From Steroidobacteraceae bacterium (GTDB lineage: Bacteria; Pseudomonadota; Gammaproteobacteria; Steroidobacterales; Steroidobacteraceae): a stretch of DNA of 32,000 nt. The number at the start of each line of letters is the position of its first letter. The stretch's first letter is position 1. Below, one piece after another: positions 1 to 32,000 of the stretch. Below the pieces are notes generated by a model. That model was not told the origin of the DNA. It did no database searches and was given only the letters and a program-made list of their open reading frames with translations. The stretch is from positions 117,129 to 149,128 of the forward strand of contig JBEKWA010000002.1 of assembly GCA_049513515.1 (NCBI GenBank), read 5' to 3'. A program made the translations under genes and the position numbers.

Positions 1-537
1 GGCGCCCAACAAAAAGGCGACCACGACACCCGAGAGCAACAGACTCCGGGTCTGCAAGACACCACGGGAAAGACTGATCGTGAGGAGCGTCGCGCCGCCC
101 GCGCCGAGGCAGGCCGCTCCGGTGACGCCGAGCTTGCTCGCCCACGCGAGGCCGCCAAACGAGGCATCCGCCGCGACCAAGCTGATGGTCACGCCCAGCG
201 CGGCGCCCGAGGCTGTACCCAGGAGGTACGGCTCGGCAAGCGGATTGCGGAACACGCCTTGCGCGATGCCTCCGGCGAGCCCGAGCAGCGCGCCGGCAAA
301 CCAGGCTCCCACGCTCCGTGGCAAGCGGATTTGCCATAGCACCACGCTCGACTGCGCATCCGGCGAGAAAATCCAGCCGAGCGAAGTCTCGATACTCGAT
401 GTGCCGATGACGAGACTGCCGAAGGTGAGCACCAGCGTGATTGCGATACAGCCGAGCAGCCAGATCGTAAGCCGATTCGCGGCGCGCGCATCGCGCGCCG
501 TGCCGCCGAGTCCCATGAGGGCGCGCGGGGTACTCAC
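1..537 (-). CDS. btuC: FecCD/BtuC-family ABC transporter permease, 3' end cut by the window edge
   Basis: This gene is absent from the ORF track, so I translated the minus strand by hand from the GTG at 537-535. The product reads VSTPRALMGLGG...LWQIRLPRSVGAWFAGALLGLAGGIAQGVFRNPLAEPYLLGTASGAALG, which carries the classic FecCD permease motifs. Its GTG overlaps the btuF stop as GTGA (534-537). An ATG seven codons downstream is an alternative start. The symbol is assigned from operon context only. Confidence 0.85.
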   Translation of the reverse strand, partial: MSTPRALMGLGGTARDARAANRLTIWLLGCIAITLVLTFGSLVIGTSSIETSLGWIFSPDAQSSVVLWQIRLPRSVGAWFAGALLGLAGGIAQGVFRNPLAEPYLLGTASGAALGVTISLVAADASFGGLAWASKLGVTGAACLGAGGATLLTISLSRGVLQTRSLLLSGVVVAFLLGA

Positions 538-1481
538 GGTGCCATTCTCTCGAGGCACGCTTCGAGCGCCTGCATGCCGTCCGCAACCCTCGGACCGGGG
601 CGCACGATGGTGTAGCGAACCTCCGGCGCAAAGGAGCACACACGCTTCTCCTTCACCGCGCGGATCCGATCCCAGCCCGGCCGGTCGGCAAAGCGCGGCA
701 CCTCCGCGCCGGTGACAATGATGACGTCGGGGTCGTGACGCACGACATATTCCGGATTGAGTTGGGGAAATGGCCCGAGGTCCCGCGTCACGATATTGCG
801 CGCGCCCAGTCGGGCGAGCATCTCGCCGATGAAGGAGTCGGCACCTGCCGCGTACGGGGTGCTATCCACCTCGACATAGACGGACGCACCCCGGCCGTTT
901 CGACGTGACGTCGCCGTCTCGCTCAACGTGCGCACCCGGCGATCGATTTCACCATTCAGCGCCACCGCTCGATCGGGCACGCCCAGCACGTCGCCGATCA
1001 AGGTGACCGCGTGCGCGATGGCGTCAAAACTCTCGGTGTCGAGGGCGACCGACTGTACGCCGAGCTCCTGCAGCCGATCGCTGATTCGCTGTGAGTGGCT
1101 GATGAGCACCACATCGGGCCGCAAGCGCACGATCTCCTCTACTTGCGCATCGTCCAGGCCGCCGGCCTTGGGCAGTGAGCGGACCTCGACCGGCCAGTCC
1201 GAATACCGGTCGGTTGCCAACAGCCGCCCGCATGCGCCGAGCGCGCACACCGTTTCGGTGAGCGAAGGGAGCAGGCTCACAATACGTTGTGCAGGATGAG
1301 CGAGGCGCACCTCGCGGCCCGAATCGTCACGCAACACGATACCGGGCTGTTCGCTGGGACGCGGCGAGGCGGGCGCATCCGACGATGCCGTGGAGGCAGC
1401 GCAGAGCGCCGCGAACAGCGCGGCGGCCGCGAAGATGCGCGATGTTGCGCCGACTCGGAGGGTGCCGATCGGCTCGATCAT
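534..1481 (-). CDS. btuF: periplasmic substrate-binding protein of the TroA/BtuF class, a likely cobalamin-binding protein
   Basis: This is the 534..1535 ORF trimmed to the ATG at 1481, which overlaps the cobU stop as ATGA. The N-terminus MIEPIGTLRVGATSRIFAAAALFAALCAAS looks like a signal peptide. The body (RIVSLLPSLTETVCALG...DVVLIS...DPDVIIVTG) resembles BtuF and FhuD-like binding proteins. Cobalamin specificity is inferred from the operon. Confidence 0.8.
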   Translation of the reverse strand: MIEPIGTLRVGATSRIFAAAALFAALCAASTASSDAPASPRPSEQPGIVLRDDSGREVRLAHPAQRIVSLLPSLTETVCALGACGRLLATDRYSDWPVEVRSLPKAGGLDDAQVEEIVRLRPDVVLISHSQRISDRLQELGVQSVALDTESFDAIAHAVTLIGDVLGVPDRAVALNGEIDRRVRTLSETATSRRNGRGASVYVEVDSTPYAAGADSFIGEMLARLGARNIVTRDLGPFPQLNPEYVVRHDPDVIIVTGAEVPRFADRPGWDRIRAVKEKRVCSFAPEVRYTIVRPGPRVADGMQALEACLERMAP

Positions 1482-2005
1482 GGCTCCTTCACCGTCAGCG
1501 GCAAGCCGGCCACCATGAGGATCACGCGATCGCACAGGGCGGCGATGCGCTGGTGCAGTACTCCGGCTTCATCACCGAAACGCCTGGCGAGCGCGCTCGC
1601 GGGAATGATGCCGAAGCCCACCTCGTTCGAGATCAGAATGCAATCTCCCGAAAGCGCAGGGAGTGCGGCGAGCAGCGCTCGAGTTTCCCGCGGCGCAGCT
1701 TCCGTATCGCTCGCCTCCAGCAAATTGCTGAGCCACAACGTGAGGCAATCGACGATGACGAGGCCGTCGGGGGAAGCCGCCGCCTGCAGTGCCGCGGCGA
1801 GACGAACGGGCTCTTCGATCACACGCCAGCGCGCATCCCGATGGCTGCGATGCGCCTCGATGCGTGCGGCCATCTCCGCGTCGCGCGCCTCACCGGTGGC
1901 AATCACGGTGACCGCTCCGGCTCGAGGGCGCGCGAGCTCATCCGCATGGCGGCTCTTGCCCGAGCGCACACCGCCCAGAACGAGCATCTTGCCGATCGCG
2001 GTCAT
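1478..2005 (-). CDS. cobU: bifunctional adenosylcobinamide kinase / adenosylcobinamide-phosphate guanylyltransferase
   Basis: This is the 1478..2308 ORF trimmed to MTAIGKMLVLGGVRSGKSRHAD (P-loop GGxRSGKS), giving 175 aa, the typical CobU/CobP size. NEVGFGIIP is a family motif. Its ATG at 2005-2003 overlaps the cobC stop by 1 nt. Confidence 0.9.
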   Translation of the reverse strand: MTAIGKMLVLGGVRSGKSRHADELARPRAGAVTVIATGEARDAEMAARIEAHRSHRDARWRVIEEPVRLAAALQAAASPDGLVIVDCLTLWLSNLLEASDTEAAPRETRALLAALPALSGDCILISNEVGFGIIPASALARRFGDEAGVLHQRIAALCDRVILMVAGLPLTVKEP

Positions 2006-2565
2006 CACGGCGTTCCGGGCCGCGAGGCGTCGATGTCGACGCGGTGAACCGATGCGAACGGCGCATCGATCATCAGTTCCGCACCCAGGCCGCGAGCGCC
2101 GGCCAGTGCAACCCGGATGAGGCCGGCGTGCGTCACCGCGATTGCGGGAAGGTCGCGACTTTGCGAGGTGAGGCGTGCGGACCAGCCGCGCCAGCGCGCC
2201 GCCACCATGGCGGCCGACTCGCCGCCTCCGGCGCGGTAAGACCACACATCGGCGGCCCATGTCTCGAGCTCCGCGCGCGGCACCGAGTCCCACGGAACCC
2301 CTTCCCACGCGCCGAAATACATCTCGTGAAGCTCTTCCGCGACGCAGGGCTCACCGGGAGCGGCGAGCTCGCGAGCGAGTCCAAGGCACCGCGATGCCGG
2401 GCTCGTGAACATCCGCGCGTTGCGCAGCACGCGGGCGGGAATGAGCGAGCGGACCGATGCAGCCGCGCCCGCGAGCTCCTCGGGGTCGACGGGCACATCA
2501 CTGCGCCCGTAGCAAAGACCCTCGCAGCGAGTAGGTCGAGGATGGCGGACCAGATAAATTTCCAT
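2005..2565 (-). CDS. cobC: histidine phosphatase family protein, a likely alpha-ribazole phosphatase
   Basis: The N-terminus MEIYLVRHPRP...GLCYGRSDVPV is the RH-type phosphatase start that I recall from cob operons of related bacteria. A late THAGLIRV histidine motif is present. The gene sits between cobS and cobU. Confidence 0.75.
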   Translation of the reverse strand: MEIYLVRHPRPTRCEGLCYGRSDVPVDPEELAGAAASVRSLIPARVLRNARMFTSPASRCLGLARELAAPGEPCVAEELHEMYFGAWEGVPWDSVPRAELETWAADVWSYRAGGGESAAMVAARWRGWSARLTSQSRDLPAIAVTHAGLIRVALAGARGLGAELMIDAPFASVHRVDIDASRPGTP

Positions 2566-2574
2566 GAGGGCTGC

Positions 2575-3381
2575 TTAGGTCAGGCCGTGTGCCGAGCCGA
2601 CGGCGGTAAGACCGCCCAGCAAGAACCCGAGCTCCGTGAGCTGCTGAACGGCGCCGAGACAATCGCCCGTGTAACCGCCGATTCGGTGCCGCAGATAAAG
2701 GCCCGTCGCGAGCGCAAGCGCGGCGGCCGCGCAAGCACCCGTGCCGAGCGCTGCCCAATCGAGCGGGGCGCCGTCACGTGTGTACGCCCACGCGAGCGGC
2801 GCCAGGCCGAGAAGACCCAAGACACCGCTCAAGATCCAGTCGCCGCCGCCCAAGCGGCCCGCAAATGCTTTCGATTTTGCGTCCGCGTCCTCGCGCACGT
2901 AAGGCAGAAAGGCGATGAGGCCGATGGCGTACCAACGGCTCACCACGTGCGATGCCAGCACGCTCTGCACGAACAGCGCGCTCGGCAGGGCGGCCAGCGT
3001 CGTCCACTTCAGGCCGAGCATGAAAAACAATCCGATGGCGCCGAAGGCGCCGATGCGCGAGTCCTTCATGATGGCGAGGACGCGCTCTTTGGAACCGCCC
3101 CCGCCCAGGCCGTCGCAGGTATCGGCGAAGCCGTCCTCGTGAAAAGCGCCGGTGAGCAGCATCGATACGGCCATCATCAGGCCGATCGATACGCTCGCGG
3201 GCAGCCGGCGGCTCGCAATCCACCAGACCAGGATATTGACGAGCCCGATCAAGACGCCGACCAACGGGAAATAGCGAGTCGACTGCGAAAGCCAGCTCTG
3301 GTCGAATTCGCGCAGGCGCGGCGTCGGCAGACGTGTGAGAAATTGGGTCGCCACACACAACAACCGCAATTGACGGCTCAT
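2575..3381 (-). CDS. cobS: adenosylcobinamide-GDP ribazoletransferase (cobalamin synthase)
   Basis: This is the 2575..3840 ORF trimmed to MSRQLRLLCVATQFLTRLP (268 aa). It is a polytopic membrane protein with HEDGFADTCDGLGGG and GGYTGDCLGA motifs. Its ATG at 3381 overlaps the cobT stop as ATGA. Confidence 0.9.
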   Translation of the reverse strand: MSRQLRLLCVATQFLTRLPTPRLREFDQSWLSQSTRYFPLVGVLIGLVNILVWWIASRRLPASVSIGLMMAVSMLLTGAFHEDGFADTCDGLGGGGSKERVLAIMKDSRIGAFGAIGLFFMLGLKWTTLAALPSALFVQSVLASHVVSRWYAIGLIAFLPYVREDADAKSKAFAGRLGGGDWILSGVLGLLGLAPLAWAYTRDGAPLDWAALGTGACAAAALALATGLYLRHRIGGYTGDCLGAVQQLTELGFLLGGLTAVGSAHGLT

Positions 3382-4415
3382 TCGATTTTTTCGCTCACTC
3401 CCGCGCCCTCGAACGTCGCCATCTCGTTGAAGAGGGCGACGGCCGCGTGCACCACGGAGAAGGCGAGCGCAGCGCCGCTGCCCTCGCCGAGTCGCATGTC
3501 GAGATCGAGGAGGGGCCTCACCCCAAGATGCTCGAGCAATCTCCTGTGCGCCTGTTCCTGCGAGTAGTGTCCGAACACGCAATAGTCGAGTACGGCCGGT
3601 GCGACGCGCGCCGCAATCGCCACGGCAACCGTCACGGTGAAGCCATCGACGATCACGAAGTGACGCTGCGCCGCCGCGCCGAGCACTGCGCCCACGAGCA
3701 TGGCGATCTCGCAGCCGCCGAACTCGGCGAGTAACTCGACGGGGTCCTCGGGCGGCGCACGCCGTTCGCGGGCGGTGCGCAGAATGCCGAGCTTGCGCTC
3801 GAGGCCCGCGTCGTCGAGGCCGGTGCCGCGCCCGACGCACTCTGCCAGCGGCAGTCCCGTGAGCCCGTGCATCAGCATCGCCGCGGCCGCCGTATTGCCA
3901 ATGCCCATCTCGCCGAGAACGAGGTTATTGCCGTCCGGCGGCACGATGCGCTCCACGATCCTGCGGCCCTGGTCGAGCGCCGCCCGACACTCGATCTCGC
4001 TCAACGCGGCCTCGACGGTGAAGTCGCGCGTGCCCCGGCGAACCTTCGCCTGGATGAGGCGCGGATGCGCTGCGCAATCGGCGTCGACCCCGGCGTCGAC
4101 GATCCAGAGCTCCATGCCCTGCAGGCGCGCGAGCACGTTGATGGCGGCGCCGCCGGCGAGGAAGTTCTTCACCATTTCTGCCGTGACGGCGCGAGGATAG
4201 GCGCTGACGCCGCGGTCAGCGACGCCGTGGTCGGCTGCGAACACTACGGCGACCGGCCGAGATACGGACGGTGTCAGCGTTCTTTGCGCGGCGCAAATTT
4301 GTGCCGCAAGTGCCTCGAGCCGGCCGAGTGCACCCAGCGGTTTCGCGAGCGTATCGAGACGACGATGCGCCGCGGCGAGAACCGCCGCGTCTGCCTTCGC
4401 AATTGCCACCACCAT
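3378..4415 (-). CDS. cobT: nicotinate-nucleotide--dimethylbenzimidazole phosphoribosyltransferase
   Basis: The 345 aa ORF carries LGRLE...AADHGV...GEMGIGNTAAA...EGSGAA motifs typical of CobT. A GAGGTGG Shine-Dalgarno lies just upstream of the ATG. It is the first gene downstream of a cobalamin riboswitch. Confidence 0.92.
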   Translation of the reverse strand: MVVAIAKADAAVLAAAHRRLDTLAKPLGALGRLEALAAQICAAQRTLTPSVSRPVAVVFAADHGVADRGVSAYPRAVTAEMVKNFLAGGAAINVLARLQGMELWIVDAGVDADCAAHPRLIQAKVRRGTRDFTVEAALSEIECRAALDQGRRIVERIVPPDGNNLVLGEMGIGNTAAAAMLMHGLTGLPLAECVGRGTGLDDAGLERKLGILRTARERRAPPEDPVELLAEFGGCEIAMLVGAVLGAAAQRHFVIVDGFTVTVAVAIAARVAPAVLDYCVFGHYSQEQAHRRLLEHLGVRPLLDLDMRLGEGSGAALAFSVVHAAVALFNEMATFEGAGVSEKIE

Positions 4416-4444
4416 GCCACCTCATGCGCACCCGCCGTGCGCGT

Positions 4445-4630
4445 GTTGGAAATGCGTCGCAGGTCGGTCTACGGGCTCGTGAAAGTACCGGCCGAGTCGC
4501 CTTCCCACGCTTCTGCGCAGTGGCACGAAGACTCGCCTTATTCACTTACCGTTGCGGGGGCAGCGCCGGATTCCTCTGTTAACATAGAGTCACCGGCTTC
4601 CCGTTTCACCCGTCGCCGCTCGGCGGACGG
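4445..4630 (-). promoter_or_regulatory. cobalamin (B12) riboswitch leader of the cobT operon
   Basis: The minus strand reads GGTGAAACGGGAAGCCGGTG...AATCCGGCGCTGCCCCCGCAACGGTAAG...GCCACTGCGCAGAAGCGTGGGAAGGCG...GAGCCCGTAGACCGACCTGC. The last element is B12-box-like and lies at about 4478-4459. Order and spacing match the conserved cobalamin aptamer core. The boundaries are approximate. Confidence 0.85.
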
Positions 4631-4954
4631 ACTCCTGCACGCAGCGCAAGTCTGCTCGCGAACAGTGTGTCCGTCAAACCGGGGGCGGTGGTCGAGCGCA
4701 GCACACTGGAAACATCCATGCCGATTTTACGCGCGAAGAGTATCGATGCTCTTTAACAAGGTGATGGTCGCGCGGCGGGACATGCGTCATTTCTCGAGCG
4801 GGCTTGAGGCAGCCGTGGCGCTTCATTCGGGTACGCGAGCGGCGTTTACGGTGCGCACTGATTACTGGGGCAGTGGCGCCGGCGGCCCGAGTCCCGCCGG
4901 CGGCCCATAGCCGCACGGATTGACCCGCCGCGCAATTTGCGGCAACGTACGCAC

Positions 4955-5125
4955 GCACGACAAGTTCCCCCGACGGGGATTGAAAGGGAACTCGGGTTCA
5001 ACGCCCGGGCTGCCCCCGCAACTGTAAGCGGTGCGCCCGCATCAATAGGCCACTGAATCACGCGATTCGGGAAGGCGATGCAGGACTCCAAACCGCGAGC
5101 CAGGAGACCTGCTTGCCGTGGTCGC
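4955..5125 (+). promoter_or_regulatory. cobalamin (B12) riboswitch leader of the TonB-dependent receptor gene
   Basis: The plus strand reads AAAGGGAACTCGGGTTCAACGCCCGGGCTGCCCCCGCAACTGTAAGCGG...GCCACTGAATCACGCGATTCGGGAAGGCG...GAGCCAGGAGACCTGC, with the B12 box at about 5097-5112. The ORF-track start at 5078 lies inside this RNA element and is therefore unlikely to be real. The boundaries are approximate. Confidence 0.9.
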
Positions 5126-5239
5126 CCATCGATCAGCCGGGGTTGCGCTGACCGAGCGGAGTTTCCCGAGCGGCGACTTGGAGGTCTGCGCGTGTTCAAC
5201 ACGGCGCGGATTCGAGTTCGCCGTCATCAGGGAGCCATC

Positions 5240-7225
5240 GTGAACCACCAGCGATTCTTGCCTTATGCGTGCGCCGCCGCGCTGTGCGCAACCGTTGCTG
5301 TTCCCTGCCTCGCGCAAGATGCGTCGGACTCATCGCCGGTGCCTTCGGACGATTCGCTGAACGAGGTCGTCGTGGTCGCGAATCGCGCCCCGGCGGCGCT
5401 CTCCAAGGTGGGCAATTCGGTCACGGTGCTCACCGATGCCGACATCAAGGCGAGCCAGCTGCCGGTGATGTCCGATTTGCTGGCGCAGACGCCGGGGCTC
5501 TCGGTCGCGCGCTCGGGCGGCGTAGGCCAGCCCACCTCGGTCTTCATTCGCGGCGCCGAGAGCGATCAGACCGTCGTCCTCATCGACGGCGTGCAGATCT
5601 ACGATCCCTCGACGACGGGCGCTTACTTCGATTTCGAGAACCTGCTGACGAACGACGTCACACGGGTCGAGATCTTGCGCGGCGCGCAGTCGACGCTCTA
5701 TGGCAGCCAGGCAATGGGCGGCGTCATCGACATCACCACCGCGCAAGCCACCAGTCCGTTGAGCGGCAGCTTCGACGCTGCGGGCGGATCGCATAACACG
5801 GGCAATGTGGAAGGCTCCATCGGAGGCAAGAGCGACACTTTGATGTGGCACGTCTCGGGCACGTGGCTCGGTACCAGCGGAATTCCGGCCTTCGACGAGA
5901 AACTCGGAGGAACGCGGTTATGCGCGAGCCAGATCGGCGGCGCAACGGGGCGGCTGGTATACGACATCACGCCTGATCTCGACCTCGATCTGCGCGGCTA
6001 CTATGTCCAATCGCGCACCGATTTCGACGGTTACGACACGCCGCCAAATTACGATACCTTCGGCAACGACAACGAGTACGGCAAGAACACCCAGTTGCTC
6101 GGCTATGCCGGCCTGACGCTGCACTCGCCGGATCGCACGTTCACGAACCGCATCGCGTATCACTATATTTACACGGACACCCGCAATTACGATCCGGACG
6201 CGACGGGCGGCGAGGGTCTCGTCAGCACGGAGACCTTCTACGGCGTCGGGCACATCGAGCGCGAGGAGTATCAGGGCACCTGGCAATTCGCCCCCGGCTA
6301 TCAAGCCGTGTTCGGCGCCCAACACGAGCGCTCCTCCATCGACAGCGACACGCCTGCGTACGACTTCGGCGGCCCCGCGCCGGTCGCTGCCTCCCAGCGC
6401 ATCGACAGCGGCTACCTGCAGGTGCAGGGCGAGGTCGTGCCGGGCCTCAGCCTAACGGCCGGCGACCGCTACGACCGGCAGAACGAATTTGGCTCCCATA
6501 CGGACGGTGCGCTCGCCGCCGCCTGGGCGCTCAATAATGCGCAGACCATCTTGCGGACGAGTTTTGGTCAGGGCTTCAAGTCGCCTTCGCTCTACCAGCT
6601 ATACAGCAACTACGGCACTCGCACGCTGCGCCCGGAGGCCGGCGAGACCTGGGACGCCGGGATCGAGCAACATGCACTGCGCGGACGTCTCGATGTATCG
6701 GCCACCTACTTTCAGCGCTACAGCCGCGATCTCATCGAGTTCTACTATTGCGTGACCTTGACCGGCTGCCCCAACCCCGCCGGGGGCTACTACGCCAATA
6801 TCGCACGCGCGGCGGCTCACGGAGTGGAGCTGCAGGGAGCCTTGAACGCGACGGATCAATGGACCTTCACGGCGAATTACACCTTGACCGAGACGGCGGA
6901 TCGATCGCCCGGCTCGCCCACGTACGGTAACGAGCTGCCGCTCCGGCCCGAGGATTCGGCCAACGCATCGGCCGCCTACCGGTGGAGGGTGCCGCTCACG
7001 ACGAGCGTGACGCTGCGCTACGCAGGCCCGAGCTACAACGATGCGGCCAACGACATCAGACTAGGCGGTTACGTCCTCGCCGACGTGCGCGCTTCCTACG
7101 CCGTGGGGCGCAGCCTCGAAATCGACGCGCGCGTGGAAAATGTCACCGGCAAACACTACGAGACCGAGTATCAATACGGAACGCTGGGCCGGTCGGCGTA
7201 TGCAGGCGTGCGCGCCACCTTCTAA
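5240..7225 (+). CDS. btuB: TonB-dependent outer-membrane receptor, likely a cobalamin/corrinoid receptor
   Basis: This is the 5078..7225 ORF trimmed to the in-frame GTG at 5240, which has AGGGAG 6 nt upstream. It then starts VNHQRFLPYACAAALCATVAVPCLAQDA, a signal peptide. Also present are a TonB-box-like LNEVVVVANR, the plug motif IRGAESDQTVVLIDGV, and a C-terminal aromatic residue (...GVRATF). Substrate is inferred from the upstream B12 riboswitch. Confidence 0.9.
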   Translation: MNHQRFLPYACAAALCATVAVPCLAQDASDSSPVPSDDSLNEVVVVANRAPAALSKVGNSVTVLTDADIKASQLPVMSDLLAQTPGLSVARSGGVGQPTSVFIRGAESDQTVVLIDGVQIYDPSTTGAYFDFENLLTNDVTRVEILRGAQSTLYGSQAMGGVIDITTAQATSPLSGSFDAAGGSHNTGNVEGSIGGKSDTLMWHVSGTWLGTSGIPAFDEKLGGTRLCASQIGGATGRLVYDITPDLDLDLRGYYVQSRTDFDGYDTPPNYDTFGNDNEYGKNTQLLGYAGLTLHSPDRTFTNRIAYHYIYTDTRNYDPDATGGEGLVSTETFYGVGHIEREEYQGTWQFAPGYQAVFGAQHERSSIDSDTPAYDFGGPAPVAASQRIDSGYLQVQGEVVPGLSLTAGDRYDRQNEFGSHTDGALAAAWALNNAQTILRTSFGQGFKSPSLYQLYSNYGTRTLRPEAGETWDAGIEQHALRGRLDVSATYFQRYSRDLIEFYYCVTLTGCPNPAGGYYANIARAAAHGVELQGALNATDQWTFTANYTLTETADRSPGSPTYGNELPLRPEDSANASAAYRWRVPLTTSVTLRYAGPSYNDAANDIRLGGYVLADVRASYAVGRSLEIDARVENVTGKHYETEYQYGTLGRSAYAGVRATF

Positions 7226-7249
7226 GGCGCGGGGCGCCGCCGCCGAGAT

Positions 7250-7272
7250 TGCTGTGAAGCAGCATTTCTCTT
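7250..7272 (+). terminator. weak hairpin followed by a T-rich tail, downstream of btuB
   Basis: The structure is TGCTG-TGAAG-CAGCA followed by TTTCTCTT. With only a 5 bp stem this is tentative. Confidence 0.3.
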
Positions 7273-7344
7273 GCCGAACGGCCGTCAAGCAGCGCATCCT
7301 GCGTCACACGCCGGGCGCCTGCCCGCGTTAACGAGGGGGGTCGG

Positions 7345-8919
7345 ATGAGTGAAGTAGAGTCCAAGGTGGCCCGAGGCGGAGCGCGTGCTGCGCGCCGGGC
7401 GGCGCGAACTGCGCCGCTACCCGATAACCTGCGCCCCGTGCAGCCGGGTATGACCGGCGGGCGCTACAAGCCGCTGTCCGATGCGGACGTTCTGCGCATT
7501 CACCACGCCGCGCTCGATGTGCTCGAGAGCATCGGGCTCGCCGATGCCACGCCGGGCGGCATCGAGTACATGACCCGGGCGGGGGCCCACCTCAACGATC
7601 AGGGGCGCCTGATATTTCCGCGTGCATTGGTGGAGGATACCGTCGCCCGCGCGGCGCGACATTTCGTGCTGCACGGCCAAGAGCCGAAGCACGACATGGA
7701 GCCCTGGGGCTCGCGGGTTTATTTCGGCACGGCGGGCGCCGCGGTCCATATCGTGGATGCGCGGACCGGGATATACCGCGACTCGACTACCAAGGATGCG
7801 TACGACATCGCCCGCGTCGTCGATACGCTCGAGCATCTGCATTTTTATCAGCGCTCGGTGGTATGCCGCGAGGTGACGACGCCCCTGGAAATGGACATCA
7901 ATACGGCCTACGCGAGTGTGTCGGGCACGACCAAGCACGTGGGCACGAGCTGGGTGCAGCCCCAGCACGTCGAGGCAAGCCTGGAGATGTTCCATCTCAT
8001 CGCAGGCGGTGAGGACAAATGGCGTGCGCGGCCGTTCGTGAGCCAATCGAACTGCTTCGTCGTGCCCCCGTTGAAATTCGCGTATGACGCGTGCCTGTGT
8101 CTGGAGACGGCGGTGCGCGGCGGCATGCCTGTGCTTCTCTTGTCGGCCGGGCAGGCAGGCGCCACGGCGCCCGCCGCGCTTGCGACCGCGCTCGTGCAGG
8201 AAGTGGCCGAGTGCCTCGCGGGATTGGTCTACGTCAACGCCATCAAGCCGGGAGCGCCCGCCATCTTCGGAACGTGGTGCTTCGTGTCGGACCTGCGCAC
8301 GGGCGCGATGTCGGGCGGAAGCCCGGAGCAGGCGTTACTTTCCGCCGCAAGCGCGCAGCTGTCGAGATTTTACGATCTGACGGGCGGCACCGCGTCGGGC
8401 ATGAGCGACGCCAAGCTTCCCGACATGCAGGCCGGTTATGAAAAAGCCTACAACCACGCGCTGGTCGGCAACGCCGGGGCCAACTTGATATACGAATCGG
8501 CCGGCATGCTCGCCAGCCTCCTCGGCTTCTCGATGGAAGGACTCATCATCGACAACGACGTCATCGGCGCCGTGCAGCGCACGATCAAGGGCATCGAGGT
8601 GACCGATGAGTCGCTCTCGCTCGAGACCATCCGCAAGGTCTGCATCGAGGGTCCGGGTCACTACCTCGGTGCAGATCAGACGCTGCAACTCATGCAACGG
8701 GAGTACATCTACCCGTCGGTCGGCGACCGCACGAGTCCGAACCAGTGGGTCGACCAGGGACGGCTCACCATTGTCGAGCGCGCGCGCCGCCAGCTCGACT
8801 CGATCCTCGCCAGCCATTATCCCTCCCACATTGCCGAGTCGGTCGACCAGGCGATTCGCGCACGGCTGCCGATTCGGCTGCCACGCGAGGAGATGCGCGC
8901 CAACTGCCCGGGCGGCTAG
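7345..8919 (+). CDS. trimethylamine methyltransferase (MttB) superfamily protein, non-pyrrolysine type; a putative quaternary-amine:corrinoid methyltransferase
   Basis: This is an uninterrupted 524 aa ORF with a GAGGGGGG Shine-Dalgarno. The N-terminus has an RGGARAARRAAR tract and then GGRYKPLSDADVLRIHHAALDVLESIGL. Its length and later motifs (GTTKHVG, SQSNCFVVPPLKF, IDNDVIG) fit my recollection of proteobacterial MttB-family members. There is no internal amber codon. Confidence 0.8.
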   Translation: MSEVESKVARGGARAARRAARTAPLPDNLRPVQPGMTGGRYKPLSDADVLRIHHAALDVLESIGLADATPGGIEYMTRAGAHLNDQGRLIFPRALVEDTVARAARHFVLHGQEPKHDMEPWGSRVYFGTAGAAVHIVDARTGIYRDSTTKDAYDIARVVDTLEHLHFYQRSVVCREVTTPLEMDINTAYASVSGTTKHVGTSWVQPQHVEASLEMFHLIAGGEDKWRARPFVSQSNCFVVPPLKFAYDACLCLETAVRGGMPVLLLSAGQAGATAPAALATALVQEVAECLAGLVYVNAIKPGAPAIFGTWCFVSDLRTGAMSGGSPEQALLSAASAQLSRFYDLTGGTASGMSDAKLPDMQAGYEKAYNHALVGNAGANLIYESAGMLASLLGFSMEGLIIDNDVIGAVQRTIKGIEVTDESLSLETIRKVCIEGPGHYLGADQTLQLMQREYIYPSVGDRTSPNQWVDQGRLTIVERARRQLDSILASHYPSHIAESVDQAIRARLPIRLPREEMRANCPGG

Positions 8920-10298
8920 CGGTTCATCGTGGGGCGCACGGCGAAAGCCCTGCGCCCCAGAAGAAACAGCGGCCAGCCGGTGAGCAGGATCGCGAAGCCC
9001 GCGAGCCCGATGCGCGGATCCACCGAGAATGCGCGCGCGGCCACGGCCAGCAAGCTGGCGATATACAAGACGGGCAACAGCGGATATCCGCGCATCCTGT
9101 AACCGCCTTCACCCGTGCGCCGGCGTCTCAAGACGAACAAGGTCGAGGCCACCGCCGCGATCGTGAGCGTATCGGTGAAGATGATGTAATCGAGCAGCTT
9201 CTCGAACGAGCCGAGCATGAACGCGGGCACGAGCATGGTCGCGGCGAAGAACGCGAGCCCGGCATCCTGAATCTGGGTGCGGGGATTGACTCGCAAAAAG
9301 GCGCGCGGCAGCACGCCGTCCTCGGCCATCGCGTAATAGCTGCGGGGCATTTGCAAAATCGTCGCGTTGACGAACCCGGCCGCGGAGAGAAAGACCGCGA
9401 CCGAGATCAGCGTCTCGCCGCCGGGACCGAAGGTCGCGCGCGCGAGCGCAGCGGCGGCGAGATCCGAGCGCGCGATGCCGCCGATGCCGAGCGCACGCTG
9501 ATAGCCGATGTTGAGCAGCAAGTAGAGCGCGATTACGACCAGCATCCCTCCCGCGATCGCCCTCGGAAAGCGACTCTTGGCATTCTTCAGATCGGCACCG
9601 AGATTCATGGTGAGCTGATAGCCGCCGTACGCGTAGAAGCACGGAATGAGCGCGGCGCTGAGCCGCAGCGCGAGAGGCGAAGCGGGCGCGACTCCCGCTC
9701 CGGCGGTGGCATGCGGCGCGAGCGCGATCGCGGTGACGGCGAGCCCCACGATCATCAGAATCTTCAGGCCGGACAACGCGTTCTGCGCGTGCGCGCCCGG
9801 CTTTATGCCGCGATAGTTCAGCGCGAGCAGCGCGAGCATGGTGCCGAGCGCGACGGCGAAGGATGCCTTCGGCGTCTGCCAGTGAGTCGGCAGCACGACG
9901 GGCACCAGAAAGTCTGCGCCGATGAAGGCGACTGCCGCGGCGCCCGCTCCCTGCATCAGGGTCTGTGCCCAGTTCAGCATGAACGCAGGTGTCGCGCCGT
10001 AGCAATCCGCGACCACGCGGTAATAGCCGCCGGCGCGCGGATAGCGCGATCCGATCTCGGCGAAGGTCAAGGCGCCGATGAGGCTGATGAGCCCCGCCGT
10101 GATCCAGGCTGCATAGAACACCGGCGTATCGCCCGCGCCGCGCGCGACGATGGCGGGGGTGCGGAAAATCCCGATGCCCACCACGAGGCTGAAGACCACC
10201 ATGGACACATCGAACGCGGAGAGCCGCGCCTCGATGGGTGTCGAGTCAGGAGCGGCACTCACGCAGTGCTTCCTCCAGCAGCGCCGCGAGATGCGCAA
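8916..10298 (-). CDS. APC-superfamily amino acid/polyamine permease
   Basis: The 460 aa protein is polytopic. TM1 carries the motif LSAFDVSMVVFSLVVGIGIFRTP, and TFAEIGSRYPRAGGYY is also present. The start is uncertain. The ATG at 10298 overlaps the upstream gene by 53 nt, and the in-frame GTG at 10262 overlaps it by 17 nt. Confidence 0.85.
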   Translation of the reverse strand: MRISRRCWRKHCVSAAPDSTPIEARLSAFDVSMVVFSLVVGIGIFRTPAIVARGAGDTPVFYAAWITAGLISLIGALTFAEIGSRYPRAGGYYRVVADCYGATPAFMLNWAQTLMQGAGAAAVAFIGADFLVPVVLPTHWQTPKASFAVALGTMLALLALNYRGIKPGAHAQNALSGLKILMIVGLAVTAIALAPHATAGAGVAPASPLALRLSAALIPCFYAYGGYQLTMNLGADLKNAKSRFPRAIAGGMLVVIALYLLLNIGYQRALGIGGIARSDLAAAALARATFGPGGETLISVAVFLSAAGFVNATILQMPRSYYAMAEDGVLPRAFLRVNPRTQIQDAGLAFFAATMLVPAFMLGSFEKLLDYIIFTDTLTIAAVASTLFVLRRRRTGEGGYRMRGYPLLPVLYIASLLAVAARAFSVDPRIGLAGFAILLTGWPLFLLGRRAFAVRPTMNR

Positions 10299-11442
10299 AT
10301 TGGTCGAGATGGTTATAGAGCTGCGCAGACACGCGCACGAGCGGCACGGGATCGGAATGCAGCCATGCCTCCACGCCGTGCGCCCGGAGCCAATCGTGCA
10401 ACGCCTGCGTGTCGTGCACGGCGCCGTCAGGGTCCTGGGGCAGCGGAACGGAGGCCATCGAGCCGATCATGCGGTCCGGCGCGGCGGCCTTTAAGGACAG
10501 GCGCTCGAGGAGCGCGCCACGAGCGCGCAGCGCGAGACGGTGATTCGTCTGCATCACCTGCGACCATCCGCCGGGCAACAGGCCGCCGATGTGGCGCAAA
10601 GCCGCCGGAATGCACAGCCAGGGCGTGGGATCCTGTGTGCCGGTCCAGTCGAATTCCGCGTGAAAGCCGGCCGTATAACCGTGGCTGATCACGTTGGGAT
10701 GCACGCCCGCCTGCCGGTCCTTGCGCACGTGCAGGAACGCAGCGCCCTTGGGCGCGCACAACCATTTGTGCGCGTTCCCCGTGTAATAGGCGGCGCCGAT
10801 ATCACCAAGACCCAGCGGCACCATCCCGGGAGCATGAGCACCGTCGACCAGGGTATCGATGCCGCGCGCGCCGAGTGCTTCGACCAGGCGCCGCACCGGC
10901 AGAATCAGTGCGGTCGGACTCGTGACGTGATCGATCAACGCCACGCGTGTCCGTGGGGAGGCGGCGCGCAACACGGCCTCGACTATGGACTCCTCGTCGG
11001 GACAGGGAAACGGCAGCGTGGCGCTGACCACGCGCGCTCCCGAGCGCCGCGCGACGAAATCCACGGTCTTGCGGCAGGCCGCGTAGGTATGGTTGGTGAC
11101 CAGGATCTCGTCCGTCGAGGCGAGATGTAAGGAACGCAAGACCGCGTTCACGCCCGCCGTGGCATTCGACACGAATGCGAGGTCCGCGGCTGCGGCACCG
11201 AGGAACGCTGCCAGCGCATCGCGTGCGGCATCGAGTCGCGCCGGCAGGGTGCCCGCGAGAAAATCCACGGGCTCGCGCTCCATTTCCGCCCGCAGCGCCG
11301 CCTGTTCGGCGAGGACCGCGGTCGGGCACGCGCCGAAAGAGCCGTGGTTCAAGTAGGCGACGGCGGGATCGAGGCCCCACAGGGCGGAGAAATTCGTTAG
11401 GATTTCGGGCAAAGCAACGCGACTCCCAAGAAGGTGCTCCAA
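10246..11442 (-). CDS. class V-fold PLP-dependent aminotransferase, isopenicillin-N-epimerase-like
   Basis: This is the 10246..11865 ORF trimmed. The conserved N-terminus is LDPAVAYLNHGSFGACP, and NAHKWLCAPKGAAFL supplies the PLP lysine context. There is no ATG between the family-conserved N-terminus and the divergent GST gene, so the start must be TTG at 11442 or TTG at 11412. The latter has GGGAG 10 nt upstream. Confidence 0.8.
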   Translation of the reverse strand: MEHLLGSRVALPEILTNFSALWGLDPAVAYLNHGSFGACPTAVLAEQAALRAEMEREPVDFLAGTLPARLDAARDALAAFLGAAAADLAFVSNATAGVNAVLRSLHLASTDEILVTNHTYAACRKTVDFVARRSGARVVSATLPFPCPDEESIVEAVLRAASPRTRVALIDHVTSPTALILPVRRLVEALGARGIDTLVDGAHAPGMVPLGLGDIGAAYYTGNAHKWLCAPKGAAFLHVRKDRQAGVHPNVISHGYTAGFHAEFDWTGTQDPTPWLCIPAALRHIGGLLPGGWSQVMQTNHRLALRARGALLERLSLKAAAPDRMIGSMASVPLPQDPDGAVHDTQALHDWLRAHGVEAWLHSDPVPLVRVSAQLYNHLDQFAHLAALLEEALRECRS

Positions 11443-11481
11443 CGCTTTCGCGGAATTCTCCCACAAACACGGAGGAACGAA

Positions 11482-12207
11482 ATGAACTACCAACTCTACT
11501 ACTGGCCCACGATTCAAGGCCGCGGCGAGTTCGTGCGGCTGGCGCTCGAGGAGGCGGGGGCACTCTATAGCGACGTTGCGCGCGAGTCGGGGCGCGGCGC
11601 CGGTGTGTCCGCGCTGCTCGCGCTGATGCAGGGACGGCGGCTCGCGCGACCGCCGTTCGCACCCCCCTTCCTCAAGGCGGGGCGGCTCGTCATCGGACAG
11701 ACGGCCAATATCCTGCAGTTTCTCGGAGCGCGGCACGGCCTCGCGCCACGCGAGGAGGGCGGGCGACTCTGGGTCCATCAACTGCAGCTCACCGTGATGG
11801 ACTTCGTGGTCGAGATCCACGACACGCATCATCCGATATCGGGCAACCTCTATTTTCAGCAGCAACGTAAGGAAGCGCGGCGCCGGAGCGCCGACTTCTT
11901 GAAGAGCCGCGCGCCGAAGTTCCTCGGCTATTTCGAGGATGTCATGGCGCGCAACGGCCGGCAGGCGCGCTTTCTCCTCGGCGCGAGACTCAGCTACGGG
12001 GACCTGTCGATATTCCAGATAATCGCCGGCCTGAGCTATGCATTTCCGCAGGCGAGCGCCAAGTTTGCACGCCGTTACCGGAGGCTCTTCGCGCTACACG
12101 AGCGAGTGCAAGAGCGCCCACGCATCGCGGCCTATCTCGCCTCGCCGCGCCGTATCGCCTTCAACAACGAGGGCATTTTCCGTCACTATCCGGAGCTCGA
12201 CGCATGA
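11482..12207 (+). CDS. glutathione S-transferase family protein
   Basis: The ATG at 11482 is preceded by GGAGGA. The N-terminus MNYQLYYWPTIQGRGEFVRLALEEAG is a thioredoxin-like GST N-domain. A helical C-domain contains SYGDLSIFQ. The protein is 241 aa. Confidence 0.8.
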   Translation: MNYQLYYWPTIQGRGEFVRLALEEAGALYSDVARESGRGAGVSALLALMQGRRLARPPFAPPFLKAGRLVIGQTANILQFLGARHGLAPREEGGRLWVHQLQLTVMDFVVEIHDTHHPISGNLYFQQQRKEARRRSADFLKSRAPKFLGYFEDVMARNGRQARFLLGARLSYGDLSIFQIIAGLSYAFPQASAKFARRYRRLFALHERVQERPRIAAYLASPRRIAFNNEGIFRHYPELDA

Positions 12208-12233
12208 CGGCCTGAGCGCAGGCGCCGGGCAAC

Positions 12234-14585
12234 TCAGGACCAGTCGAGCTCGAACTGGCGCGCATCGCCGATCACGCGCTCGAAGTTCAGCCCGAGCGTG
12301 TCGAGTACGGGTTCCGCGACCGGCCTGATCTGCTTCTCGACATAGTGCTCGCGGTCGAGCGGATGGCGCAGATTGTCGAGCGGCTCGGCGCCCGCCGTGG
12401 TCACGACGTAGCGGATGGATCTCCCGCTCGCCTGCCGGGACTTACGCGCCGCGGCGACATGCGGCGGAGTCGTCGCGGTGTACTCTCCGGTCCCCTTGCG
12501 CAAGTTCTTGTGATAGACGAGCTCCTCGTCGAGCTCACCGCGACGCACGCGGGCGACGATTTCGGCCAGATAGGCATCCACCGGCCGACTCGAAAACAAG
12601 CGCTCGTAGAGCTCGCGCTGCACGCGCTTCGCGAGGAGCGTCGCGTCGCGGCGGATGACCTCCATGCCGACGAATTCGACCGACCCGGCGCCGACGGCCG
12701 AGTAGACCAGACCCGCGTAGCGCTTGCTCGCGCCGCGGGTGCTGTGACGGGCGCGCGGCAGGAACAGCTTCAGATAGAGCTTTTCGAACTCGAGCTCGAG
12801 ACGACTGCGCACACGCCAACGGTCCTCGACGTACCGCTCGAGATCGCGACCGAGCTCGGCGGCGAGCCGCGCGGCCTCGGCGTACGCCCGCCGCGGATCG
12901 CTCTCGGCGGAGCGCACGAACAGGCTGTCCGTGTCGCCGTACAACACGGTGAATCCCGCGGCCTCGAACCATTGCTTCGACCAGAGCAGCAGATGCTTAC
13001 CCATGCCCGTGATGGAGTTGGCGAGCGCGGGATTGAAGAAGCGGCACGCCGAGGTCCCGAGCACGCCGTAGAACGAGTTCATCAGGATCTTGATGGCGTG
13101 TGCAGCCACATCGTCGCCGCGGCGCTTGGCCGCCTCGCGCCGCGGGAAGAGCTCGTCCAGGAGTCGCGGCAGGATGGCGGATTCGCGGCGAAATGCCCCT
13201 TCGGTCGTGCGGATCAAATCCAGATCCGGCGCCGGATCGGCGACGTAGCTCACGGGATCGATGTTGAAAGTGCGGATGATGCTGGGGTACAGACTCTTGA
13301 AATCGAAGACCCAAACGTTCGCATGCAGACCCGTTTCGGGCTCGAGCACGTGGCCGCCCTGCTGCGCGACGTGCACGCGCGAGTCGCCGCCGCGCACGCT
13401 CGGGGCGACGATCCGTGCGCGCTCGAGCTCGGACAAATAGAGAAAATCAAAGGAGGCGATGCTGGCCGCGACCCGATCGGGCGTCATTCCGGTGAGCTGA
13501 CTGCGCGCAAAGGCCAGCTCAATGAGGCGCAACTTCTCGACCACGCCCAAGGCGAGCCGCGCATCCGTGCGGGCATAGAGCGCGAAAGCCGGAAGAGCGT
13601 GCTCGTAGTTGTGCAAAATTTCCGCCAGGCGGTCGTGGGCGGGGCCCGCCACGGCTTTGCCCTCGCCGAGCACTTCACGCGCCACGGCATCGAGCGAATA
13701 ATCGTCCATGCGGATGAATGCGCCGCGCAGCAGATCGATGCCGTCGAGCACGAGGCGTCCCGGAATACTCGCCTGGCCGCTGCCGAAATAGCCTTCGGCC
13801 TTGCGGATCCGCATGGCGCCCTGATCTCTCCCGAGCTCGAGCGTGTGACCCACGCGCGCGGCGATGCGTTCGAGCACCGTGAGATCGAAATCGATGAGGT
13901 TCCAGCCGGTGAGCACGTCCGGATCGAGCGAGCGAACTCGCGCCGCGAATGCCTCGAGCGCGGCCGCCTCGGTCGCACAGCGCTCGGCTCGCTCGGGCAT
14001 CGGCCGGTCGGTCGCATCGACGATGAGCACCACATCGGTTCCCAGGCCGAACAACGATATCGCCAGCAGGCGCTCCCCCCGCGCGTCCGTCTCGATGTCG
14101 AAGGAGAGCACGCGCGGCACGATCTGCACGTCGGCGGGATGGAGATCCGGGTTGTGGAATACCACCCCGCCCGCGCCGGGAGCGGAGTCCCCCTCGATCT
14201 CGCAACCTCCCTTGATGCCGCGCTCGATCAAGTACCGCGAGGCGAAGCGGACGTCGGCTTCGAAGGTATCGATCTTGGCAGCGTGCAACTTGTCGCGCAC
14301 CGGGGGCACATCCGACGGCACCTCCACATCGACGCGGCACACGGGCTCGCCGGCGAACGTGCGTTTGTCGACGGGCTGCGGCGGCGGCAGGGTCTTCACG
14401 GCGCTTGCGCGCGATGCATCGGCCGCGCGCAGGTAGAAATGCGGGCGCTGTCGATCGTCCCGCACCAGAAACGCGACGCCGTCCTCCAGTCGGCCGTACA
14501 AATGCACCACGGGCTGCCGCGGACCGTCGGGAGTCGATATGACGCGGTAGGTTGCCTGAAGAATGAAGCCCCGTGCCCTGGCCAT
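12234..14585 (-). CDS. polB: DNA polymerase II (family B)
   Basis: Motifs present are LSFDIETD (ExoI), FKSLYPSII (motif A), KILMNSFYG (motif B) and YGDTDSLFV (motif C). The start is set at the ATG at 14585 because MARARGFILQ aligns with the remembered E. coli Pol II N-terminus MAQAGFIL. The ORF-track start at 14603 is a TTG. Confidence 0.93.
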   Translation of the reverse strand: MARARGFILQATYRVISTPDGPRQPVVHLYGRLEDGVAFLVRDDRQRPHFYLRAADASRASAVKTLPPPQPVDKRTFAGEPVCRVDVEVPSDVPPVRDKLHAAKIDTFEADVRFASRYLIERGIKGGCEIEGDSAPGAGGVVFHNPDLHPADVQIVPRVLSFDIETDARGERLLAISLFGLGTDVVLIVDATDRPMPERAERCATEAAALEAFAARVRSLDPDVLTGWNLIDFDLTVLERIAARVGHTLELGRDQGAMRIRKAEGYFGSGQASIPGRLVLDGIDLLRGAFIRMDDYSLDAVAREVLGEGKAVAGPAHDRLAEILHNYEHALPAFALYARTDARLALGVVEKLRLIELAFARSQLTGMTPDRVAASIASFDFLYLSELERARIVAPSVRGGDSRVHVAQQGGHVLEPETGLHANVWVFDFKSLYPSIIRTFNIDPVSYVADPAPDLDLIRTTEGAFRRESAILPRLLDELFPRREAAKRRGDDVAAHAIKILMNSFYGVLGTSACRFFNPALANSITGMGKHLLLWSKQWFEAAGFTVLYGDTDSLFVRSAESDPRRAYAEAARLAAELGRDLERYVEDRWRVRSRLELEFEKLYLKLFLPRARHSTRGASKRYAGLVYSAVGAGSVEFVGMEVIRRDATLLAKRVQRELYERLFSSRPVDAYLAEIVARVRRGELDEELVYHKNLRKGTGEYTATTPPHVAAARKSRQASGRSIRYVVTTAGAEPLDNLRHPLDREHYVEKQIRPVAEPVLDTLGLNFERVIGDARQFELDWS

Positions 14586-14718
14586 GCCGCCATTGTGCCT
14601 CAACGGACCACCGCGAATTGAACTTAAGATGTCATGGCGCGACTGAGAGGTAATACCGATCTCGCTCCCGGGTCATTGGGTACCCTTGCGTTTCCATAAT
14701 CCGAGCTCCGGGGCGTCG

Positions 14719-15849
14719 ATGGCACTCACCGAGGATCAGGCAAAGTCCTACATCGTCAAATTGCTGACCGCCATGAGCTCGGCGGGCGGCTCGGATCTTT
14801 TCATCTCCAAGGACTTCCCGCCGAGCATGAAATTGCAGGGCGCCATGAAGCCCCTGATCAACCAGAAGCTCTCCGGGGAGCAGGCCCGCGAACTAGCGCA
14901 TGCGCTGATGAACGATCGACAGCGGGAGGAATTCGCCCGGGATCTCGAGGCGAACTTCGCCATCTCCATTCCGGGCGTGTCGCGCTTTCGGGTCAACGTG
15001 TTCGTGCAGCAGCAGAACGTCGGCATGGTGGTCCGTACCATCGTCAACGACATTCCGAATCTCAAGCAGCTGGCGCTGCCCCCGATCCTCGAGGAGATCG
15101 TGATGACCAAGCGCGGCCTGGTGCTCGTGGTCGGCGCCACGGGCTCGGGCAAGTCGACGTCGCTCGCCGCCATGATTCATCATCGAAATTGCTCCTCGGC
15201 CGGGCACATCGTCACCGTCGAGGACCCCGTGGAGTTCGTGCATCAGTCGCAGCAATCCCTCATCACTCATCGCGAGGTCGGCATCGATACCCACTCCTGG
15301 CACAACGCCCTCAAGAACACGCTGCGCCAGGCACCGGACGTCATTCTCATCGGCGAGATCCGCGACACCGAGACCATGGAGCACGCGATTGCCTTCGCCG
15401 AGACCGGGCATCTGTGCCTCGGTACTTTGCATTCGAACAGCGCCAATCAGACCATCGATCGCATCATCAATTTCTTCAGCGAGGAGCGGCGCAAGCAGCT
15501 TCTCATGGATCTCTCCAGCAACCTGCGGGCCATCATCTCGCAGCGGCTCATCCGTACCGAGGACGGGAAGGGACGGCGGGCCGCCATGGAAATCTTGATC
15601 AACACGCCCATCATCGCGGACAAGCTCCTCAAGGGAGAGTTTCACGAGATCAAAAGCATCATGCAGAAATCGCGCGAGCTCGGGATGTTGACCTTCGATG
15701 CGTCTCTGTTCGAGCTCTACGACGAGGGCGCGATTGCGTACGACGAGGCGATCCGCAATGCGGACTCCGCCAACGAGCTGCGCCTCAACATCAAGCTGCA
15801 CAGCAAGCGGGGTGCTCCGGCGCCCGCCCTGCAGGTGGCCGCCGGTTGA
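14719..15849 (+). CDS. pilU: PilT/PilU-family type IVa pilus retraction-type ATPase, PilU-like
   Basis: The start is set at the ATG at 14719 (MALTEDQ), whereas the ORF-track start at 14686 is a TTG. Motifs present are Walker A GATGSGKST, Walker B DVILIGEIRD and the His box TGHLCLGTLHSNSA. The C-terminal ADSANELRLNIKL closely resembles my recollection of P. aeruginosa PilU. Confidence 0.85.
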   Translation: MALTEDQAKSYIVKLLTAMSSAGGSDLFISKDFPPSMKLQGAMKPLINQKLSGEQARELAHALMNDRQREEFARDLEANFAISIPGVSRFRVNVFVQQQNVGMVVRTIVNDIPNLKQLALPPILEEIVMTKRGLVLVVGATGSGKSTSLAAMIHHRNCSSAGHIVTVEDPVEFVHQSQQSLITHREVGIDTHSWHNALKNTLRQAPDVILIGEIRDTETMEHAIAFAETGHLCLGTLHSNSANQTIDRIINFFSEERRKQLLMDLSSNLRAIISQRLIRTEDGKGRRAAMEILINTPIIADKLLKGEFHEIKSIMQKSRELGMLTFDASLFELYDEGAIAYDEAIRNADSANELRLNIKLHSKRGAPAPALQVAAG

Positions 15850-15885
15850 GCACGCGAGCGGTGCTGCAACGCAACCAGCCCCGGA

Positions 15886-16272
15886 TCAGCGAGCGGGCGC
15901 GGAGAAATCCTGGATGGAAATGCCGAGAATCGATTCGACGCAGCGCCTGAATTCGGCCCGGTTCCATCGGGCGGTGCCCCGTCCGATGAGAGCGGAGACC
16001 TTGTCGAATTGGCTCTTGCTTATGTTGGTGACGCCCGCCACGACGACGCGCAAGCCCGGTGACGCCGGTACCGCGGCGACGAACACGGCGATCTGAAGAT
16101 CGAAGAATTCCGCAAATCGCGGCGAGGGGTTATCGCCGCGTTGCGCCCGTAGGAATGCGTCGATTTTCGGCTGGTTCGGCACGCGCCTGAGAAAACTGAG
16201 GCGTTCCGCGCTACTCGCGCAGTCGGGCAGGCTTGCCTCCTGAAATAGCAGATTGTGTCCGGTCTCGATCAC
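15886..16272 (-). CDS. hypothetical protein (128 aa) with a possible degenerate XRE-type HTH at the C-terminus
   Basis: This is a GTG-start ORF in a visibly lower-GC stretch. Its third codon positions are still GC-biased, which supports coding. The C-terminal SKSQFDKVSALIGRGTARWNRAEFRRCVESILGISIQDF loosely resembles a Cro/C1 HTH. I recognise no family. Confidence 0.4.
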   Translation of the reverse strand: MIETGHNLLFQEASLPDCASSAERLSFLRRVPNQPKIDAFLRAQRGDNPSPRFAEFFDLQIAVFVAAVPASPGLRVVVAGVTNISKSQFDKVSALIGRGTARWNRAEFRRCVESILGISIQDFSAPAR

Positions 16273-16372
16273 GGGAACCTCAAGCGACTAGCCCCGATAT
16301 TGATCGGAATGGACGCGAGTCTCAAGTCGCGCAGCAGCGCGGTCGCTCAGTGCGCCGCGAAGCGCGTCAGTG

Positions 16373-17467
16373 CTAATGCGGCAGCCGGATCACCAGCAAG
16401 TTGTTGGTCACATCGTCGACGACGGCGAAGTTCAAGGCGCCGTCCTCGTCCACGCGCGTGTCGATCCCGAATGCGCCGCCCTGGCTGGCATCCACGTCGT
16501 ACTCCCGGACGAAATCGCCCCAGCGGGTGAATTCGACGATCTCGCTCGGGTGCAGCGGATCCGCATTGACCGCATCTCCATTGACCGTCAGCAAGTGCCC
16601 ATTCGGGGCGAACCGCAGGGCGAGCGGGCCGCGTAGATGCTCATTGGCGAACACCACCGCTCCCTTGTCCTTCGCATTCGATCTGTGTTTCGCATTCGGC
16701 ACAGAATAGATCGCATTGTCGTTGGTCGAGGCCACGTACAGCGTATCGGTGCCTGCGTCGTAGGCGAGTCCCGTCGGCCCCAACACCACCGCCGCCGCAT
16801 TCGGGACGTGCGAATAGCCCTCGGCAATCGTCGTGATCTGCTCCAGGGTCACGTTGCTCGAGCCCACCGATACGTCGAGCCGGGAAACCGTACCGTTCAA
16901 CACGTTGGACACGAAGATATGAGCATAGCTGCCGAGGTCATCGATGGTGAGATCCCAGGGTCCGTCGAGAAACACCGGATCGGTCCATGTCTGGATCAGC
17001 TTGCCGTGTCGATCGATCACCTGCAGCGCGCCGCGACCTATCGTGGCGAATGTACCGTCCTTCGTCGACACGTTGCCCACGACGACAAATCCGCCGCGCA
17101 GCACGCCAAGCGCCGTCGAGAGCCCGGGAAGCTTGCTGGTGAAGAACGCGATCGCCGTGCCCGGCGGGGCTATCGGACCGTGCGCCGGCTGGCGAACGAT
17201 GGTGGTTCCCGTTCCCTGGACATTACCGCTGTCGTTGAAGTTCGCCACCAGAACATCGCCGGCGGCAATGCCGCCGCCGCCAGGGAACCCGTCGGGCACG
17301 AATGCGACCCCATAAGGGTTGACGTCGCCGTTCGCAGGGATGGTCGAGGAGTTGATCGCAGCCGGTAGGAATGCGTCCTGCGCGAAGGCTCCGGTGAGTC
17401 CTGCCGTCAAGGCCAAACCCACAGCAAGGGTGATCCTCGACGCATGAGACTTCATGTTCGCTTTCAT
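16373..17467 (-). CDS. secreted beta-propeller (NHL/SGL-like repeat) protein of unknown function
   Basis: A GAAGAGGGA Shine-Dalgarno precedes the start. The signal peptide is MKANMKSHASRITLAVGLALTAGLTGAFA/QDA. Repeated strand-turn blade-like segments follow (DVNPYGVAFVP, GPWDLTIDD, PTGLAYDAGTDTLYVAS, GPLALRFAPNGHLL). The N-terminal blade motif resembles that of the 21310-23376 protein. Confidence 0.75.
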   Translation of the reverse strand: MKANMKSHASRITLAVGLALTAGLTGAFAQDAFLPAAINSSTIPANGDVNPYGVAFVPDGFPGGGGIAAGDVLVANFNDSGNVQGTGTTIVRQPAHGPIAPPGTAIAFFTSKLPGLSTALGVLRGGFVVVGNVSTKDGTFATIGRGALQVIDRHGKLIQTWTDPVFLDGPWDLTIDDLGSYAHIFVSNVLNGTVSRLDVSVGSSNVTLEQITTIAEGYSHVPNAAAVVLGPTGLAYDAGTDTLYVASTNDNAIYSVPNAKHRSNAKDKGAVVFANEHLRGPLALRFAPNGHLLTVNGDAVNADPLHPSEIVEFTRWGDFVREYDVDASQGGAFGIDTRVDEDGALNFAVVDDVTNNLLVIRLPH

Positions 17468-17617
17468 GGGTATCCCTCTTCATTCATTGTTGACGAACGT
17501 TCGATGACGGAACTGGTGTCGGTAGGTGCCGCGACGGCGGCGAAAGGTTTTACCCGGGCTCAAAATAAATGGATGAGGCAGCCCTCGAAGGGCATCGAGC
17601 CCTATAATGCGGCGTCG

Positions 17618-18400
17618 ATGGATGCACAGGTGCTCATTTCAGCGAAATGGATCGCGCCCATTGCAGCGCTCGTCACGGTGCGTCTCGATCGCGGCGCCGT
17701 GCTCACGGTGCTGCTCGGCTTGATGACGCTGCCCTGTGTCGGCCGTGCGCAGGGCACGTGGAGCGGCTCCATCGGCGGCACCAGCAATTATGTTTACCGC
17801 GGCATCTCGCAGACCTATAACGGTGCCGCGCTGCAGCTCGGCGGCAGTTATCAAAGCCCGCTCGGCTGGTTTGCGGGGGCGTGGGGCTCGAACGTGAATC
17901 CCTATCCAGGCGGTGCGAGCTTCGAGGAACTCGACTTCTACGGCGGGCTGATCCGCTCCGTCGGCTCCGACTTCGCCGTCAAAGGCACGTACACCCACTA
18001 TTTGTACGTGCAGGATCCGCGACCCGCTCGTTACGACTACGACGAGATCGCCGTGAGCGTCGCCTACTTGGACGTGGTCGCGGCGACCGTATCCTATCAG
18101 CCGAACTACACATCTTATTCAGAGCTCGGCTTCGCCTATCGGCGTCCGGCAACTGCCTACGAGCTCACGGGCCGTTGGCCGCTGCGCTTCGGATTTGCGG
18201 CGACGGCCGGGGCAGGATACTACGATCTGCATCACCTTTTTGGGGTCGGCTACTGGGCCGGTGATGTCGGATTGGCATACGTCTACCGGCGCCTCACCCT
18301 GGGCGTCAGCCGCTTCTTCGCCGATACGACCGCGGCCACGCTCTACGAGGACGCGAGCGCCAATGGCAACTGGGCGGTTTCGGCGACCTGGCGCTTCTGA
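17618..18400 (+). CDS. TorF-family putative outer-membrane porin (Gcw_chp / TIGR02001-like)
   Basis: GTSNYVYRGISQTYNGAALQLGGSY...GAWGSNVN...ELDFYGG and the terminal ...WRF match my recollection of the TorF family. The start is uncertain. The ATG at 17618 lies only about 10 nt after a TATAAT box. The GTG at 17678 would give a cleaner signal peptide (VRLDRGAVLTVLLGLMTLPCVGRAQG). Confidence 0.7.
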   Translation: MDAQVLISAKWIAPIAALVTVRLDRGAVLTVLLGLMTLPCVGRAQGTWSGSIGGTSNYVYRGISQTYNGAALQLGGSYQSPLGWFAGAWGSNVNPYPGGASFEELDFYGGLIRSVGSDFAVKGTYTHYLYVQDPRPARYDYDEIAVSVAYLDVVAATVSYQPNYTSYSELGFAYRRPATAYELTGRWPLRFGFAATAGAGYYDLHHLFGVGYWAGDVGLAYVYRRLTLGVSRFFADTTAATLYEDASANGNWAVSATWRF

Positions 18401-18426
18401 CACAGGGGAGTTTTTGGTCGAAGGAT

Positions 18427-18452
18427 GAACCGACCGGGCGAGACGGGTTACT
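18427..18452 (+). promoter_or_regulatory. candidate ECF-type promoter (GAACC-N15-GTTACT) upstream of the sigma gene
   Basis: GAACC lies at 18427-18431 and GTTACT at 18447-18452, with exactly 15 nt between them. The same AACC-N15-GTTACT arrangement recurs at 21213-21238. An AAC-containing -35 element is typical of ECF promoters. Confidence 0.5.
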
Positions 18453-18500
18453 TACCCATGGTAGGTTGTGTCGGCGGCATGGTGCCCGGGAGCTCTTTTT

Positions 18501-19103
18501 TTGGAAGACTTCGAGTTGCGATCGAATCAATCCCCCGCGGTACGCACCGCGAACGACCGCGAACGACAGCTGATCTCCCGGATCGGCACCGGCGACCGGG
18601 ACGCGTTTCGCGAGCTCTACGTGCACTATCACAGGCGCCTGGCGCGATTTCTGACTCGCCTGACCCACCGCCAGGAGGACGCGGAGGAGATCATCAACGA
18701 TACGCTGTGGATCGTGTGGCAGCGCGCCGCGGAATTCCGCAATGCATCGCAGGTCTCGACGTGGATCATGGGCATCGCCTATCGGCGCGCGCTCAACATG
18801 ATCCGGCGCGCGGCGGCGCATGAGCGAGTCATGGCGCTGGAGAGCACCGAGGGGGAGGCGGCCGTCAACGATGCGGGGCAGACGACCGAGAATCGGCAGC
18901 TCCTGAATTACGCGCTTGCCCAGTTGCCCTTGGAGCAGCGCCTCGTACTCGAACTCACGTATTACCTGGATCATTCTTGCGAGGAGGTCGCCGAGATCAT
19001 GGAGTGCCCCGTGAATACGGTAAAGACGCGCATGTTCAACGCGCGGCGGAAGCTCCGGGCAATGCTGGCCGAGCACGGCGCAGAATGGGGGGCCGCTCCA
19101 TGA
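18501..19103 (+). CDS. ECF-subfamily RNA polymerase sigma-70 factor
   Basis: Region 2 is GDRDAFRELYVHYHRRLARFL...DAEEIINDTLWIVW and region 4 is LPLEQRLVLELTYYLDHSCEEVAEIMECPVNTVKTRMFNARRKLR. I prefer the TTG at 18501 as start because GGGAG lies 8 nt upstream and it falls downstream of the candidate promoter. The ORF-track GTG at 18468 is the alternative. Confidence 0.9.
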   Translation: MEDFELRSNQSPAVRTANDRERQLISRIGTGDRDAFRELYVHYHRRLARFLTRLTHRQEDAEEIINDTLWIVWQRAAEFRNASQVSTWIMGIAYRRALNMIRRAAAHERVMALESTEGEAAVNDAGQTTENRQLLNYALAQLPLEQRLVLELTYYLDHSCEEVAEIMECPVNTVKTRMFNARRKLRAMLAEHGAEWGAAP

Positions 19104-19786
19104 CCGTCGATCTGGAAGGCGCCCGCTGCGAGGAAGAGGCGGCCCGGCTCTTGCCGTGGTACCTCACCGGACGGTTGTCGGCCGCGGATCTCGAGCGCGT
19201 GTCGAGCCATCTGCAGCGCTGCGCAATCTGTCGCAACGATTTGGCGCACGAGCGTGCGGTGCAGGGGATTTTGAAGACCGATAACCGGATCGAATACGCA
19301 CCGCAGGCGAGTCTTGCGAAGATGTTCTCGCGCATCGACGAACTGGGTCGGGATGCTCCAACCGGGAGCAGTCCTGATCTCCCCCGAGCGTCCCCGCGCC
19401 GATTGCGCCCGGTGCAATGGCTGACCGCCGCGGTGCTAGTGCAGGCCGTCGCCCTCGGATGGCTGGGCGCGTCGTTGCGAGACCGGCCGCAGTCGGCCGT
19501 GCCGCCGGCGCAGTATCAGACGCTGTCGGCGGATCCCGTACCGCTGGCTCCCGGGCCGCACATCCGGGCAGTGTTCGCGCCGGCCATGACGCTCGCCGAG
19601 TTGAAGGCGCTCCTCTCATCGAACGACCTGACCATCGTGCGCGGTCCCAGCGAGGCGGGCGCTTACACGTTGGCTTCGACGCGCGCGATGCCCATGGGCA
19701 TCGAACCCGTCGTTGCGGCCCTGCGCACCGATGCGCGCGTGCTGTTCGTCGAAGCCGCCGTCAACGACACGCCGGCAGTGCGGTGA
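19100..19786 (+). CDS. zf-HC2 anti-sigma factor, single-pass membrane protein with a periplasmic C-terminal domain
   Basis: The ATG at 19100 overlaps the sigma stop as ATGA. The HC2 zinc motif is HLQRCAICRNDLAHE and the TM segment is VQWLTAAVLVQAVALGWLGASL. A periplasmic domain of about 90 aa follows (...TLAELKALLSSNDLTIVRGPSEAGAYTLA...). Confidence 0.8.
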   Translation: MTVDLEGARCEEEAARLLPWYLTGRLSAADLERVSSHLQRCAICRNDLAHERAVQGILKTDNRIEYAPQASLAKMFSRIDELGRDAPTGSSPDLPRASPRRLRPVQWLTAAVLVQAVALGWLGASLRDRPQSAVPPAQYQTLSADPVPLAPGPHIRAVFAPAMTLAELKALLSSNDLTIVRGPSEAGAYTLASTRAMPMGIEPVVAALRTDARVLFVEAAVNDTPAVR

Positions 19787-21042
19787 AAATTACGCCGCTC
19801 GGCGTCCTCCTCGCCGCCGCCGCGCTCGCCGGCTGCGCCGCGGTTCGCGCGCCGCGAGCGGACCTTCCGGCGGAGGTCCGCGGTGGCCCCGAGGGCTACG
19901 TCGTCGTTACCGTGAGAAACCCTCTGATCGGTCCCGGCGCGCACGCCGCATCTACCTCACGAGGCTATGACGCGGTGGGCGTGTACGGGGCAGGCAGCGT
20001 CGCCCGCGGAACCAGTCGGGCGCTCGCGGCCGATTATCATTTGCGCGAAGTGTCGAGCTGGCCGATTGCATTGCTCGGCGTGCATTGCCTGACGTACGCG
20101 CTGCCGAGCGGCGCGGATCGCGCACAACTACTCGCCGTTCTCACGCGTGATCCCCGAGTCGAGTCCGCGCAGCCGCTGCTCAGCTTCGAGACGGCATCCG
20201 GCGGCTATAACGATCCCTATGCCGATCTGCAAAACAACATACAACAAATGGCCGTACTCGAGGCTCAGGCCTTGAGTCGCGGCGCCAGCGTGCGAGTTGC
20301 GATCGTCGACACGGGCGTCGATGTGCGCCACCCGGACTTGCCCGCCAACGTCGTCGTGCGAAATTTCGTCGACGACGACACGGATGCATTTCAGGAAGAT
20401 GTTCATGGGACGGCAGTGGCGGGCGTGATTGCGGCGATTCCCAACAATGGGGTCGGCATCGCGGGCATCGCGCCGGACGTGCGTCTGTTCCTCTACAAGG
20501 CCTGCTGGCGAGCAGCCGCGACGGGAACCAAAGCGGCGTGCAATTCCTTCACGCTGGCACAAGCCCTGTCGGCTGCCATCGAAGCGCACGCCGACATCAT
20601 CAACTTGAGCCTCGCGGGCCCGAGCGACCCGCTGCTTACGCGTCTGATCGAGCGCGCCTCGGCAGCCGGCATCATAGTGGTGGGCGCCGTGCCGCCGGAC
20701 GGACTGCGTGACTCCTTCCCCACTAACATCGCCTCGGTGATCGCCGTCGATGCGCTGGAGAGCGGGCACACCAGCCCCGGTGTCTTGCGGGCTCCGGGCC
20801 GCGACGTGATGTCGCTCGCGCCGCGTGCGCATTACGACTTCTATTCGGGAAGTTCCCTTGCCACCGCAGAGGTGTCCGGCTTGGTGGCACTGCTGCGCGC
20901 GCAACGACCGCACTTGACGGCGCAGGATGCACGAGCGCTCCTGCTCGAGAGCGAGTCACCCGCGGATGCGGGCACCTCGCCGCCCAACGCCTGCGCCGCG
21001 CTCGAGTCGCTCGTGCACGGCAAGCGCTGCGCGAGCCGCTAG
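19783..21042 (+). CDS. S8 (subtilisin) family serine peptidase lipoprotein with an I9-like propeptide
   Basis: The GTG at 19783 overlaps the anti-sigma stop as GTGA. The lipobox is LLAAAALAG/C. The catalytic residues are Asp in AIVDTGVD, His in HGTAVAGVIAA and Ser in SGSSLATAEVSG. An N-terminal propeptide-like segment precedes the catalytic domain. Confidence 0.9.
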   Translation: MKITPLGVLLAAAALAGCAAVRAPRADLPAEVRGGPEGYVVVTVRNPLIGPGAHAASTSRGYDAVGVYGAGSVARGTSRALAADYHLREVSSWPIALLGVHCLTYALPSGADRAQLLAVLTRDPRVESAQPLLSFETASGGYNDPYADLQNNIQQMAVLEAQALSRGASVRVAIVDTGVDVRHPDLPANVVVRNFVDDDTDAFQEDVHGTAVAGVIAAIPNNGVGIAGIAPDVRLFLYKACWRAAATGTKAACNSFTLAQALSAAIEAHADIINLSLAGPSDPLLTRLIERASAAGIIVVGAVPPDGLRDSFPTNIASVIAVDALESGHTSPGVLRAPGRDVMSLAPRAHYDFYSGSSLATAEVSGLVALLRAQRPHLTAQDARALLLESESPADAGTSPPNACAALESLVHGKRCASR

Positions 21043-21097
21043 GACATTTACAAATAGCCGCAAGTCGCGGCCTCCACGTCACGACGCAGTTAGTACC

Positions 21098-21118
21098 CCG
21101 CGCGAGGCGCGCGGTTTT
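21098..21118 (+). terminator. rho-independent terminator after the S8 peptidase gene
   Basis: CCGCGCG-AGG-CGCGCGG forms a 7 bp all-GC stem and is followed by TTTT. Confidence 0.55.
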
Positions 21119-21212
21119 GCGGCAAGTCATGCTCGGCCTGCACGTGTCGCGGCGCCGTGAGTGATCGGATATCTCGCGGAAGTTCGCCGGCGGGACGAAA
21201 TATTTGCAGCGA

Positions 21213-21238
21213 AAACCCGACACCTTCGGTTCGTTACT
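21213..21238 (+). promoter_or_regulatory. candidate ECF-type promoter (AAACC-N15-GTTACT) upstream of the propeller-cytochrome lipoprotein gene
   Basis: AAACC lies at 21213-21217 and GTTACT at 21233-21238, with exactly 15 nt between them. It sits downstream of the 21098-21118 terminator and 72 nt upstream of the ATG at 21310. Confidence 0.5.
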
Positions 21239-21309
21239 CAGTTAGCGAAGACCGCACGGCGCGGATCGTTGCAATCGCACAAGACGCTGCGGCGTCGAGG
21301 ACACGAGGT

Positions 21310-23376
21310 ATGGTGTATCAATCAAAGTCGACGAGATCGGTTCTTAAATTCGCGCCGCCGGCGCTGATGCTCTTGCTGCTCGCGGCGTGCGGCGGCGACG
21401 GAGGAGGCTCGGGCTCCATGGCCGGCGGCGGCGGCGGTGGTGGTGGTGGTTACGGCGGCGGCGTTGCGGCCGCGGCGATCACCATTTCGCTGAGCAGCGC
21501 CAACATTCAAGTCGGGCAGAACACGACGCTCACCTGGTCGGTGACCAATGCCACCGCGTGCACGGCGAGCGGATCCTGGAGCGGGTCGGAATCCGTGACC
21601 GGGTCGAAAACGCTGTCGCCGACCGCGGCGGGCACGTACACGTACACGCTCATGTGCACGGGCAGCGGCGCGGCGGCGACCAAATCGACCACGCTGACGG
21701 TGGGCGCAGCCGCCGCGAGCAACGGGCCTTACACCTCGACCAGCCTGGTGGCCAACGCGGCGGGGAGTTCGGCACTCACGGTGGATGCCAATCTGGTAAA
21801 CCCGTGGGGTATCGTCTTCGCACCCAACGCATCGGTCTGGGTGGCCAACAACGGCAGCAGCACCTCGACCTTGTATGACGGCAGCGGCAACCCGCAACCG
21901 GCCACGTCTCCCTTGGTGGTGACATTCACCGCCAATGCCGGCCACCCCTTCGCGCCGACCGGCGTTGTCGCCAACGCGACGAGCGATTTCGTCGTGAGCT
22001 CGGGCGGCAAATCCGGCGCCGCGAGCTTCATCTACGTGGGTGAGGGCGGAACGATCGCGGGCTGGTCGTCCGCGGTCAATCCTGCCGCGGCGGTGACGGT
22101 GTACACGGATGCCGGCGGTGCGGAGTACACGGGAGCCGCGCTCGCCTCGAACGGCGGTCAAAATTACTTGTACGCGGCCGATTTCCACAACAACAAGATC
22201 GACGTGTTCAACGCGACGTTCGTGAAGCAGACGCCGTCGGCGAGCAGCTTCGCATTCGCCGATCCCAGCCTTCCCGCGGGATATGCACCGTTCGGCATTC
22301 AGGCGATCGCCAACGGCAGCGGCGGGGCGACGCAGATCTACGTGGCGTATGCGCAGCAGAAGGCGCCGGACAACTCGTTTGCCAGCATCGGAGCGGGATT
22401 GGGCCTCGTGGATGTATTCGACGCGAGCGGAACGTTCACCATGCGCTTGATCGCCACGGGCGGCGCACTGAACGCCCCCTGGGGCATCGCGCTCGCACCC
22501 GCGGACTTCGGACCACTCAGCAATGATCTCTTGGTCGGCAATCTCGGCGACGGGAAAATCAATGCTTTCGACGCGGCAAGCGGCAAATTGATCGGCCCGA
22601 TCAGTGACTCTCATTCCGATCCGATCGCAGTGCCGGGCCTCTGGGGCATCGCCTTCGGCAACGACAGCGCCAACCAGCCGCACAACACACTCTTTTTCGC
22701 CGCAGGCACGAATGACGGCAGCGGCGGTGAATACGGCCGCATCGACCCAGGCGCAACGCCGCCGACTCTGGACGGTACGGCGGCCGTGACGGTGATCGCC
22801 CCGAGCGCAACCGTGAGCGGCACGGTCGCGCTGACTGCGCAGGTGGGCAGCAGCGTCAGCGTCGAGCAAGTGGAATTCTTCGCCAACGGGAAAGCCATCG
22901 GGACGGCCGACGCGTCACCCTTCTCGGTTCAGTGGAATACCACGACCAGCGCCAATGGAACGGTAACCCTGACGGCGACCGCGAAAGAAGGGTATGGCAA
23001 GGTTGCCAATTCGGCTCCCGTCACGGTCACTGTCAACAACGCCGCCCCCGCCGCGACGCTGACGGAATTGCAAGCGCAGGTCTTCGGTCCCATTTGTTCC
23101 GGGTGCCATAACGGAGTGGGTGCCAGCCTGCCCGGTGTGCAGAACCTGACTTCAGCGGCGGCGACGTATGCATCTTTGGTGAACGTGCCGAGTATCGAGC
23201 AGCCGAACCTGCTACGCGTCAAGCCGGGCGATCCCACCGACAGTTACGTCATTCACAAGCTCGAGGGCCTGGCGGGCATCACGGGTGCGCGCATGCCGTT
23301 CGGCGGCCCCTATCTGTCGACCGCGACGATGAACCAAATCGAGTCGTGGATTGCCGCGGGCGCGCAGAACAACTAA
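21310..23376 (+). CDS. lipoprotein combining an Ig-like domain, a TIGR03118-like beta-propeller, a second Ig-like domain and a C-terminal Planctomycete-type cytochrome c (PSCyt1-like, CxxCH) domain
   Basis: The ATG at 21310 has a GAGG Shine-Dalgarno. The lipobox is LLLLAA/C with the Cys codon at 21388-21390, followed by a poly-Gly linker. An Ig-like module follows (TLTWSVTNATACTASGSWSG...YTYTLMCTG). The propeller spans about 21727-22750 (DANLVNPWGIVFAPNASVWVANNGSSTSTLYDG). A second Ig-like domain spans about 22780-23058. The tail spans 23059-23373, with the heme motif CSGCH at 23095-23109 in the context VFGPICSGCHNG...KPGDPTDSYVIHKL...ARMPFGGPYLS...IESWIAAGA. Confidence 0.8.
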   Translation: MVYQSKSTRSVLKFAPPALMLLLLAACGGDGGGSGSMAGGGGGGGGGYGGGVAAAAITISLSSANIQVGQNTTLTWSVTNATACTASGSWSGSESVTGSKTLSPTAAGTYTYTLMCTGSGAAATKSTTLTVGAAAASNGPYTSTSLVANAAGSSALTVDANLVNPWGIVFAPNASVWVANNGSSTSTLYDGSGNPQPATSPLVVTFTANAGHPFAPTGVVANATSDFVVSSGGKSGAASFIYVGEGGTIAGWSSAVNPAAAVTVYTDAGGAEYTGAALASNGGQNYLYAADFHNNKIDVFNATFVKQTPSASSFAFADPSLPAGYAPFGIQAIANGSGGATQIYVAYAQQKAPDNSFASIGAGLGLVDVFDASGTFTMRLIATGGALNAPWGIALAPADFGPLSNDLLVGNLGDGKINAFDAASGKLIGPISDSHSDPIAVPGLWGIAFGNDSANQPHNTLFFAAGTNDGSGGEYGRIDPGATPPTLDGTAAVTVIAPSATVSGTVALTAQVGSSVSVEQVEFFANGKAIGTADASPFSVQWNTTTSANGTVTLTATAKEGYGKVANSAPVTVTVNNAAPAATLTELQAQVFGPICSGCHNGVGASLPGVQNLTSAAATYASLVNVPSIEQPNLLRVKPGDPTDSYVIHKLEGLAGITGARMPFGGPYLSTATMNQIESWIAAGAQNN
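21424..21462 (+). repeat. in-frame trinucleotide tract (GGC)4(GGT)5 TAC (GGC)3 encoding G9-Y-G3
   Basis: I read this directly at 21424-21462. It lies just after the lipobox in the linker of the 21310-23376 protein. Confidence 0.9.
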
Positions 23377-23398
23377 CCCCGTGAGGGGCGGAGGCATC

Positions 23399-23428
23399 GA
23401 GGGCCCTGCGGGCAAGCGCAGGGCCCTC
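23399..23428. terminator. strong hairpin between convergent genes, a candidate bidirectional terminator
   Basis: GAGGGCCCTGCG-GGCAAG-CGCAGGGCCCTC forms a perfect 12 bp stem. It lies between the stop at 23376 (plus strand) and the stop at 23447 (minus strand). The flanking T/A runs are weak. Confidence 0.6.
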
Positions 23429-23446
23429 TTCGGCGGGGCAGCGCGC

Positions 23447-24199
23447 TCACGTATCTCGGCTCGCGAGGCCGAGTACCGCATAGCGCACCAGTTGCGTGGC
23501 GGTGCTGAGATTTAGCTTCCGCTTGATGCTGTGTCGGTGCGATTCCACCGTCTTGATGCTCAAGTGGAGCGCTTGTGCGGTTTCCCGGGTGGTCATGCCC
23601 CTGCCGATCATGAGCAAAATCTGCAATTCACGATTGCTCAGCCGATCGAGCGGATCGTCGGATCTGGGCGCCGGCCGGCCGGCGTACTTCTGCAGCATGT
23701 TGCGACGAACGGTCTCCGAGACGTAGATATGGCCCTCGAGAACACACCGCAACGCGGTCAGGAACTCCTCGGTGGATGACTCCTTCATGATGTATCCGTT
23801 TGCACCGGTGGAGAGCATGCGCTCCGCGTAAAAGGCTTCGTCCTCTGCGGACAGCACGAGAATCCGCAGCTCCGGATGATGCGCGCGAGCGAACCGGACG
23901 AGATCGATGCCGTCGCCGTGCTTCGAGCTGATGTCGCAGATCAGCCCATCGGGCTGCAAGTCGTCCAGGGCGCTTCGCATGTCGTCGGCTGTCTCCGCTT
24001 CTCCGCAGACCTCGAGATCGTCCTGGTTTTCCAGGATGCGGCGCAGGCCCTGGCGCACGATGGGATGGTCATCGACGATCAGCACGCGGCGCACGGCGGA
24101 TTTCAGCCGAGCGCAACCTCGGATTTCCAAGTCGAGCAACTCGGCGTTATTGCGGCAGCTTTTGCGCCCGAGGTCCGCCGGCGCTGGGATCTTTCTCAT
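23447..24199 (-). CDS. LuxR/FixJ-family response regulator (REC plus HTH)
   Basis: The REC domain has VLIVDDHP, the acceptor Asp in LICDIS, and LVLSA and GYIMK. The LuxR HTH is LSNRELQILLMIGRGMTTRETAQALHLSIKTVESHRHSIKRKL. The ATG at 24199 overlaps the EAL stop as ATGA and adds 35 aa ahead of the REC domain. The GTG at 24094 (VRRVLIVDD) is an alternative start. Confidence 0.85.
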   Translation of the reverse strand: MRKIPAPADLGRKSCRNNAELLDLEIRGCARLKSAVRRVLIVDDHPIVRQGLRRILENQDDLEVCGEAETADDMRSALDDLQPDGLICDISSKHGDGIDLVRFARAHHPELRILVLSAEDEAFYAERMLSTGANGYIMKESSTEEFLTALRCVLEGHIYVSETVRRNMLQKYAGRPAPRSDDPLDRLSNRELQILLMIGRGMTTRETAQALHLSIKTVESHRHSIKRKLNLSTATQLVRYAVLGLASRDT

Positions 24200-24951
24200 G
24201 AATCGGTCTCAGGAGCCAGCATCACCGACAGCGCCGCCACGAGTCCGCTGCGCGTCTCGGTCCGATCCGCGAGCACCGTCAGGCCGACGCCACGGGCGAG
24301 GGAGACGATCGCGCGCACGATCGATTCATCGGTGCGGCTGATGGCCAAGTCCCTGATGAAGCTGCGATCGATCTTGAGCTTGTCGATCGAGAACCGCCGC
24401 AGGTAGCTCAAGCTGGAGTAACCCGTACCGAAGTCATCGATCGCAACGCCCACTCCCATCCTGCGCAGTTGCTTCAACACACCCGCGGATTCCTCAGGAT
24501 TGGTCATGAGCGCGCTCTCGGTCAATTCGATCTCCAAGGCGCGCGCGTCGAGATCCGCATCGGCGAGCGCGGAGCGAATCATCTGCAGGATGTTCTCGTG
24601 TCTGAACTGGGCGGCCGACAAGTTGACTGCCAAGGGAAGCGAGGAGCCCATGTCGACTTGCCAGCGGCGCGCCTGGCGGCACGCCTCGCGCAGCACCCAC
24701 TCCCCGAGCGGAATGATCAATCCGGTATCTTCGGCAAGCGAGATGAACGAGCTCGGCCCGATGACACCCTTGGTCGGATGCCGCCAGCGCAGCAGCGCTT
24801 CCGCGGAAACGATTTTCCCGGTCTTGATCGAGAGCTCGGGTTGATAGTAGAGCTCGAATTCTCCCGCCGTCATCGCGCGCCGCAGGTCGCTTTCGAACGC
24901 CAGACGATCCTGCATCGAATCCGTCATCCCGGGTTGAAAGAAAAGCATCAA
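24196..24951 (-). CDS. stand-alone EAL-domain protein, a putative c-di-GMP phosphodiesterase or binder with a short, atypical C-terminus
   Basis: Motifs present are ELYYQP, EALLRW, AVNLSA, EIELTES, DDFGTGYSSLSYL and KIDRSF. ADRTET replaces the usual AEGVET. The protein stops 19 aa later, without the terminal GC...QG(Y/F) segment. The start is TTG at 24951 or ATG at 24948, neither with a clear Shine-Dalgarno. Confidence 0.8.
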   Translation of the reverse strand: MMLFFQPGMTDSMQDRLAFESDLRRAMTAGEFELYYQPELSIKTGKIVSAEALLRWRHPTKGVIGPSSFISLAEDTGLIIPLGEWVLREACRQARRWQVDMGSSLPLAVNLSAAQFRHENILQMIRSALADADLDARALEIELTESALMTNPEESAGVLKQLRRMGVGVAIDDFGTGYSSLSYLRRFSIDKLKIDRSFIRDLAISRTDESIVRAIVSLARGVGLTVLADRTETRSGLVAALSVMLAPETDS

Positions 24952-25233
24952 CGGAGCTCAGCAGGACGACGCAGCTGCGAGCGCCCGCGGAAGAGACCTG
25001 CAGCGCGAGCTTCTGCGTGGTGTGTGCGCCAGCAGAATCGCCACGAGGGCCGCCAGTGGCACTGCATAGGGTTCGCTGGTGAGCACCGTCATCGATAAAG
25101 TCCGTGATGCGTCCTTGCCGTGAGCTCGCCAAGGTAGCGTCGAGTGGCAGCCGGCGACATCGAGAAGACTGGGTATCGGGGTCGGGGAAACCCTGTAGGG
25201 GAGACCGGATGGAGCCCAACCGCGGGCGCGAGC

Positions 25234-25881
25234 TCAGGGCTCGATGATGTTGTTGCGGATGGCGTAGCGTACGAGCTCGGGGAGCGACCCGAGGCCCAGT
25301 TTGCGCATTATGTTGCTACGGTGCGTCTCGGCGGTCTTCACGCTGATATTCAGCGCCCGCGCGACGTCTTTATTGCTGTTGCCTTCGACCAGCAGCTGCA
25401 CGATTTCCCGCTCCCGGCCGGAAAGCGTCTGCGCCGCGCTCGGCGCACTCGCCTCGTTGCGCAGATACCCGTCCATGACCACGCGTGCCACGCTCGAAGT
25501 GAAAAATGAGCCGCCTTCGAGCAGCGCCTGCAATGCCACTACCAGTATCCGTCCGGCATCGGATTTCAAAACGTATCCCCGCGCACCGACGCTCAACACT
25601 TCCCGCACGAGTTGCTCGGACTCGTGCGCGGTCAAAATGAGAATGCGCGTGCTGGGCTCGGCCGAGAGAATCCGGCGAGCCGCCTCGAGCCCATTGAGCT
25701 CCGGCATCGTCAGATCGAGCACCACGAGATCCGGCTTGAACTCGGCCGCGGATGCCACCGCGTCTCTGCCATTGGCCACCTCGGCAACGACGACCCAGCC
25801 GGGTACCTCGGACAGCTCCGCGACCAGTCCGCGCCTCAAGAGCTCATGGTCGTCGGCGATGAGTATGCGCGCGGGCTTCAT
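25234..25881 (-). CDS. NarL/FixJ-family response regulator
   Basis: This is the 25234..26364 ORF trimmed to MKPARILIADDHELLRRGL (215 aa). The ATG at 25881 overlaps the kinase stop as ATGA. The acceptor Asp lies in LVVLDLTMPELNG. The HTH is LSGREREIVQLLVEGNSNKDVARALNISVKTAETHRSNIMRKL. Confidence 0.9.
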   Translation of the reverse strand: MKPARILIADDHELLRRGLVAELSEVPGWVVVAEVANGRDAVASAAEFKPDLVVLDLTMPELNGLEAARRILSAEPSTRILILTAHESEQLVREVLSVGARGYVLKSDAGRILVVALQALLEGGSFFTSSVARVVMDGYLRNEASAPSAAQTLSGREREIVQLLVEGNSNKDVARALNISVKTAETHRSNIMRKLGLGSLPELVRYAIRNNIIEP

Positions 25882-27935
25882 GTCGAAACGGCCGGCGGGG
25901 GCTGCCCGATGTACAAGGTGCTGCGGACACGGGTCCCCCTGCTCGTGGATTCGACAGAGAGCGTCCCGCCGATCTGACGCATGCGCTCGCGCATACCCGC
26001 TAACCCGACTCCCAGCAGCGGACCGCTTCCCGGGGTCGCGGGGTCGCCCGCGCGAGGTAGTCCACGGCCGGCATCCTCGACCTCGAGCATGACGCTGTCG
26101 GATTGCACCTTGAGTCGAATGGTCACCCAGGGACTTGCGGCGTGTCGATGGACATTCGTGAGCGCCTCCTGGGCGACCCTGAACAGGCAGAGCTCGCTGT
26201 CGCGCGGCAGCCGGTCCATGGTCTGCGGCAGATCGAGGCGTACCTCGACCGCGCTGCGCTGTCGAAACCCGTCCGCCAGCCAGCGAAGTGCGCTGAGTAG
26301 CCCCAACTCGTCGAGCAAGGGCGGATGGAGGAGGTAGGACGCCGTCCTGATTTCCGTCGAGCACTGCGTCGCCAGACGCGCGCAGTGCTCGAGCAGCTCC
26401 CGGCGGGCCGCCGTGGCCGATCCCGTGTCGTGCATCAGCCGCGCGAGGCCGAGTTCCAGGGCGGCGAGCGTCTGGCCGGTCGAGTCGTGCAGATCACGTC
26501 CGATACGCCGCCGCTCTTCGTCCTGCGACCGCATCAATTCGGCCGACAGCAGTTGCAGATCGTGCTCAGCGCGCTTGCGCGCGGTCTGATCCCGGACCAC
26601 GGCGAGGGCGAGCACGGTGTTGCCGTCCTTGATGGTCGAGAGCCCCACCTCCGCGGGGAAGCTCATGTCGTTGTCCAGCCGCCGATGGAGCCATTCGAAG
26701 CTCGTGCCCCCTTCACGCAGGGCAGTCTCGATTCGCGCGCGCGCGAGATCCTCGGAACGCTGCCCGTCGGGTTGATGCTCCGGCGAAAGGTCCCACGGGG
26801 AGAGCCCTATCGCTTCGCGCTCGCTTTGCAGGCCGAACATCCGGATCGCCGTGCGATTGGCATCCACGAACCGATCGCCCTCTAGGAGGAATACGCTGAA
26901 CTGCGCGTTATTGAACAGCGTCCTGTAATGATGATCCCGGCGGCGCAGCGCGCGCAGGGAGTGGTTCAGGAGCGCCGTCATGCCGAGCACCAGCGCGCTG
27001 AATGCCGCGGTCGTCCCCACGGCCACTCGCCGCCGGCTGCGCCAGGGAGCGAGCGCGGCGTCCCGGGACTGGCCGGCCATGATGTAAATGGGATAGCCGT
27101 TCATGAGATCGTACGCGTAGATCATGTCCTTTTTGGCGACCGATCCATAGCCCTCGACGATGCCTTCATTGCCCTGGGCAATTGCACGTTTGAACAGGTC
27201 ATTCGAGGCGAGATTGGCGCCCGCGGGTAGCTCCAGGGTACCCGGCACTCGGACCAGCAGCGTGCCGTCGCTCGCAATCAACCCCATGGATGCGATCTGA
27301 TCGCTCGATTGCCGATAGAGTCCCTCAAAACCGTCAAAACTGAATAGCGCGCCGGCCCACAGCGTCAGATCCTTGCCCCACGTCACCCGCTGAGCGATCG
27401 GAATCACTGACATATCAGGGCGCTCTGGATCGACGATCGGCGAGCCCACCCACGTGCCGCTCGATGCGGGCACTTGCGCTACAGTCAGCCACTCGGGCGT
27501 TAGCCGGCCGCCGAATGCACCATCGCGGGTCGCGAGCGCAAATCGCTCGCCGTCGGTGAGAAACAAGGAGCGCACGTAGCTTCCGCCCGCGAGCTGCTTG
27601 CGCAGCGTCGTGATGATCTCCAAGCGGCTGGCGAGAATCAGCCCACCCTCCGCCTGCAGCTCATTGGCGCCTGCAACCGCTGCGCCTACCCCGTCATTGA
27701 GCATGGCCAGCGTGCCCGCTTGCAGAGTCGCCGCGACACTGCGGAGTCGCGTGCGCTCCTCATCGAGGGTCTGCTCGTAGTCTCCATGGATACGGGAGCC
27801 GGTGTATGCCCAGCCGATGCCGATCACCACCGCGGCGTACGCGAGCAGCACCCAGTCGAGCGCCGGCGAGGTACCCAGACGTAGCAGACCACGGCGGTCG
27901 GCCCGCGGCGCACCCACGGAATTTTTGCCTGCCAC
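25878..27935 (-). CDS. membrane sensor histidine kinase (periplasmic Cache-like domain, PAS, HisKA_3, HATPase)
   Basis: The GTG start has a GGGAG Shine-Dalgarno. Two TM segments flank a periplasmic region of about 270 aa. A PAS segment follows (YRTLFNNAQFSVFLL...). The HisKA_3 box is DEERRRIGRDLHDSTGQ and the ATPase motif is EALTNVHRHA...GVGLAGMRERM. Confidence 0.9.
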   Translation of the reverse strand: MAGKNSVGAPRADRRGLLRLGTSPALDWVLLAYAAVVIGIGWAYTGSRIHGDYEQTLDEERTRLRSVAATLQAGTLAMLNDGVGAAVAGANELQAEGGLILASRLEIITTLRKQLAGGSYVRSLFLTDGERFALATRDGAFGGRLTPEWLTVAQVPASSGTWVGSPIVDPERPDMSVIPIAQRVTWGKDLTLWAGALFSFDGFEGLYRQSSDQIASMGLIASDGTLLVRVPGTLELPAGANLASNDLFKRAIAQGNEGIVEGYGSVAKKDMIYAYDLMNGYPIYIMAGQSRDAALAPWRSRRRVAVGTTAAFSALVLGMTALLNHSLRALRRRDHHYRTLFNNAQFSVFLLEGDRFVDANRTAIRMFGLQSEREAIGLSPWDLSPEHQPDGQRSEDLARARIETALREGGTSFEWLHRRLDNDMSFPAEVGLSTIKDGNTVLALAVVRDQTARKRAEHDLQLLSAELMRSQDEERRRIGRDLHDSTGQTLAALELGLARLMHDTGSATAARRELLEHCARLATQCSTEIRTASYLLHPPLLDELGLLSALRWLADGFRQRSAVEVRLDLPQTMDRLPRDSELCLFRVAQEALTNVHRHAASPWVTIRLKVQSDSVMLEVEDAGRGLPRAGDPATPGSGPLLGVGLAGMRERMRQIGGTLSVESTSRGTRVRSTLYIGQPPPAVST

Positions 27936-28028
27936 GGAGAGCTCCCGGTGTCATCCCGCCGAACCGTTTTTCCGGGTCAGTTTCCCTCAATCACAGCATG
28001 GGGTCGAGCAGATGTTGTCGCGACGAGG

Positions 28029-30020
28029 TCATCCGCCGGCACGCAGCTCCGCGCTCAAGGATTGCAAGAGGGATTCGAGGGTGTCGGGATCGATGGGCTT
28101 GGTCAAATGGTGGCTGAAACCGGCGGAAAACGCGCGTTGCTTGTCCGATTCCTGACCCCAGCCGGTCACGGCGACGAGTGCCGTTCTGCGGCCCCACGGC
28201 GCGGCCTTGATATTCGCGGCCACCTCGTAGCCGTCGATGTCGGGCAGACCGATGTCGGTCACGACGACGTGCGGCCGAGTCTTCGCCGCGATGGCGAGCG
28301 CCTCGTGACCGGTATAGGCCGTCTGTACGGAGTGGCCAGACAGTTCCAGCAAGGCCGAGCAAGTATCCGCGGCATCGCGGTTGTCGTCGACGACCAGCAC
28401 CTTGAGGCCGCCCCCGTCGACGGGCGGATCCTCATCCGCTTGTGCATCGGTATCGGTGCTTTTGCCGGCGCCCGCCGGGATGGTCACGATGAACTCGCTG
28501 CCGAGTCCCGGGCCGGCGCTGCGTGCCTCGACTCGACCGCCGTGCAAATCCACCACACCGCGCGCCAGTGCGAGGCCGATTCCGAGGCCGCCTTCGGAGT
28601 GGTTCACGACCGTCGAGTCCTGCGCAAACATCGTGAACAACCGGGGCATCATGTCCGTCGAGATGCCCATTCCGTTGTCGCGCACCGACACGATGACCTC
28701 GTTGTCGATCTGCGCGGCGCACAGCTCGATATGGCCGCCCGGGTCGGTGTACTTGGCCGCATTGATGAGTAGATTGGAGAATACCTGCGCCAGACGCACG
28801 GAGTCGGCAACGAGCCTGACCGCCTGCTTGGGCAGGTCCAGCGACAGGTCGTGGCCCTTGGCGTCCAGGATCGGGCGCGCCGCCTCGATGGCGGTTCCAA
28901 GCACGACGGTCAACTCCGTATCGGCGCGTTTCAGCTCGAGCATGCCGCGCGTGATGCGCGACACATCGAGCAGATCATCCAGCAAGCGGCTCATGTGAGC
29001 GACCTGGCGCTCGATGATCTCCTCTGCCCGTCTTTGTTGCTCGGCGGTGCGATCGGACTTCCTGGCCGTGGCGAGGGCGTAGCGAATCGGCGCGAGCGGA
29101 TTGCGCAGCTCGTGGGCGAGGAGTGCCATGAACTCGTCCTTGCGGCGATCCGCCTCGCGCAATGCCTGCTCGCTCTCTTGCAGAGCTTCATCGGCTTCTT
29201 TTCGCTCTGAAATGTCGCGGGCGATTTTCGAGGCGCCGATGATGGTACCGCGCGGATCGCACACCGGGGAGACGCTCACCGAGACGGGAATGCGCCGCCC
29301 GTCTTTAGTCAGCCGAATGGTGTCGAAGTGTTCGACTCGCTCACCGCGGCGTACTCGGTCGAGTATGTGGCGTTCCTCCGCATACATCTCCGGCGGAATG
29401 ATCAGCGTGATCGACTGACCGACCGCCTCCTCGGCCGCGTACCCGAAGATCCGCATCGCGCCCGCATTCCAGGATTGGATCCGACCGTCGAGGTTCTTGC
29501 TGACGATGGCGTCCTCCGAGGACTCCACGATCGCGGCGAGCTGGGCAGCCGTCCGCTCCGCGTTCCTTTGCGGACCGATGTCGCGAGCGATCTTCGACGC
29601 GCCGACGATGGTGCCGCTCGCGTCGCGAATGGGTGAGACCGTGATGGAGAGCTGCAGCCGGTGACCGTCCTTGCGCACGCGAGTGGTCTCGAAGTGGTCG
29701 ATGCGCTCGCCGCGCCTCAACCGGGCCAGGATATGCCGCTCTTCGTCGTGCAGCTCGGCCGGAATGAGCGTCTTAATGGACTTTCCGATAATCTCCTCCG
29801 GCTCATAGCCGAAGAGCCGCACCGCGCCTGCATTCCACGAGGTGATGATCCCGTCGAGCGTCTTACTGAGGATGGCATCGTCGCTGGAATCCACGATGGC
29901 GGCGAGTCGCGCGAGGTGAACCGCATCGCTGAGGTCGCCTGTCACGACGAGGCCGGCTGGCGCGACGAGCCCGCTTGTCGCGACGCGGACCGAGGTTACT
30001 TTCGGGGGGCTTGCGCTCAT
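28029..30020 (-). CDS. hybrid sensor histidine kinase (PAS-PAS-HisKA-HATPase-REC)
   Basis: There are two tandem PAS units. The H-box is FMALLAHELRNPLAPI. The N and G boxes are NLLINAAKYT and GGLGIGLALARG. The C-terminal REC has VLVVDDNRD and VVVTDIGLPDIDG. The ATG at 30020 overlaps the upstream stop as ATGA. Confidence 0.92.
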   Translation of the reverse strand: MSASPPKVTSVRVATSGLVAPAGLVVTGDLSDAVHLARLAAIVDSSDDAILSKTLDGIITSWNAGAVRLFGYEPEEIIGKSIKTLIPAELHDEERHILARLRRGERIDHFETTRVRKDGHRLQLSITVSPIRDASGTIVGASKIARDIGPQRNAERTAAQLAAIVESSEDAIVSKNLDGRIQSWNAGAMRIFGYAAEEAVGQSITLIIPPEMYAEERHILDRVRRGERVEHFDTIRLTKDGRRIPVSVSVSPVCDPRGTIIGASKIARDISERKEADEALQESEQALREADRRKDEFMALLAHELRNPLAPIRYALATARKSDRTAEQQRRAEEIIERQVAHMSRLLDDLLDVSRITRGMLELKRADTELTVVLGTAIEAARPILDAKGHDLSLDLPKQAVRLVADSVRLAQVFSNLLINAAKYTDPGGHIELCAAQIDNEVIVSVRDNGMGISTDMMPRLFTMFAQDSTVVNHSEGGLGIGLALARGVVDLHGGRVEARSAGPGLGSEFIVTIPAGAGKSTDTDAQADEDPPVDGGGLKVLVVDDNRDAADTCSALLELSGHSVQTAYTGHEALAIAAKTRPHVVVTDIGLPDIDGYEVAANIKAAPWGRRTALVAVTGWGQESDKQRAFSAGFSHHLTKPIDPDTLESLLQSLSAELRAGG

Positions 30021-32000
30021 CGAGGATGCGCTTGGGGTTCCTTGAATGGGAGTGAGGATACCTTGGGATCCGTCAGCGCGCGAAGATCGCGTAGTGCGAG
30101 ATCGAAGGGGCCCGCGTGATTGAGCCTGGAGCGTTGTGCTACCAACAGCTCGCGGGCTTGCACGCTCTCTCCCAGATTGACATAAGCAGCAGCGGTGACT
30201 GTAGTCAGATATGCACGCTCACCGTCAGAATGTGCCGACAGCGGAGCGAGCAATCGAGTGCCGAGCCGCACGATGCCGGCGGCGTCCCGCTGCGCGATCG
30301 CCGCGAACAAATTCACCCAGGCGTCTTGTTCACTCCCCACCTCGGCATAGCAGGGGCTCGACAGAATCGAGGCCCACAGCTGCTCGAGCTCCGCGGCATT
30401 GAGATAGGCGGCCGTCTCGTCGCTCAAATTTCTGACGGCGTCGGCCCAGGCCGCCTGCGCGGGAGCCGCTGCGCAGGCCTCGCGGCCCGTGCCGACCAGC
30501 CACAGATATCTCGCGGTGATGGGATCCAGATTGTCGAGGCTGCCGCTCGCCAGCGCCCGGCGAATATCGAGTGCTCGCAGGACGAAACGATCCCGTACCA
30601 CCACGCTGCTCAGCGAGGGATCGAGGGTGGCGGCACGCGGCTTGGACTCGTCGATGAGCTCGAGGAACGGGATGGGCAACAGCGTGAGCGCGGGCAGCTC
30701 CATCGCGTTCTCGTTGAGATAGCGAGAGCGCGGTGCGTGCAAATCGACAAAGGGATAGAAATCGGAATTGGCGGGGACCGGAAGGGACTCGAACACAGGC
30801 CCGAGCGTGCGATTATCCCCGAGCTTGCGCGCCTGAAAGTCAGCCTCGGAGCGGATGCCGACTCGCTCGAGCTCCGCGCGCAGCAGCGGGGCGCGAAGTA
30901 GCTCATCATCCGGGGTACCCAGCGCGGTGCCGCGGGTCGCGACGATCAATACGTCGAGATCGTCGACGTTGTAGAGCGTGTAGGCGCCGAAGTGCGGGGC
31001 TAGCGCCTTGATGATCGAGGCCAAGACGCCGATGTTCGTCTCGTATACCTGCACCCACTGGGCGAAGTATCCGTCCGGTCGCAGGTAATGTGTGATCCGA
31101 TCGTAGAATTCGTCCGAGAACAGGGTGGAGACCCCGCTCACCCAGGGGTTGGAGGGCTCGGATACGATGAGATCATAGGGCTCCCGCGCGGTCGCGAAAA
31201 ACGTCTTGGCGTCCTCGTACACGACATGACTGCGCGGATCCTCGAAGACGTTTTTGATTCGCGGGCCGAAGCCCCGGCGCGCAGCCTCCACCATGAAGGG
31301 CTCGATCTCGATCGAGTCGAGGCGGTCGACGAGCCCGCTGGCGAGCAGGGTGTGCGTGGTCAGTCCCGAGCCGAACCCGATGTTGGCGATGCGCCGTGGG
31401 TGCGGCTGCATGCTAAGCGGGATGGCGGCGGCGAGCACCATGGTGCTTTCGTCGACCGAGGCTTCTCCGGGTCCCATTTGTATGGCCGCGTCGGGCTTGC
31501 CGTTGGTGGCGATCGTCACCAATCCGTCCTTCTCGACCAGGCTGATGGTTGCGGTCTTGCCGTCCCGCAGGTACGTGACGACTGCTCCTTCGGTCAACGT
31601 CGCCGAACCCGTGCGATACACCCCGGAGGTCATGCGCAGCGGATCGAGATGGACGGCGAACAGCACCAGCGCGAAGACCACGAGACCGACTGCCATTGCC
31701 ATCCTCACGGCGGGTTTGGGGAACGGCGGGCTGAGAAATCGAGAGAATCCCAACGCCATATGAATCGCGGCCCCGGTGAGAATGACTCCCTTGATTCCGA
31801 TGCGCGGCATGAGCACATGGATCGTGAGCACAACGCCTACGATGGCGCCGAACGTGTTGGCCGAGTAGATGAAGCCGATGGCGCGCTCGCCGGCGCCGCG
31901 ACGCATGAGCTCGCGCGTGAGCAACGGCAGCGTCATCCCCGCACAGAAGCTTGCCGGGATCATGATGAGCGCTGCGATCAACTGGCTGATCACGTTGAAT
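30017..32000 (-). CDS. membrane-anchored spermidine-synthase-like (PABS-fold) protein with a helical C-terminal extension; 5' end probably beyond the window
   Basis: The reading frame is open through to base 32000. At least four TM segments precede a methyltransferase-fold domain (IANIGFGSGLT, DSIEIEP, DLIVSEPSNPW, LFSDEFY). The C-terminal extension of about 250 aa is Ala/Leu-rich. Its stop overlaps the hybrid kinase ATG. Confidence 0.8.
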   Translation of the reverse strand, partial: FNVISQLIAALIMIPASFCAGMTLPLLTRELMRRGAGERAIGFIYSANTFGAIVGVVLTIHVLMPRIGIKGVILTGAAIHMALGFSRFLSPPFPKPAVRMAMAVGLVVFALVLFAVHLDPLRMTSGVYRTGSATLTEGAVVTYLRDGKTATISLVEKDGLVTIATNGKPDAAIQMGPGEASVDESTMVLAAAIPLSMQPHPRRIANIGFGSGLTTHTLLASGLVDRLDSIEIEPFMVEAARRGFGPRIKNVFEDPRSHVVYEDAKTFFATAREPYDLIVSEPSNPWVSGVSTLFSDEFYDRITHYLRPDGYFAQWVQVYETNIGVLASIIKALAPHFGAYTLYNVDDLDVLIVATRGTALGTPDDELLRAPLLRAELERVGIRSEADFQARKLGDNRTLGPVFESLPVPANSDFYPFVDLHAPRSRYLNENAMELPALTLLPIPFLELIDESKPRAATLDPSLSSVVVRDRFVLRALDIRRALASGSLDNLDPITARYLWLVGTGREACAAAPAQAAWADAVRNLSDETAAYLNAAELEQLWASILSSPCYAEVGSEQDAWVNLFAAIAQRDAAGIVRLGTRLLAPLSAHSDGERAYLTTVTAAAYVNLGESVQARELLVAQRSRLNHAGPFDLALRDLRALTDPKVSSLPFKEPQAHPR

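Follow-up and report, generated by a model that had tools for sequence, protein, structure and literature searches.

A conserved ECF sigma factor cassette with a subtilisin-family lipoprotein and a predicted output of exported propeller and haem lipoproteins

Six genes, referred to here as A to F, lie at positions 16373-23376 of the window (the whole stretch of 32,000 nucleotides that was analysed), with gene A on the minus strand and, divergent from it, genes B, C, D, E and F on the plus strand. They raise the question whether an ECF sigma factor, its anti-sigma factor, a subtilisin-family protease and the exported proteins around them belong to one signalling system and, if so, how a signal would reach the sigma factor. 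The cassette is a real and widely conserved gene module, for which no characterised equivalent was found, and there is good support both for the module and for its regulon. In the overall reading that we favor, with a probability of about 0.5, the module is a self-activating envelope signalling cassette in which the S8 protease acts on the anti-sigma factor and in which the output consists of exported propeller and haem lipoproteins.

A six-gene block with a widely conserved core

Gene C (18501-19103) encodes an ECF (group IV) sigma factor of 200 aa, gene D (19100-19786) a single-pass anti-sigma factor of 228 aa (PF13490) and gene E (19783-21042) an S8 (subtilisin-family) lipoprotein of 419 aa. 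An ATGA overlap at 19100-19103 joins C to D and a GTGA overlap at 19783-19786 joins D to E, as an earlier note on this DNA had read them. Upstream of C, gene B (17618-18400) encodes a TorF/Gcw_chp-family outer-membrane beta-barrel of 260 aa with the C-terminus …TWRF. The starts of B (ATG 17618), C (TTG 18501) and F (ATG 21310) were placed by conservation. The earlier note had counted seven adjacent genes where the block has six; the gene positions and the properties that it described were otherwise borne out, including the exported or lipoprotein nature of the products, with a Sec signal in A and lipoboxes in E and F. HMM searches matched the TorF porin, the ECF sigma factor, the zf-HC2 anti-sigma factor, the S8 peptidase and the TIGR03118 domain, all of which it had named, and gave no match of the haem domain of F to PSCyt1 (PF07635), which it had also listed as a family to search. 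Specifically, B scores 77.6 bits against TIGR02001 (cut-off 47) and 60.1 bits against PF09694. C contains regions 2 and 4 (Sigma70_r2 and r4_2) and scores 87.7 bits against TIGR02937 (cut-off 42.9); it reaches no named equivalog model (best 131.6 bits versus a cut-off of 236), and among proteins of solved structure AlgU and RpoE are nearest to it, at 66 bits.

The earlier note had regarded these genes as a coherent unit, and the block indeed recurs in the closest relatives: loci L082 and L084 have the same six genes and other flanking genes. For a broader comparison we used 80 genomes, each a distinct species, from several proteobacterial families. The core of TorF, sigma factor, anti-sigma factor and S8 genes is nearly always present in them, with a spread that covers Steroidobacteraceae, Rhodanobacteraceae, Burkholderiales and Rhodocyclaceae; upstream of the S8 gene, the anti-sigma gene is found in 73 of 76 loci, the sigma gene in 68 of 70 and the TorF gene in 57 of 67. 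Given that the core recurs across families, the possibility that these genes are adjacent in this genome only falls away. The accessory genes beside the core, i.e. propeller, TIGR03118 and cytochrome-c lipoprotein genes, vary between genomes: any TIGR03118 or cytochrome-c lipoprotein gene lies at most 10 kb from the S8 gene in 29 of 53 loci, and because A is confined to the closest lineages (11/62 loci) the conserved unit is smaller than first drawn. No characterised pathway with this gene composition was found in the literature, in line with what the earlier note had supposed.

The promoter motif and the predicted regulon

The sigma gene is preceded at 18424-18459 (plus strand) by the motif GATGAACC-N15-GTTACTTAC, which at 26.6 bits is the top match in the window. 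The motif matrix was built from 55 instances upstream of sigma genes, and the window was scanned with a matrix from other genomes only. The motif has the form TGAACC-N15-GGGTAC-N-TAC and is present upstream of the sigma gene with at least 13 bits in 69 of 73 loci. At the same threshold, the loci contain 142 matches versus 9 in reversed-sequence controls, and matches are found upstream of A (11/14), TIGR03118 genes (14/23) and cytochrome-c lipoprotein genes (13/26), and upstream of only 2 of 83 S8 genes and none of 14 EAL genes. By the usual argument from autoregulation we infer C to be the sigma factor that recognises the motif. Only three matches in the window exceed 8.1 bits, and all are inside the cluster, i.e. 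before the sigma gene, before A and at an orphan site.

The motif of A, GTAAAACC-N15-GGCACCTAC at 17518-17553 on the minus strand, had escaped the earlier note; at 18.6 bits it is the second-best match in the window. It is kept in L082, L084 and a further locus (L002), and the A homologues in L085 and L086 that are unlinked to the cassette are likewise preceded by the motif. A (16373-17467, minus strand) is therefore a predicted sigma target. Its product of 364 aa carries a Sec signal (…GAFA|QDA) and matched none of the Pfam and NCBIfam models searched; AlphaFold predicts an all-beta fold of 24 strands (pTM 0.82), and its best solved Foldseek matches are six-bladed propellers of the NHL, SGL and YncE types (E about 1e-7), with soluble glucose dehydrogenase (2ism) among the structural matches. 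Thus, its description as an exported propeller holds. The family is large and uncharacterised, with more than 7,798 homologues and the JGI label COG3391 'YncE-like'.

For the TorF gene, such a motif is usually absent. A TATAAT box, a housekeeping-type -10 element, lies before it at 17604-17609 (plus strand) and is invariant in four orthologous loci in which the surrounding sequence varies, and a terminator-like hairpin with a T-run lies at its 3' end (18394-18418, plus strand). An ECF motif of at least 13 bits precedes the TorF gene in only 2 of 59 loci, and the barrel is thus not usually part of the predicted sigma regulon. For the other flanking exported proteins, the motifs before A, TIGR03118 and cytochrome-c lipoprotein genes support the predicted control by the sigma factor that had been proposed.

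Downstream of the S8 gene, the terminator that had been noted before F is present as a 7-bp GC-rich hairpin followed by TTTT (21098-21118, plus strand). This probable terminator of the sigma operon was not reported by a consensus scan that needs five T, and the segment is missing from the closest relatives. The orphan ECF-type motif (21085-21120, minus strand, 17.8 bits) faces the 3' end of the S8 gene in antisense orientation and has a decayed second copy of 7.6 bits at 21153-21188 (minus strand). Equivalent minus-strand sites score 19.9 bits in L084 and 12.8 bits in L082; the homologous site of L002 and L056 precedes a cytochrome-c lipoprotein gene that the window lacks.

Gene F (21310-23376) encodes a lipoprotein of 688 aa in which the lipobox (LLLLAAC) and a poly-Gly tether (21370-21462) are followed by an Ig/PKD-like domain (21478-21705), a TIGR03118 domain (21730-22752; 307.9 bits, cut-off 80), a Big_7 domain (22789-23040; 44 bits) and a c-type cytochrome-like domain (23056-23373). 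The last contains the haem-c motif seen earlier, CSGCH (23095-23109), and an RMPFGGP motif (23287-23310); among homologous haem domains CxxCH is present in 34 of 35 and the methionine of RMPxGGP further downstream is conserved. No Pfam cytochrome model matches this domain above threshold, the sole signal being Cytochrome_CBB3 at E=0.05. The promoter-like motif that F had been said to have in common with the sigma gene is real and, in the window, weak: CGAAAACC-N15-GTTACTCAG at 21210-21245 (plus strand) scores 8.0 bits and ranks fifth among about 64,000 window positions. It is kept in L002 and L056 (13.6 bits), L082 and L084, and the sequence upstream of it diverges.

The two propellers had also been described as related, for which BLASTP (E=0.007) and hhalign (E=1.5e-3, probability 17%) give weak support over one blade motif; A fails to reach the TIGR03118 model. 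No enzyme activity is assignable to either propeller, and no characterised member of TIGR03118 was found in the literature. Because the haem motif is conserved and because in other taxa a cytochrome b561 and an MtrA-like decahaem cytochrome lie behind weaker copies of the motif, the data suggest a redox function of the output, as the earlier note had hypothesized. Given that the predicted output proteins are periplasmic or surface-tethered and combine propellers with haem c, they are likely to have a redox or degradative role outside the cytoplasm.

The S8 lipoprotein and the anti-sigma factor

D contains a zf-HC2 H-x3-C-x2-C motif (19208-19231), in which H37, C41 and C44 do not vary among 58 homologues, a transmembrane helix (19418-19477) and a periplasmic β-α-β-β-α-β domain (19559-19783) that ends the protein and is modeled by AlphaFold with a pLDDT of 85-92. 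The domain is always C-terminal and closes a few residues past a '…V-x-F-A/V-E-P' strand, with 3 to 14 residues, usually 9 or 10, after the conserved Glu. Its family comprises 1,127 clusters and travels with the S8 gene, which again comes directly after the anti-sigma gene for three of four distant members sampled. E has a lipobox (LAGC, 19825-19836), a prodomain-like N-terminal region (19894-20199) and a catalytic Asp, His and Ser (20305-20316, 20404-20412 and 20848-20862); Cys18 of the lipobox, D176, H208, N274 and S357/S358 are unchanged across 27 homologues. It scores 106.7 bits against PF00082, stays under the cut-off of the mycosin model and is matched by subtilisin BPN' at E=1e-28.

The periplasmic domain of D weakly resembles the N-terminal domain of E. 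In Foldseek searches with D, pro-subtilisin E (3whi) ranks third and fifth (2.8-3.1 Å rmsd), and a furin-bound PC1/3 prodomain and the prosegment of BPN' follow at lower ranks; all matches are weak (E at least 0.016) and include generic ferredoxin-like folds (ribosomal protein S6, BLUF, ACT, RRM). In hhalign, the C-terminal domain of D (69 sequences) aligns with the N-terminal domain of the S8 proteins (78 sequences) at E=1.2e-4, about 100-fold better than twelve controls (E 0.02 or worse), and the end of D falls at the junction between the S8 N-terminal domain and the mature 'YNDPY' N-terminus; with shallower alignments the values fall to E=0.02 and a probability of 2%, and the similarity is thus not robust. 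Neither domain has an HMM match to Inhibitor_I9 or to solved propeptides, and no S8 protein is among the best 150 matches of a profile search with the D domain.

Combining these data, we suggest that (i) C would be kept at the inner membrane by the zinc-finger anti-sigma factor D, whose gene is translationally coupled to that of the lipoprotein E, with the TorF gene, probably under its own housekeeping-type promoter, nearly always just upstream; (ii) E would bind the periplasmic domain of D and cut it on a signal, in a site-1 cleavage role that would start regulated proteolysis of the anti-sigma factor; and (iii) freed sigma factor would read TGAACC-N15-GGGTAC-N-TAC promoters, here those of its own operon, of A, more weakly of F, and at the orphan site antisense to the protease gene. 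Step (ii) is proposed on account of the subtilisin-propeptide layout of the D domain and its weak likeness to the N-terminal domain of E. With translation of the S8 gene coupled to that of one particular family of anti-sigma domains, a proteolytic relay of the signal, as the earlier note had hypothesized, is plausible. The cassette probably senses the cell envelope in a manner so far undescribed.

Alternatively, the cassette and its regulon would be as above and the subtilase would be an output rather than the switch, i.e. a protease for quality control, maturation or shedding of exported lipoproteins, comparable to DegP under RpoE. D would then be inactivated by a protease of the DegS or Prc type from another locus, or through redox state or zinc occupancy of HxxxCxxC. 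The S8 gene is part of the autoregulated operon and hence itself induced, the long poly-Gly tethers of the regulon lipoproteins could be processed, the ZAS motif is invariant and the prodomain likeness of D is weak, all of which fit this alternative. However, the S8 gene accompanies this anti-sigma domain in 73 of 76 loci, whereas target genes lie at most 10 kb away in 29 of 53; it comes directly after the anti-sigma gene in three of the four distant family members, the D and E genes overlap, and the hhalign comparison of their domains stands about 100-fold above its controls. We therefore regard a pure output role as possible and the less probable of the two. Rather doubtful is a scheme in which the TorF barrel and the S8 protease make up a device in the outer membrane for the export, display or release of poly-Gly-tethered lipoproteins while the sigma and anti-sigma factors merely tune expression. 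The TorF gene nearly always adjoins the cassette, and neither E nor the targets, all of them lipoproteins, have Asp at position +2, the targets having long flexible tethers; but the TorF family has no known role in translocation, the TorF gene is outside motif control in 57 of 59 loci, the sequence data do not bear on surface exposure, and the specific periplasmic domain of the anti-sigma factor is left unexplained. That the genes are chance neighbours and their common motif a coincidence of GC-rich sequence might be argued from the variation of A and F between genomes and from the weak F motif in the window, but this is extremely improbable and was rejected, being contradicted by conservation of the core in about 70 genomes, by a six-gene order that is constant while the flanks change, by 142 motif matches versus 9 in controls with a focus before particular gene families, and by the motif before unlinked A homologues.

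Relation to known systems

In the RpoE and AlgU systems, the single-pass anti-sigma factors RseA or MucA are cut by DegS or AlgW and then by RseP. The cassette is similar in having a sigma factor with AlgU and RpoE as closest solved relatives, a single-pass class I anti-sigma factor with a periplasmic domain, and an autoregulated operon with a GAAC-type -35 element and a predicted output of envelope proteins. It differs in that C reaches no named equivalog model, the -10 element is GGGTAC-N-TAC, D combines zf-HC2 with an unrelated periplasmic domain, the protease encoded here is an S8 lipoprotein and not an S1 PDZ protease, and the locus has an outer-membrane barrel gene and no RseB-like gene. 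In FecI-FecR-FecA cell-surface signalling, site-1 cleavage is carried out by Prc. A three-compartment layout of outer-membrane barrel, inner-membrane anti-sigma factor and ECF sigma factor is plausible here also, and a periplasmic protease implicated in signalling would be common to both; unlike the Fec system, the locus encodes no FecR domain and no TonB-dependent transducer that carries a signalling domain, the TorF barrel is small (about 240 aa) and the protease is of family S8, with its gene inside the operon.

Subtilisin propeptides (MEROPS I9) are intramolecular chaperones and inhibitors that are degraded by the mature enzyme. The D domain shares their β-α-β-β-α-β topology, ends like a cleaved propeptide in a 'V-x-F-A/V-E-P' strand with a short free tail and has pro-subtilisin E among its best structural matches; it differs in having no HMM match to the family and in being fused to an anti-sigma factor and not to a protease, and the S8 protein keeps an N-terminal domain of its own. 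For the output, periplasmic fusions of propellers to cytochrome c are known from quinohaemoprotein alcohol dehydrogenases and cytochrome cd1, and sorbosone or aldose dehydrogenases with a cytochrome domain are likewise periplasmic propeller dehydrogenases fused to cytochrome c. F resembles these in being exported and in joining a beta-propeller to a CxxCH…Met domain, whereas no cofactor-binding signature was identified, Pfam cytochrome models match its haem domain only under their thresholds and TIGR03118 has no characterised member.

For ECF54 of Actinobacteria, control by neighbouring carboxypeptidase, subtilase or CHAT proteins has been proposed (PMC8999054). ECF54 belongs to another phylum and has no anti-sigma factor, the protease being presumed to target the sigma factor directly, and a TorF barrel or zf-HC2 partner has not been described for it. 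Common to both is a subtilase gene conserved beside the ECF sigma gene, with proteolytic control being a proposal in ECF54 as well (PMC8999054).

A conserved cassette with lineage-specific additions

The region from 16373 to 23376 holds six genes, and not the seven counted in the earlier note, as judged from an ORF listing, codon-position G+C and HMM scans: a minus-strand exported propeller (A), a TorF-type barrel (B), a sigma factor of the ECF type (C), an anti-sigma factor (D), an S8 lipoprotein protease (E) and a lipoprotein that combines a TIGR03118 domain with a haem domain (F). The ATGA and GTGA overlaps claimed within the C-D-E genes were found, as was the probable terminator after E, a GC hairpin with a T-run, and inspection located Sec signals on A and B and lipoboxes on E and F. 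The observation made from the sequence is thus confirmed as a whole, with minor corrections. The window has a G+C content of ~65% and lies within the 182-kb metagenome contig ENA ERZ27249949, and the product of gene A is identical to an NCBI-listed protein of a Steroidobacteraceae MAG.

A search of the protein collection found more than 2,200 relatives of the S8 protein E. In a scan of one genome per species 299 loci encode an S8 relative, and the best 80 of these were analysed with 10-kb flanks. The anti-sigma gene lies directly upstream of the S8 gene in 73 of the 76 loci having enough sequence, the sigma gene is present in 68/70 and the TorF gene in 57/67; where TorF is lacking, mostly in Rhodanobacteraceae, its position is taken by an ORF that resembles a barrel, ends in ...W-x-F and goes unrecognized by BLAST and Pfam. 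The hosts comprise Steroidobacteraceae, Rhodanobacteraceae (Dyella, Luteibacter, Frateuria, Rhodanobacter), Burkholderiales and Rhodocyclaceae. Only the 11 closest loci contain gene A, which is divergent from TorF each time. Of the 53 long loci, 29 encode TIGR03118 proteins or haem-only lipoproteins (short lipoproteins with the haem domain of F and an Ig domain) at most 10 kb away, in variable position and on either strand. B-C-D-E is thus the conserved core, in the following referred to as the cassette, and A and F are lineage-specific additions. The proposal of a coherent unit therefore holds: the core recurs in other genomes, and the order A-F is preserved in the nearest relatives, L082 and L084, although both flanks differ there.

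A full cassette is also found at locus L049 on contig JBLMYK010000136.1, labelled Gemmatimonadota, and a close homologue of A (P0273, 75% identical) is labelled Candidatus Binataceae; these labels suggest horizontal transfer or else binning errors.

Upstream, the cluster is bordered by genes for a family-B DNA polymerase and a T2SSE-type ATPase and by a small ORF, and downstream by genes for NarL-type response regulators, an EAL protein and sensor kinases. All of these were rejected as members of the unit because they differ in L082 and L084 and have no copy of the promoter motif described below. The small ORF (128 aa, 15886-16272, minus strand), located between the T2SSE ATPase gene and gene A and without a family match, is kept at 70-72% identity in two further loci, L002 and L056; there it lies ~3 kb from A, which places it outside the module.

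The promoter motif and the predicted regulon

An ECF-type promoter motif, TGAACC-N15-GGGTAC-N-TAC, is conserved between TorF and the sigma gene and was recovered by a loose pattern at 55 loci. These loci, apart from the contig of the window itself, served to build a weight matrix, which matched the 1.33 Mb of locus sequence 142 times at 13 bits or more and the reversed sequence 9 times. At this threshold the motif lies upstream of the sigma gene in 69/73 loci, of A in 11/14, of TIGR03118 genes in 14/23 (19/23 at 10 bits or more) and of haem-only lipoprotein genes in 13/26; the corresponding counts are 2/59 for TorF, 2/83 for S8 and 0/14 for EAL genes. The top score in the window, 26.6 bits, belongs to the site before C (18424-18459, plus strand), followed by the site before A (17553-17518, minus strand, 18.6 bits) and by an orphan site (21120-21085, minus strand, 17.8 bits). 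Scores beyond these three are near 8 bits and include the site before F (21210-21245, plus strand, 8.0 bits). The promoter-like element said to be shared by the sigma gene and the last gene is thus present before F and conserved in orthologues, if weak in the window itself. The A and F motifs are both kept in orthologous loci while the adjacent sequence diverges.

An ECF sigma factor usually reads the promoter of its own operon. Combining this with the presence of the motif before A, F and their relatives elsewhere, we suggest that A, F and these relatives belong to the regulon of the sigma factor, and control of the flanking exported proteins by sigma is well supported. The regulon seems to include unlinked genes as well, since A homologues away from any cassette still have the motif ~55 nt upstream, as in L085 (6910-6945, 23.3 bits) and L086 (6918-6953, 15.5 bits). 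In other taxa, weaker copies precede genes for cytochrome b561, an FdtA-like cupin, an MtrA-like decahaem cytochrome, a CHRD-Big_7-haem lipoprotein, metallophosphoesterases and a 150-aa protein with no assigned function.

TorF, with a TATAAT and a terminator-like site of its own, generally falls outside the regulon. B belongs to the TorF/Gcw_chp family (TIGR02001, 77.6 bits vs a cut-off of 47.15; PF09694, 60.1 bits vs 24), has a signal peptide and ends in ...TWRF with an aromatic last residue. Alignment of orthologous loci places its start at ATG 17618 behind an invariant TATAAT. This hexamer lies 8 nt ahead of the conserved ATG (17604-17620), so that the TorF mRNA may have almost no leader; with the start that the automatic gene call on this contig assigns, 17504, the TorF gene would run across the promoter of gene A.

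The orphan motif, just 3' of the S8 gene and directed into it in antisense orientation, has equivalents in L084 (7282-7317, minus strand, 19.9 bits) and L082 (7305-7340, minus strand, 12.8 bits). At the homologous position of L002 and L056 the motif drives a haem-Ig lipoprotein gene, on the minus strand, that the window lacks. In the window a decayed copy (21188-21153, minus strand, 7.6 bits) occupies this position, and the strong copy is part of an insert that is specific to the window and also gives rise to the probable terminator hairpin; the idea that it is a repeat was discarded as the segment occurs only once in the window. The orphan motif could give rise to a sigma-dependent antisense or small RNA, or it could be a relic.

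Further motif-associated genes were found in other genomes. In L051 a motif at 4196-4161 (19.2 bits) is followed ~240 nt downstream by an ORF (~2860-3960, minus strand) for a 366-aa exported protein without a Pfam match, in which an N-terminal CVQCH precedes an apparent beta-barrel, an arrangement that we take to resemble Cyc2-type fused cytochrome-porins. In several Proteobacteria MAGs a conserved 144-162-aa protein, with neither a signal peptide nor a Pfam match, is encoded directly downstream of S8 (L024 11313, L027 1709, L028 5861 and L029 10528, plus strand), behind strong motif copies of 16.7-25.4 bits.

Exported propeller and putative haem-c proteins

Gene A (16373-17467, minus strand) encodes a protein with a Sec signal peptide and no family match; Pfam has no model for its family, which counts more than 7,798 homologues. 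A sequence search found no relatives of A or F among solved structures. The AlphaFold model of A is all-beta with 24 strands (pTM 0.82), and its best solved matches are six-bladed NHL, SGL and YncE-type propellers (E ~1e-7, TM ~0.5), a set that, for the predicted structure, identifies the fold and no function. The proposed relatedness of the two propellers finds weak support in a similarity limited to one blade, and A was rejected as a TIGR03118 member, there being no HMM match at E up to 0.01.

F, for which alignment with orthologous loci places the start at ATG 21310 behind a conserved GAGG, is a lipoprotein and a TIGR03118 member (307.9 bits vs a cut-off of 79.95, model positions 1-335 of 336) that also carries a Big_7 domain and a C-terminal CSGCH motif (residues 596-600). 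CxxCH is found in 34 of 35 homologous domains, and the Met of RMPxGGP is conserved in the consensus. From the combination of CxxCH, a distal Met and export, the C-terminal domain is classed as a putative c-type cytochrome with predicted haem attachment. Its proposed identity as PSCyt1 was not borne out: PF07635 gave no match to the isolated 113-aa haem domain even at E up to 10, and Cytochrome_CBB3 was the sole Pfam entry found, with 14.4 bits vs a cut-off of 27. We have dropped the PSCyt1 label and retain "c-type cytochrome-like" from the motif evidence alone.

The CxxCH...RMPxGGP domain is modular, occurring together with TIGR03118 in F, with two CHRD domains and Big_7 in L061 (6228-7759, plus strand), or with a Big_5-like Ig domain alone in lipoproteins of ~280-290 aa such as that of L002 (12372-13244, minus strand); similar cases occur in L011, L032, L037, L058 and L062. 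All of these proteins have a lipobox, and several have a poly-Gly tether.

The 5' leader of F, from the -10 element to the ATG (21246-21309), is nearly invariant in the window, L082, L084, L002 and L056 and better conserved than the sequence to either side; it contains the palindrome GACGCTGCGGCGTC just ahead of the ribosome-binding site. Rfam gave no match within the cluster, this leader included.

A candidate switch of anti-sigma factor and subtilase

C is an ECF (group IV) sigma factor of 200 aa carrying regions sigma-2 and sigma-4, PF04542 and PF08281 (TIGR02937, 87.7 bits vs a cut-off of 42.9), and alignment of orthologous loci places its start at TTG 18501. The sigma factors nearest to it are AlgU and RpoE (66 bits), yet C reaches no named model: the NCBIfam models of the named ECF equivalogs (RpoE, AlgU, SigK, SigW and others) all score below cut-off, the best being NF009168 with 131.6 vs 236. 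FecI/FecR cell-surface signalling was rejected, FecR, STN and TonB-receptor domains being absent from the cluster and its neighbours. The main text of the ECF classification paper mentions no S8 context; the group of C may well be catalogued in that classification already, though unstudied.

D, which has the ATGA overlap with the sigma gene, matches PF13490 (26.3 bits vs a cut-off of 22.2), and H37, C41 and C44 of its H-x3-C-x2-C motif are invariant in 58 sequences. By these signatures it is a putative class I (zinc-binding type) anti-sigma factor with predicted zinc binding. In the structural model a helical N-terminal anti-sigma domain is followed by one transmembrane helix (residues 104-127) and by a periplasmic domain (residues 154-220) with the order β-α-β-β-α-β and a pLDDT of 85-92.

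E is a peptidase of family S8 (PF00082, 106.7 bits; subtilisin BPN', E=1e-28) in which D176, H208, N274 and S357/S358 are invariant, giving the triad in S8 order and the oxyanion Asn; the lipobox Cys is likewise invariant in homologues. Assignment as a mycosin, the top NCBIfam match (TIGR03921), was rejected with 133.6 bits vs a cut-off of 278.75 and no ESX genes nearby. The genomic coupling of a D-type anti-sigma domain to an S8 lipoprotein with intact catalytic residues is firm.

Few signalling devices are as common in bacteria as ECF sigma factors, yet how they are released, and by which signal, is not known for most groups. The locus defines a compact, uncharacterised module of four genes (barrel, sigma factor, anti-sigma factor and subtilase) with a wide distribution among the Proteobacteria of soil and peat; it yields a specific mechanistic hypothesis, and its clear promoter motif and predicted regulon make it directly testable. 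As the most likely mechanism, we suggest that the cassette is autoregulated and that D would keep C at the inner membrane, with E acting as a periplasmic lipoprotein that contacts the periplasmic domain of D. Upon a signal, E would cut this domain, thus taking the role that DegS, Prc or PrsW has in other systems, and intramembrane proteolysis of D would then free the sigma factor, which would raise expression of its own operon and of the exported propeller and haem-c lipoproteins. The TorF barrel, a constant neighbour, could be a conduit for the signal or for a substrate. The task of the output proteins is probably extracytoplasmic and either redox or degradative in nature. The interpretation in the earlier note is partly supported: the unit and its sigma control have good support, and the redox function and the proteolytic relay are plausible but unproven. 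The main rival, that E is an output protease and not part of the switch, is judged less likely because E tracks the anti-sigma gene far more faithfully than it tracks any target gene.

When a library of 1.84 billion representatives was searched with a profile of the D periplasmic domain, 1,127 clusters matched; the top 150 were all anti-sigma-like proteins, of ~200-290 aa or fragments, with the domain at the extreme C-terminus in nearly all. Four distant members of the D family were looked up: an S8 gene follows three of them, two of these also having Gcw_chp and sigma genes upstream and the third residing on a 2.3-kb contig, and the fourth is from a nanopore assembly in which no S8 gene is called. 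Proteins of the family end 3-14 residues (usually 9 or 10) past a conserved strand, ...LR-x-D-x-x-V-x-F-A/V-E-P, a C-terminal layout that we take to be that of a cleaved subtilisin propeptide (I9 family); the β-α-β-β-α-β order of the domain is also that of the propeptide fold. In an hhalign comparison based on alignments from 69 and 78 loci, the D domain matched the N-terminal domain of E with E=1.2e-4 and a probability of 55%, vs E 0.02-0.8 for twelve reversed or unrelated controls; with shallower alignments the significance fell to E=0.02. In the extended alignment D ends at the point where the N-terminal domain of S8 gives way to an invariant YNDPY segment. Foldseek matches to D were all weak (E at least 0.016), many of them generic ferredoxin-like folds, and included pro-subtilisin E at ranks 3 and 5 (rmsd 2.8-3.1 Å, E at least 0.03), the PC1/3 prodomain bound to furin (E at least 0.03) and the BPN' prosegment. 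Neither the D domain nor the S8 N-terminal domain matched any Pfam family, I9 included, at E up to 10, and their profiles found no propeptide among the sequences of solved structures. These are several weak, independent lines, and the propeptide-mimic idea is accordingly a lead and not a finding.

Subtilisins destroy their own propeptides. D could carry a tethered, pre-cleaved pseudo-propeptide as a sensor that holds the S8 protease, or holds it off, until a signal causes S8 to destroy it and sigma is freed. This would be an undescribed class of site-1 switch, spanning more than 1,000 clusters, with a regulon of propeller-haem lipoproteins, periplasmic or at the surface, and a sigma-dependent antisense transcript providing feedback on the S8 gene; we consider the complete scheme unlikely, at roughly one chance in four. 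If it is the subtilase that opens the switch, the known routes of sigma release would be extended by a new protease family and by a sensor domain resembling a propeptide. A literature search for ECF sigma or anti-sigma factors combined with a subtilase or S8 protease found only the subtilase link proposed, without experimental test, for actinobacterial ECF54, which has no anti-sigma factor (PMC8999054).

The regulon would also provide a first functional lead for TIGR03118, the YncE-like family of A and the modular CxxCH domain, all of them large uncharacterised families abundant in soil metagenomes; for TorF and TIGR03118 the literature search found no functional work. In two Steroidobacteraceae MAGs (L013, 4043-5482; L015, 9896-11335) the S8 gene lies right behind TorF, the sigma and anti-sigma genes being absent from this position, and a motif of 14.2 bits precedes S8, a natural variant that could reveal how the protease acts without an anti-sigma partner.

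Follow-up and report, generated by a model that had tools for sequence, protein, structure and literature searches.

Two copies of a bipartite motif in the window (the whole 32,000-nt stretch of Steroidobacteraceae DNA analysed here) very probably serve as promoters for RNA polymerase bearing the ECF sigma factor whose gene lies at 18501–19103. Conservation, geometry and gene-family association all support this reading of both copies, which was first put forward in a preliminary description of the DNA, and it is from them that we infer sigma dependence. Copy 1 would be the positively autoregulated promoter of an operon encoding the sigma factor, a zinc-binding (ZAS) anti-sigma factor and an S8 lipoprotein protease, while copy 2 would be a weaker promoter of the same class, serving the gene of a TIGR03118 propeller/CxxCH lipoprotein as a separate unit behind a terminator-like hairpin. 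Transcription would start at about 18460 and about 21247. In the mechanism that we envisage, the membrane anti-sigma factor would retain sigma until some envelope signal frees it, a signal in which the TorF-like porin and the S8 protease of the cassette may share, and the freed sigma would boost its own operon by feedback together with the secreted target proteins.

Organization of the sigma operon and the lipoprotein gene

The features of the cassette and of its two candidate promoters are as follows.

Stop codon at 18400: TorF-like porin gene, preceding copy 1
18426–18431, + strand: putative -35 element TGAACC for the sigma operon (each of its six bases 85–97% conserved in 48 species)
18447–18455, + strand: putative -10 region GTTACTTAC of the sigma-operon promoter, consensus GGTAC-N-TAC; its first six bases are GTTACT
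18501–19103, + strand: ECF sigma factor gene, 200 aa, TTG start (Pfam Sigma70_r2, r4_2 and Sigma70_ECF)
19100–19786, + strand: anti-sigma factor gene of the zinc-binding (ZAS) type, one transmembrane helix (Pfam zf-HC2, NCBIfam anti-sigma)
19783–21042, + strand: S8 subtilase lipoprotein gene, last in the sigma operon (Pfam Peptidase_S8, 3e-30)
21098–21118, + strand: terminator-like hairpin CCGCGCG-AGG-CGCGCGG followed by UUUU, between the sigma operon and the lipoprotein gene
21212–21217, + strand: putative -35 element AAAACC of the lipoprotein-gene promoter, a degenerate TGAACC (AACC invariant in the window, L001, L002 and L003)
21233–21241, + strand: putative -10 region GTTACTCAG of the lipoprotein-gene promoter (TCGTTACTCAGT invariant in the window, L001, L002 and L003)
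21310–23376, + strand: probable target gene, for a lipoprotein made up of an Ig-like domain at the N-terminus, a TIGR03118 beta-propeller (NCBIfam), Big_7 (Pfam) and a C-terminal CxxCH domain

The sigma gene is preceded by a Shine-Dalgarno sequence (GGGAG, 18488–18492), and a homologue search returns an identical 200-aa protein and many 200-aa homologues. Its best NCBIfam match is PRK12515, at 132 bits against a cut-off of 236, and the NCBIfam scan placed it above no equivalog cut-off. The anti-sigma start overlaps the sigma stop codon (ATGA), and the translation carries the motif C10...H37-x3-C41-x2-C44. The S8 gene, whose product has the lipobox LAGC, in turn overlaps the anti-sigma stop codon (GTGA), and it is kept downstream of sigma and anti-sigma in about 68 of the 80 species compared. 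Because the three genes overlap in this way, the + strand cluster has no further 5' regions, and the two that carry the motif are indeed the only ones that follow a gene end, as had been described.

The hairpin at 21098–21118 folds with -16.1 kcal/mol, yet this is no better than shuffles (z = -0.44), and it is absent from the output of a strict terminator scan. The lipoprotein encoded beyond it matches TIGR03118 with 308 bits (cut-off 79.95) over residues 141–479 in NCBIfam, and Big_7 in Pfam. Its C-terminal domain, labelled a cytochrome in the preliminary description, contains CSGCH, with a weak best Pfam match to Cytochrome_CBB3 (E = 0.099); a stand-alone homologue gives a weak match to PSCyt1 (E = 0.14).

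Occurrence of the motif in the window

Re-reading the sequence confirmed both copies on the + strand: GAACC (18427–18431), 15 nt and GTTACT (18447–18452) for copy 1, and AAACC (21213–21217), 15 nt and GTTACT (21233–21238) for copy 2. With both strands of the 32 kb scanned, AACC-N15-GTTACT has exactly two matches, at 18428–18452 and 21214–21238, both on the + strand. The accompanying tally of GTTACT needs correction: the copy placed at 29995 (+) is there, the one placed at 8335 begins at 8334, and the total is six rather than four, at 8334, 18447, 21233 and 29995 on the + strand and at 3730 and 24417 on the - strand of the whole window.

Two matches were reached in none of 100 shuffles of the window, a post hoc figure for a pattern taken from both copies. 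As a measure of significance this naive test is overstated, since the pattern was derived from the data, and we turned instead to a corrected test and to matrices derived from other species. When the two upstream regions (18401–18500 and 21043–21309) were put through dinucleotide shuffles, any common 4+6 bipartite word with an equal spacer of 14–19 nt arose in 6.5% of trials, and one with AAC in the first word in 0.27%. Taken alone, the coincidence is suggestive and not decisive. The identity of GTTACT between the two copies is itself partly coincidental: the family consensus is GGTAC-N-TAC, and T at its second position is a minority variant (11%).

A conserved, probable promoter ahead of sigma orthologues

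The comparative set comprised 80 loci, with 14.6 kb per genome. Among the 78 species with enough upstream sequence, 74 carry the motif ahead of the sigma orthologue, at a fixed distance and with the family consensus TGAACC-N15(16)-GG(T/C)AC-N-(T/C)AC. The spacer between the -35 and -10 elements is 15 nt in 68 species, as in both window copies, 16 nt in 6 and 14 nt in none. From the end of the motif to the sigma start codon there are 45 nt in the window and 41–46 nt in the orthologues. In the sigma-promoter alignment the boxes hold about 1–2.3 bits per position, and the spacer and flanks at most 0.5 bit. The AAC of the -35 element (A5, A6, C7) is conserved at 97% in 48 sigma promoters and at 93% in 21 target promoters. 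Near-invariant positions of the -10 element are G24, A27, C28, A31 and C32, and the conservation of G24, A31 and C32 arose without being set by the search pattern.

Copy 1 scores 26.6 of a maximum of 28.7 bits on the sigma-promoter matrix and is the top match in the window. With the motif retained and its flanks and spacer diverged, the expected conservation at orthologous loci is borne out for copy 1, which is, judged by this comparison, a strong phylogenetic footprint. The proposed -35/-10 layout stands as regards an AAC-containing -35 element. A conserved -10 element is present as well, with the consensus GGTAC-N-TAC; the hexamer GTTACT covers its first six bases, and the whole element would be 9 nt long and end in TAC.

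The motif appears to be tied to the sigma gene, since L063, which lacks the porin gene, still keeps it. It is missing in L074–L076, where a similar sigma gene is found but the porin and S8 genes are both absent. In 68 of 80 pairs, the sigma and target promoters within a genome share their -35 variant (GAACC or CAACC), a co-variation that rests on few independent evolutionary events, mainly in the Nevskia clade.

The candidate promoter of the lipoprotein gene

Copy 2 lies after the S8 stop codon (21042) and the hairpin, and ahead of the lipoprotein ATG at 21310. The four closest relatives (L001, L002, L003 and L081) retain it with a varying spacer; L081 has the same -10 box. Together with analogous sites in distant homologues, this agrees with the conservation that had been anticipated for copy 2 at orthologous loci. 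The whole lipoprotein 5' region is, however, well conserved in these four relatives, including a 26-nt invariant leader block, so that conservation of the boxes among them is not specific. The -10 element of copy 2 resembles GGTACTCAT or GTTACTCAT, found ahead of TIGR03118 genes in L011–L020.

On the sigma-promoter matrix copy 2 reaches 6.3 bits, in a range that is not enriched (35 observed versus 32 expected under the null), and three near-invariant consensus bases are replaced in it: T and G of TGAAC, each by A, and the last C, by G. Used as sole judge, this matrix would have dismissed copy 2, and we rejected it in that role: target promoters score too low on it, since they leave the last -10 base and the T ahead of GAAC unconstrained. 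On a target matrix built from other species only, copy 2 scores 13.7 bits and is fourth of 64,000 window positions; the next position has 9.4 bits. The chance of such a score in its 268-nt region is about 0.003–0.007, in a score bin that is weakly enriched (23 versus 18). The score by itself would not convince; the promoter assignment is supported further by the relatives, the TIGR03118 homologues and a metagenome sample.

In the sigma-cassette loci of other genomes, a site of at least 9 bits lies ahead of about 20 of 30 TIGR03118 homologues, which were found by phmmer on ORF translations (tblastn at 1e-8 missed several). In six species beyond that of the window, TIGR03118 genes, their family confirmed by NCBIfam, have upstream sites of 18.6–28.7 bits; near-consensus sites precede homologues from more distant species in L031 (28.7 bits), L057 (27.0) and L027 (27.0). 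In L071 (Nevskia soli DSM 19509) the site for sigma lies at 6918 and that for the TIGR03118 gene at 9684. An independent sample consisted of 60 metagenomic homologues of the lipoprotein chosen by protein similarity alone: sites reaching 12 bits or more precede 31 of the 60, compared with 0 of 60 in-gene control regions. A -35 element of the AAACC type is common ahead of the metagenomic TIGR03118 genes and is the norm in one large clade of them.

Scans for other signals were negative within their ranges: the lipoprotein 5' UTR folds no better than shuffles (z about 0), a promoter scan found no sigma-70-type promoter in 17000–24500, and no Rfam family was found in 16000–24000 at E up to 1.

Further sites and the extent of the proposed regulon

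A two-promoter mini-regulon had been proposed. This is too small, since the window contains at least a third site, ahead of the gene at 16373–17467, and a fourth on the - strand.

16373–17467, - strand: gene of a secreted 364-aa protein, probable third target (signal peptide in the translation)
17522–17551, - strand: third site, AAAACC-N15-GGCACCTAC, ahead of the divergently oriented gene 16373–17467 and absent from the preliminary description
21089–21118, - strand: fourth site, AAAACC-N15-GGTACTAAC, directed back into the S8 gene and the sigma operon

On the other-species matrix the four window sites hold ranks 1–4, and it is after the fourth that the score drops from 13.7 to 9.4 bits. For the third site the sigma-promoter matrix gives 9.2 bits, while the target matrix gives 16.4 bits and third rank in the window; transcription from it would start at about 17515 (- strand). 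Orthologues of this site, of 11–22 bits and ahead of the same gene, occur in L001–L003, L006–L011, L015, L017 and L018, and the sequence CCGACAC that follows it is common to the window and L001–L003. The 364-aa protein has no Pfam or NCBIfam match above threshold, with faint hints of an SGL/arylesterase propeller (E about 0.03). The fourth site comes second in the window whichever matrix is used, with 15.3 and 19.0 bits; were it active, transcripts would be expected to begin near 21083 (- strand). Its -35 element is complementary to the U-tract of the terminator-like hairpin, and among the 80 loci this arrangement recurs only in L002 and L008.

Outside the sigma-upstream regions of the 80 loci, 35 sites reach at least 17 bits (0.2 expected) and 62 reach at least 12 bits (4.2 expected). 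At all but a few of these outside sites, a same-strand ORF of at least 70 aa begins within about 110 nt downstream. The predicted local regulon is of at least three units.

Alternative explanations

The low score of copy 2 on the sigma-promoter matrix, in a range without enrichment, and its three mismatches at near-invariant positions would also fit an account in which copy 1 alone is sigma-dependent, whereas copy 2 arose by chance or has decayed and is found in close relatives through common descent. Transcription of the lipoprotein gene would then come from a different promoter or from the S8 gene by read-through. Conservation of the entire leader in close relatives, which does not single out the boxes, also suits this account, and read-through is possible because the hairpin is no better than shuffles and failed the strict terminator scan. 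We nevertheless consider it distinctly unlikely: clear sites occupy the same place in homologues from distant species and in the independent metagenome sample, the AAACC-type -35 element is the usual one in a large TIGR03118 clade, copy 2 ranks fourth on a matrix that excluded this genome, and 17000–24500 offers no sigma-70-like promoter. It is far less probable still that the motif is functional but read by another ECF paralogue or by a two-box DNA-binding regulator. The link between the motif and the adjacent sigma protein is drawn from sequence, and second sigma paralogues do occur near some loci (L033, at 9646–10206, and L040). The motif is nonetheless bound to the 5' region of the sigma orthologue itself in 74 of 78 species and absent from L074–L076; it has the geometry of an ECF promoter, with AAC, a fixed spacer of 15–16 nt, and constant distance and orientation to the start codon; and its -35 variants change jointly at sigma and target promoters.

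Recognition of both copies by the adjacent sigma factor can be extended into a broader proposal, which we regard as speculative and, taken whole, unlikely. Here the cassette of porin, sigma, ZAS anti-sigma and S8 genes would form a so far uncharacterised device for envelope signalling in soil Steroidobacteraceae and Nevskiaceae, in which protease and porin aid the release of sigma and which controls a dedicated set of secreted lipoproteins with TIGR03118 propellers and CxxCH domains. In the lineage of the window, a sigma-dependent antisense promoter (21118–21089, - strand) into its own operon would add negative feedback.

Comparison with known ECF systems

Textbook ECF promoters have a CGT -10 element; copy 2 reads CGTTAC and copy 1 GGTTAC, so that GT is held in common but the C is unconserved. 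As hallmarks, ECF sigma factors have AAC in the -35 element, a co-transcribed anti-sigma factor and positive autoregulation (PMC8103513), and the autoregulated promoters of E. coli RpoE and B. subtilis SigW have the -35 elements GGAACTT and ATTGAAACCTTT, respectively (PMC8103513). Like these, the promoters described here combine an AAC-centred -35 element, a fixed spacer and a short -10 element, and the sigma/anti-sigma operon lies behind one of them, a position that implies positive feedback; extra copies likewise precede a few envelope or secreted proteins. The -35 element here is TGAACC, and that of the Nevskia clade, GCAACCTTT, is close to the SigW box. Unlike in RpoE and SigW promoters, the -10 element here is GGTAC-N-TAC, 9 nt with two TAC units, and not CGT or TCTGA. 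The sigma protein is also distant from structurally studied ECFs, its best matches being the P. aeruginosa sigma-H/AlgU-type chain 6in7_B (E = 3e-17) and E. coli RpoE (2e-14).

The anti-sigma factor resembles the ZAS systems RsrA–SigR and ChrR–SigE in its H-x3-C-x2-C N-terminal domain, which matches the zf-HC2, RsrA and ChrR models weakly, and in being co-transcribed with sigma. In contrast to RsrA and ChrR, it is membrane-anchored, with a periplasmic C-terminal domain outside recognised families. Its gene is followed by an S8 lipoprotein protease gene in most of the species compared, and a TorF-like porin gene lies upstream; such a context is not known for RsrA or ChrR.

Our approach follows the logic of ECF group promoter prediction (PMC7826278), in which a motif over-represented ahead of sigma orthologues is then sought at neighbouring genes. 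The main text of that work names no ECF group with an S8 peptidase or TorF-like porin context, and neither Steroidobacter nor Nevskia; the ECF classification may already list the motif for this clade. Within the literature searched, we found no experimental study of a member of this sigma clade, and nothing relevant on TGAACC ECF promoters or on TIGR03118.

As a circuit, the proposed autoregulated ECF sigma factor with local targets is an ordinary, standard arrangement that would not surprise a specialist. The analysis yields a promoter model (TGAACC-N15-GGTAC-N-TAC) together with a first outline of the regulon of an ECF sigma clade widespread in soil and peat Gammaproteobacteria, and would place TIGR03118 propellers, the 364-aa secreted protein and a CxxCH domain unrecognised by Pfam under one regulator. 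Nevskia soli DSM 19509 (L071), a strain in culture, carries both the cassette and the motif, which makes experiments feasible.

Gene context and motif copies

The features of the window that surround the motif are:

16373-17467, minus strand: secreted 364-aa protein without family
about 17618-18400, plus strand: TorF-like porin (Gcw_chp/TIGR02001)
18501-19103, plus strand: ECF sigma factor, 200 aa, TTG start, GGGAG Shine-Dalgarno (identical 200-aa protein P0001)
19100-19786, plus strand: anti-sigma factor, zf-HC2, C...H-x3-C-x2-C motif, one membrane helix
19783-21042, plus strand: S8 subtilase lipoprotein
21098-21118, plus strand: terminator-like hairpin and U-tract
21310-23376, plus strand: lipoprotein with TIGR03118 propeller (308 bits), Big_7 and C-terminal CxxCH domain

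The sigma, anti-sigma and S8 genes overlap (ATGA and GTGA) and therefore form one operon. Both motif copies lie on the plus strand where the preliminary description had placed them: copy 1, upstream of the sigma gene, comprises GAACC (18427-18431), 15 nt and GTTACT (18447-18452), and copy 2, upstream of the lipoprotein gene, comprises AAACC (21213-21217), 15 nt and GTTACT (21233-21238). These are the only two matches to AACC-N15-GTTACT on either strand of the whole window, while GTTACT itself occurs six times, two more than had been counted by eye. Because the pattern was derived from the data themselves, a corrected test was needed, in which the two upstream regions were shuffled and searched for any 4+6 bipartite word common to both, with an equal spacer of 14-19 nt. 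Such words arose in 6.5% of trials, and in 0.27% with AAC in the first word. Taken alone, the two-copy coincidence is suggestive and not proof.

Conservation upstream of the sigma gene

Alignment of sigma homologues yielded 80 loci, one per species (L001, L002 and so on), mostly from Steroidobacteraceae and Nevskiaceae genome bins, with 50-88% sigma identity to the window. The cassette of porin, sigma, anti-sigma and S8 genes (window 17618-21042; L001-L073) is kept in about 70 of the 80 species, including the cultured Nevskia soli DSM 19509 (L071). Protease and porin are constant members of it, which suggests that both take part in signalling.

At 48 loci, GAAC-N17-[GT][AT]AC is found at a constant distance upstream of sigma. 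The T preceding GAAC (95%), the opening G of the -10 element and the final AC are near-invariant without being imposed by the search pattern, and the sigma-upstream sites give the consensus TGAACC-N15-GG(T/A)AC-N-(T)AC, with about 1-2.3 bits per position in the boxes versus at most 0.5 bit in spacer and flanks. With drifted -10 forms of more distant species (GGCAC and GCAACCTTT), the motif precedes sigma at 74 of the 78 loci with enough upstream DNA, the spacer being 15 nt in 68 and 16 nt in 6. Three of the four exceptions are without porin and S8 genes and therefore represent a different system; L063, where the porin gene is absent, keeps the motif.

On the matrix built from sigma-upstream sites, whose maximum is 28.7 bits, copy 1 reaches 26.6. 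Its GTTACT is in register with GGTACN, the second-position T being a minority variant also present in L002-L004 and L008. GTTACT had been proposed as the -10 element; the position holds, and the length does not, as the conserved element runs three bases on, to 18455. Judged by this comparison of sequences, copy 1 is a phylogenetic footprint.

The site upstream of the lipoprotein gene

On the same matrix, copy 2 scores 6.3 bits and ranks 8th of 64,000 positions, and it departs from the consensus at three near-invariant positions, having AAAACC where TGAACC is expected and ending in G instead of C. By itself, this score is uninformative. Copy 2 is rescued because close relatives keep the site, homologues share it, the gene order recurs and a target-derived matrix ranks it near the top. 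The closest relatives retain it with differing spacer sequence, as GAGAACC-N15-GTTACTCAG (L001, L003) or AAAACC-N15-GTTACTCAG (L002, L081). Among roughly 30 TIGR03118 homologues at the sigma loci, some 20 are closely preceded by a site scoring 9 bits or more, which is near-perfect in L031 (28.7), L057 (27.0) and L027 (27.0). S8, then the site, then a TIGR03118 gene is also the order in L002, L006, L007, L008, L061 and the Nevskia clade, Nevskia soli DSM 19509 among them. The final base of copy 2 is explained by the targets' own -10 flavour, GGTACTCA(T/C/G).

We built the target matrix from 21 TIGR03118-upstream sites, all from other species. Its top four of the 64,000 window positions are 18423 plus (22.5), 21121 minus (19.0), 17554 minus (16.4) and 21209 plus (13.7), followed by a match at 9.4; reversed-sequence nulls put the chance of copy 2's score within its 268-nt region at about 0.003. 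An independent sample comprised 80 metagenomic lipoprotein homologues picked by protein similarity alone, 60 of them with enough upstream DNA. In 31 of these 60, a site scoring 12 bits or more lies near the predicted start, versus none of 60 same-size in-gene regions. A large metagenomic clade uses TAAACCTTT-N12-GGCACTTAC, and an A before AACC is therefore compatible with the motif.

Directly before the lipoprotein start codon, the window, L001, L002 and L003 share an invariant 26-nt block (alignment A2), GACGCUGCGGCGUCGAGGACACGAGG (window 21282-21307). The ribosome-binding site and a small hairpin lie within it, and its predicted folds do not outperform those of shuffled sequences.

Further sites and recurrent candidate targets

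The motif is not limited to the two promoters originally proposed. A third site, AAAACC-N15-GGCACCTAC (17551-17522, minus strand), precedes the divergent gene 16373-17467, with about 55 nt separating it from the ATG; orthologous sites have scores of 11-22 bits, and the adjacent CCGACAC is common to L001-L003. The fourth, AAAACC-N15-GGTACTAAC (21118-21089, minus strand), is the second-best in the window and points antisense into the S8 gene, back toward the sigma operon. It overlaps the terminator-like hairpin after S8, its -35 element being the complement of the U-tract, and the arrangement is seen elsewhere only in L002 (about 9574-9613) and L008 (about 9601-9640), each 20 nt from the plus-strand site. 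The site may act as an antisense feedback promoter, or it may be a relic or a random match favoured by the terminator.

Outside sigma-upstream regions, the sigma-promoter matrix found 35 sites of at least 17 bits (0.2 expected under a second-order Markov null) and 62 of at least 12 bits (4.2 expected); sites of 6.3-9 bits were without enrichment (35 observed, 32 expected). Nearly all strong sites are followed within about 110 nt by the start of a same-strand ORF of at least 70 aa. The recurring families include TIGR03118 propeller proteins (six confirmed by NCBIfam), homologues of the window's 364-aa protein, and lipoproteins that have the same C-terminal CxxCH domain by itself or joined to CHRD-like repeats. 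Three more recurring families, all absent from the window, also have consensus-grade sites before their genes: B12-binding radical SAM enzymes (L036, L045, L051, L058), outer-membrane-like CxxCH proteins (L048, L051) and a protein of about 145 aa encoded immediately downstream of S8 (L024, L025, L028).

Proposed assignment to the adjacent sigma factor

Within one genome, the -35 variant (GAACC or CAACC) matches between sigma and target promoters in 68 of 80 pairs, a figure with few independent events behind it. Searches for alternative explanations found neither a sigma-70-type promoter nor an Rfam family. In L033 (9646-10206, 48% identity) and L040 (12355-12870, 30%), another ECF sigma paralogue is encoded within a few kb of the cassette, a point that matters for possible cross-recognition of the motif. 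The published hallmarks of ECF sigma factors include a -35 element with AAC, anti-sigma co-transcription and positive autoregulation (PMC8103513), and target promoters are routinely predicted from autoregulated sigma genes (PMC7826278).

In sum, the comparative evidence supports the ECF-promoter interpretation, with motif and regulon refined. Copy 1 is almost certainly a sigma-dependent promoter and copy 2 probably one; the explanation as a whole, with the adjacent ECF sigma factor reading both, is very likely. The window's system would work in the same way as autoregulated ECF sigma factors with a membrane anti-sigma. Its sigma is distantly related to structurally studied ECF factors (best E-value 3e-17) and passes none of the NCBIfam equivalog cut-offs. 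Our literature search found no paper on this sigma clade or on TIGR03118 regulation; the clade's motif may already be listed among the numbered ECF groups.

Several predicted regulon members carry the C-terminal CxxCH domain of ~90 aa (F-x-P-I-C-x-x-C-H ... RVKPGDP-x-x-SY ... MP-x-GGP), not recognised by Pfam (best E = 0.099 and 0.14). It occurs at window 23080-23373, L028 2249-3094 and in L065 (minus-strand gene behind the site at 4001), standing alone, after TIGR03118 propellers or after CHRD-like repeats. After its lipobox cysteine, the target lipoprotein has a glycine-rich low-complexity run, GGDGGGSGSMAGGGGGGGGGYGGG (window 21385-21450), and homologues from L050, L053 and L065 have runs of similar kind. 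Downstream of the lipoprotein gene (window 23447-27935, minus strand) lie two LuxR-type response regulators, an EAL phosphodiesterase and a PAS histidine kinase, with no motif copy tied to them; the synteny of the first LuxR-type regulator and the EAL gene is also seen in L002.
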